Shown: positions 1 to 32,000 of the stretch, piece by piece
Layout: every line of letters begins with the position of its first letter
How positions within the stretch are numbered: position 1 is the first letter of the stretch
Assembly (NCBI GenBank): GCA_963718915.1
Contig: CAVRAI010000007.1
Coordinates: 210,001 to 242,000 of the forward strand
DNA from: an uncultured Chloroflexia bacterium
GTDB lineage: Bacteria; Chloroflexota; Ktedonobacteria; Ktedonobacterales; JADMIN01
Direction of reading: 5' to 3'
Length of the DNA: 32,000 nt
Program-made: the position numbers and the translations under genes
The notes under the pieces: model-generated
The model's database searches: none
The model's input: the letters and a program-made list of their open reading frames with translations, nothing else
What the model was told of the DNA's origin: nothing

Positions 1-174
1 GCGCCCTGAGCCAGGGAGATCGGCGGCGATGACCCGATTGCCGGGAACAAGCGCCCTTCGCAGCGCGGAGTGGCCCTCGATCCGGTCGCTGAATCCCGGC
101 AGCAGCAGGACAGGCTCGCCAGCGCCACTCTCCTCATAGTAGATACGCGATGTACCATGCTCGAACCATGACAT
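1..174 (-). CDS. alpha/beta-fold hydrolase, N-terminal fragment (gene runs off the window start)
   Basis: Hand translation of the minus strand from ATG (complement of 172..174) gives MSWFEHGTSRIYYEESGAGEPVLLLPGFSDRIEGHSALRRALVPGNRVIAADLPGSG. This is the typical N-terminus of the alpha/beta hydrolase fold (beta-strand, 'PVLLLPGF', then 'RVIAxDLPGxG'). It is absent from the ORF track because it is truncated to under 60 aa. Confidence 0.6.
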   Translation of the reverse strand, partial: MSWFEHGTSRIYYEESGAGEPVLLLPGFSDRIEGHSALRRALVPGNRVIAADLPGSGR

Positions 175-322
175 CTTTGCTCTCCCTCTTTACTCCTCAT
201 CGCGCCGTGACGACGCGCGTCATCCCTTCTCGATTACGGTATGGTATCCTGCAATGAAGCACCAGTTCAGGAATTGAACCGGTCGCTGGGGTTCGCCACT
301 TTGAGACGCGGGAGGCCATCTC

Positions 323-1036
323 ATGTCGAAGTATGGACAATACTGTCCGGTCGCGAAGTCGCTGGATATCCTGGGGGATCACTGGACGCTGCTGATTGTG
401 CGCGACATGCTGACTGGGACGCGCCATTTCAACGACCTGGAGCGGGGACTGCCCAGAATCTCTCGCGCGCTGCTGGCGAGCCGACTGAGGCAGTTGCAGC
501 GGGCGGGTGTGATCGAAAAGCGGCTCACGAGGGCTGGGCGCAAGACGACTGAATATCAGCTTACCCAGGCAGGGCAGGAACTTTTCGGTGTCATTATGGC
601 GTTACGGGGATGGGGCGAAAAGTGGGCGTTCGGCGATCCTGCGCCGGATGAACTCGATCCGGTGCTGCTCATGTGGTGGCTACACAATCGCGTCGATGTG
701 GATCAACTGCCCGAACAGCGCGTCGTGGCGCAGTTCGACTTTCACGGCGCTGCGGCGGTGTCATTCTGGCTGGTACTGACACGCGCTGACGTCACGCTCT
801 GCCTCACTGATCCTGGATACGAGATCAATCTGCTGGTGACAGCCGATCTGGCGACATTCTACAAAGTATGGGGAGGGCGGATCAGTTATCCAGAGGCGCT
901 CAATAGATATGGCGTCACCGTCGAGGGCGTTCCCCGTCTGACGCGCGCTTTTCCACATTGGTTTGGCTGGGGCGCCGCCGAGCCTACGAGAGCGGAAACG
1001 CCCCTACCAGCTATCCAATCCGCTCCAGCACGATGA
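323..1036 (+). CDS. HxlR-family winged-helix transcriptional regulator, long form with about 120 aa C-terminal extension
   Basis: N-terminus YCPVAKSLDILGDHWTLLIVRDMLTGTRHFNDLERGLPRISRALLASRLRQLQRAGVIEKR is the canonical HxlR wHTH signature. At 237 aa it is about twice the minimal HxlR length. Confidence 0.85.
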   Translation: MSKYGQYCPVAKSLDILGDHWTLLIVRDMLTGTRHFNDLERGLPRISRALLASRLRQLQRAGVIEKRLTRAGRKTTEYQLTQAGQELFGVIMALRGWGEKWAFGDPAPDELDPVLLMWWLHNRVDVDQLPEQRVVAQFDFHGAAAVSFWLVLTRADVTLCLTDPGYEINLLVTADLATFYKVWGGRISYPEALNRYGVTVEGVPRLTRAFPHWFGWGAAEPTRAETPLPAIQSAPAR

Positions 1037-1418
1037 CGGGAATCTGCCGCGTGGTCTTCGTCCGATACTCGGCGAAGCCGGGCATCTGCGTCGCGTGCTG
1101 GGTGAAGAGCCGCTCGTACTCGTCCCCGGTGGCGGGGGTGGCGCGCGCCTGGAAGCGGTCGTCGCCCACCTCGACGGTCACGTTAGGGTTGGCGAGCAGG
1201 TTATAGTACCAGGCGGGATTGGTCGGCGCGCCGCCCTTGGACGCAAGGACGATGTAATGGTCGCCATCGCGGGAATAGGCGAGGGGGTTCGTCCGCGTCT
1301 CGCCGCTCTTCGCGCCCTTCGTAATCAGCAACAACAGGGGCAGCGGGTGATTGGTCTTGCCGCCGCTGGCGCGATACTGCTCGATGATTGCCTGATTGTA
1401 GTTGCCTGGGCCGCTCAT
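1011..1418 (-). CDS. Deazaflavin (F420)-dependent nitroreductase/quinone reductase family protein (DDN-like)
   Basis: Motifs NQAIIEQYRASGGK, PLLLLITKGAKSGETRTNPLAY, YIVLASKGGAPTNPAWYYNLLANP and VIVLERI match the DDN/F420H2-dependent reductase family. Start moved to the internal ATG (complement of 1416..1418), which is preceded by AGGAGGAA. The 3' end overlaps the convergent HxlR gene by 26 nt. Confidence 0.85.
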   Translation of the reverse strand: MSGPGNYNQAIIEQYRASGGKTNHPLPLLLLITKGAKSGETRTNPLAYSRDGDHYIVLASKGGAPTNPAWYYNLLANPNVTVEVGDDRFQARATPATGDEYERLFTQHATQMPGFAEYRTKTTRQIPVIVLERIG

Positions 1419-1687
1419 AGTTCCTCCTGTATGGGATGGGATAGAAAAGATAGTTACTTCAAACAGTGTACTGCTACTACCATACCCGGCGCACAACCCA
1501 AAAGCACGATGCTAGCCTATACGTTCGGGTAGGCAAAGCTGCATCAGATACGCCATGCCACTGGCTAATGACCCGCAACTCGTCGCGCTCACTCCACATC
1601 ATTCGCCATCTTGAATGCCATTGCCCCAGATGTTACACTGGCAGGGCAGCCAGACGCTATAGCCCTCTAGTAAGCGAGTGAGCAACG

Positions 1688-3682
1688 ATGAGCGCGTTTC
1701 GTGCCACCTTCGTCAGTCATGCCCACGCCGATAATGACCTCTGCGACCGCTACGTCGCCGCGTTGCGGCCACGAGGCATTGATATCTGGTATGATCGCGA
1801 CAACGCGCAGAATGGCCATCTGCTCGGCTCAGAAATCCAGAAGGAGATACAGCAGCGCGCGGCCTTTGTGCTGCTCATGACGGAGAACGCGCTCGGCTCC
1901 TTCTGGGTGGATCTGGAGATGCAGAGTTATCTGGGGCTAATGGCGCAAGATCGTTCGCGACTGCTGCTGCCTGTGCGCATCGGTTCCTGCGCCGTGCCGC
2001 CGTTTCTCAACGCCTTCTTCTGGATCGACGCGCAAGCGATGCCTTTCGAGCAAGCGATTGAGGCCATTGCCTCTGCACTCTCGGACAGCACTATGCCATC
2101 CGCGCAGCCAAGAGCTTTGCCCGCTACCTCGTCCCCGGTCAACGCGCCAGCGCCACAGACGCCCACCGACCCTGTCAGCGACCTGCTGGCGCGTTTCCTG
2201 CCGCAGTTGCGCGATGCCTTCAATGCGCAGGACTGGCCCCAGGTGGCGCGACTGGCCGCCTTCATCCAGCGCAGCGTCCCCGCCGAGAAGCTGCCCAGCG
2301 AGGTCTACGCCATGCAGGGGCGGGCGCTGATGGCCGAGCGTGACTATGCCGGAGCAAAGACCGCCTGGGACACCATACGGCAGCGCGACTCGCTCGATGT
2401 GACGGCGCTACGGGCCGCCACCGATGCCCGTATCGCGCTGGGCGAGAAGGCCGCCGCTCTGCCGCTGCTCGACGATGCGCTCACGCTCACCACCGACCGC
2501 GCTCAACGGCTGGCGCTCTTGCGCATCGATGCCAGCGTGCTCGCTGAGGTCGCACGCGCTGAGAGTGGGGCAAGCGCCCAGACCCACTGGACGACGCTGC
2601 AGCGCGTCGTCAACGAGGGTCTGCAACTGGCGGGTGAGCAGGATGCTGATTGGCTGGCGCTCAAACTGGAAGCGTTGATGGGGCTGCAACACGATCAAGA
2701 GGCGTTGGATTTGGCAAGAACGCTGACTGCGCTTCCCGGCGCGACCGCCACCCTCTGGATGAACCGGGCACGGCTGGCATGGAAGCTGGCGGGCGAGACG
2801 CCGAACGACGAGATACGCGGCGCGCTGGACGCTGCCAGCCGTCTGGCTCCCAATGACGCCGCCCTCGCATTGGATCGCCAGCAATTGCTGGTTATCCTCA
2901 AGCCCGACCGCTTCCCGCCGCGCCTGGCAGAACAGGGCTTTGTTGTCCGGGAGCGCAATGGCGTCGCCTTCATTGTGCCGCCGATCTGCTCCGTACCTGC
3001 GGGCGAGTTCCTGATGGGTAGCAACAAGCGCCGGGACAAAGATGCGATTAACGACCATGAAATGCCACAACACCGCGTCACCCTCGCCGCCTTCTCCATC
3101 ACGCGCTTCCCGGTGACAGTGGCCGAATATGCCTGCTTTGTCGCAGCGGCGCGACACCGCGAACCGCAGGAGTGGGCAGGCCAACTGAAGAAACTCGACT
3201 ATCCCGTCGTTTCCGTCTCCTGGGATGATGCCATCGCCTACGCCGCATGGCTGGCGCAAATGAACGAGCAACCCTGGAGGCTGCCGACCGAGGCGGAGTG
3301 GGAGAAAGCGGCGCGTGGGACAGATGGGCGTCTCTTTCCCTGGGGCAATACGTTCGACCGGAGTCGTGCCAATACAGTTGAAAGCAGGCTACGCGGAGCA
3401 ACGGCGGTGGGCAGCTACCCGAGTGGGGCCAGCCCTTATGGCGCAGAGGAGATGGGAGGAAACGTCTGGGAGTGGACGCACAGCCTCTACAAGCCGTATC
3501 CCTACAAGATAAGGGATGGCCGCGAGGCGCCTGATTCCGATGAAGATCGTGTGCAGCGTGGTGGTTCCTGGTATGCCATCGACGTCGGCGCGCGTGCTGC
3601 CACCCGACTAAGCGCCAGTCCAGATCGCTGCAAGGACTACGACGGTTTCCGCCTGCTCCTTGAGGCGCCTGGTTCGGCATAG
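1688..3682 (+). CDS. TIR domain - Pro-rich linker - TPR-like helical repeats - FGE-sulfatase (SUMF1-like) domain fusion protein
   Basis: The N-terminus FVSHAHADNDLCDRYVAALRPRGIDIWYDRDN...AFVLLMTENALGSFWVDLEMQ has a bacterial TIR pattern including the W-x-x-x-E glutamate. The middle about 230 aa is Ala/Leu-rich helical repeat. The C-terminus PAGEFLMGS...VSWDDAIAYAAWL...WRLPTEAEWEKAARG...GNVWEWT...RVQRGGSW...GFRLL is the classic FGE-sulfatase fold signature. There is no Walker A motif anywhere. Confidence 0.85.
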   Translation: MSAFRATFVSHAHADNDLCDRYVAALRPRGIDIWYDRDNAQNGHLLGSEIQKEIQQRAAFVLLMTENALGSFWVDLEMQSYLGLMAQDRSRLLLPVRIGSCAVPPFLNAFFWIDAQAMPFEQAIEAIASALSDSTMPSAQPRALPATSSPVNAPAPQTPTDPVSDLLARFLPQLRDAFNAQDWPQVARLAAFIQRSVPAEKLPSEVYAMQGRALMAERDYAGAKTAWDTIRQRDSLDVTALRAATDARIALGEKAAALPLLDDALTLTTDRAQRLALLRIDASVLAEVARAESGASAQTHWTTLQRVVNEGLQLAGEQDADWLALKLEALMGLQHDQEALDLARTLTALPGATATLWMNRARLAWKLAGETPNDEIRGALDAASRLAPNDAALALDRQQLLVILKPDRFPPRLAEQGFVVRERNGVAFIVPPICSVPAGEFLMGSNKRRDKDAINDHEMPQHRVTLAAFSITRFPVTVAEYACFVAAARHREPQEWAGQLKKLDYPVVSVSWDDAIAYAAWLAQMNEQPWRLPTEAEWEKAARGTDGRLFPWGNTFDRSRANTVESRLRGATAVGSYPSGASPYGAEEMGGNVWEWTHSLYKPYPYKIRDGREAPDSDEDRVQRGGSWYAIDVGARAATRLSASPDRCKDYDGFRLLLEAPGSA

Positions 3683-3741
3683 TGGCGCAAACGATTAGTA
3701 AACCTTCAGAAGTGATCCCGGACAGTCTGCTGTGGCGAATC

Positions 3742-3816
3742 GCGCCGTAGCCTGAAGGCCACGGCTAATAGAACGGGGAAATTCGACATTGCGTTTACGC
3801 TACGGTCGGTCTGCCT
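3742..3816. repeat. Dispersed intergenic repeat module ('gcctgaaggcc..cggc ... attcg..gcgtttacgctacgg')
   Basis: Closely related copies were seen by eye at 5293..5357, 8686..8750 and 14402..14435 (partial). All copies are intergenic. Confidence 0.7.
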
Positions 3817-3887
3817 GCGCAATTGCCAACAACCCAGAGGGATACCATATCACTTCCAGAGGCGAAGCTTGGCGCGCGTCTCTGGCT

Positions 3888-3910
3888 CCCCTCTCCCAGT
3901 GGGAGAGGGG
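3888..3910. repeat. Perfect 10-bp stem / 3-nt loop hairpin (cccctctccc-agt-gggagagggg), the 'GEGxGVR'-type repeat; possible terminator between convergent genes
   Basis: The stem was read directly. It lies 24 nt beyond the fabH stop (minus strand) and downstream of the TIR-FGE gene (plus strand). No U-tract follows on either strand, so it is not a canonical intrinsic terminator. Confidence 0.4.
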
Positions 3911-3933
3911 TTGAGGGTGAGGTCAGTCCGGGT

Positions 3934-4989
3934 TTAGTTCCCGGCTCCGGCGGAGACTGGCTCGCGGGCCGCGTCGGCGCTCTTCGTCTCCTGGCTGGAG
4001 GTGACCGCCGTCCACTTCACTACGGCGGCGGCCCAGGTGAGGCCCGCGCCGAAGGCCACCATGCCCAGGTGCGCGCCGGGGAAGACGCGTCCCTGGTCAA
4101 TCGCCTCGCAGAGCGCTATCGGGATCGCGGCGGCGGAGGTGTTGCCGTACTTCTCGATGTTGACGAAGACCTTCTCGCTCGGCAGATTCAGCCGCTTCGA
4201 GGCCGCCTCGATGATGCGCAGGTTGGCCTGATGGGGGATGAAGAGGTCCATATCGGCGGCGGTCATTCCCGCGTTGGCCAGCGCCTCCTCCATCGCCGTG
4301 CCCATGATGCGCGTGGCGAACTTGAAGACCTCCGACCCGTTCATCTGGACGTAGTTGCGGCGCTCGCGGATCGTCTCCTCGGTGGCAGGCTCAGCCGAGC
4401 CGCCCGTCGGAATCCAGAGCAACTCTGGCCGCGCGCCGTCGCTGCCGATGGTGAAGCCGAGCAGGCCGCCCGGCTCGTCGCTGGCGCTCAGCACAATCGC
4501 CCCCGCGCCGTCGCCAAAGAGCACGCAGGTCGAGCGATCCTTGAAGTCCACCACCTGCGAGAGCACCTCAACGCCAATCACCAGCGCGTGTTTCGTGGAA
4601 CCGTTGGCGATAAACTGGTGGGCCACCGAGACGGCGTAGAGGAAGCCGCTGCACGCCGCCTGCATATCGAACGCGCCGCACTTCGCGCCGAGCGCGTGCT
4701 GCACGAGATTCGCCGTCGCGGGGAAGCGATAGTCGGGGCAGACCGTCGCCACGATGATCAGGTCGAGGTCTTTGCCTTCGAGGCCAGCGCGTTCGAGTGC
4801 CTGCTGGGCCGCCGCAATCGAGAGGGTGGACGCTTTCTCACCTGGCGAGACGACGTGGCGCTGCTTGATGCCCGTGCGCGAGGTGATCCACTCGTCCGAG
4901 GTGTCTACGATGCGCTCGAAGTCGGCATTGGTGAGCACTCGCTCCGGTACCTTCATGCCCCAGCCAGTGATGGCGCTATAGTGGCCCAT
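3934..4989 (-). CDS. fabH: 3-oxoacyl-ACP synthase III (KAS III)
   Basis: Contains ITGWGMKVPERVLTNADFERIVDTSDEWITSRTGIKQRH, the active-site context DMQAACSGFLYA, HQANLRII and GNTSAAAIP...AFGAGLTW. It carries about 23 aa of extra C-terminal low-complexity tail. Confidence 0.92.
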   Translation of the reverse strand: MGHYSAITGWGMKVPERVLTNADFERIVDTSDEWITSRTGIKQRHVVSPGEKASTLSIAAAQQALERAGLEGKDLDLIIVATVCPDYRFPATANLVQHALGAKCGAFDMQAACSGFLYAVSVAHQFIANGSTKHALVIGVEVLSQVVDFKDRSTCVLFGDGAGAIVLSASDEPGGLLGFTIGSDGARPELLWIPTGGSAEPATEETIRERRNYVQMNGSEVFKFATRIMGTAMEEALANAGMTAADMDLFIPHQANLRIIEAASKRLNLPSEKVFVNIEKYGNTSAAAIPIALCEAIDQGRVFPGAHLGMVAFGAGLTWAAAVVKWTAVTSSQETKSADAAREPVSAGAGN

Positions 4990-5292
4990 GCTACTCCTCT
5001 TTCGTCATAGCTGTCATGTGCTGATACTAGCAGATGATTTCGGGAAAACCGATTCAGAACGCCAGCATGCGCCACACTGAAAAAGAGAATGGTGGCTGGC
5101 TGATGAGGCGACCTGCTCACGGCGCTGGGCGGGCCTGCTCAGGCTACATTGCTGTCGCGGCCCATTGTAACATACTCAGGGCAAGCGGGTATATCGTAGT
5201 GCGCCATATTGCACAGGCAGCGGGCTGCTCGTGGATATCAGCGCTATGCTGAACTTTTAGAATTACCGCCGAACATTGTGCCAGGGTGGGTC

Positions 5293-5357
5293 TGCCGGAA
5301 GCCCAAAGGCCCCGGCGAATTTCGGAATCGAAGCGTACGCCCATTCGCCGTAGCGTG
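5293..5357. repeat. Dispersed intergenic repeat module (same family as 3742..3816)
   Basis: tgccggaagcccaaaggccccggcgaat...cccattcgccgtagcgtga aligns by eye with 8686..8750. Confidence 0.65.
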
Positions 5358-5362
5358 ATGTG

Positions 5363-5608
5363 GTTTTCAATTTACGACGGGCACGCCTCAACGGCTGGCG
5401 GTTAAAACCGCGCCTGAAGGGCCTCGCTTGCTGCGCGCGCTCTGCCACGAAACCCGCCTGCGCGGGTTCACAGAGCTACTCGCCAGCGGGTATCCCGTTG
5501 GGACACGTCTGGGAAGTCCGCGCAGGCGGACTTGGCGGCCGCAGGCCCTTCAGGCGCGGTTTCAACCGCCCGCGCTGCCCAGCGCGTGTCCCTCGTAATT
5601 TCTAAAAC
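5363..5608. mobile_element. MITE-like nested-palindrome element of about 246 bp, copy 1
   Basis: Terminal inverted repeats are gttttcaatttacgacgggcac (5363..) and gtgtccctcgtaatttctaaaac (..5608). Inner inverted arms are ggcggttaaaaccgcgcctgaagggcc (5397..5423) and ggcccttcaggcgcggtttcaaccgcc (5544..5570). It is collinear with 14125..14373. It has no coding capacity beyond spurious ORFs. Confidence 0.7.
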
Positions 5609-5945
5609 GCGTTCACGCTACGGTCTGCCTCGCCCGCCACAGCGCGCGGTGTGCGGAGGAAACAGTGAGCGTTCATTGATGCGCTGAGTGTAGCGCATAG
5701 CGAGTTCAGGGAGAAATCCCGCCAGACGCGGTTGACCGGCCAGTGTCGGCGCGGTAAAGTTCATAGTTAGACCACCGTCAAACAGAGGTCCAACATACAG
5801 CGCAGTGTTTTCGGCAGAAAGCAGGGAGGGTCTCGTGTATTCCTGTGGCTATGGCAACATGTCGCGGCGTCTGTTCGGCGCCATCGGGCTTGGGCTGGAG
5901 AGCGGCGAGATGGGCGCCAATGGAGTCAATGGAGTCAATGGCGCG

Positions 5946-8562
5946 ATGAGCTTCTCGCTGCCGGGCGATGCGCCGCGCTATGCGCCTGATCGCAAGGCGG
6001 ACGTGCGCCACATAGATCTCGACGTGACGCTTGACTTCGACGCGGCGAGTGTCGCTGGCACGGTCACCACCAGTTTTGAGACGCTCTTCGAGGAGGTGAG
6101 CGAGATCACCCTCGACGCCGCCGAACTGGAGATCGAGACGGTGACGATGGCGGGCAAGAAGACGCCGCTGCGCTTCTGGAGCGAGGGCGAGAAGCTGCAC
6201 ATCGCCCTCAACCGCACCTACCATCACGGCGAGCCATTCGGCGTCGCGGTACGCTACAGCGCGCAGCCGCGCACGGGCCTCGTCTTCGTCAAGCCGACGG
6301 CGGGCGACCCGGAACTGCCGGTGCAGGCGTGGACGCAGGGCGAGACCGAGTACCATCACTTCTGGTTCCCCTGCCACGATTTCCCCAACGACCGCGCCAC
6401 CACCTCGCTCCGCGCGACCGTCCCCACCGGCTTCTTCGTGCTCTCCAACGGCAAGCTCGAAGGCGTCAGCGAGACGGGTGATGGCCATAATACGTGGTCA
6501 TGGCGCATGGAGGAGCCGTATCCCGCCTATCTGATTACCCTGGTGGCGGGCGAATTCACCGAGTTGAAGGACTCCTGGCGCGATATTCCGGTTAACTACT
6601 ACGTGCCGAAGGGGCGCGAGGCCGACGGCCACTTCATGTTCGATAAGACGCCCGCGATGATCGAGTATTTCTCCGAGCGCTTCGGCGTGGACTATCCCTA
6701 CGAGAAGTACGCGCAGATCGTCGCCGAGCAGTTTACCGGCGCGATGGAGAACGCCAGCGCCACCACCCACAGCTATCGGCTGCTGCCCGACGCGCGCGCC
6801 ATCCTCGACTACACGCCGGAGCCGGTGGTCGCGCACGAGCTGGTGCACCAGTGGCATGGCGATATGCTGGCGGTGCGCGACTGGGCGCATACGTGGCTCA
6901 AGGAGTCGTCGGCGGACTTCTACGAGGCGACCTGGCGCGAGCATTCGGATGGCGTGGACGAGTTCCGCACGGAGATGCGCGACTACCTCCAGGCGTATCT
7001 GGAGGCCGACGCGCGCGGGCGGCGCCCCATCGTCTACAACGTCTATCGCAAGAACGGCAACGAGCTATTCGACCGCCACGTCTACGAGAAGGGCGCGCTG
7101 ACGCTCAATATGCTGCGGTTCGTCGTCGGCGAGGAGCCATTCTGGCGCGCCGTCAAGCTCTACACGCGGCGCAACCAGTGGCGCGAGGTCATCACCGCCG
7201 ACCTGGAGCGCGCCTTCGAGGAGGCCACCGGGCGCAGTCTGGCGCGCTTCTTCGAGCAGTGGCTCTACAAGGCGGGGCATCCCGAGTTCAACGTGCGCTA
7301 CTCCTGGGACGACGAGCACAAGCTGGCGCGGGTGACAGTGCGCCAGACGCAGGAGGAGACGGCGCAGACGCCGATCTTCGTGACGCCGGTGGATATCGCC
7401 TTCATGGTACCGGAGAAAGACGGCGCGCGCGGCGACGATCCCAAGGCGAAGGCGACGCTGACGACCTTCCGGGTGCAGGTGGATACGGCGGAGCAGACGT
7501 TCTACTTCCCGCTGCCACGGCGGCCGTTCTCGGTGCGTTTCGATCAGGGCGGCTGGCTCATCAAGACGCTGGACTTCGAGCGGCCCGCCGAGATGCTGCG
7601 CTACCAGCTTGCGCACGATCCCGACGTGCTGGGGCGGATCGAGGCGGCGGAGGCGCTGGGGCGGCTGGCCGATCCACAGAGCATCACGGCGCTGGAAACG
7701 CAGTTGATCGAGGAGTCGTTCTGGTCGGTGCGCGGGGCGATTGCCGAGGCGATAGGGCGGCAGCGCAACGAGCGCGCGCTCAACGGCGCTGACTGGCGCG
7801 CTGGAGCAAGGTGGATGAGCCAAAGGCGCGGCGGGCCATCGTGGCGGCGCTGGGCGTCTTCCACGCGCCGGAGCAGGCGGCGCTGGCCGAGCGCGCGGCG
7901 GCTACCCTGACGGCGCTGCTGGACGAAGGGCGACCCGAGCTACTTCGTGGAGTCGGCGGCGGCGACCGCGCTGGGCAAGACGAACGTCGCCGACGCCTAT
8001 GAGCGGCTGCGTGCCCCTGCTCGACCGCGCCTCCTGGAATGAGACGATCCGCGCGGGCGTCTTCGCCGGGTTGGGCGCGCTGGGCGATCCCCGCTGTGTA
8101 GAGACGCTGACGGGCTGGCTCGATCTCTCGAAGCCGCAGGACGCGCGGATGGTCGCGGCCAACGGGCTGCGCATTCTGGCGACGACGCGGCGTATCGAGG
8201 GCGAGGCGCAGGTGCGCGCGGTAGATGCGCTGATCGCGGCGCTCGACGATCCCTGGGAGCTGGCGGTCTTCCAGGCTATCGCGGCGCTAGCGGCCTGGGG
8301 CGATCAGCGGGCGATTCCGGCGCTCCAGCGGCTGGTGGATCGCAGCCCCGACGAGCGGGCGGTTCGTGGGGCGCGGACGGCCATCCGCACGCTGCAACAG
8401 GGGCGCGCGGCGGGCGATGAGACGCGCCAGCTGCGCAAAGACCTGGAGGAGCTACGCCAGCGCAACCGCGAGCTGACCGAGCGCTTGGAGGCGCTGGAGG
8501 CGCAGCATCCGCCAGCGGCAACGGCTACGTGCCCGGCGCGATACGGCTGTCGCCGCCACTAA
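5946..8562 (+). pseudogene. M1-family aminopeptidase N with C-terminal HEAT-repeat/coiled-coil region, interrupted by three apparent frameshifts
   Basis: Contains the GAMEN motif (FTGAMENASATTH) and the zinc motif HELVHQWHGDML...WLKES. The reading frame switches at about 7790-7795, about 7928-7931 and about 8010. The reconstructed sequence reads ...ERALNGA/LARWSKVDEPKARRAIVAALGVFHAPEQ...LLDEG/DPSYFVESAAATALGKTNVADAYERL/VPLLDRASWNETIRAGVFAGLGALGDPRCVE.... The start at ATG 5946 (MSFSLPGDAPRYAPD) was chosen over the upstream in-frame ATGs. Confidence 0.8.
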
Positions 8563-8640
8563 TGGCGCGGGCAAGCGCCAGGAGGCGAAGGGTCGCAAGA
8601 GCGCGAAGAAGGGGTAAGGGCGATAGGGCGCGGGCGGGTT

Positions 8641-8797
8641 ATGTCGTTTTAGCAGTAACACCGTACAGCGTGCCTGGGCGAGCGAGCCGGAGCCTGAAGG
8701 CCCCGGCGAATGGGGCGGGAAATTCGCCGTAGCGTTTACGCTACGGGCGCTCACCCCACCGCAATGCCCGTGTCCGTCGCACATGCTAAAACGACAT
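8641..8797. mobile_element. MITE-like element of 157 bp with perfect 14-bp terminal inverted repeats (atgtcgttttagca / tgctaaaacgacat)
   Basis: The terminal inverted repeats were read directly at 8641..8654 and 8784..8797. The interior contains the 'gcctgaaggccccggcgaat...attcgccgtagcgtttacgctacgg' module shared with 3742..3816 and 5293..5357. Confidence 0.65.
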
Positions 8798-8875
8798 AAA
8801 CCGCGCCTGAAGGGCCTGCGGCCACGAAGTCCGCCTGCGCGGACTCATCCAGACGTTGCCCTCTACGATTGTCTT
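8798..8875. repeat. Half-copy (one arm) of the 246-bp palindromic element, inverted orientation
   Basis: aaaccgcgcctgaagggcctgcggccacgaagtccgcctgcgcggactcatccagacgt matches the reverse complement of 5495..5570. Its first 31 nt are identical to the reverse complement of 11347..11402. Confidence 0.7.
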
Positions 8876-8918
8876 GGTTGGGAAGACCTGCCTGTAGAGA
8901 GGTATGGCTTCCCTACTG

Positions 8919-11142
8919 CTATTCCTCGCCCCAGATAGTCGCTGCCTTATCATCGATAACAACAAGTCGTCCCCCGCCAGGGGACCAAGTACCGGGGATG
9001 GAGTAGAAGTTACCAATCTCCTGTCCGTTTTCCGCGTCCCACATCACTGGTCTTTTGAACATGTAACCGACGAGCCGCCTTCCATCAGACGACCATGATA
9101 TGTCGCTAATATGTTTGCCATAGCCAGCCAGAGTGGCGATAGTGGCGATGTCTCGCCCGCTGGCTGGTTCCCAGACTCTTGCCGAATCAAGGTTTGTGGT
9201 CTTATTTTCGCCGCAGATGGCCAGCCGTGCGCCATCGGGCGACCAGGCGAGCGTATTCACCTTCTCAAGGTGCTGGGCGAGGGTGACAAGTGAGCGTCCG
9301 CTAGACACATCCCATACCTTCGCGCCCTCTGCGCTGGCAGTGGCAAGTCGAGTACCATCAGGAGACCATGCCACAGGATTATGTCCACCGGAAAGGACAG
9401 CTAGAGATCGCCCACTAGCTGCGTCCCACACTCGTGCACTGTACGAGTTGGAAGTGACAAGCCGTGTCCCATCGGGCGACCATACAGCGGATGCCGGGGA
9501 GACATAGCCATAGGGGGCGTAGTTGGTGGTGTCAGTCGCAGTTAAGGTGGTGAGCAAACGTCCACTGGCTGCATCCCAGAGCTGGTCTCCAGAACTACTA
9601 GTAGTAGCGAGCCAACGCCCATTTGGCGACCACGCCAGAGATCACGTCCCTTGGGAGCCAATTGTGGCCAGCACCTGCCAGCGTTAGTCATGCCGTAGAT
9701 CTGGGATCCAGTGTTTAGCGTGGTCATACGAACGCGTGATCCACCGCCTCCGACGGCAAGTCTGGTGCTGTCGGGCGCCCATACAACAGCACTGGCACTA
9801 CCATACATCGTTTGCGGGACAGCTAGTGTGCCGAGTAGTCGTCCAGAGGCCGTATCCCACACCTGCACGCCATCTGTACTGACAGTGGCGAGCAAGGCGC
9901 CGTTAGGAGACCATAATGGGCTGCCTAGTTGGCCGCTGTGACCTGAAAGGGTAACTAACGGCACGAAATGCGGGAACTCAAACCGCCAGTGTGCGATGGT
10001 GGAAGGGTCAACGCCAGCAGACGTTGCGGCGTTGAGCAGGGCGCGGTAGGTGAGCCAGTTTTTGCTGTCCCATGTACCCCTAGCCGCTGATGAGATCGCA
10101 GAGTGCCAGGCAGGCAGCACCAACGTGGCATCTACCCCTGCGGGTAGCATAGGTAACGCGCGAGCTGCCGCGACAGATTCGTCGTAACGCTGAGCAATCA
10201 ACAATGCCTCTATCTCACGCAATGCCCAGCGTGGGTCGTCTGGCGCCATGCGGCGGGCATCGCTCACACGGCGCGCGAAATCGTCCCAGCGATTTAGGCG
10301 GGCCAGCGCGGCAGTCAACTCTTCGAGGATGGCCAGGCGGGTAGTGGTGTCGTCGAGCGATGCAAGCGCAAAGGCGCGGGTAAGAATCTCCACTGTCTGC
10401 CCATCATTGCCAGCCCTGGCGGTGAGTCGCACATACAGCAGCAAAGTATCGGCGTCGTCAACGCCCGCTTTGAGCGCCTGCTTGATGACCGCCAATCCGC
10501 CGTTATTGTCACCAATGGCAAAAGCGGCTGAAGCGCGCTCACGCCAGAGCACCGGTGTCATCGCACCTCGCTCAACCAATATCTCCGTCTTATCGAGCAC
10601 ATCAGACCAGTGTTCGCGGGCATAGGCAGTATGAATTTCTCGTGCCAGCCGTTCGTTAGGCGAGAGCGGGCGGTTGGGATCTGGGGCAGTGGAGCTAGCA
10701 GTCACAGTCGGCGCGTTTGGGTCGGCGCCAATGGCGCGCAACACCTCAGCCAGCGAGGCGGCGTAGTGCGCGGGGTCATCGGCCTGGGTAAAGTCAAACT
10801 CCTGGACACTTTCCCAGTCTGGGCGACGCGGCGAGTGGAGCAAGGCGTAATCGGCAGCAGGTGCTTGCCAAGCTCGACGCTCTGGCGGAAAGCGATCTTC
10901 ATTTCCTGCGGCACCCACTTGGATTCTGAAGCATGAGGCGAGAGGACGACGAGGAAATACGGGCGTTCAGTGATCTCGGCAATGATACGATCCCACCAGT
11001 CGTCGCCGCCATGCAGCCCACCGGATGTGTCGTACCAGACGGCATCCTCACCCAGATTGGCGCGCAAATCGGCAATCAAACGCAGGCAGAAGGGGTCATC
11101 CTGATGGCTGTGACTCACAAAGAGCAGGCGTGATGTATCCAT
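8919..11142 (-). pseudogene. TIR domain - helical (TPR-like) repeats - WD40 beta-propeller protein, disrupted by at least 2 frameshifts and possibly an in-frame TGA
   Basis: Three collinear ORFs cover the gene. The first, 10702..11142, is the TIR domain (MDTSRLLFVSHSHQDDPFCLRLIADL...FLVVLSPHASESKWVPQEMKIAF). The second, 9542..10918, holds the helical repeats and then WD40 (LWSPNGALLATVSTDGVQVWDTASGRLL). The third, 8919..9557, is WD40 (AWSPDGTRLATASAEGAKVWDVSSGRSL, etc.). The first frame switch is at about 10845 (reconstructs LLPITP/LLHSPRRPDWESVQEFDF). The second lies within 9557..9683. The best WD40 fit (QVLATIGSQGT*SLAWSPNGRWLATT) additionally implies a TGA at the complement of 9642..9644. 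The start ATG (complement of 11140..11142) follows GGAAGGGAG. Confidence 0.8.
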
Positions 11143-11346
11143 GTACCGCGAATCTCCCTTCCAGTCTGTCTGTTCGTGAAGTACGTACAGGCATTGTAGC
11201 CCAGAAGTGAGTAGGCGTAAAGGACGTGTATTCCCAATAAGCGGTAATGATAGCAATGTGGCGCAAAAAGGCGGATAGAGGGAGCGCGTCACTACACGCG
11301 CCAGAACTGGAGTCGCAACGGCGGACCGCAGAGTGCGTCTCTCTGG

Positions 11347-11402
11347 AACCTGCGCAGGCAGGTTTCGTGGCCGCAGGCCCTTCAGGCGCGGTTTCAACCG
11401 CC
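11347..11402. repeat. Half-copy (one arm) of the 246-bp palindromic element, direct orientation
   Basis: aacctgcgcaggcaggtttcgtggccgcaggcccttcaggcgcggtttcaaccgcc is similar to 5512..5570 and 14277..14335, and is the inverted partner of 8798..8846. Confidence 0.7.
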
Positions 11403-11417
11403 AGCCACCTTCAACTG

Positions 11418-14013
11418 CTAATCATCCCTTGCGCCCGGTGCGCCCAGGATGCGCTGGCGGCTTCGGCGGCTTCGGCGCTTCCCGGCTGGCGCGACGTCGG
11501 AAAGCTTCTTCGCGGTTGGCTCGCGCCGCTCGGCGGAAAGCACGCCCGAAACGCCACGTATCTCGCGCAGGATATTTTCCAACTCCTCGGGATGGCGGAT
11601 TTCGAGCACCGCGTTGATGACCGCGCGCTCAGGCCGGTGGCGGGTCACCACCTCCACCCGCAGCATATTGATCTTCGCCGCCGGAGATCACGCCCGTCAC
11701 GTCGCGCAGCAGCCCCGTCCGATCCGTGCCCTCGACGATGATCGGCGCGCGGAAAGTCTCGTCGCCTTCGAGCCGCGGCCAACTGACCGCGATGCCGCGC
11801 TCCGGCTGGCGCGCCAGCAGCGACCGCAGATTCGGGCAGTCGGCGCGGTGGATGACCACGCCCCGGCCCCGCGTGACAAAGCCGTAGAGATCGTCGCCCG
11901 GCAAGGGACTGCAACAGGTGGCGAGGTGCGTCATCATGCCGCCCATCCCCTCCACGCTGACGCCAACCTCCGACTCGCGCGTGGGCAACGTCTGCGGCAG
12001 TTGCTCCGGTTTCGCTTCCTCCGGTGGGCGCAGCCGCTCGCGCAACTTCGCCAGCACCGCCGCCATCCGCAGTTTGTCCGCGCCCAACGCCACCAGCAGC
12101 GACTCCACATCGGACTGCTTCAACTCCTGGGCGAGCCATTCGAGATCATCTTCGGGCAGGTCGTCGAGACCCTTACGCAGGCCCATCGAACGCAGCTCGC
12201 GATCCAGCCGCTCGCGTCCCATCTGGAGGTCGATGTCGCGCTCGTGGCCTTTGAGATACTTCAGGATGCGGTCGCGGGCGACCTTCGTGCGCACAATCTT
12301 GAGCCAGTCGCGCGTGGGGTGGGCTTCATTGCGCTTGAGAATCTCGATCACGTCGCCGTTCTTCAGCACGTAGTCCAGCGGCACCAGCTTCTTGCTCAGC
12401 CGCCCCATGCCATCGTCCGAGGTGATGCGCACCCCGGCGACATGCAGCCCCAGGTCGGTATGCACGCGGAAGGCGAAGTCGAGCGGCGTCGAGCCAGCCG
12501 GAAGCTCCCTGGCGTCACCAGCGGGCGTGAAGACGTATATCTGCTCGCGCAGAACATCGCCTCTCACGGCATCCAGCGCGCGCTGGGTCGCCGTCGAGCC
12601 GGGCGAGTGCAGCTCCTGCTGCCAGTCCTTCACCTGTTGCACCCAGGATTGCAGCGGTCGCGCCGTCGCTTTGGCGCTGTCGCCAGCATCCTTGTAATAC
12701 CAGTGCATCGCGACGCCGTACTCCGCCATCTCATGCATCTCGCGCGTGCGAATCTGAATCTCGGCAAGCTGGTCGTCCAGGCAGAAGACGGTGGTATGCA
12801 GCGACTGATAGCCGTTGGGCTTGGGGCTGGCGATGAAGTCCTTGATGCGCCCATCTTTGGGACGCCACAACTCATGCACATGTCCCAGCACCAGATAGCA
12901 TTCGCCGACGCTGCCGACGATGATGCGGAACGCCAGCATGTCATAGAGCGAGGACAGGTCGTGGCTGCCGGTGCGCTGCACCTTCTTGTAGATGCTGTAG
13001 AGATGCTTGACCCGGCCCGATATCTCGGCGGTGATGCCGATCTTCTGCATCTCCTCACGCAGCATCGCGATGACCCGGCGCACATAGCGGCTGCGGCCCT
13101 CGGTCTCCTCGGCGACGGCGTCGCGCAACCAGGCGTACTCCTCCGGCTCCAGCACCGCGAAGGCCAGGTCTTCCAGCTCGCCCTCGACACGCCCCATGCC
13201 AAGCCGTCCGGCGAGTGGCGCGAAGATCTCGCGCGTCTCCTGCGCCATAATGCGGCACTCATCCAGACTGTATGCCGGTGTCACTGTCGCCTCTTGCGAT
13301 GAAGCGGTCTCGCCGTTATGCCCGTTTCCATTCGCCGCTTGCGCGTGCCAGTAGTCCGCCGCCGTCAACACCTCACGCATCAGCCGCAGGTGATCGGCGA
13401 TCTTGATGACGACGACACGCGGATCCTCGGCCATCGCGACAAACATCTTGCGCAGGGCGTCGGCGTCCTGCTGGCGTTGGCGCGCCCGTCCGCGCCGCCG
13501 TTCGCGCGGCACGTCGTCTGGCTCAACGCTGCTCTGGGCGCTGCTCTGGGCGCTGCTCTGGGCGCTACGCCGCAGGGCAACCGCCGGGCGCTGCAGGGCG
13601 TCGAAGCGCTCCAGGCTGGCGATGGTCTCCGCGACCTGCTCGCCGAACTCGCCGCCCAAACGCTCGCGCACTTCGCCGAGGTCAACCAGCCGCGCCCCGA
13701 CGACCTGATCGAGCAGCACCGCCGCCAATGTGATCGCGTCGATATGCAGCGCCTCGGCCAGCGTCTGGGCGACCGCCAGCACGTAGGCGAAATCCTGGCG
13801 CAAGACGCCCGTCGCCCGCTCGTCGGTTGCTCCGGCGCTCTCCACGCGCGCCTGAAGCGCTATGCGGATGGCCGTCTCGACGTTGGCGACATCGTGGGGT
13901 GGCAGATAGCCGACGATGGTCTGCCGCAGACGCTCCGCGCCCGCATCGAGCAGGAGGCTCGGCGGGATGGCGGAAGGCTCGGATTGTGCTGATTGCAGCG
14001 CATCGGTATCCAT
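11418..14013 (-). CDS. Long RelA/SpoT homologue (RSH) 1: degenerate HD domain, intact (p)ppGpp synthetase, TGS, CC/zinc-finger and ACT domains; one frameshift before the ACT domain
   Basis: Synthetase motifs are intact: GRVKHLYSIYKKV, YDMLAFRIIV, GYQSLHTTV, LAEIQIRTREMHEMAEYGVAMHWYYK. TGS is present (IYVFTPAGDARELPAGSTPLDFAFRVHTDLG). The HD motifs are replaced: ...FAYVLAVAQTLAE...AAVLLDQVVGARL, and IADHLRLMREV instead of LADRLHNMRT. The frame switches at about 11683 (GVIS/AAKINMLRVEVVTRHRPERAVINAVLEIRHPEELENILREIRGVSGVLSAER). Confidence 0.88.
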
Positions 14014-14124
14014 ACGAAACCACCAGACATGTATGTGTACGCGGGTTATCTCTCTCTACAAGCATTGCGGGTCATTGTCGTCGTTGGGCAAGGCGGATGG
14101 TTGGCCACCTGCGCGGCATGATGA

Positions 14125-14373
14125 ACGTTCACAATTTACGAGGGACAGCCACGCGGCTGGCGACTGAAGTCGCGCCTTGAGGGCCTCGCTGACGCTCCGC
14201 CACGAAACCCGCCGTCGCGGGTTGCACAGAACCGCTCACCAGTAGTAACACTGTAGGGATACGGTCTGAGAAGTCCGCGCAGGCGGACTTGGTGGCCGCA
14301 GGCCCTTCAGGCGCGGTTTTAACCGCCCGCGCACCCCACGCACCCCGCGCATGTCCCTCGCAATTTCTAAAAC
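14125..14373. mobile_element. MITE-like nested-palindrome element of about 249 bp, copy 2
   Basis: Collinear with 5363..5608. It shares the same terminal inverted repeats (gttcacaatttacgagggaca / tgtccctcgcaatttctaaaac), the same inner arms (gaagtcgcgccttgagggcc / ggcccttcaggcgcggttttaaccgcc) and the gaagtccgcgcaggcggactt hairpin. It lies between the two RSH genes. Confidence 0.7.
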
Positions 14374-14401
14374 TACATCAGCCTACGGTATGGGAACCTC
14401 A

Positions 14402-14435
14402 CCCATTCGCCGTAGCGTTTACGCTACGGCCTGCC
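14402..14435. repeat. Partial copy of the 'attcgccgtagcgtttacgctacgg' repeat module
   Basis: cccattcgccgtagcgtttacgctacggcctgcc is near-identical to 8721..8748. Confidence 0.6.
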
Positions 14436-14461
14436 CATCTTGCCGCGAACCGCCACAAATA

Positions 14462-16675
14462 CTAACGCGGAACGTTCTCGCAGCCGTTGCGCTGGTCGCG
14501 CTCCACCTGGGTGACGCCCTGCACCGTCCGCAGTCGGCGCATCACCTGCTCGCGCCGGGTCGTCGGCAGCATGTCCAGCGTGAGGAGGATCGCCGCCTTA
14601 TAGCGATCCTGATGAGCGATGGCCACACTGCGATAAACGTTCAATCCTAATTGTGCCACACACTCAGAAACCTGGTGCATCAACCCCTGGTGATCCTGCC
14701 CATAGATAGCGAACGCCATGCGGTACGGCATCGTGGGAAGCTGATCCCAGCGCACCTGCACCGTCCCATCATTCGTCGTCCCGCGCGCGAGTCGGCGATC
14801 CAGCGTCATGCGCAGCGTGCGGCAACAGGTGCGGTGGATCGTGACGCCGCTGCCACGGTCGGCGACGCCAAGAATAGCGTCACCAGGACACGGGAAGCAA
14901 CAGCGGGCGAACTGCACCTGCGCCAGCCGCCCGGAGGGGTGGCGCAAGGGCTGCGGGCGTGGTGGCTCGCCTGGGAGCGCGCCGCTACTGGCCCGTTGCT
15001 GGCTGCGTAGCGAGCGGTTGATGCGCTCGCGGGCGGTGCGGGTGGTGACGATGGTGAGCCATTCAGGTCGCGGAACCGCCTCAGCGCTGGTGAGTATGCG
15101 TACGACATCGCCCGTCCTCAGCGCGTAGTCCAGCCCCACCGCGCGCGAGGTCAGCACCCCCTGCCGCGTGTTGCGCTGGATGATCGCTCCGGCGGCATGG
15201 CTGCCAATGTCGGTATGAATCTGATAGGCGAGGTCGAGCACCGTCGCCCCAGGGGGAAGCTCGCGCACATCCCCTTTGGGGGTAAAGATAAAGATCTGGT
15301 CTTCCAGCACCTCGCCGCGCAGCGCCTCCAGAAAGTCCGCCGCGCTCAGCCGCAGCTCGTCCTGCCAGCGCCCCAGTTGCGAGACCCAATCGGGCAGATG
15401 CGCCAGCCAGAGCGCCGAGGTCACTGGCTCCCGCTCGCCTGATTCGGCGCGTTCCAGCCAGGTGGTGGCGATACCGTGCTGGGTGGCGATATGCATCGAG
15501 TGGGTGCGGATGTGCATCTGGGCGAGGCGGCCATCGAGGGCGAAGACGGCGGTGTGGAGGGAGCGATAACCATTGATCTTGGGTCCGGCGATGTAGTCGC
15601 GAATGCGTTCCAGGTATGGATGCCAGAGCTGGTGAATGATGCCGAGCGCCGCGTAACACTGCTCCGAGGTGTTGACCAGAATGCGGAAGGCAAACACGTC
15701 GTGGAGCTGCGCGACATCCATGCCGGTCTCCTGCGTCTCCAGATACGCGCGGTAGGGACGCTTGACGCGCCAGTTGACCGCCGCCGGGATGCCGCTCGCC
15801 AGCAGTTCGTGCGCCATTCGCTCGCACATGCGCTCGGCCCAGCGCAACCGTTTCGCTTCTTCCTCGCGTAACCGTTTAACGGTGCGTTCGTACTCCGCGG
15901 GCATCAGGAAGGAGAAGGCCAGGTCTTCCAGTTCGGACTGAAAAACATGGACGCCGATGCGTCCGGCGAGTGGCGCGTATAGCTCGATGGTCTCGCGCGA
16001 CTTCTGTTCGCGTTTGATAGGCGTCTGTGCAGCCATCGTGCGCATGTTGTGTAGCCGATCCGCCAGCTTGAGCAGGACGATGCGCGGGTCGGCGACCATC
16101 GCCAGAAAGAGCTTGCGCACGGTCTCGGCCTGCTCGCGGAGCTTGCGCGCGCGCGCCGCCTGTGGGTCAACGGCGCCGTCTAGCGCTGGCGTGGGCAGAA
16201 CCGCAACCGGAGCTACCTCACCACTGCCCTTCTCACCTTTGTCGCCCCTGGTGTCCTTGGGCGTCTCCACCGCGTCGAACTTGGTGACGCCGTCCACAAT
16301 CGCTGCGATCACCGGCCCAAACTGCTCGCTCAAACTGTCAAGTGTAATCGTCGTGTCCTCAACGGTATCGTGGAGCAGCGCCGCGGCGATCCCCTGCGCG
16401 TCCATCGCCAGTTCCGCGAGAATCCCGGCCACCGCGATGGTATGCTCGATGAACGGCTCGCCTGACCGGCGCATGACGCCCGCATGCGCCGCCTCCGCCA
16501 CCTGGTACGCCTCGTGGATGAGAGCGAGGTCGTCGTCGTTCATGTACAGCGAGCAGAGGCCAAGCAGCGCGCTCAGGCTCGGCGATTGAGCCATCATGGG
16601 CTGATCGTCGGTCTGTGGCTCGCTCATAGGTTGGCTGCCTTCGGCTCGGTGATCGAGCGGTGCGTCGGTGCGCAT
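14462..16675 (-). CDS. Long RelA/SpoT homologue (RSH) 2: intact HD hydrolase, synthetase-like domain with substituted catalytic motif, TGS, CC and ACT domains
   Basis: The HD domain is intact: HAGVMRRSGEPFIEHTIAVAGILAEL...AALLHDTVEDT and LADRLHNMRTM. The synthetase region reads RVKRPYRAYLE, HDVFAFRILV, GYRSLHTAV, LAQMHIRTHSMHIATQHGIATTWLER, so the E-x-Q-IRT glutamate is Gln and AEYGVAAHW is lost. TGS is present (IFIFTPKGDVRELPPGATVLDLAYQIHTDIG) and the ACT domain is at the C-terminus. The true start may be the internal ATG giving MSEPQTDD (complement of 16628..16630). Confidence 0.88.
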   Translation of the reverse strand: MRTDAPLDHRAEGSQPMSEPQTDDQPMMAQSPSLSALLGLCSLYMNDDDLALIHEAYQVAEAAHAGVMRRSGEPFIEHTIAVAGILAELAMDAQGIAAALLHDTVEDTTITLDSLSEQFGPVIAAIVDGVTKFDAVETPKDTRGDKGEKGSGEVAPVAVLPTPALDGAVDPQAARARKLREQAETVRKLFLAMVADPRIVLLKLADRLHNMRTMAAQTPIKREQKSRETIELYAPLAGRIGVHVFQSELEDLAFSFLMPAEYERTVKRLREEEAKRLRWAERMCERMAHELLASGIPAAVNWRVKRPYRAYLETQETGMDVAQLHDVFAFRILVNTSEQCYAALGIIHQLWHPYLERIRDYIAGPKINGYRSLHTAVFALDGRLAQMHIRTHSMHIATQHGIATTWLERAESGEREPVTSALWLAHLPDWVSQLGRWQDELRLSAADFLEALRGEVLEDQIFIFTPKGDVRELPPGATVLDLAYQIHTDIGSHAAGAIIQRNTRQGVLTSRAVGLDYALRTGDVVRILTSAEAVPRPEWLTIVTTRTARERINRSLRSQQRASSGALPGEPPRPQPLRHPSGRLAQVQFARCCFPCPGDAILGVADRGSGVTIHRTCCRTLRMTLDRRLARGTTNDGTVQVRWDQLPTMPYRMAFAIYGQDHQGLMHQVSECVAQLGLNVYRSVAIAHQDRYKAAILLTLDMLPTTRREQVMRRLRTVQGVTQVERDQRNGCENVPR

Positions 16676-17045
16676 CCAGAATTCTCCGCCACTGCCTCAC
16701 CGCATATCGTGCGGATACGAGGTACAAGCCTCGCGCGGTGGGCCGGTTATGCCGGTATGGGGGTACGTACCCTGAAACCAAAGCGCGCAGACAGCCCTCG
16801 CTGCCCGCGCGCTCCCCGTCAACTTCGACGTTGCGTGTTAACAAAGTATACCATGCCCGTCAAGCAGCGCCCGCCCGCTTCTTGCCGCTCAGATCAGTGA
16901 GCGGGATTATGGAGATGCTGGCGCTCGCCCGCTGGATAGGCTCACCCCGCCGCTTTGGGGGAGTGAAGCGCTTCCTCTTCAGACCCACCATTTGTATGGG
17001 GCGTCGCAGGTGTCTGGCTCCTACATACTGCGTATGGCGCGCGCA

Positions 17046-17075
17046 GCGGTCGCGGTCGCGGTCGCGGTCGCGGTC
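17046..17075. repeat. Hexanucleotide microsatellite (GCGGTC) x5
   Basis: Counted directly. It lies in the roughly 520-bp divergent intergenic region between RSH2 and the aquaporin gene. Confidence 0.9.
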
Positions 17076-17199
17076 GTGGCGTGGCAGGAAACGTGCTATG
17101 TATGGGCGTCGTTGCGGCCCGAAATCTGAACGACAATGTGGATGGCTCTGGTTCACCTGAATGGCGCCGGAGGCTAACGAACACTGTGAGGTGAGCGCA

Positions 17200-18096
17200 A
17201 TGGAGAACCCTGTTCATGACGAGCGCCAGCCCGGCAACGCGCGCGGCAATGGACGCACGACCACGAAGGGAAGATCGCTCGAAGCCATCTTCGAACTTGA
17301 GTCGCCTGCGGGGCGGGATTTCGACAATCCCAGGCACGAATGGCGGCGATTGTTCTCAGAGGTGCTTGGGACGTTCTTTCTCGTGCTTGTGGGGGCAGGT
17401 GGCGGCGTGGTGGGCGCATTCAGCAATGGAGCCATCGAGCGGGCAGCCGCGGTGACGGCTCCTGGTCTGATGGTGCTGGCTATCATCCTGTTTATGGGCG
17501 CGGTCTCGGGCGCGCACCTGAATCCCGCGGTCAGTATCGCCTTCGCGGCGCGCGGCGATTTCGACTGGCGGCGCGTGCCAGGCTACATTATCGCCCAACT
17601 GGTCGGGGCCACTCTCGCCTGCCTGCTGCTCTGGGCGATGTTTGGCAAGATAGGGATGCTCGGCGCGACCGAGCCTGGCGCGGGCGTGAGCGATCTCCAG
17701 GCCGCCATTATGGAATTTTTGCTGACACTTGGCCTGGTCAGCACCATTCTGGGGACGGCGTCGAAGGCGCAGAATGTGGGAACCATTGCCGCGCTGGGAG
17801 TCGGTGGCTACATTATCCTCGCCGGCCTCTGGTCAAGCCCGATCAGTGGCGCTTCGATGAATCCAGCCCGTTCGTTCGGGCCGGATCTGGCGCTGGGCAA
17901 CTTCGACCACTACTGGGTCTACGTCGTGGGACCAATCCTGGGCGCGCTGGTAGCCGTCGGCTGCGCCTACATCCTGCGCGGACGTGGCGGTGATATAAGC
18001 GCCCGTCGCGCCGCGCAGGGAACGGTTGGCACGCGGCTTGAGGACAATCCAGCGCCGCAACCCGCTCAACCCGCCGACGGTGAGGCGACGCCGTAG
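17200..18096 (+). CDS. MIP-family channel (aquaporin/glycerol facilitator-like)
   Basis: Both NPA boxes are present (SGAHLNPAVSIAF and SGASMNPARSFGP), there are six hydrophobic segments, and the tail is Pro-rich. The start at ATG 17200 is preferred because GAGGTGAG lies 5 nt upstream. An alternative in-frame ATG is at 17161. Confidence 0.88.
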   Translation: MENPVHDERQPGNARGNGRTTTKGRSLEAIFELESPAGRDFDNPRHEWRRLFSEVLGTFFLVLVGAGGGVVGAFSNGAIERAAAVTAPGLMVLAIILFMGAVSGAHLNPAVSIAFAARGDFDWRRVPGYIIAQLVGATLACLLLWAMFGKIGMLGATEPGAGVSDLQAAIMEFLLTLGLVSTILGTASKAQNVGTIAALGVGGYIILAGLWSSPISGASMNPARSFGPDLALGNFDHYWVYVVGPILGALVAVGCAYILRGRGGDISARRAAQGTVGTRLEDNPAPQPAQPADGEATP

Positions 18097-18121
18097 CGGC
18101 GGCTGCGCCAGGTAAAGAGGC

Positions 18122-18148
18122 ATCCCTCCCCAACCGCTGGGGAGGGAT
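18122..18148. terminator. Perfect 11-bp stem / 5-nt loop hairpin between convergent genes (candidate bidirectional terminator)
   Basis: atccctcccca-accgc-tggggagggat was read directly. It sits 26 nt after the aquaporin stop and 44 nt after the protease stop. The flanks are only weakly T-rich. Confidence 0.55.
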
Positions 18149-18191
18149 CGCTGTCTTCATCGTTCATCGCCCTGGATAGTTGCGGACGATT

Positions 18192-19913
18192 TTAGTGGAC
18201 TGGCGCGCCACAGACCGGACAGAACTGCGCTGTGAGGTCGTTGACCGCGTGACCGTTGGCGCAGAAGCGGGTCGCGGCGGCTGGTTGACCGGGCTGCTGT
18301 GGCTGCGGCTGCGGCTGTGGCTGCGGAGTGGGCGCTGACTCGACGGGCGGCGGCGGCTGCGAAGGTGGTGGCGTGCCGTACACCTGCTGCTGTGGTGGCG
18401 GATATGCCTGTGGCTGCGGCGTCGCGACGGGAGGCGCGCCATAGGGGGCTGCGCCGCCGGGTAGCGTCGGGGCATAGGGCGTGCCGGGCTGTGGCGTCTG
18501 AGGATAGACGCCGGGCGGTGTCGGCTGGCCGTACATATTTGGCGTCGCGCCATAGCCCACGGCCATCGCTGGCTGTGGCTGGTTCTGCCTGCCCCGGCGC
18601 ACCAGCATGAAGACGAGCACGGCAAGGATGGCCATCAGTACGAGCAGGCCACCACAGATACCCGCGATCAGGCCAGCGCCTGGCCCAGGGGACGGGCATT
18701 CAGCGGCGGTCGCTTTGCTCTGCGCCTCGGTCAGGAATGTGCTTACCCCACCGAACGCGGGATAGTTGCTCTTCAGGCTCGTCAGGTCGCGCTTAGCGTT
18801 GGTGAAGTGGCATGGCCCCGTCGCGTCATACTCGGTGATCGCTTTGGTCCAGGCGGACATAAACGCGCCGCCAGTGGTCGCGCCCGACTGGCGCACATAT
18901 TGGGCGGCGACATCACTGGGAATGAGGTAGACGACACGGGTATCTTCCTGGCCGTTCTGCACGGCGATAGCGTCCACAACGCCGACGATGCGGCCCTGCG
19001 TATCGATAACTGGGCCACCGCTCGACCCGTGGTTGGCCAGGCCGTTCGTCTCGTAGACCGGCGTGCCATCGGCGAAGGTCTTCTGGCTCGTCACCTGAGC
19101 GGTGTTGACCGAGGCGGTCAGCAGCGAATTGGCGGTGTTGACGTTACCGCCGCTCGTCGGCGAGAGCAGCGCCGTGAAGTCGCCGGTATCGGCGTCGGCG
19201 GGATAGGCGACCGCGGTGATCGTGTCTTGCAGGTGAACGCTGTTGGCTGGGGCCAGTTGCAGGTAAGGCATATCTTTGGCCTCAACCTTGACGATGGCCA
19301 CATCCTGCTTATCCACCGGCGAGTTGGAGACGATGCGGGTGATGTCATAGCTGGTTACGCCAGCGGGATTCGTCAGCGTTCCGGTGTAGGCCGTGGACAG
19401 GAAGACTTTCTGAGACATGACCTGTGTAGGGATTCTGATCAGGTCTTCGTTGACGAGCTGAAGGAAGAGTGTCTGCGCGTCTGCCTGGCTGTAGCCTGAG
19501 ACCTGAGCGAACTCGGCGACCGCCTCGTTGAAGAAGTCAAGGGTGATCTGGTCGTTGTTGGCATAGTCGACCACATGATCGGCGGTCAGCACATAGCCAT
19601 CGCTGCTGATGAACGCGCCAGAGCCAGTGAACGCGAGGCCATACGTGCCGCCGTCGAGGGGGAATGTGACATCGGCGCCAGAGTTACAGCCTTTGCAGAC
19701 GACCTGGCCATCCACCTCCGAAACAATGCGCACGACCGCCGGGCTGGCCAGATTCACCCCGTGGAGGTTCGCGCTATCGGCGGGTGCGGTCTGTGTCGTC
19801 GGCTGTGCCCCGGCAACCGGGGCAAATGCCAGCAGGGATGCGAGCGCCATTGCCAGCAATGCGGCCAACATGGGAACAGATGCCCCCCACGCCGCACGAC
19901 GCCTGTTGAACAT
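18192..19913 (-). CDS. Membrane-anchored trypsin-like (S1/HtrA-like) serine protease with cytoplasmic Pro/Gln-rich tail and C-terminal zinc ribbon
   Basis: The signal peptide is MFNRRRAAWGASVPMLAALLAMALASLLAFAPVAGA. Catalytic triad contexts are GYVLTADHVV, DVAIVKV and GSSGGPVID. A TM helix (GLIAGICGGLLVLMAILAVLVFMLV) is followed by RRGR. A Pro-rich region of about 110 aa comes next, then CANGHAVNDLTAQFCPVCGAPV (CxxH...CxxC). The start ATG (complement of 19911..19913) follows AAGGAG. Confidence 0.85.
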   Translation of the reverse strand: MFNRRRAAWGASVPMLAALLAMALASLLAFAPVAGAQPTTQTAPADSANLHGVNLASPAVVRIVSEVDGQVVCKGCNSGADVTFPLDGGTYGLAFTGSGAFISSDGYVLTADHVVDYANNDQITLDFFNEAVAEFAQVSGYSQADAQTLFLQLVNEDLIRIPTQVMSQKVFLSTAYTGTLTNPAGVTSYDITRIVSNSPVDKQDVAIVKVEAKDMPYLQLAPANSVHLQDTITAVAYPADADTGDFTALLSPTSGGNVNTANSLLTASVNTAQVTSQKTFADGTPVYETNGLANHGSSGGPVIDTQGRIVGVVDAIAVQNGQEDTRVVYLIPSDVAAQYVRQSGATTGGAFMSAWTKAITEYDATGPCHFTNAKRDLTSLKSNYPAFGGVSTFLTEAQSKATAAECPSPGPGAGLIAGICGGLLVLMAILAVLVFMLVRRGRQNQPQPAMAVGYGATPNMYGQPTPPGVYPQTPQPGTPYAPTLPGGAAPYGAPPVATPQPQAYPPPQQQVYGTPPPSQPPPPVESAPTPQPQPQPQPQQPGQPAAATRFCANGHAVNDLTAQFCPVCGAPVH

Positions 19914-20349
19914 GGTCCAAGACTCCTTTGACTGGGCGCATCGATCTTCGCGGTGGGAATTGTCCTCCGCCGATGTGGTAGCCACGGCGCCATATACGTC
20001 TGGCACTATACGACAAACATTCGGTATTGTGCGAGGCCATCTTGGTCGCGCTGTGACGTATATGAACGTGGATGCCTGAATCGGCGTCGCATACGGACGC
20101 TGGCAGGCGAGATACCTGATGCCAGTCTATTCGCGCGCCGTCACGCATGCGTGACGACGGCCGTTACGAGACGGTGTTGAGAGGATAATTAAGCGGGGGT
20201 GCGTAGCGGTTCACCAGAGCGAGGCTGATTGAGCGTGAGAGAAGAGTCTGAATTCATGCGACAGGTGACGCCATGCCCTCCGCGTGCGCGGAAATGGGAT
20301 AGCGTCGCCCGGCGTCATAATCGTTTGGGGTATAGCGCGCTTGCCTGTG

Positions 20350-21702
20350 TTACATGTTGCGCAGTTCCGGCTGGAACAGGCCATACAGGATCGCCACGAA
20401 GAGCAGCGCACCGGTAATGACGAAGAGTATCTCCGGCCCCAGGCGATCCACCACCACGCCGCCGACCGCGACCGAGATGGGATACAGCCCGAAATTGGCG
20501 AACCCGAATGCGCCCATGATGCGTCCCATCAGCGAGCGCGGCAGCTTCTGCTGAAGCAGTGTGACAAGAAGCACATTGCTCATCGAGTTGAAGATTCCCC
20601 ACCCGGCTAAAGCGATTGCCGCGCCGGTCAGTCCGCCTGTAAACGGGGTAACGGCGACCAATACTCCCTGCACTAGACTGAAGATGAGCGCAAGCAACGC
20701 ACGGCGCGGCAGCTTGCCCATGGTGGCGCCTATCAGGGTTCCGGTCAGCGCGCCCGCGCCAAATGCGGAGATCATCAGGCCGAAGCCAGTGGCGCCCGCG
20801 TGGAACGGACCGTGGGCCAGATCGGGCAGCGCAACCTCGACTAGCCCGCCAAAGGCCAGGTTGGCGACAATCGAGACGGCAAGCCCGGTCTGGAGCAGCC
20901 GCGAGCTACGCAGCAGCGCCCAGAATGTTTTCGGCTCGTCCTCGGCGGATTCCTCCCGCATCTCTGCGGTGGGCGCCTCCACGAGCGCGGCCTCCGCGAC
21001 GGCGGCTGAACCCTTAGGCGCGCGTTTGCCACGCATCGCCGCCAGCGCGATGGCAGAGACGACGAAGGTTCCGGCGTCGATGAGGAAGGCGATTCCTGAG
21101 CGGACGGAGGCGACGACGATGCCGCCGACACCTGGCCCCACCAGGGTCGAGACCTGGACGGTCGCCATATTGATGGCGTTGCCCGCCTGGAGATCATCGT
21201 CTGACATAATACTGGGCAAAATCGCCATCGAGGCGGGCAGGAAAAGCCCCTCGAATGCGCCCAGTGGCGCGGCAATGGCGCAGAGTATCCAGAGCGTGTG
21301 CATGTCGAGGAGGACAATGGCCGCCAGCCCACCCACCAGCAGTGCGCGCGCGATATCGGCCACCAGCATCATGCGGCGCGGCTGCATGCGGTCACTCAGC
21401 GAGCCACCGAGCAGGACAAAGCCCGCGCGGGGAATGCCATAGGCGGCGAGCACGATACCCAAATCGCGGGCCGTGCCCCCGCTGGAGAGGACAAACCACG
21501 GCAGCGCCACCGCATAGAACATGTCGCCGATGGTCGAGACCATCTGGCCCGCGAGCAGCAGCCTGAAATTGCGAAGACGCAACGGGCCAGCGCGCAATCC
21601 GCGCCGAGGGCGGGGAGAAACGGGTGCGCGGTCGGGCTGGTTTGCCGCCGCGCCCGCGTCGAGAGCGCCAGTATCCGGGGAAGTATCCATCGAGAGCGAC
21701 AC
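20350..21702 (-). CDS. Major facilitator superfamily transporter (MFS_3/EntS-like efflux type)
   Basis: About 12 hydrophobic segments. The N-terminal motif LRNFRLLLAGQMVSTIGDMFYAVALPWFVL is typical of this MFS subgroup. A central loop is charged. Confidence 0.8.
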   Translation of the reverse strand: MSLSMDTSPDTGALDAGAAANQPDRAPVSPRPRRGLRAGPLRLRNFRLLLAGQMVSTIGDMFYAVALPWFVLSSGGTARDLGIVLAAYGIPRAGFVLLGGSLSDRMQPRRMMLVADIARALLVGGLAAIVLLDMHTLWILCAIAAPLGAFEGLFLPASMAILPSIMSDDDLQAGNAINMATVQVSTLVGPGVGGIVVASVRSGIAFLIDAGTFVVSAIALAAMRGKRAPKGSAAVAEAALVEAPTAEMREESAEDEPKTFWALLRSSRLLQTGLAVSIVANLAFGGLVEVALPDLAHGPFHAGATGFGLMISAFGAGALTGTLIGATMGKLPRRALLALIFSLVQGVLVAVTPFTGGLTGAAIALAGWGIFNSMSNVLLVTLLQQKLPRSLMGRIMGAFGFANFGLYPISVAVGGVVVDRLGPEILFVITGALLFVAILYGLFQPELRNM

Positions 21703-22397
21703 AGGAATGCTCCTCTTTCATATCTCTGCGCCATCATGACGCCATCATGGTCGTCGGCGTTGCGTTGGGTGGGCGCCGAAGACGTAAGAGCAGCCAACGC
21801 GCGCGTCGGCTCTGCAATCTTATAACATATGACTGAAATAAAATCAATATCGATATCAATTTTTGTAATATTTTTACGCTGCGCCATCGACTCAACACTG
21901 TGAGCAGCCCTCTCACAATTCGGCGATGAGGCAGGCGATAGTGTGATATACTGAACACGTTGTACATTTGTTCTTGTGTTCTCGAGGCACGGCGCTCCTC
22001 GGTTCATTGGCGCCGAGTTTTCGACGAATTTCACGGAAGCCGACTATCTGCTCAATCCATGATGAGATGCCGCCTCAGGCGTGTGTCGCCAGTGTGTCAG
22101 TTTGCTATACTTTCTGACCGTACTCTTGACATCTGGCGCCTTCTCCCCGTATCTCGTAGATTTGTATGTGTTTCATCGCAGGAGAAAGAAACAGAAGCAC
22201 TGAAGTGTCGTAGCAAGGTCTTGCGGCGATGTGACATACTGGTGCGCGCGACACTGTGGATGACATGGGCGCGACCGGTGCGCCACACTCATCGCAGTGT
22301 GCGCGACGTTCCGCACAGCTAACGTTAAAGAATTATTCGACAGGATACGTCCATTCAAATGGCATAGCGTGTAGGTATCGTAAAGGTGGAAATCAGC

Positions 22398-24770
22398 ATG
22401 GCGAAGAACCTGGTGATTGTGGAGTCACCCGCCAAGGCAAAGACGATAGAGAAATTTCTTGGCGACGATTTTGAGGTGCGCGCCTCGATGGGGCACATCA
22501 TCGACCTGCCGCGCAAGGGGCTGGGCGTTGATACCCGGCGCGACTTCCAGCCGAAGTACGTCATCATCGAAAAGAAAGAACATCTGCTGGCGGAACTCAA
22601 AAAGGCCAGTCGCGCCGCGCAGACGGTCTATCTCGCTCCCGACCCCGACCGCGAGGGCGAGTTCATCGCCTGGTCGCTCAAGGAGATGCTTGGCCTGCGC
22701 AAGCCGCGCCGCGCCGTCTTCAACGAGATTACGCGCCGCGCCGTGCAGGATGCGATAGCCCAGACCCGCGATATCGACGAGGATCTCTTCAACGCGCAGC
22801 AGGCGCGCCGGGTACTCGACCGCCTGGTGGGCTACAAGATCAGTCCGTTGCTCTGGCGGCGCGTGCAGTCGGGCACCAGCGCCGGGCGGGTGCAGTCGGC
22901 GGCGCTCCGTATCATCTGTGACCGCGAGGCCGAGATTCGCGCGTTCGTCCCTGAGGAGTACTGGACGATTGCGGCGACGCTGAGCAAGGCGAAGGAGCGC
23001 GAGACCTTCACTGCGATGTTGATTGGCCGCCAGGGGTCGAAGGAGGTCGCCGAGAGCGACGCCGAGACCGAGGGCAACGAGACGCAGCAGAACAGCCAGA
23101 ATAGCCAGAACGACCAGAACGGTCGCGCGGGCCGCATTCGCATCGAGTCAAAAGAGCAGTCTGATGCTATTCTGCGCGAGCTGGAAGGCGCCGCCTACAC
23201 GGTGCTCAGTGTGCGCCAGCGCGACGTGCGCCGCCAGCCGTTCCTGCCCTACACCACCAGCACGCTCCAGCAGGACGCTTCGGTGCGGCTGCGCTTCAAG
23301 CCGAAGAAGACGATGAGCGTGGCTCAGGGTCTCTATGAAGGCATCGAGTTGGGCGACGCCGGGCATCAGGGCCTCATCACCTACATGCGCACCGACTCGA
23401 CCCGCATCTCTGAGGAGGCGCAGGCAGCCGTACGCCAGTATATTGATGGGACGTTTGGCACGCAGTACATCGGCCCAGGGCGCACGAGCCGCGCCAAGGC
23501 GAGCAACGCCAATGTGCAGGACGCCCACGAGGCGATCCGCCCGACCGATGTCACACTCACGCCGGACCGCGTCAAGCATTATCTGACGGGCGACCAGTTC
23601 AAGCTCTACGAGTTGATCTGGCGGCGATTCGTCGCGGCGTTTATGGCGCCGGCCGTCTTCGATACGCTGCGGGTGGATATCGCGGCGGCGAGCTTCCTCT
23701 TCCGCACCAACGGCACGACGCTCAAGTTCCCCGGCTTCTACGCGGTCTGGCCGCGCGAGCAGGAGGGCACGACGCTGCCCGCGCTGCGTGAGCGCGACGC
23801 GCTCGAGCTGCATAAGATCGCCTCGGATCAGCACTTCACCCAGCCGCCGCCACGCTTCACCGAGGCCAGCCTGATTAAAGACCTGGAGGAGCGCGGCATC
23901 GGTCGCCCCAGCACCTTTGTCAGCATCGTCAGCACGATTCAGGACCGCGGCTATGTCGAGCAGCAGGAGCGCCGCTTCGTGCCGACCTGGCTGGGCGAGA
24001 CGGTCAACGAGTTGATGGTCAAGCATTTCCCGGAGATCGTGGACACCAACTTCACGGCGGATATGGAGCGTCGTCTCGATGGCGTCGAGGAGGGCAAGCA
24101 GGGCTGGACGGAGTTCCTCAAGGACTTCTATGCCGCGCTGCGTGGCCAGCTCGAAAAGGCTGAATCCGAGATGGATCGCGTGCAGAAGCCAGTTGAGGAG
24201 GCGAACGAGGCATGCCCACAATGTGGCAAGCCGCTGCTGATTCGCAACGGGCGGTTTGGGCGCTTCATCTCGTGCTCGGGCTACCCGGAGTGCGACTTCA
24301 AGAAGCCGCTGGTGGCGAAGACGGGCGCGCACTGTCCGAAGGATGGCGGCGATATCGTGGAGCGGCGCGCCAAGCGTACCGGCAAGGTGTTTTATGGCTG
24401 CGCGAACTTCCCGGCGTGCGATTTCGTCGCCTGGGATCGCCCGCTGGCGACGCCCTGCCCCGAATGTGGCGGGCTGCTGACGCTGGCCAACGGCAAGACC
24501 GAGGCGCACTGTGGCACGTGTGGCGCGCTGGTGGCTGGCGCGCAGGAGGGTACGCCAGAGGTGGTTGGCCATCGCGCTCCCGCGCCGGAGCGCCCGCGTC
24601 GAGCGGCTGGCGAGACCGTTGCCCGTAAAACGACGGCTCGTAAGACGACCACGCGCAAAGCAGCCAGCACAGTTCGCAAAACCACCACGGCGCGCAAGAC
24701 GACGGGCGCTAGCCGGGCGACCACCACCACTCGCTCCAGCCGCGCCACCCGGCAGCCAGCGGCTTCCTGA
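22398..24770 (+). CDS. topA: DNA topoisomerase I (type IA) with three C4 zinc ribbons and a basic Thr/Arg/Lys repeat tail
   Basis: The TOPRIM N-terminus is MAKNLVIVESPAKAKTIEKFLG...LAPDPDREGE. The active-site region is ITYMRTDS. Zinc ribbons include CPQCGKPL...CSGYPEC, CPKDGG...CANFPAC and CPECGG...CGTCG. The start ATG at 22398 is preceded by AAGGTGGA; the track's 22386 GTG is less likely. Confidence 0.93.
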   Translation: MAKNLVIVESPAKAKTIEKFLGDDFEVRASMGHIIDLPRKGLGVDTRRDFQPKYVIIEKKEHLLAELKKASRAAQTVYLAPDPDREGEFIAWSLKEMLGLRKPRRAVFNEITRRAVQDAIAQTRDIDEDLFNAQQARRVLDRLVGYKISPLLWRRVQSGTSAGRVQSAALRIICDREAEIRAFVPEEYWTIAATLSKAKERETFTAMLIGRQGSKEVAESDAETEGNETQQNSQNSQNDQNGRAGRIRIESKEQSDAILRELEGAAYTVLSVRQRDVRRQPFLPYTTSTLQQDASVRLRFKPKKTMSVAQGLYEGIELGDAGHQGLITYMRTDSTRISEEAQAAVRQYIDGTFGTQYIGPGRTSRAKASNANVQDAHEAIRPTDVTLTPDRVKHYLTGDQFKLYELIWRRFVAAFMAPAVFDTLRVDIAAASFLFRTNGTTLKFPGFYAVWPREQEGTTLPALRERDALELHKIASDQHFTQPPPRFTEASLIKDLEERGIGRPSTFVSIVSTIQDRGYVEQQERRFVPTWLGETVNELMVKHFPEIVDTNFTADMERRLDGVEEGKQGWTEFLKDFYAALRGQLEKAESEMDRVQKPVEEANEACPQCGKPLLIRNGRFGRFISCSGYPECDFKKPLVAKTGAHCPKDGGDIVERRAKRTGKVFYGCANFPACDFVAWDRPLATPCPECGGLLTLANGKTEAHCGTCGALVAGAQEGTPEVVGHRAPAPERPRRAAGETVARKTTARKTTTRKAASTVRKTTTARKTTGASRATTTTRSSRATRQPAAS

Positions 24771-24812
24771 GGCTGCGTTTGCATGCTGGTGAACGGCTTA
24801 AGCATACGATAT

Positions 24813-24837
24813 GACGCCTGGGTTTTCCCACGGCGTC
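24813..24837 (+). terminator. Candidate terminator hairpin downstream of topA
   Basis: gacgcc-tggg-ttttc-ccca-c-ggcgtc forms an imperfect stem and is followed by tctcgtt. Confidence 0.35.
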
Positions 24838-24958
24838 TCTCGTTGCGCTGGGCGTGGCAAATTATGCATACAAATTGGCGTTTTCAGCGTAGTATGTATA
24901 TGAGGGATATGCGAGGCGAGAGCGCCAGAGAGATACCAATAGAAATGACGGAAAATAC

Positions 24959-25582
24959 ATGACACAGCGCGTAACGGGTGAGATACACGCCACGACGATC
25001 CTGGCCGTGCGTCGTGGCACAGATGTCGCGATGGCGGGCGATGGGCAGGTGACGGTGGGCGATGTGGTGATGAAGCATACCGCGCGCAAGATTCGCCGCC
25101 TGTCGGGAGGCAAGGTGCTGGCGGGCTTCGCGGGATCCACCGCCGATGCGCTCAGCCTGTTCGACAAGTTCGAGGCGATGCTGGAGCGCTACCAGGGCAA
25201 CCTGCGCCGCGCCGCCGTCGAGCTGACCAAAGAGTGGCGCAAAGATAAGTTCCTGCGCCGGTTGGAGGCGATGTTGCTGGTGGCCAGCCGTGACGAACTG
25301 CTGGTGCTCACGGGTGACGGCGACGTGATCGAGCCGGATGAAGGGGTCGCGGCCATCGGCTCCGGCGGGGTCTACGCGCAGGCTGCCGCGCGCGCGCTGC
25401 TACAGCATACCGCGATGAGCGCCGAAGAGATCACCAGAGCCGCTATGGCGATTGCCGCCTCGATGTGCATCTATACCAATGATCACATTCTTTTCTTTAC
25501 TCTTGATGAGGAGGAATCCGCGGCCATCAACGAGAATGGCGCAAAGAAGACGAAGAAGAGTGTGGTAGCCCCGGCAGTCTAA
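24959..25582 (+). CDS. hslV: ATP-dependent protease HslVU, peptidase subunit (CodW-like N-terminus)
   Basis: Contains [11 protein letters not shown]...MAGDGQVT...[32 protein letters not shown]...AIGSGG. The 11-residue leader before Thr-Thr resembles the Bacillus CodW form. There is a C-terminal extension of about 25 aa. Confidence 0.9.
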
Positions 25583-25620
25583 GGCCGGGAATGAGAGACC
25601 TTTCGTAGGCAGGAGATTGT

Positions 25621-27099
25621 ATGATGAAAGACCTGACTCCCCAGCAGATCGTTCGGGAGTTGGACCGCTACATAGTGGGACAAAACGCGGCGAAGCGTTC
25701 GGTTGCCATCGCGTTGCGCAATCGCTACCGCCGACTCCAGTTGCCTGCGGATCTGCAATCTGAAATCACTCCCAAGAATATCCTGATGATCGGCCCGACC
25801 GGCGTGGGCAAAACGGAGATTGCCCGGCGGCTCGCCAAACTGGCCGATGCGCCGTTCATCAAGGTGGAGGCGACCAAGTTTACCCAGGTTGGCTATGTTG
25901 GGCGCGATGTCGAGTCCATCATCCGCGACCTGATGGAGACCGCCATCGGCATGGTACATGAGGAGCGGGTCTCGGAGGTGCGCGAGCGCGCGACCCGGGC
26001 GGCGGAGAAGAAGATTCTCGATATCCTGACGGCCAGAGCGGCCGTCGACGATATGACCGATGTGTCGGTCGCGCCTGTCTCCTCGCGCGGCGCCAGCATC
26101 ACATCCTCTGGCTCTACTGGCTCTTCTGGCGCGCTAACCGCGACCTCGGCCTCGGCCTCGGCCTCGTCGAACAACGGCGCCAAGCCAAGCGCTTCTCCAG
26201 CGCGCCGCCGCAAACCGACACGCAAGTCGGTGGCGGAGCGTCTGGCCCGCAACGAGCTTGACGAGCAGATGATCGAGATCGAGCTTGAGCCGGAAGATGC
26301 TTTCCCCTCGGTCTTCGAGTTCATGGCGGGGTTCGCGGGCGACGAGGTTGGGGGCGACTTCCAGGAGATTCTCAGCGCGATGCCGAGCAGCAGCCGTCGC
26401 CGTTCGCGGCAGGTCTCCGTGAAGGATGCGCGGCGCTTGCTGACCCAGGAAGAGGCCAACAAGCTGGTGGATCTGGATGAAGTCATCGAAGAGGGCACCA
26501 AACGTGTCGAGCAGTCGGGTGTCGTCTTTCTCGATGAGATTGACAAGATCGCTGGCGTGAAGTCCGAGACCGGCCCGGATGTCTCCGGCGATGGTGTGCA
26601 GCGCGACCTGCTGCCCATCATCGAAGGCTCGACGGTCATGACCCGTTTCGGCCCGGTCAAGACCGACCATGTGCTCTGGATTACCGCGGGCGCCTTCCAC
26701 AACTCGAAGCCGTCTGACCTGATTCCCGAGCTGCAGGGTCGGTTGCCGCTCCGGGTGGAGCTGTCGTCGCTCACACAGGATGACTACGTGCGCATTCTGA
26801 CCCAGCCCGAAAACTCACTGGTTCGCCAGTTCCAGGCATTGCTTGGGGTCGAGGGGGTCAGCGTGGAGTTCACGCCCGACGGCCTGGAGGAGATCGCGCG
26901 CTGCGCCACGACGATGAACGAGCGCGTCGAAAACATCGGCGCGCGGCGGCTGCATACCATCACTGAGCGCGTGCTGGAGGACGTCTCGTTCAACGCGCCC
27001 GCGCTTTCCGGGGAAACGGTGACGGTGGACGCTGCCTTCGTGGACGCGCGTCTGGGCGAATTGCTCAAAGACGAGGATCTGAGCCGCTACATTCTGTAG
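25621..27099 (+). CDS. hslU: ATP-dependent protease HslVU, ATPase subunit
   Basis: Contains [34 protein letters not shown], the Walker A motif [17 protein letters not shown], the Walker B motif [10 protein letters not shown], and GARRLHTI. The I-domain is long and Ser/Ala-rich. AGGAGA lies upstream of the start. Confidence 0.93.
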
Positions 27100-27132
27100 A
27101 GCCGCGCTCGCACCAATTCCAATACTTCCCTA

Positions 27133-27163
27133 CAGGACTTCCGATCACCAGTCGGAAGTCCTG
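27133..27163 (+). terminator. Intrinsic-terminator-like hairpin after hslU
   Basis: Perfect 12-bp stem caggacttccga / tcggaagtcctg with the 7-nt loop tcaccag, followed by ctgttat. It lies 34 nt after the hslU stop. Confidence 0.65.
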
Positions 27164-27227
27164 CTGTTATACTCGTTCGGGTATATCGAAGCATTGCGCA
27201 TCGTGGAGTAATCGAGGAGTATTTGTA

Positions 27228-27776
27228 GTGACTGTTCCGCCTTCCTGGCAACAACCACCGAATGAACAACAGCCACCATGGCCTGGCTATGCGCCGCAAC
27301 CGCCAGCGTCGTATATGAGTAGCCGATGGGGACCATCGAGCAGCGGCATGGAGCCGAATACTGTAGCTGGCCTGTCATATCTCATTGGTCTCTTCGCGAT
27401 CATCTTTCTTTTCCTGGAGAAGCGGAATCACTTTGCGCGTTTCCACATCATTCAAGCATTGTTGCTCCGGGAAGTCTTCTTCATTCTAGGAGTGGTATGG
27501 GTCATCGCGTTCTACGCGATTGCTATTGCGTTGATCAGTTCACCCGGTGCCTATGACGGCACACCAGGATCTGCCATTGGGCCAGGAATCTCTCTGCTCT
27601 GCCTCTGTTACGGCGCCATCTTGCTAGCCGATTTGCTTGCGACGATTTGGGGGATAGTCGCTGGCTTCCGGGGACAGATGGTCAGGTTCCCAGGCATTGG
27701 CGATTTGGCCGAGCGCTGGGCTGGCGGGCCAGTCGTTCCGTTTACCGCGTCTGCGCCTCCGCAGCCAGTGAATTAA
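27228..27776 (+). CDS. DUF4870-like small integral membrane protein, paralogue 1
   Basis: The Pro/Gln-rich N-terminus is followed by GMEPNTVAGLSYLIGLFAIIFLFLEKRNHFARFHIIQALLL plus further TM segments, and then FPGIGDLAERWAGGPVVP. It has a GTG start with GAGGAG upstream. Confidence 0.75.
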   Translation: MTVPPSWQQPPNEQQPPWPGYAPQPPASYMSSRWGPSSSGMEPNTVAGLSYLIGLFAIIFLFLEKRNHFARFHIIQALLLREVFFILGVVWVIAFYAIAIALISSPGAYDGTPGSAIGPGISLLCLCYGAILLADLLATIWGIVAGFRGQMVRFPGIGDLAERWAGGPVVPFTASAPPQPVN

Positions 27777-27982
27777 CGCAGCCCGCAGTGCAGTCGCCCG
27801 CCTCATCACTCCCAGCGCGACAATACTTCTTCACGGACTCCCGGTCGGTGGCCGCGGGATTGCTGTATAGTGGGGTGTGTCAGAGAGTTTGGCGGAATCA
27901 GACGACGTGACGTAACGAGTGCGCGATATAGTCTTTGGGCACGATTCGCAAAGGATCGCTCTGGGCAGAAAGGGACGTCATT

Positions 27983-28642
27983 GTGAATACACCTCCACAA
28001 CAGCCACCCTACGAACCCTACGGACAACAACCGCCACCACCCTATGGGCAACAGCCACCCTACGGGCAGCCACCGCCGCCGGGATATGGGCCACCGCCAG
28101 GATATGCCCCGCCACCGCCAGGATATGCCCCGCCACCACCGGGGTATGCGCCGCCTCCGCCGGGCGTGGGCAGCCAGTGGGGGCCATCGAGCATCGGCAT
28201 AGAGCCGAATATCTCGGCTGGCCTGGGATATCTCTTCAGTATCGTGGCGATCATCTTCTTCTTCATCGAGAAGCAGAATCGCTTCGTCAAGTTCCACACC
28301 GCCCAGGCTATTCTGCTGGCCATTGCCTACCTGGTTCTGTTTGCGCTGTGGTTCATCGCCTTCTTTGTGGTCATCCTTGGCAGCGCGGCGGGCGCCGGTA
28401 GCGATGTGAACACGGCAAATACCATCGCCGGATTCGGCACGATTCTGCTGGTGCTCTGTATCGGCGCGGTCGCGCTGGTCTATCTGGCTTTGTGGATCTG
28501 GGGGATGGTCGCGGCGTTCAGCGGGCGCGTGGTCAAGTTCCCGCTGATTGGCGCGATTGCCGAGCGCTGGGCCGGTGGTCCAGTGGTCCCGGTCGTTCCG
28601 GTCGCCCCCTATGGACCATATGCGCCGCCGCCCGCGTACTGA
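27983..28642 (+). CDS. DUF4870-like small integral membrane protein, paralogue 2, with (PPPGYA)n N-terminal repeats
   Basis: Contains GIEPNISAGLGYLFSIVAIIFFFIEKQNRFVKFHTAQAILL...FPLIGAIAERWAGGPVVP, collinear with paralogue 1. The N-terminus is PPPGYGPPPGYAPPPPGYAPPPPGYAPPPPG. The GTG at 27983 (after AAGGGA) is preferred by analogy with paralogue 1. An in-frame ATG at 27935 is the alternative. Confidence 0.72.
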   Translation: MNTPPQQPPYEPYGQQPPPPYGQQPPYGQPPPPGYGPPPGYAPPPPGYAPPPPGYAPPPPGVGSQWGPSSIGIEPNISAGLGYLFSIVAIIFFFIEKQNRFVKFHTAQAILLAIAYLVLFALWFIAFFVVILGSAAGAGSDVNTANTIAGFGTILLVLCIGAVALVYLALWIWGMVAAFSGRVVKFPLIGAIAERWAGGPVVPVVPVAPYGPYAPPPAY

Positions 28643-28672
28643 GGTGAAAGGCCGCGCTGGCAACGTTGCGGC

Positions 28673-29125
28673 TTATGCGTCGCCCTCGGTACGCGGGGCG
28701 ATCTCGCCGATGCCGTGTTTGTGGTACTCGATTTTGAGGCAGCGGTTCTGCACCACCTTCAGTCCGGCATCGCTGGCGCGCTGGGCCGCCGCATCATTCA
28801 CGACGAAGAGCTGCGTCCAGAGCACATCAGCGCCGACGGCGATGGCCTGTTCCGCTACCTCAGGCACGAATTCTGAGCGCCGAAAGACGTTGACAATCTC
28901 CGGGCGCACCGGCAGGTCGGCCAGCGAGGCGTAGACCGTGCGCCCCAGCACCACCTGTCCGGCAATCGTGGGGTTCACCGGATAAATCTCGTAACCCTGC
29001 GCCTGCATGAATCGCGAGACGTCATGACTGGGTCGCTCAGGATCAGCGGAGAGTCCGACGACGGCGATCCGCCGGTAGCGTGTCAGGATGTCACGGATGC
29101 CCTCGCTGTCGGTCACAATTGACAC
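28673..29125 (-). CDS. CoA-binding domain protein (YccU/YneT-like)
   Basis: IRDILTRYRRIAVVGLSADPERPSHDVSRFMQAQGYEIYPVNP...VYASLADLP..PEIVNVFRRSEFVPEV...GADVLWTQ is the typical CoA_binding_2 pattern. Confidence 0.8.
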   Translation of the reverse strand: MSIVTDSEGIRDILTRYRRIAVVGLSADPERPSHDVSRFMQAQGYEIYPVNPTIAGQVVLGRTVYASLADLPVRPEIVNVFRRSEFVPEVAEQAIAVGADVLWTQLFVVNDAAAQRASDAGLKVVQNRCLKIEYHKHGIGEIAPRTEGDA

Positions 29126-29228
29126 AAGGTTACTCCTTGCAGATGTGCGCGGACGGTCAACGCTTCAGATTGTATAGCATGATACTATACCGCACGCAAC
29201 GTATGCGCAACCTGGGGACAATCGAAGA

Positions 29229-30498
29229 TCAGCGCGCCATTTGCAGCAGCGGAGCGATATCGAAGCGCAGTTTGCTGTGAGCGGCACGGAGCGCCTCTTC
29301 AGCGGCGGCGGGGCTCTCGGCATGGGCGAAGATGAAGCCGAGATAGCTGCTACCCTCCGGCAGCGGTGTCACGACCGTATGCGGGCGAATGGAAATTTCG
29401 ATCGCCGGTAATATTGGGTACGGCTTCAGCCTCTTCGACGCCGTGGACCGCGCGCATCACGCCGCCCTTCGGAATGGGAATCATCATGACGCCCGCGCCC
29501 CCGCCGACGCGCTCCAGCGAGGGTAGCTCCATGCGTAGGGCATGGCGCAGCAGCAACTCTTCCAGGCACATGCCCGCGCCAAACTCCAGAATCGTGGAGC
29601 AGAGGCCGCCAATCGAGCGCCCAGCAATCTCCACCATCCACGGGCCGCGCTCGTTGACGCGCAGCTCCGCGTGAATCGGTCCATCGCGGAGGCCAATCGC
29701 GGCGGCTGCCCGCGCGGCGCAGTCGGCGATGGCGGCCTGGGTCTCGGCTGGCAGGCGCGATGGCGTGGTGTAGATCGTCTCCTCAAAGAAGGGGCCGTCG
29801 AGCGGGTCGGGTTTATCGAAGATCGCCAGCACGTGCAGCCCATCCTCACGCAGCAGCCCATCCAGCGCGACCTCCACGCCGGGAATGTAGTCTTCGACCA
29901 GGATATCGGTCGTCTCGCGGATGTTGCCGTCGTCGAGCAGAATGCGCTCCAGCCGTGCGATGGCGGCGACGAGTTCGTCAGGCGAGTTGGCCCGGATCAC
30001 GCCACGGCTGCCGGAGAGACGTAGCGGCTTGACCACACAGGGGTAAGTCACCCGCAGCGCGATCTCGTGCGGGTCAGCGGTCAGGGGGAAGCGGCGGAAA
30101 ACGGGCGAAGGTACACCCGCCGCCGCCATCAGCCGACGCATCACACCCTTATCGCGCGCCGCCTCCGCCGCCTCAGGTGGATTCCACGGCAGCCCCAGCG
30201 CCGCGTTGGCCCGCGCGGCGAGGATGGTGGCGCTGTCGTCCACCGGCACGATGGCATCGAAGGGCTGGCGCGCGTGCGCCTCTTTGAGCGTGGCGACGGA
30301 TGACTCGATATCGGCGAAGTCGAGCGCGAGCTGCACGCCCCACTCCTCAGCCACCGCCTTTGGCAAGTCCAGCCCGCGAATGACCTCGGTGTCGAGGTGT
30401 TGCGCCGCGTCGAAGTACGCGCCCGCGCGGTAGGTGGCGGGCGTCATCAGCAACAGCAGGCGCTTTCGGCCGGGCGTCTGTATCTCGTCTGAAGCCAT
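29229..30498 (-). CDS. ATP-grasp carboxylate-amine/L-amino-acid ligase-like enzyme, with one frameshift near the 3' end
   Basis: ATP-grasp core: ARDKGVMRRLMAAAGVPSP...YPCVVKPLRLSGSRGVIRAN...LVEDYIPGVEVALDGLL...GPIHAELRV...PWMVEIAGRSIGG. The annotated ORF ends with the aberrant ...ITGDRNFHSPAYGRDTAAGG*. Shifting frame at about 29400-29406 gives ITG/IEISIRPHTVVTPLPEGSSYLGFIFAHAESPAAAEEALRAAHSKLRFDIAPLLQMAR*, the canonical family C-terminus, with the stop at the complement of 29229..29231. Confidence 0.8.
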
Positions 30499-30542
30499 CT
30501 GTACCCTCCCATATATGAGCGCTGCGAACGCGAGCGAGCCAT

Positions 30543-30742
30543 GCGGCTAAAGCCGCGCCTAAGGGACACGCTTGCGTGTCCACAAAGCCTGCCTCCGCAG
30601 GCTCCAGAGAAGCGCTCGCCAGGATTAGCCGTGCCTAATGTCGTTTAACATGTTGTTCGGGTAATCCATGAGGCGCGTCTGCCTCTGGTGAGCCCGCGCA
30701 GGCGGGCTTGGCGGCGCAGCCCTTAGACGCGGCTTTAGCCGC
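30543..30742. mobile_element. MITE-like nested-palindrome element of 200 bp with 23-bp terminal inverted repeats
   Basis: gcggctaaagccgcgcctaaggg (30543..30565) pairs with cccttagacgcggctttagccgc (30720..30742) with 1 mismatch as a reverse complement. Internal hairpins are ggacacgcttgcgtgtcc, agcctgcctccgcaggct and gcccgcgcaggcgggc. It is a sequence variant of the 5363..5608 family. Confidence 0.65.
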
Positions 30743-30770
30743 CAGACGTCGGCCATCGTACGATGCTATT

Positions 30771-31538
30771 TTACCCCGCCTTGACGCAGGTGGTCGGGTC
30801 AGCCGCGCTAGCGACCGCAACCGCAAGCCACCAGGTCTGTGTATCGAGCGGCGCAAACGCGATGCCGCTGCCCGTCGTAGCTCCGCTGGCAATCGCGCCG
30901 CTGGCGAGCGTGCTGCCCTGGCATCCGCCGCTATGGATACTCCACTGGGCGGGCTGTTTCGTCGTCGGCGCGTCCAGCGAGACATGCACCTGCGTGATGA
31001 CGATGCCCTCGAAGAGCGCGATCCCCAGGCCAACGCCCTGGTCTACCTTGTCTGGCTCGTAGAGATCGAAGTACTGGCGCAGATTATTGAGCGGATGCCC
31101 GCAGGCGGTGACGGTGGCATTGGGCGCGGCGGATTGCAGCATGACCACATACCAGTTCGCGTCCACAGGCAGCGCGACGTTGGCGCCTTTATCGGAGGCG
31201 CCCTGCACCGCCACAGTTGAGCCGTCTGTTGGCGCGTTCGATGTCAGCGGCGCGACCACCTTGCCATAGCAGCCGCCTTCACGAAGTTGCGCGGGTGTCT
31301 GTGGGTTATCATAAGGCACGAGCGCGCCGTGCATATAGACGACGACATGCGCGCCATAGGCTGGCGTGAGCGTCGCCTGACCGAGCGTCGTGGCGTTGCC
31401 ACTGGCGCTGAGTGTCACCTGCACGGGCTTGCCCAGCGCGGGCGGGCTGCCCTGTGGGCCACAGGCAGAGAGCGCCAGCACGGCCAGCGTAGCGAAGAGA
31501 ACCCACCAGCGTCGTGTGAAGTGATTTGGATATCTCAT
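30771..31538 (-). CDS. Hypothetical secreted lipoprotein (two internally similar Cys-containing halves)
   Basis: The signal peptide plus lipobox is RRWWVLFATLAVLALSAC-GPQG. No confident family assignment could be made from sequence alone. The start overlaps the stop of the upstream gene (ATGA overlap at 31535..31538). Confidence 0.6.
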   Translation of the reverse strand: MRYPNHFTRRWWVLFATLAVLALSACGPQGSPPALGKPVQVTLSASGNATTLGQATLTPAYGAHVVVYMHGALVPYDNPQTPAQLREGGCYGKVVAPLTSNAPTDGSTVAVQGASDKGANVALPVDANWYVVMLQSAAPNATVTACGHPLNNLRQYFDLYEPDKVDQGVGLGIALFEGIVITQVHVSLDAPTTKQPAQWSIHSGGCQGSTLASGAIASGATTGSGIAFAPLDTQTWWLAVAVASAADPTTCVKAG

Positions 31539-32000
31539 AAACCGCCTATCGGCACACTATCAGGCATCGCGACGGCAAGTCCGGCCAGTGTACGTATCGC
31601 CTCAGCCATCTCATCCGCCGTGCGGGCAAAGGTGACGGGTGCGGGCGCCTGGGCGCGAAAATCTTCCACTGTCACATCGTCGAGAAAGCGCTTGCCCGCA
31701 TTATCAAGCATCACACGTGGCAGCAGCAGCAGGTCATCACCAGCGAAGTCGCCGCACTGCTCCCGCACCTGATCCAGCACATCCTGCCCGCAGAGCAGCC
31801 CCGCCACAGTCACGATAGGCCCGAAGAAGCGGTTTTCTATCGGCATCACCCGCACCTCTATATTGCCGATGCGGCGCAGGTCGCGCGCCATCCGTTCGAT
31901 GATGGGCCGCGCCATCGCACTGGTGACAATCCCGACGCGGCGGGGCGCGGGCAGCGCTTCAGGCAGCGTCTTACGGGTGGCGCGCCAGTCATCCAGCAGC
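31535..32000 (-). CDS. DUF512-type radical-SAM-associated protein, C-terminal part (gene continues beyond the window end)
   Basis: VMPIENRFFGPIVTVAGLLCGQDVLDQV......LLLLPRVMLDN matches the conserved DUF512 C-terminal module. The reading frame stays open to position 32000. Confidence 0.6.
   Translation of the reverse strand, partial: LLDDWRATRKTLPEALPAPRRVGIVTSAMARPIIERMARDLRRIGNIEVRVMPIENRFFGPIVTVAGLLCGQDVLDQVREQCGDFAGDDLLLLPRVMLDNAGKRFLDDVTVEDFRAQAPAPVTFARTADEMAEAIRTLAGLAVAMPDSVPIGGL

What the first reader, a model, noticed from the sequence alone, without database searches (positions are those of the whole stretch)
1688..3682. Intact TIR-helical repeat-FGE/SUMF1 fusion lacking any NTPase: candidate single-chain sensor-effector of a conflict/immunity system
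The protein has three parts. The N-terminal TIR domain keeps the W-x-x-x-E glutamate context (SFWVDLE) that corresponds to the catalytic Glu of NAD+-cleaving bacterial TIRs. It is followed by about 230 aa of TPR-like helices. The C-terminal domain has the full FGE-sulfatase fold signature (WRLPTEAEWEKAARG, GNVWEWT, RGGSW, GFRLL). In that domain the position of the catalytic Cys pair of true formylglycine-generating enzymes reads YAIDVG, with no cysteines. The SUMF1-like domain is therefore most simply a ligand-binding module rather than an enzyme. TIR effectors fused to repeat or lectin-like sensor domains are a recognised theme in computational surveys of conflict systems in multicellular bacteria. 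To my knowledge this TIR-TPR-FGE combination has no experimentally defined function. It is not embedded in an obvious operon: its neighbours are a divergent DDN reductase and a convergent fabH.
Basis: partly seen in the sequence, partly recalled or inferred. Interest (0 to 1): 0.7.

Follow-up and report, generated by a model that had tools for sequence, protein, structure and literature searches.

The report
TIR effector fused to hypervariable sensor
This intact gene encodes a likely cell-suicide enzyme domain (TIR) joined to a lectin-like sensor; in related bacteria a dedicated retroelement deliberately hypermutates that sensor's binding site, so it belongs to a recently described class of antibody-like bacterial immune receptors, none of which has been tested experimentally.

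Summary
ORF 1688-3682 (+) encodes 664 aa: TIR_2, a TPR-like helical region and an FGE-sulfatase fold, with no NTPase. The TIR glutamate (E77) sits in the W-x-x-x-E motif. The FGE catalytic cysteines are absent.

"YAIDVG" is the first of three hypervariable patches (aa 629-652) in an otherwise conserved domain. Their residue and codon spectrum (NNC; Y/C/F/S and D/G/V/A columns) is the footprint of adenine-directed mutagenesis by a diversity-generating retroelement (DGR).

A template repeat (TR) predicted from that spectrum found 24 metagenome stretches, and 19 had adenine-specific TR/VR (variable region) partners. Four homologues have a sequence-verified TR/VR cassette next to RT + bAvd (one target cut at its N terminus). 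A fifth, the closest full-length homologue, sits next to RT + bAvd by gene annotation only.

The window copy stands alone. There is no RT, Avd or TR in 32 kb, and none of 29 recovered TRs is its cognate. Current diversification is therefore unresolved.

The best reading is a cytoplasmic single-chain sensor-effector from a family expanded in Ktedonobacterales. DGR-diversified lectin-fold sensors with TIR are already described. I rate it a new member of a known kind, of moderate interest.

The parts
1688..3682 (+). Complete ORF, 664 aa, encoding the TIR / TPR-like / FGE-fold (CLec) protein. It is identical to database protein P0001.
   Evidence: ORF; 100% hit to P0001 on a 497,667-bp contig held by NCBI and ENA; domains
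1709..2065 (+). TIR_2 domain (aa 8-126), the predicted NAD+-consuming effector.
   Evidence: Pfam TIR_2 E 4e-18. PADLOC hits cover only this part (SAVED_TIR, ThsB, TIR-NLR). PDB hits are PdTIR 3h16 and AbTir 7uxr/7uwg/8g83.
1898..1918 (+). SFWVDLE, the W-x-x-x-E motif. W73 and the putative catalytic E77 (codon 1916-1918).
   Evidence: E77 aligns with the motif glutamate of AbTir, PdTIR and TcpB. It is invariant in 34 relatives and at least 90% conserved in 60. AbTir W204/E208 are functionally required (PMC10641520).
2078..2182 (+). Pro/Ser/Ala-rich linker (aa 131-165), probably flexible.
   Evidence: Composition. In short-form relatives a linker of about 55 aa joins TIR directly to the FGE fold.
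2183..2914 (+). Ala/Leu-rich helical middle domain (aa 166-409). It is TPR-like and restricted to this lineage.
   Evidence: Weak TPR_16 hit. TPR families are detected in relatives. The profile hits only TPR proteins in the PDB. Only 52 of 1.84 billion representative proteins match at E<=1e-3.
2987..3658 (+). FGE-sulfatase / C-type-lectin-fold domain (aa 434-657), the sensor module. It is not a formylglycine-generating enzyme.
   Evidence: Pfam E 2e-50. NCBIfam EgtB, SenA, GldK and PvdO all score far below their cutoffs. PDB relatives include the non-catalytic SUMF2 and the DGR variable protein TvpA 2y3c. No catalytic cysteine pair.
3572..3643 (+). VR-like segment (aa 629-652). Three hypervariable patches (629-634 YAIDVG, 641-644 LSAS, 647-652 RCKDYD) are separated by an invariant framework (A635, R636, A638, R640, P645).
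   Evidence: Column entropies above 3.2 bits against a conserved domain. K/E/Q/M/W are depleted, 6.7% against 26.8%. 13 of 18 codons are NNC against 37% C at third position in the rest of the gene, p 0.0024. The segment is homologous to verified VRs in L094, L113, L114 and L115.
3664..3682 (+). 3' end GGCGCCTGGTTCGGCATAG (encoding PGSA-stop). It resembles the VR-side homing element (CTGG version) seen at the ends of verified VRs.
   Evidence: In L094, L113 and L114 the VR ends ...GG(C/G)GGCTGGYWCA while the TR reads ...GG(C/G)GGATGAYWCA. 50 of 107 relatives keep a GS in the short tail after GFRL. The functional status of this element in the window is inconclusive.

Best explanation
The gene encodes a cytoplasmic single-chain sensor-effector. 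Its C-terminal FGE-sulfatase fold is a C-type-lectin-fold binding domain, not an enzyme. The ligand-contacting surface is built from three hypervariable patches (aa 629-652) of the kind written by a diversity-generating retroelement (DGR).

In a DGR, a reverse transcriptase copies a template repeat (TR) with errors at adenines, and the copy replaces the variable region (VR) at the 3' end of the target gene.

The N-terminal TIR domain keeps the catalytic W-x-x-x-E glutamate. It is expected to consume NAD+, or make cyclic ADP-ribose-type signals, once several copies are brought together. The TPR-like middle region is proposed to hold the protein inactive or to mediate self-association, standing in for the STAND NTPase switch found in related sensors.

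Proposed sequence of events: an invader-derived (or other non-self) molecule binds the variable surface; receptors cluster; a composite TIR active site forms; NAD+ is lost; the cell arrests growth or dies, protecting clonal neighbours in a filamentous bacterium.

What is shown:
- the domain architecture and the conserved glutamate;
- the absence of the FGE cysteines and of any NTPase;
- the hypervariability with an adenine-mutagenesis footprint;
- physical linkage of same-architecture homologues to RT + Avd + TR cassettes with adenine-specific TR/VR mismatches.

What is inferred: ligand binding, oligomerisation, NADase activity and an immune role.

The window copy itself is standalone. I put the chance that a distant DGR in its genome diversifies it today at about 0.3. 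Otherwise it is a dispersed paralogue that keeps a specificity once generated this way.
For: Architecture: TIR_2 + FGE-sulfatase, no NTPase. In 60 relatives FGE is found in 60, TIR_2 in 57 and an NTPase in none. There is no transmembrane segment or signal peptide.

TIR: E77 aligns with the W-x-x-x-E glutamate of AbTir, PdTIR and TcpB and is conserved.

Sensor:
- The domain is highly conserved except at aa 629-634, 641-644 and 647-652.
- Those columns are dominated by D/G/Y/S/N. K/E/Q/M/W make up 6.7% there against 26.8% at other variable columns.
- Column 639 is Y/C/F/S (TNC) and column 646 is D/G/V/A (GNC).
- Window VR codons are NNC in 13 of 18 cases against 37% elsewhere, p 0.0024. Pooled standalone genes give 71/92 against 1177/3073.

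Prediction test: a TR pattern deduced from these spectra found 24 metagenome stretches. In 19 of them there is a partner copy whose mismatches fall almost only at adenines of the matched copy.

Cassettes with the same kind of target:
- P0002: 63% identical over the full length, followed by RVT_1 and bAvd; annotation only, no DNA.
- L094: middle domain + FGE target (N terminus cut by the contig end), 43% identical, then RT, bAvd and TR; 12 of 13 mismatches at A.
- L113: in complete genome CP126532.1, TIR-TPR-FGE of 824 aa, then RT, bAvd and TR.
- L114: short TIR-FGE form; 15 of 15 mismatches at A.
- L115: TIR-TPR-FGE of 637 aa, collinear with the window protein; 14 of 16 at A.

Sequence similarity to the DGR variable protein TvpA. 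The concept has precedent in PMC8195603, PMC10907252 and PMC7517822.
Against: No biochemical or genetic test exists for this protein or any relative.

The window has no RT, Avd or TR in 32 kb. None of 29 recovered TRs is cognate to its VR: the best identity at non-adenine positions is 0.76, against 0.98-1.00 for true pairs.

The window VR keeps no AAC or AAT codon and has four codons outside the NNC pattern (TAT, CTA, AGT, AAG).

In the one complete genome examined, the standalone paralogue P0025 matches the resident TR at only 91% of non-A positions and has a 6-nt insertion. Standalone copies therefore need not be live targets.

Verified cis targets are followed by a conserved AT-rich stretch that the window lacks.

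The neighbourhood is housekeeping, not a defence island. The role of the TPR-like region is conjecture, and no structural model was obtained.
Confidence: 0.6

Rival explanations
1. Kin or self/non-self recognition. The variable lectin-fold surface senses polymorphic molecules of neighbouring filaments, and the TIR domain kills or arrests cells on contact with non-kin. This would be analogous to fungal heterokaryon incompatibility rather than anti-phage defence.
For: The named close homologues all come from Ktedonobacterales MAGs, a group I know as filamentous. There are several paralogues per genome: P0025, P0027 and the 824-aa cis target all lie in CP126532.1. Dore et al. raise this alternative explicitly for DGR-diversified sensors. 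The gene is not in a defence island.
Against: The protein has no signal peptide or transmembrane segment, so it would have to meet foreign molecules inside the cell. No partner polymorphic ligand gene is linked to it in any neighbourhood examined.
Confidence: 0.12
2. Tunable signalling or regulatory receptor. The variable domain binds an endogenous or environmental ligand. The TIR domain acts as a signalling-nucleotide synthase or a protein-protein adaptor feeding a separate pathway, without killing the cell.
For: Cyanobacterial DGR variable proteins with kinase, caspase-like and TIR-like N-terminal domains were interpreted as regulatory pathway tuning (PMC7517822). TIR domains can make signalling cADPR isomers (PMC10641520). 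The neighbours are housekeeping genes.
Against: No downstream receiver (for example a ThsA-like SLOG/Macro protein) is linked in the window or in any homologue's neighbourhood. The same variable domain is swapped onto NACHT, trypsin-NACHT and CHAT effectors typical of conflict systems.
Confidence: 0.12
3. Decaying relic. The gene is a dispersed copy of a former DGR target that no longer functions and is drifting.
For: There is no DGR within 32 kb and no cognate TR was found. The VR has non-NNC codons and no retained AAC. Relatives with damaged VRs exist: P0009 is frameshifted, and the L113 cis VR carries a net 18-nt deletion. Nearby genes in the window appear frameshifted.
Against: The 664-codon ORF is intact. 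All near-invariant family residues are kept: E77, W73 and the FGE framework including R624-W628, R636, R640 and G653-R655. Standalone paralogues are the majority of the neighbourhoods sampled and are likewise intact.
Confidence: 0.08
4. A real enzyme of the FGE/EgtB/ToxD superfamily (sulfatase maturation, sulfoxide synthase or similar) that happens to be fused to a TIR domain.
For: The best sequence matches among solved structures are enzymes or enzyme-like proteins: ToxD 7spq at E 1e-32, then OvsA, EgtB and FGE. Sources annotate relatives as 'SUMF1/EgtB/PvdO family nonheme iron enzyme'.
Against: The FGE active-site residues Cys336 and Cys341 (PMC4505483) have no counterpart, and the corresponding stretch is the most variable part of the family. 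EgtB, SenA, OvoA and PvdO models match only the C-terminal fold at a quarter or less of their cutoffs, and no DinB-type iron domain is present. No sulfatase, ergothioneine or toxoflavin genes are nearby. A catalytic pocket cannot be hypervariable.
Confidence: 0.03

Closest known systems
DGR-diversified CLec 'antigen sensors' of multicellular bacteria (Thiohalocapsa PB-PSB1 and relatives; Dore et al. 2024, PMC10907252)
   Same: A C-terminal lectin-fold domain carries a 3'-terminal VR. It is diversified by RT + Avd + TR and joined to immune-type effectors including TIR (for example a CHAT+TIR+CLec target). These occur in multicellular bacteria with several paralogues or loci per genome. Function is proposed, not tested.
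   Different: Most described cases include or neighbour a STAND NTPase or a MoxR-vWA ternary system. Here TIR is coupled to the sensor only through a lineage-specific TPR-like region. The lineage is Ktedonobacterales (Chloroflexota), and the window copy has no DGR within 32 kb.
Cyanobacterial multidomain DGR variable proteins, 'remote VPs' and 'VP homologs' (Vallota-Eastman et al. 2020, PMC7517822)
   Same: N-terminal signalling or effector domains (kinase, orthocaspase, TIR-like, TPR) are grafted onto a C-terminal CLec domain. Many paralogues are dispersed away from the RT, and most are cytosolic.
   Different: A different phylum, and a different interpretation (regulatory tuning). TIR is a minor class there, whereas it dominates the hit list here: 102 of the 120 listed hits carry TIR + FGE.
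STAND NTPase-FGS counter-invader systems (Kaur, Burroughs, Iyer, Aravind 2020/2021; PMC7159879, PMC8195603) and STANDs with FGE-sulfatase-like sensors (PMC13581612)
   Same: The FGS/FGE-like domain is always C-terminal, is proposed to bind invader molecules directly and is often DGR-linked. TIR is among the N-terminal effectors. The same sensor fold fused to NACHT appears among relatives here (P0084, L095, L111, L116).
   Different: The defining NTPase switch is absent from this protein and from all 60 relatives scanned.
Classical DGR variable proteins Mtd (Bordetella phage BPP-1) and TvpA (Treponema denticola, PDB 2y3c)
   Same: CLec / FGE-sulfatase fold with a C-terminal VR built on AAC-type template codons. 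TvpA is detectable by sequence (E 2e-6).
   Different: Those are surface or tail-fibre binding proteins without an enzymatic effector. This protein is cytoplasmic and carries a TIR domain.
Bacterial TIR NADases (AbTir, PdTIR, BtpA/TcpB, Thoeris ThsB)
   Same: TIR_2 fold with the W-x-x-x-E catalytic motif.
   Different: Similarity is low (E 2e-4 to 7e-3). There is no ThsA partner, and activation is presumably through the fused sensor.
Formylglycine-generating enzyme SUMF1 and its inactive paralogue SUMF2/pFGE
   Same: The overall fold and structural motifs (WEW, GGSW, GFR).
   Different: It lacks the Cys336/Cys341 equivalents. In this respect it is like SUMF2, which also lacks them (alignment). 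The active-site loop is replaced by hypervariable patches.

Membership tests
DGR variable protein (CLec/FGE-sulfatase-fold target) | C-terminal C-type-lectin / FGE-sulfatase fold domain ending at or near the stop codon | tested here: met
   Pfam FGE-sulfatase at aa 434-657 of 664; similarity to TvpA 2y3c
DGR variable protein (CLec/FGE-sulfatase-fold target) | Variable region whose variability is confined to template-adenine positions (first and second codon positions, NNC-type codons) | tested here: met
   Family columns 629-652. Window codons are NNC in 13 of 18 cases against 37% background, p 0.0024. This is a footprint, not proof of current activity.
DGR variable protein (CLec/FGE-sulfatase-fold target) | Cognate template repeat in the same genome, identical at non-adenine positions | tested here: inconclusive
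   No repeat of 3548-3682 in the 32-kb window. 29 TRs from other sources reach at most 0.76 identity at non-A positions. The rest of the source genome could not be reached.
DGR variable protein (CLec/FGE-sulfatase-fold target) | DGR reverse transcriptase and accessory Avd gene in the locus | tested here: not met
   No RVT_1 or bAvd among the window ORFs. This feature is met for homologues P0002, L094, L113, L114 and L115. Remote targets are known to lack it (PMC7517822).
DGR variable protein (CLec/FGE-sulfatase-fold target) | Homing element (IMH) at the 3' end of the VR, and downstream target-recognition structure | tested here: inconclusive
   The window ends GGCGCCTGGTTCGGCATAG, close to the VR-type ...GGCGGCTGGTTCA of verified targets. 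It lacks their downstream AT-rich stretch, and no shared hairpin could be defined.
Bacterial TIR NAD+ hydrolase | TIR fold above the family threshold | tested here: met
   TIR_2 at 66.4 bits against a cutoff of 28
Bacterial TIR NAD+ hydrolase | Catalytic glutamate in the W-x-x-x-E motif of the C helix | tested here: met
   W73 and E77 align with the motif in AbTir, PdTIR and TcpB. They are conserved in the family. Role of AbTir W204/E208: PMC10641520.
Bacterial TIR NAD+ hydrolase | NAD+ cleavage or cADPR-isomer production | not testable with these tools
   Requires an enzyme assay
Formylglycine-generating enzyme (SUMF1-type) | Active-site cysteine pair (human Cys336/Cys341) with Ser333/His337/Tyr340 | tested here: not met
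   No Cys between GGSW628 and R640, and no CxxxxC anywhere in the domain. The corresponding columns are hypervariable. Residue roles: PMC4505483.
Formylglycine-generating enzyme (SUMF1-type) | Genomic association with sulfatases | tested here: not met
   None in the window or in homologue neighbourhoods
EgtB / OvoA / SenA sulfoxide or selenoxide synthases | N-terminal DinB-like iron-binding domain plus a full-length model score | tested here: not met
   The models match only their C-terminal parts, at 47-101 bits against cutoffs of 360-420
STAND/NLR-like sensors with an FGS sensor (bNACHT, Avs-like, NTPase-FGS systems) | Central STAND NTPase (NACHT, NB-ARC, nSTAND) domain | tested here: not met
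   No NTPase family in this protein or in 60 relatives. The middle domain is TPR-like.
Thoeris (ThsB-type TIR with a ThsA effector) | Adjacent ThsA (SIR2/Macro-SLOG) gene | tested here: not met
   Only weak ThsB-model hits to the TIR part. No ThsA-like gene in the window.

The most novel reading that the evidence does not exclude
Ktedonobacterales maintain a repertoire of NTPase-independent, single-chain 'antibody-plus-executioner' receptors. One DGR cassette writes new binding surfaces into a TIR-TPR-CLec gene. Dispersed standalone paralogues such as the window gene are then either re-written in trans from a distant template or serve as an archived, germline-like library of specificities that the retroelement once generated. 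That would amount to a bacterial system combining somatic-style diversification with a heritable receptor repertoire, wired directly to NAD+ depletion.
Probability: 0.25. Interest if true: 0.7.

Novelty: new member of a known kind. Interest (0 to 1): 0.45.

Why it matters
DGR-diversified intracellular sensors are the only proposed bacterial counterpart of antibody-style anticipatory recognition, and none has been tested experimentally.

This family offers an unusually simple version: one polypeptide, no NTPase switch and no partner genes. It has a clear catalytic read-out (TIR, E77) and a compact variable surface of 18 codons. It is abundant in one cultivable, filamentous bacterial order.

That makes it a practical entry point for three questions:
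- what such sensors bind;
- how ligand binding switches on a TIR domain without a STAND module;
- whether dispersed paralogues are diversified in trans or are fixed copies.

For annotation, proteins labelled "SUMF1/EgtB/PvdO family nonheme iron enzyme" in these genomes are mislabelled, and some TR segments are called as spurious genes.

Tried and rejected
It returned only distant FGE domains from other phyla and no Ktedonobacterales or source genome. In hindsight the single protein would have given specific patterns, as.

2. Exact-protein look-ups of P0001 and P0074 were not on record. The listing of cluster members gave no accessions. The window could therefore not be tied to its assembly or to a resident DGR.

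3. No direct or inverted repeat of the ORF's 3' end exists in the window, and no RT or Avd is present.

4. The window VR was compared with 24 metagenome TRs and with the five TRs of L094, L113, L114, L115 and L116. None is cognate.

5. The search for a shared downstream hairpin or IMH structure was inconclusive.

6. The middle domain has no stretch conserved enough for pattern-based locus retrieval.

7. The Rfam scan of the window found nothing. The sigma-70 promoter scan found nothing, and the terminator-like sites were no more than expected by chance.

9. The viral-contig scan found only one distant FGE match, so there is no sign of a phage-borne origin.

10. I considered a third database search with a predicted TR peptide, to find a TR-derived ORF on the 497,667-bp contig. 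I judged the chance of success at about 10% and did not spend the shared compute.

11. The enzyme readings (FGE, EgtB/OvoA, ToxD-like) were rejected on the missing catalytic residues, sub-threshold model scores and the hypervariability of the would-be active site.
Full report
**Observation.** The ORF is real and intact: 1688..3682 on the + strand, ATG start, 664 aa. Pfam places TIR_2 at aa 8-126 (E 4e-18) and FGE-sulfatase at aa 434-657 (E 2e-50). The only other hint is a sub-threshold TPR_16 match at aa 209-268, and no NTPase family matches. PADLOC models match only the TIR part. NCBIfam models for EgtB, SenA, GldK, PvdO and OvoA match only the shared C-terminal fold, at a small fraction of their cutoffs. 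The protein has no hydrophobic segment long enough for a membrane span and starts directly with the TIR domain, so it is cytoplasmic. The neighbours are as described: a divergent HxlR/F420H2-quinone-reductase pair and a convergent FabH.

**A large family, mostly from one order.** A database search returned 157 relatives. Of the 120 listed, 102 carry both TIR_2 and FGE-sulfatase, and every hit that carries an organism name comes from Ktedonobacterales metagenome-assembled genomes. Two architectures exist. The short form (about 430 aa) joins TIR to the FGE fold through a linker of about 55 aa. The long form (620-825 aa), like the window protein, has a helical region of about 250-400 aa in between. 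The same FGE-type domain is also found behind NACHT, kinase, CHAT and nSTAND domains. Across 60 members no NTPase family is detected, while TPR families appear in some long forms. The helical region is lineage-specific: only 52 of 1.84 billion representative proteins match it at E<=1e-3. A profile of it hits almost only TPR proteins among solved structures (best E 5e-6). "TPR-like" is therefore reasonable but weakly supported, and I could not obtain a structural model.

**The FGE-like domain is a variable binding domain, not an enzyme.** True FGEs need Cys336 and Cys341, with Ser333, His337 and Tyr340 (PMC4505483). These lie just after the GGS(W/Y) motif. The window protein has no cysteine between GGSW628 and R640 and no CxxxxC pair in the domain.

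An alignment of 109 family domains is highly conserved except for three patches: aa 629-634, 641-644 and 647-652. Their column entropies exceed 3.2 bits. The residues between them (A635, R636, A638, R640, P645, G653, F654, R655) are nearly invariant.

The residues found there are mainly D, G, Y, S and N. K/E/Q/M/W, which NNC codons cannot encode, make up 6.7% at these columns against 26.8% at the other variable columns of the same domain. Fisher's test gives p about 2e-78, although the sequences are not independent. Individual columns show single-adenine signatures: column 639 is Y/C/F/S (TNC) and column 646 is D/G/V/A (GNC). This is the footprint of a diversity-generating retroelement (DGR). 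In a DGR, a template repeat (TR) rich in AAC codons is reverse-transcribed with errors at adenines, and the copy replaces the variable region (VR) of a lectin-fold target.

**A prediction that worked.** From the column spectra I wrote the expected template as TGG AAC AAC AAC NNN NNN AAC GCN CGN GCN GCC and searched metagenome contigs for it. It matched 24 stretches. In 19 of them the same contig holds a second copy, 78-94% identical, whose differences fall almost only at adenines of the matched copy (24/24, 22/22, 19/19, 12/13 and so on). The second copies lie at the 3' ends of FGE-fold genes.

One of these, L094, is a complete cassette. It has a target with the same helical + FGE layout (43% identical to window aa 138-658, E 6e-118; its N terminus is cut by the contig end). 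This is followed by an RVT_1 reverse transcriptase with YVDD, a bAvd protein and the TR. Other targets recovered the same way are NACHT-FGE and trypsin-NACHT-FGE proteins.

**Homologues sit in DGR cassettes.**
- P0002, the closest full-length relative (63% identity, 100% coverage), is followed after 98 nt by RVT_1 and then bAvd; no DNA was available for it.
- A search with the L094 RT found Ktedonobacterales RTs, including one in the complete 5.07-Mb genome CP126532.1. There an 824-aa TIR_2-TPR-FGE gene is directly followed by RT, bAvd and the TR (L113).
- L114 has the short TIR-FGE form in the same arrangement, with 15 of 15 TR/VR mismatches at adenines. Its Avd scores just under NCBI's DivGenRetAVD cutoff (78.1 against 80 bits).
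- L115 has a 637-aa TIR-TPR-FGE target that aligns collinearly with the whole window protein, including the W-x-x-x-E motif. 14 of its 16 mismatches are at adenines.
- Contig-length matches suggest two more pairs, P0005 with P0163 and P0088 with P0146.

TIR-(TPR)-FGE proteins are therefore the cognate targets of a DGR lineage in this order.

**Status of the window copy.** The window has no RT, no Avd and no repeat of the ORF's 3' end. The other 30 kb are housekeeping genes: two RelA/SpoT paralogues, TopA, HslVU, an aquaporin, an MFS transporter and others. Most homologues sampled are equally solitary.

The window VR carries the codon footprint as strongly as verified VRs. It has NNC in 13 of 18 codons against 37% C at third position elsewhere (p 0.0024), compared with 13/18 in L094 and 12/18 in L114. 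It ends with a CTGG-type element like verified VRs, where TRs read ATGA. Against that, it retains no AAC or AAT codon and lacks the AT-rich stretch that follows verified cis targets. It also matches none of the 29 TRs I recovered: non-adenine identity is 0.64-0.76, against 0.98-1.00 for true pairs.

In CP126532.1 the solitary paralogue P0025, about 25 kb from the cassette, matches the resident TR at 91% of non-A positions and 28% of A positions, with a 6-nt insertion. It is related to the TR but is not a current product of it. I could not reach the rest of the window's genome. I estimate a chance of about 0.3 that the window gene is diversified today. Otherwise it is a dispersed paralogue keeping a surface that was once generated this way.

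**The effector.** E77 aligns with the glutamate of the W-x-x-x-E motif in AbTir, PdTIR and BtpA/TcpB. In AbTir, W204 and E208 are required for NAD+ hydrolysis and cADPR-isomer formation (PMC10641520). W73 and E77 are at least 90% conserved in 60 relatives. Catalytic competence is thus plausible but untested.

**Mechanism (inferred).** A ligand binds the variable lectin-fold surface. Receptors cluster, possibly through the TPR-like region, which may also keep the resting protein inactive. TIR domains form a composite active site, NAD+ is consumed or a signal is made, and the cell arrests or dies, protecting clonal neighbours. The domain parts and their conservation are shown. Each step of activation is inference by analogy with TIR and STAND systems and with the proposals of Kaur et al. 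and Dore et al.. Alternatives are kin recognition, non-lethal signalling, a decaying relic and, least likely, an enzyme.

**Comparison with what is known.** The "FGS" domain as an invader-binding lectin-fold sensor, always C-terminal and often DGR-linked, was described for STAND NTPase and ternary systems (PMC7159879, PMC8195603). STANDs with FGE-sulfatase-like sensors appear in a 2026 survey (PMC13581612). Cyanobacterial DGR variable proteins with TIR-like N-terminal domains, "remote VPs" and "VP homologs" were catalogued in 2020 (PMC7517822). A CHAT+TIR+CLec target, and the idea of DGR-diversified antigen sensors in multicellular bacteria, were published in 2024 (PMC10907252). I found nothing in the searchable literature on Ktedonobacteria specifically. 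The large DGR survey could not see remote targets (PMC8144416).

The finding is therefore a new member of a known kind. It has an unusually minimal architecture without an NTPase and belongs to a family strongly expanded in one order. It fails the membership tests for FGE, EgtB/OvoA, STAND sensors and Thoeris. It meets the fold and footprint criteria of DGR variable proteins, but not (within reach) the TR and RT criteria.

**Limits.** There is no structure model and no access to the source genome or reads. The conservation statistics rest on related sequences. No experiment exists on any family member.

Noticed in passing
window 3741-3811, 5392-5629, 8683-8862, 11335-11413, 14119-14435, 30684-30720: A family of GC-rich palindromic intergenic repeats (core ...AAACCGCGCCTGAAGGGCCTGCGGCC...), present in both orientations with 86-97% complementarity between copies. 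One copy lies just downstream of the TIR-FGE stop codon. Similar sequence follows the homologous genes in L084 and L088, so the element seems widespread in Ktedonobacterales. It looks like a REP/MITE-type element and may act as a terminator.
   Followed up: partly
window 8919-11397 (minus strand): A second TIR gene lies 5 kb away. TIR_2 (E 7e-15) is followed by a middle region and WD40 repeats, but the reading frame switches twice (frames 0, 2, 1) with no homopolymer at the junctions. This is either a disrupted TIR-WD40 sensor-effector or assembly indels.
   Followed up: partly
window 5805-8562 (+): The M1 aminopeptidase ORF ends in an Arg/Ala-rich, junk-looking tail and is followed by a separate HEAT-repeat ORF (7999-8562). 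A frameshift near 7800-7900 probably splits one M1-HEAT gene.
   Followed up: no
window 11629-14013 and 14462-16675 (minus strand): Two tandem RelA/SpoT-family paralogues (HD + RelA_SpoT + TGS, one with ACT), separated by one of the palindromic repeat elements.
   Followed up: no
window 27273-28161: Pro/Tyr/Gly-rich tandem coding repeats (PPGYAPPP-like, 21- and 42-nt periods) at the N terminus of a DUF4870 protein (27935-28642). A 167-nt direct repeat occurs at 27300-27466 and 28151-28317.
   Followed up: no
L113 9714-9864 against 11569-11698 (CP126532.1); L081 2370-2522: Some VRs are damaged. The cis target next to the RT in the complete genome has a net 18-nt deletion with a locally shifted frame relative to its TR. 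P0009's gene is frameshifted across the end of its FGE domain. Either DGR targets decay often or these long-read assemblies carry indels.
   Followed up: partly
proteins P0003 (666 aa) and P0046 (416 aa); also P0049: A long-form and a short-form family member share an identical VR peptide (SYNAINARAAFRINGWPVNLDNYIGVRLALAAGSA). A third shares the framework. This suggests that one template serves genes of different architecture, or that the C-terminal module recombined recently.
   Followed up: no
L094 (rc 1767-1810), L113 9865-9900, L114 9853-9890: Verified cis targets are followed immediately by a conserved AT-rich stretch (GTTCTAATTTCT-like) ahead of the RT gene. Solitary paralogues, including the window gene, lack it. 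It may be a cassette promoter or part of target recognition.
   Followed up: partly
L113 11570-11872; L089, L096, L101, L104, L112 (ORFs over TRs): Template repeats are called as small 'genes' whose products look like Asn-rich FGE C-termini. Such spurious proteins are in public protein collections and could be used to find TRs by protein search.
   Followed up: no

Follow-up and report, generated by a model that had tools for sequence, protein, structure and literature searches.

The locus described here raises the question of why a soil Chloroflexota bacterium of the order Ktedonobacterales carries two long RelA/SpoT homologues (RSHs) side by side, and whether each of them still combines the synthesis and the hydrolysis of (p)ppGpp. 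The window, i.e., the whole stretch of DNA that was analyzed, covers 32 kb of the genome, and the RSH gene count given here applies to this window. Both genes are located in tandem on its minus strand, with RSH2 upstream and RSH1 downstream (Table 1). The initial annotation had placed them on the same strand, which is correct, and had considered a Chloroflexota host possible, which agrees with the closest named homologues (92–93% identical) coming from Ktedonobacterales genomes; its description of both genes as full-length has to be corrected, because RSH1 is frameshifted and the helical region of RSH2 is shortened. According to our analysis, the locus is likely a lineage-specific duplicate of bifunctional Rel, in which the opposing activities, as predicted from the sequences, have been split between two genes.

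In both proteins, an N-terminal HD-type domain is followed by a RelA_SpoT nucleotidyltransferase domain, which is the criterion for long RSHs. Pfam and NCBIfam searches matched HD_4, RelA_SpoT and TGS in each of them, and the TIGR00691 scores (513 and 515 bits) exceeded the cut-off of 499. RSH1 scored 131 bits for RelA_SpoT and 68 bits for a partial HD_4 match, with TGS and AH_RIS also present; RSH2 scored 146 bits for HD_4 versus 85 bits for RelA_SpoT, and had TGS and ACT_4 as well. The order RSH2–RSH1 is kept in the orthologous loci L003, L004, L086 and L087, and in the two distant ones, L086 and L087, the genes overlap by 4 nt without a spacer.

Table 1. Features of the RSH2–RSH1 locus (positions in the window)
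Feature	Position	Strand	Basis or remark
RSH2, long RSH, predicted hydrolase-only [Hs], 737 aa	14462..16675	-	ORF; identical to P0121
RSH2 HD (hydrolase) domain, residues 56-242, catalytic/metal residues intact	15950..16510	-	Alignment
RSH2 pseudo-synthetase domain, residues 303-406	15458..15769	-	Fixed signature K251E, E324Q, Q326H, E337Q, Y338H, Y346E
RSH2 TGS domain with clade-specific insertion of about 9 residues, residues 461-529	15089..15295	-	Pfam TGS
RSH2 shortened linker in place of the helical (AH) domain	14908..15091	-	TGS end to zinc-finger CCxPxPGD
RSH2 ACT/RRM domain, residues 650-726	14498..14728	-	Pfam ACT_4
MITE/REP-like dispersed repeat	14180..14440	.	Inside the 448-nt RSH2-RSH1 spacer
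RSH1, long RSH, predicted synthetase-only [hS], 794 aa ORF ending prematurely	11629..14013	-	ORF and Pfam
RSH1 pseudo-hydrolase domain, residues 75-215	13369..13791	-	Motif alignment
RSH1 synthetase domain, residues 333-443, fully canonical	12685..13017	-	Residue alignment
RSH1 TGS domain with clade-specific insertion	12334..12540	-	Pfam, alignment
Frameshift site 1, extra C, ATCTCCGG in the window versus ATCTCGG in L003	11681..11686	-	Comparison with the 90%-identical relative L003
Rest of RSH1 ACT and Lys/Pro-rich tail, out of the ORF frame	11422..11680	-	Pfam ACT_4, match to P0003

The families compared comprised about 112 RSH1 and about 113 RSH2 orthologues from Ktedonobacterales metagenome genomes. 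The hydrolase center is intact in RSH2, as the initial annotation had proposed: all 113 sequences have R44, H53, H77, D78, E81, D82, D144, H147 and N148 (numbered as in B. subtilis Rel), and the HD domain of the AlphaFold model has a pLDDT mostly >85. In RSH1, positions H53, H77, D78, D82, H147 and N148 read Y, D, Q, A, R and L. The degenerate motifs pointed out earlier, VLLDQVVGARL and ADHLRLMRE, are present and aligned unambiguously, and the HD metal and catalytic residues are gone in 112/112 RSH1 orthologues.

The state of the synthetase domain is the mirror image. Sixteen positions (R241, K243, K251, D264, R269, R295, K297, K304, N306, Y308, H312, E324, Q326, E337, H343 and Y346) are invariant in all 112 RSH1 sequences, and the canonical motifs LAEIQIRT and AEYGVAMHWYYK were found where they had been reported. 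In RSH2 the corresponding motifs read LAQMHIRT, TQHGIATTWLER and YRAYLE, so that the natural E-to-Q change noticed in the initial annotation is real. It is also family-wide, since position 324 is Q in 106 of the 113 sequences, P in six, L in one and never E, while position 251 has E or D throughout in place of K. In Rel of S. equisimilis (RelSeq), synthesis is abolished by D264G and by E323Q, the latter at the equivalent of position 324 (Hogg 2004, cited in PMC13299517). Among 80 diverse long RSHs, E324 is conserved in 79, and K251 and Q326 in 78; only a handful of about 150 cluster representatives deviate at these three positions. The RSH2 pseudo-synthetase retains R241, K243, D264, R269, K304, N306, Y308 and H312, and the N-terminal half of its AlphaFold model superimposes on S. 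aureus Rel (7oiw) with a TM of 0.93 and an rmsd of 2.4 A, i.e., the fold of the synthetase domain is retained. Misalignment of the substituted positions does not account for these differences: the alignment with the Rel, RelA and SpoT motifs is unambiguous, and the AlphaFold model agrees with it.

By their residues, RSH1 (HD residues lost, synthetase residues intact) falls into the RelA-type [hS] class and RSH2 (HD intact, synthesis residues lost, pseudo-SYNTH retained) into the SpoT[Hs]-type class; with one degenerate center in each, neither qualifies as a bifunctional Rel[HS]. RSH1 is probably a RelA-like dedicated (p)ppGpp synthetase, whose pseudo-HD domain persists as a scaffold after the loss of the Mn2+-binding and catalytic residues. 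Its C-terminal region contains TGS, with the His equivalent to B. subtilis H420, as well as AH/RIS and ZFD, while ACT is split by the frameshift in the assembly; the motif R-I-K-D corresponds to the RxKD of bifunctional Rel, as opposed to the ExDD of RelA. Since the synthetase site is canonical, as are TGS, the helical domain, the zinc finger and, the frameshift aside, ACT/RRM, activation on starved ribosomes would be expected, as for Rel and RelA. We infer that RSH1 is a synthetase without hydrolysis and with a predicted ribosome dependence.

RSH2 appears to be a dedicated (p)ppGpp hydrolase, in view of its intact HD domain, the E-to-Q substitution of the catalytic/Mg2+-binding Glu, the charge reversal at K251 and Q326H. 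TGS, ZFD and ACT are present in its C-terminal region, and the helical region is reduced: the spacer between TGS and the zinc finger has about 61–70 residues, versus about 140 in other long RSHs, so that about 70 were lost. PF19296 was not matched in any of the listed RSH2-family members, and the AlphaFold model has a single helix (residues 546–563) in the shortened linker. This loss of half the helical domain suggests that RSH2 works off the ribosome.

The reciprocal motif loss is fixed across both families, and the substitutions can therefore not be attributed to chance. Within-family identity is 0.53 for HD and 0.77 for SYNTH in RSH1, and shows the reverse asymmetry in RSH2 (0.72 and 0.63). 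The dN/dS values are 0.03 for the RSH1 SYNTH and 0.21 for its pseudo-HD, and 0.054 for the RSH2 pseudo-SYNTH (RSH2 versus L003). Because nucleotide-contacting residues are mostly kept and purifying selection is strong, the RSH2 pseudo-synthetase is probably maintained for a regulatory, non-catalytic role and may tune the hydrolase. The labels that automated annotation currently assigns, “bifunctional (p)ppGpp synthetase/hydrolase” or “HD domain-containing protein,” are probably wrong for both genes.

Two alternatives concern the present state of the proteins. RSH2 could still be bifunctional like E. coli SpoT[HS], with weak or conditional synthesis of (p)ppGpp or related nucleotides, and the pair would then be [hS]+[HS]. 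The eight residues retained in its pseudo-synthetase would leave room for residual or altered nucleotidyl chemistry, and the low dN/dS of this domain together with the conservation of the replacement residues would fit a functional site. Moreover, the RSH2-type proteins of Ktedonobacteraceae, a sister lineage represented by 118 sequences, retain E324, Q326 and K251, differing by R241W and other changes, so the synthetase loss is not uniform across the clade. We nevertheless consider a bifunctional RSH2 improbable. E323Q on its own abolishes detectable synthesis in RelSeq, according to the same source, and here it is accompanied by a reversed charge at K251, changes at Q326, E337, Y338 and Y346 and the loss of half the helical domain, at sites (E324, K251, Q326) that 78–79 of 80 diverse long RSHs keep. 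In addition, the [Hs] copy of another reciprocal tandem long-RSH pair, found in an Anaerolineae genome and apparently of independent origin, is altered at the same positions (K251E, E324A, Q326K), as inactivation predicts. The other alternative is that RSH1 was recently inactivated or truncated in this genome by a real +1 frameshift, yielding a 794-aa protein without most of ACT/RRM, or none at all; if so, the synthetase of this genome would lack its C-terminal regulatory domain. An extra C at about 11683–11684 shifts the frame before the ACT domain and creates the stop at 11629, the tail contains a second indel, and a repeat insertion separates RSH1 from RSH2. However, the second indel (at about 11471–11480) restores the original frame, which then ends at a stop at 11422–11424 (the out-of-frame stretch runs to 11418). 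The peptide read in the shifted frame, AKINMLRVEVV...SAERREPTAKK, matches the orthologue P0003 at 100% identity, and this identity, along with a dN/dS of 0.04 at a dS of 0.41 for the out-of-frame stretch, indicates that the ACT domain is not decaying. RSH1 orthologues have 820–940 aa, and all of the 120 matches listed carry ACT, with the exception of a few short or partial entries. Both indels lie in short homopolymer contexts, the peptidase M1 gene (about 8008) and the TIR-WD40 gene (8919–11397) of the window are broken too, and a topoisomerase gene is likewise split in L003, a Flye-style long-read contig from the closest relative; all of this fits indel errors of the assembly. The frameshift is thus probably an assembly error, and a genuine truncation seems rather unlikely, though less so than a bifunctional RSH2. 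Programmed frameshifting at the +1 site was rejected, as the orthologues are unshifted there and other genes of the window are broken as well.

The origin of the pair was analyzed with distance-based NJ trees and a home-made quartet ML procedure. A contig profile search with the RSH2-family alignment relied on the generic HD motifs ALLHD[TV]VED and KLADRLHN[LM]; the matches listed were mostly from unrelated phyla and served as named outgroups, and L004 was among them. The RSH1 and RSH2 clades are sisters, with bootstrap values of 80% for all columns and 90% for SYNTH+CTD (77–90% when the SYNTH tree is included). Both share a TGS insertion (the segment has 23–30 residues versus 16 in 98/98 outgroup long RSHs) and a long loop (about 40 residues) between alpha6 and alpha7, which none of the 98 outgroups has. 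At least 12 actinobacterial Rel sequences fall outside the pair, as do RelA and SpoT of E. coli. The sister clades, the common TGS insertion, the distance from E. coli RelA/SpoT and the RxKD motif of RSH1 make independent duplication and subfunctionalisation of Rel, as put forward in the initial annotation, the best reading; the reciprocal loss across both families adds to this, with the activities themselves predicted from sequence. The acquisition of one copy by horizontal transfer, as a proteobacterial RelA/SpoT or an actinobacterial Rel/RshA, is highly improbable by comparison. With M. smegmatis Rel, each paralogue reaches scores (381–385 bits) at least as high as with its partner (327 bits, 37% identity), both have RxK/RD as in Actinobacteria and Firmicutes, with E/Q/SxDD in other Chloroflexota Rel, and the two do not form a clade in the C-terminal-only tree. 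Against these observations stand the sister-clade topology, the shared TGS insertion and alpha6-alpha7 loop and the tandem, ancestrally overlapping arrangement, which is the expected product of tandem duplication. A proteobacterial RelA or SpoT as the source was rejected: RSH1 reached 413 bits with the RelA equivalog NF008124 (cut-off 728), is distant from E. coli RelA in every tree and lies outside the Beta/Gammaproteobacterial RelA group, while RSH2 reached 414 bits with NF008303 (cut-off 947) and lies outside the SpoT clade, E. coli SpoT grouping with proteobacterial sequences.

A further possibility is that duplication and reciprocal decay occurred twice in Ktedonobacteria, once in the Ktedonobacteraceae and once in the lineage of the window; the [hS] copies would then look orthologous through a rate artefact. 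The TGS domains of the L004 paralogues are 76% identical to each other and 51–54% to their supposed orthologues, the substitution states of the pseudo-HD and the SYNTH lesions of the H copy differ between the lineages, and the C-terminal-only NJ tree groups the Ktedonobacteraceae H copy with the [hS] clade (71–79%). We find two duplications unlikely all the same, since quartet ML with all columns preferred a single duplication before the Ktedonobacteraceae split, (F1,K1|F2,K2), in 12/12 quartets (mean delta lnL +18); by block, HD supported it in 12/12 and SYNTH in 10/12, and the short TGS and ZFD+ACT blocks alone were ambiguous. Gene conversion between tandem copies accounts for the C-terminal signal equally well, and we tentatively attribute the conflict of the C-terminal domains to acceleration in the RSH2 C-terminus and possible gene conversion in the Ktedonobacteraceae, and not to separate origins. 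The ancestral state was probably a translationally coupled bicistron with the 4-nt overlap; in the lineage of the window, the MITE-like element lies between the genes.

The Moraxellaceae, namely Acinetobacter baumannii, provide a known case of a complete [hS]+[Hs] split (PMC9974481, Tamman et al. 2022; also PMC3153485). As in that RelA[hS]/SpoT[Hs] pair, there are two long RSH paralogues with complete reciprocal loss (pseudo-HD versus pseudo-SYNTH, here as read from the sequences), the pseudo-domains are kept, presumably for regulation, and the hydrolase copy has shortened inter-domain or helical regions. Unlike it, the Ktedonobacterial pair is of independent origin, monophyletic in Ktedonobacteria and unrelated to the proteobacterial RelA/SpoT clades, and its genes are adjacent and ancestrally overlapping, whereas those of Moraxellaceae are dispersed. 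The lesions differ too: the Ktedonobacterial pseudo-SYNTH has E324Q, Q326H and K251E and keeps D264, Y308 and R269, whereas A. baumannii SpoT has lost the counterparts of D264, of the G-loop Tyr and of the Args that bind adenine and guanine (PMC9974481). RSH1 has RxKD where RelA has ExDD, and the alpha6-alpha7 loop, long in both Ktedonobacterial copies, is short in monofunctional SpoT. The classical RelA[hS]/SpoT[HS] pair of Beta- and Gammaproteobacteria such as E. coli likewise goes back to a duplication of Rel, after which one copy lost hydrolase residues and became a dedicated synthetase and the other took over hydrolysis, but E. coli SpoT keeps all synthetase residues and RSH2 does not, the clades differ, and the E. 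coli genes are unlinked. The observed state most like E. coli SpoT is the Ktedonobacteraceae H copy.

Long-RSH duplicates outside the Beta/Gammaproteobacteria are also on record as RshA-D, and the hydrolase domain of RshB has diverged much as that of RelA (PMC3153485, Atkinson 2011). These are likewise second long RSHs derived from Rel duplication in a non-Beta/Gamma lineage; their clades belong to Actinobacteria, Bacteroidetes, Bacilli or Deltaproteobacteria, all are annotated [HS], and none was reported as a reciprocal [hS]+[Hs] pair (PMC3153485). None is described from Chloroflexota; in the same survey, the entries for Chloroflexi, Dehalococcoidetes and Thermomicrobia are all Rel[HS], and Ktedonobacter does not appear (PMC3153485). 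The sampled actinobacterial and Firmicutes long RSHs do not group with the pair. Jimmy 2020 counts 13 long-RSH subfamilies. The suggestion that the pair is a convergent solution outside the Beta/Gammaproteobacteria therefore holds as regards its independent origin, but a split Rel is less unprecedented than was assumed, because the RshA-D duplications and the Moraxellaceae [hS]+[Hs] pair are already known. The closest solved relatives by sequence and fold are bifunctional Rel proteins (RelSeq, B. subtilis, M. tuberculosis/M. smegmatis; 8fr8, 6yxa, 7oiw, 1vj7), with which the pair shares the domain order and the RxKD motif, and from which it differs by a single intact catalytic center per copy, the TGS insertion, the long alpha6-alpha7 loop and the truncated helical domain of RSH2. 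Our literature search found no biochemical or genetic test of any Ktedonobacterial RSH.

A further reading is possible but falls short of being probable: tandem, translationally coupled [Hs]-then-[hS] operons may have evolved repeatedly in Chloroflexota, at least once in Ktedonobacteria and separately in Anaerolineae, each time with the hydrolase upstream and with convergent changes at K251, E324 and Q326, and the RSH2 pseudo-synthetase may be a nucleotide-sensing allosteric module gating an off-ribosome hydrolase without its helical domain. The strictly conserved Q/H/E/Q/H/E signature together with the kept nucleotide-contacting residues would fit such a dedicated sensing module. On this reading, the locus would amount to a natural “split Rel,” the intramolecular HD/SYNTH switch being resolved into two co-expressed proteins. 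So far, Moraxellaceae alone are on record as dividing alarmone synthesis and hydrolysis completely between two long RSHs, a late step atop a single proteobacterial RelA/SpoT duplication; with replicates in Ktedonobacteria and, apparently, Anaerolineae, a one-off would become a recurring outcome. Independent replicates would allow a comparison of which residues are repeatedly changed and whether pseudo-domains are always retained, and a test of whether inter-domain shortening or lengthening tracks catalytic specialization, as in the “conformational constraint” model (PMC9974481). As the natural E-to-Q pseudo-synthetase keeps nucleotide-binding residues, it is an attractive system in which to study substrate binding and allostery apart from catalysis.

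The RSH2–RSH1 spacer of the window deserves a short description. A promoter and terminator scan of it gave nothing exceeding the shuffled background, and an Rfam search of the whole window matched no family, so the repeat in the spacer is not a known RNA. The initial annotation had described it as MITE-like, and it is indeed a dispersed element: it is 85–93% identical to a copy at 5394–5630, which has 31-nt inverted ends, and with the fragments at 8798–8862, 11339–11413 and 30684–30720 there are five copies or fragments across the window.

RSH1 and RSH2 are both long RelA/SpoT homologues. Each contains the Pfam domains HD_4, RelA_SpoT and TGS, and the two proteins scored 513 and 515 bits against the NCBIfam model TIGR00691; neither reached the equivalog cut-offs of the proteobacterial RelA and SpoT models in NCBIfam. 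They are only 37% identical to each other, and their domain scores run in opposite directions: in RSH1 the HD_4 match is weak and partial (68 bits) and the RelA_SpoT match strong (131 bits), whereas RSH2 gave 146 bits for HD_4 and 85 bits for RelA_SpoT.

The catalytic motifs were placed by HMMER alignments to solved Rel/RelA structures and by MAFFT alignment with B. subtilis Rel and E. coli RelA and SpoT, and the two placements agree. Residues are numbered after B. subtilis Rel, which shares its numbering with RelSeq in the HD domain and whose E324 is RelSeq E323. Each peptide quoted in the initial annotation aligns where it had been placed there, including VLLDQVVGARL and ADHLRLMRE, from which the loss of the RSH1 hydrolase signature had been claimed: LLHDxxED of Rel reads LLDQVVGA, ADRLHNMRT reads ADHLRLMRE, and the metal ligand H53 is Y. 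The synthetase motifs of RSH1 are canonical, as had been stated, with 16 synthetase residues invariant in 112 RSH1-type sequences. RSH2 is indeed the mirror image: the same hydrolase sites are intact, all 113 RSH2-type sequences agree at nine hydrolase residues, and in the synthetase domain LEVQIRT is replaced by AQMHIRT, AEYGxAAHWxYKE by TQHGIATTWLE and RPKHIYSIYRK by RVKRPYRAYLE. The predicted Gln at the RelSeq E323 equivalent is thus present; both D264G and E323Q were reported to abolish synthesis by RelSeq (Hogg 2004, per PMC13299517). Misalignment of these motifs is implausible because the flanking residues are invariant, and the proposed comparison with Rel and E. coli RelA/SpoT gave no sign of it. 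Superposed on the catalytic fragment of S. aureus Rel, the AlphaFold model of RSH2 gave a TM score of 0.93 (rmsd 2.4 A); the best structural match of the model of P0003, an intact RSH1 orthologue, is ribosome-bound E. coli RelA.

Both paralogues belong to large orthologue families, one for each, in metagenome-assembled genomes of the Ktedonobacterales (matches 55-93% identical for the RSH1 type and 51-100% for the RSH2 type). This order belongs to the class Ktedonobacteria, in line with the assumption that the host is a member of the Chloroflexota. H53, H77, D78, D82, H147 and N148 are replaced in all 112 RSH1-type sequences. In the RSH2 type, position 324 is Q, P or L and never E (n = 113), K251 is replaced by E or D and Y338 by H in 113/113, and the changes Q326H (107/113), E337Q (106/113) and Y346E (101/113) are nearly as general; R241, K243, D264, R269, K304, N306, Y308 and H312 are retained in the RSH2 synthetase domain. 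A comparison of 80 long RSHs of many phyla gave a single exception to E324 and two to K251 and Q326, and only a handful of about 150 representatives drawn from a library of 1.84 billion proteins deviate there. Domain conservation is reciprocally skewed between the families, with identities of 0.53 (HD) and 0.77 (SYNTH) within the RSH1 family and of 0.72 and 0.63, respectively, within the RSH2 family. Relative to L003, a syntenic relative with 90% identity, dN/dS is 0.03 for the RSH1 synthetase, 0.21 for its pseudo-HD domain and only 0.054 for the RSH2 pseudo-synthetase. Taken with the within-family identities, these values indicate that the pseudo-domains are kept under selection and are not decaying.

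The paralogues also differ in the C-terminal half. The spacer between TGS and zinc finger has a median of 70 residues in RSH2-type proteins, against about 140, so that about half of the helical domain is lost; no RSH2-family member matched PF19296, and the RSH2 model has a single helix in this region. RSH1-type proteins carry an extra insertion past the degenerate ADxLxxMR motif. RSH1 has RxKD, the motif of bifunctional Rel, and not the ExDD of RelA; other Chloroflexota Rel have E/Q/SxDD.

In two distant orthologous loci (L086 and L087) the stop of RSH2 and the start of RSH1 share 4 nt (ATGA), an arrangement implying coupled translation. L004, a Ktedonobacteraceae locus, has a gap of 24 nt, and the window and L003 have one of about 440 nt, filled by a MITE-like element. 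The repeat noted earlier between the genes is such an element, with inverted ends of about 31 nt and five copies or fragments in the window. Terminal inverted repeats of 31 nt (GCTGGCGGTTAAAACCGCGCCTGAAGGGCCT ...), separated by about 118 nt, mark the fullest copy; the repeat had no Rfam match, and in L003 the spacer is occupied by an element of this type that has diverged. In L086 and L087 the pair is followed by a gene for the ribosome-biogenesis GTPase RsgA, a (p)ppGpp-binding protein, and in L087 next by a Ppx/GppA-family phosphatase gene. This arrangement is absent from the window and is possibly a functional neighborhood for alarmone metabolism.

Coordinates of the RSH genes and of other features in the window and the compared loci
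Feature	Sequence	Position	Strand	Remarks
RSH2	window	14462-16675	minus	737-aa ORF, first of the tandem
RSH1	window	11629-14013	minus	794-aa ORF, after RSH2
MITE-like repeat copies/fragments	window	5394-5630, 8798-8862, 11339-11413, 14180-14440, 30684-30720		intergenic
TIR_2/FGE-sulfatase ORF	window	1688-3682		664 aa
Peptidase M1	window	5805-8562		two ORFs (701 and 187 aa)
Segment without counterpart in L003	window	8617-11464		2.8 kb; bordered by MITE-like copies 8798-8862 and 11339-11413
TIR-WD40 gene	window	8919-11397		ORFs 10702-11397 (TIR_2), 9542-10918, 8919-9557 (WD40)
Topoisomerase I	window	22386-24770		intact 794-aa ORF
Topoisomerase I	L003 (contig_8666)	1-1586		two gene calls, 491 aa and a further fragment
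Tandem RSH pair	L004	9977-14812		Ktedonobacteraceae; family proteins P0415-P0534
Partial long RSH	L005	3303-4925		contig "Proteobacteria bacterium Centralia_MAG_675"
RsgA gene	L086	8604-9764	opposite to RSH pair	
RsgA gene	L087	8476-10831	opposite to RSH pair	coordinates given for RsgA together with the Ppx/GppA gene that comes next
Tandem RSH pair	L084	6202-10624		Anaerolineae; JBHHXL010000104.1, GCA_046757065.1; also in L085

For the origin of the pair, neighbor-joining trees were built from 142 long RSHs: members of the two families, representatives of clusters, sequences from 47 named genomes of many phyla (six other Chloroflexota among them), and RelA and SpoT of E. coli. Every pseudo-HD protein falls into one clade (100% bootstrap) and the hydrolase-type proteins into a second (63-96%); the two are sisters with support of 80% for all columns, 77% for SYNTH and 90% for SYNTH+CTD. 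This relationship is supported by a discrete character, since the TGS segment from the conserved His to the LDY motif, exactly 16 residues in 98/98 outgroups, is lengthened to 23-30 residues in both clades. They also share an alpha6-alpha7 loop of about 40 residues, against 14 in most other long RSHs. The simplest history would be one tandem duplication of a Rel already bearing both insertions. E. coli RelA and SpoT and the actinobacterial Rel fall elsewhere, and neither copy looks like a proteobacterial acquisition. As far as sequence analysis allows, the independent duplication and subfunctionalization of Rel suggested by the initial annotation is therefore supported, as is its view of a convergent solution outside the Proteobacteria, the pair standing apart from RelA/SpoT with a TGS insertion of its own.

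The L004 pair, labeled "uncultured Chloroflexia" and with relatives named Ktedonobacteraceae, bears on the age of this duplication. By its residues the downstream gene is [hS] (lower case denoting the degenerate activity). The upstream gene, like the Ktedonobacteraceae hydrolase-type copies in general, retains E324, Q326 and K251, and these copies carry R241W, Y246A/S, Y249N, E337D, H343Y and Y346L in 118/118 sequences, which may be a step towards synthetase loss or another form of it. Quartet ML analysis grouped like with like in 12/12 quartets (mean delta lnL +18), favoring a single duplication before the split of the window lineage and the Ktedonobacteraceae. For the C-terminal half, gene conversion or parallel duplication is conceivable: the short TGS and ZFD+ACT blocks were ambiguous in the quartets, and the TGS domains of the two L004 paralogues are 76% identical to each other, suggesting gene conversion in TGS between these copies. 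A partial long RSH with intact HD and degenerate synthetase (R241H, K251R, R269T, E324D, Q326H) was found on the 4.9-kb contig L005; it groups with the RSH2 clade, has a 5-residue TGS insertion (21 residues from His to LDY), and the contig is probably mis-binned Ktedonobacteria-like DNA.

A second case was found in an Anaerolineae metagenome-assembled genome. The upstream gene product, P0331, has an intact HD domain and a synthetase altered by K243N, K251E, E324A and Q326K; the long RSH encoded 17 nt downstream has an intact synthetase and a dead HD domain (PHYTNDAHT at nine positions). The two are 47.6% identical, have ExDD and no TGS insertion, and are closest to Anaerolineales and Chloroflexia Rel. 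By these sequence criteria, this pair arose by a duplication of its own, with outcome and gene order matching those in Ktedonobacteria.

From sequence, conservation and precedent, we infer complementary roles. RSH1 would supply the alarmone through a canonical synthetase joined to a complete set of C-terminal sensors: a TGS domain with the His that contacts tRNA, then the helical, zinc-finger and ACT domains. Its inactive HD domain is presumably kept as a regulatory partner within the molecule, the role it also has in RelA. RSH2 would remove the alarmone by hydrolysis that depends on Mn2+; nucleotides probably still bind to its pseudo-synthetase, which probably also tunes the hydrolase. The pseudo-SYNTH domain of A. 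baumannii SpoT is likewise regulatory (PMC9974481). The truncated helical domain suggests that RSH2 acts independently of the ribosome. If transcribed together and coupled in translation, the two genes would yield maker and breaker in a set ratio.

Lineage-specific long-RSH duplicates have been described as RshA-D; Bacteroidetes RshB has an HD domain diverged as in RelA, and Moraxellaceae show complete subfunctionalization into RelA[hS] and SpoT[Hs] (Atkinson 2011, PMC3153485), later confirmed by experiment and structure (PMC9974481). The same survey gives Chloroflexi as having Rel[HS] only and does not mention Ktedonobacteria (Atkinson 2011, PMC3153485); the literature found on Ktedonobacter and ppGpp, soil-community studies, does not address RSH genes. 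The pair described here reaches a predicted split equivalent to that of Moraxellaceae by convergence, but with adjacent and coupled genes, a TGS insertion common to both and, in RSH2, different pseudo-SYNTH lesions, retained binding residues and helical-domain loss. It is a new convergent case of a known evolutionary outcome, of moderate novelty; what makes it interesting is that the outcome recurs and that the pseudo-synthetase is unusual, rather than any new principle.

In the window, an extra C at about 11683 (ATCTCCGG; ATCTCGG in L003) brings the RSH1 ORF to a stop at 11629. The ACT domain goes on in another frame, where the peptide is identical to P0003 and dN/dS is 0.04 at a dS of 0.41; a second indel at about 11475, in the Lys/Pro-rich tail, returns to the original frame, which ends in ...HPGRTGRKG* as in the orthologues. 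The alternative would be a genuine mutation of very recent date, but assembly indels are considerably more likely, because the ACT domain is undecayed out of frame and the peptidase M1 and TIR-WD40 genes are broken as well. The peptidase, intact in L003 (930 aa), changes frame at about 8008, through either an assembly indel error or pseudogenization. Topoisomerase I is whole in the window and split in L003, whose contig has a Flye-style name, a pattern that fits indel errors from long reads in these assemblies. The TIR-domain/WD40 beta-propeller protein, read in three overlapping ORFs, may be an inserted defense-type gene. Another ORF is an unusual fusion of TIR_2, at the N-terminus, to an FGE-sulfatase (formylglycine-generating enzyme-like) domain at the C-terminus, and brings the TIR proteins in the window to two.
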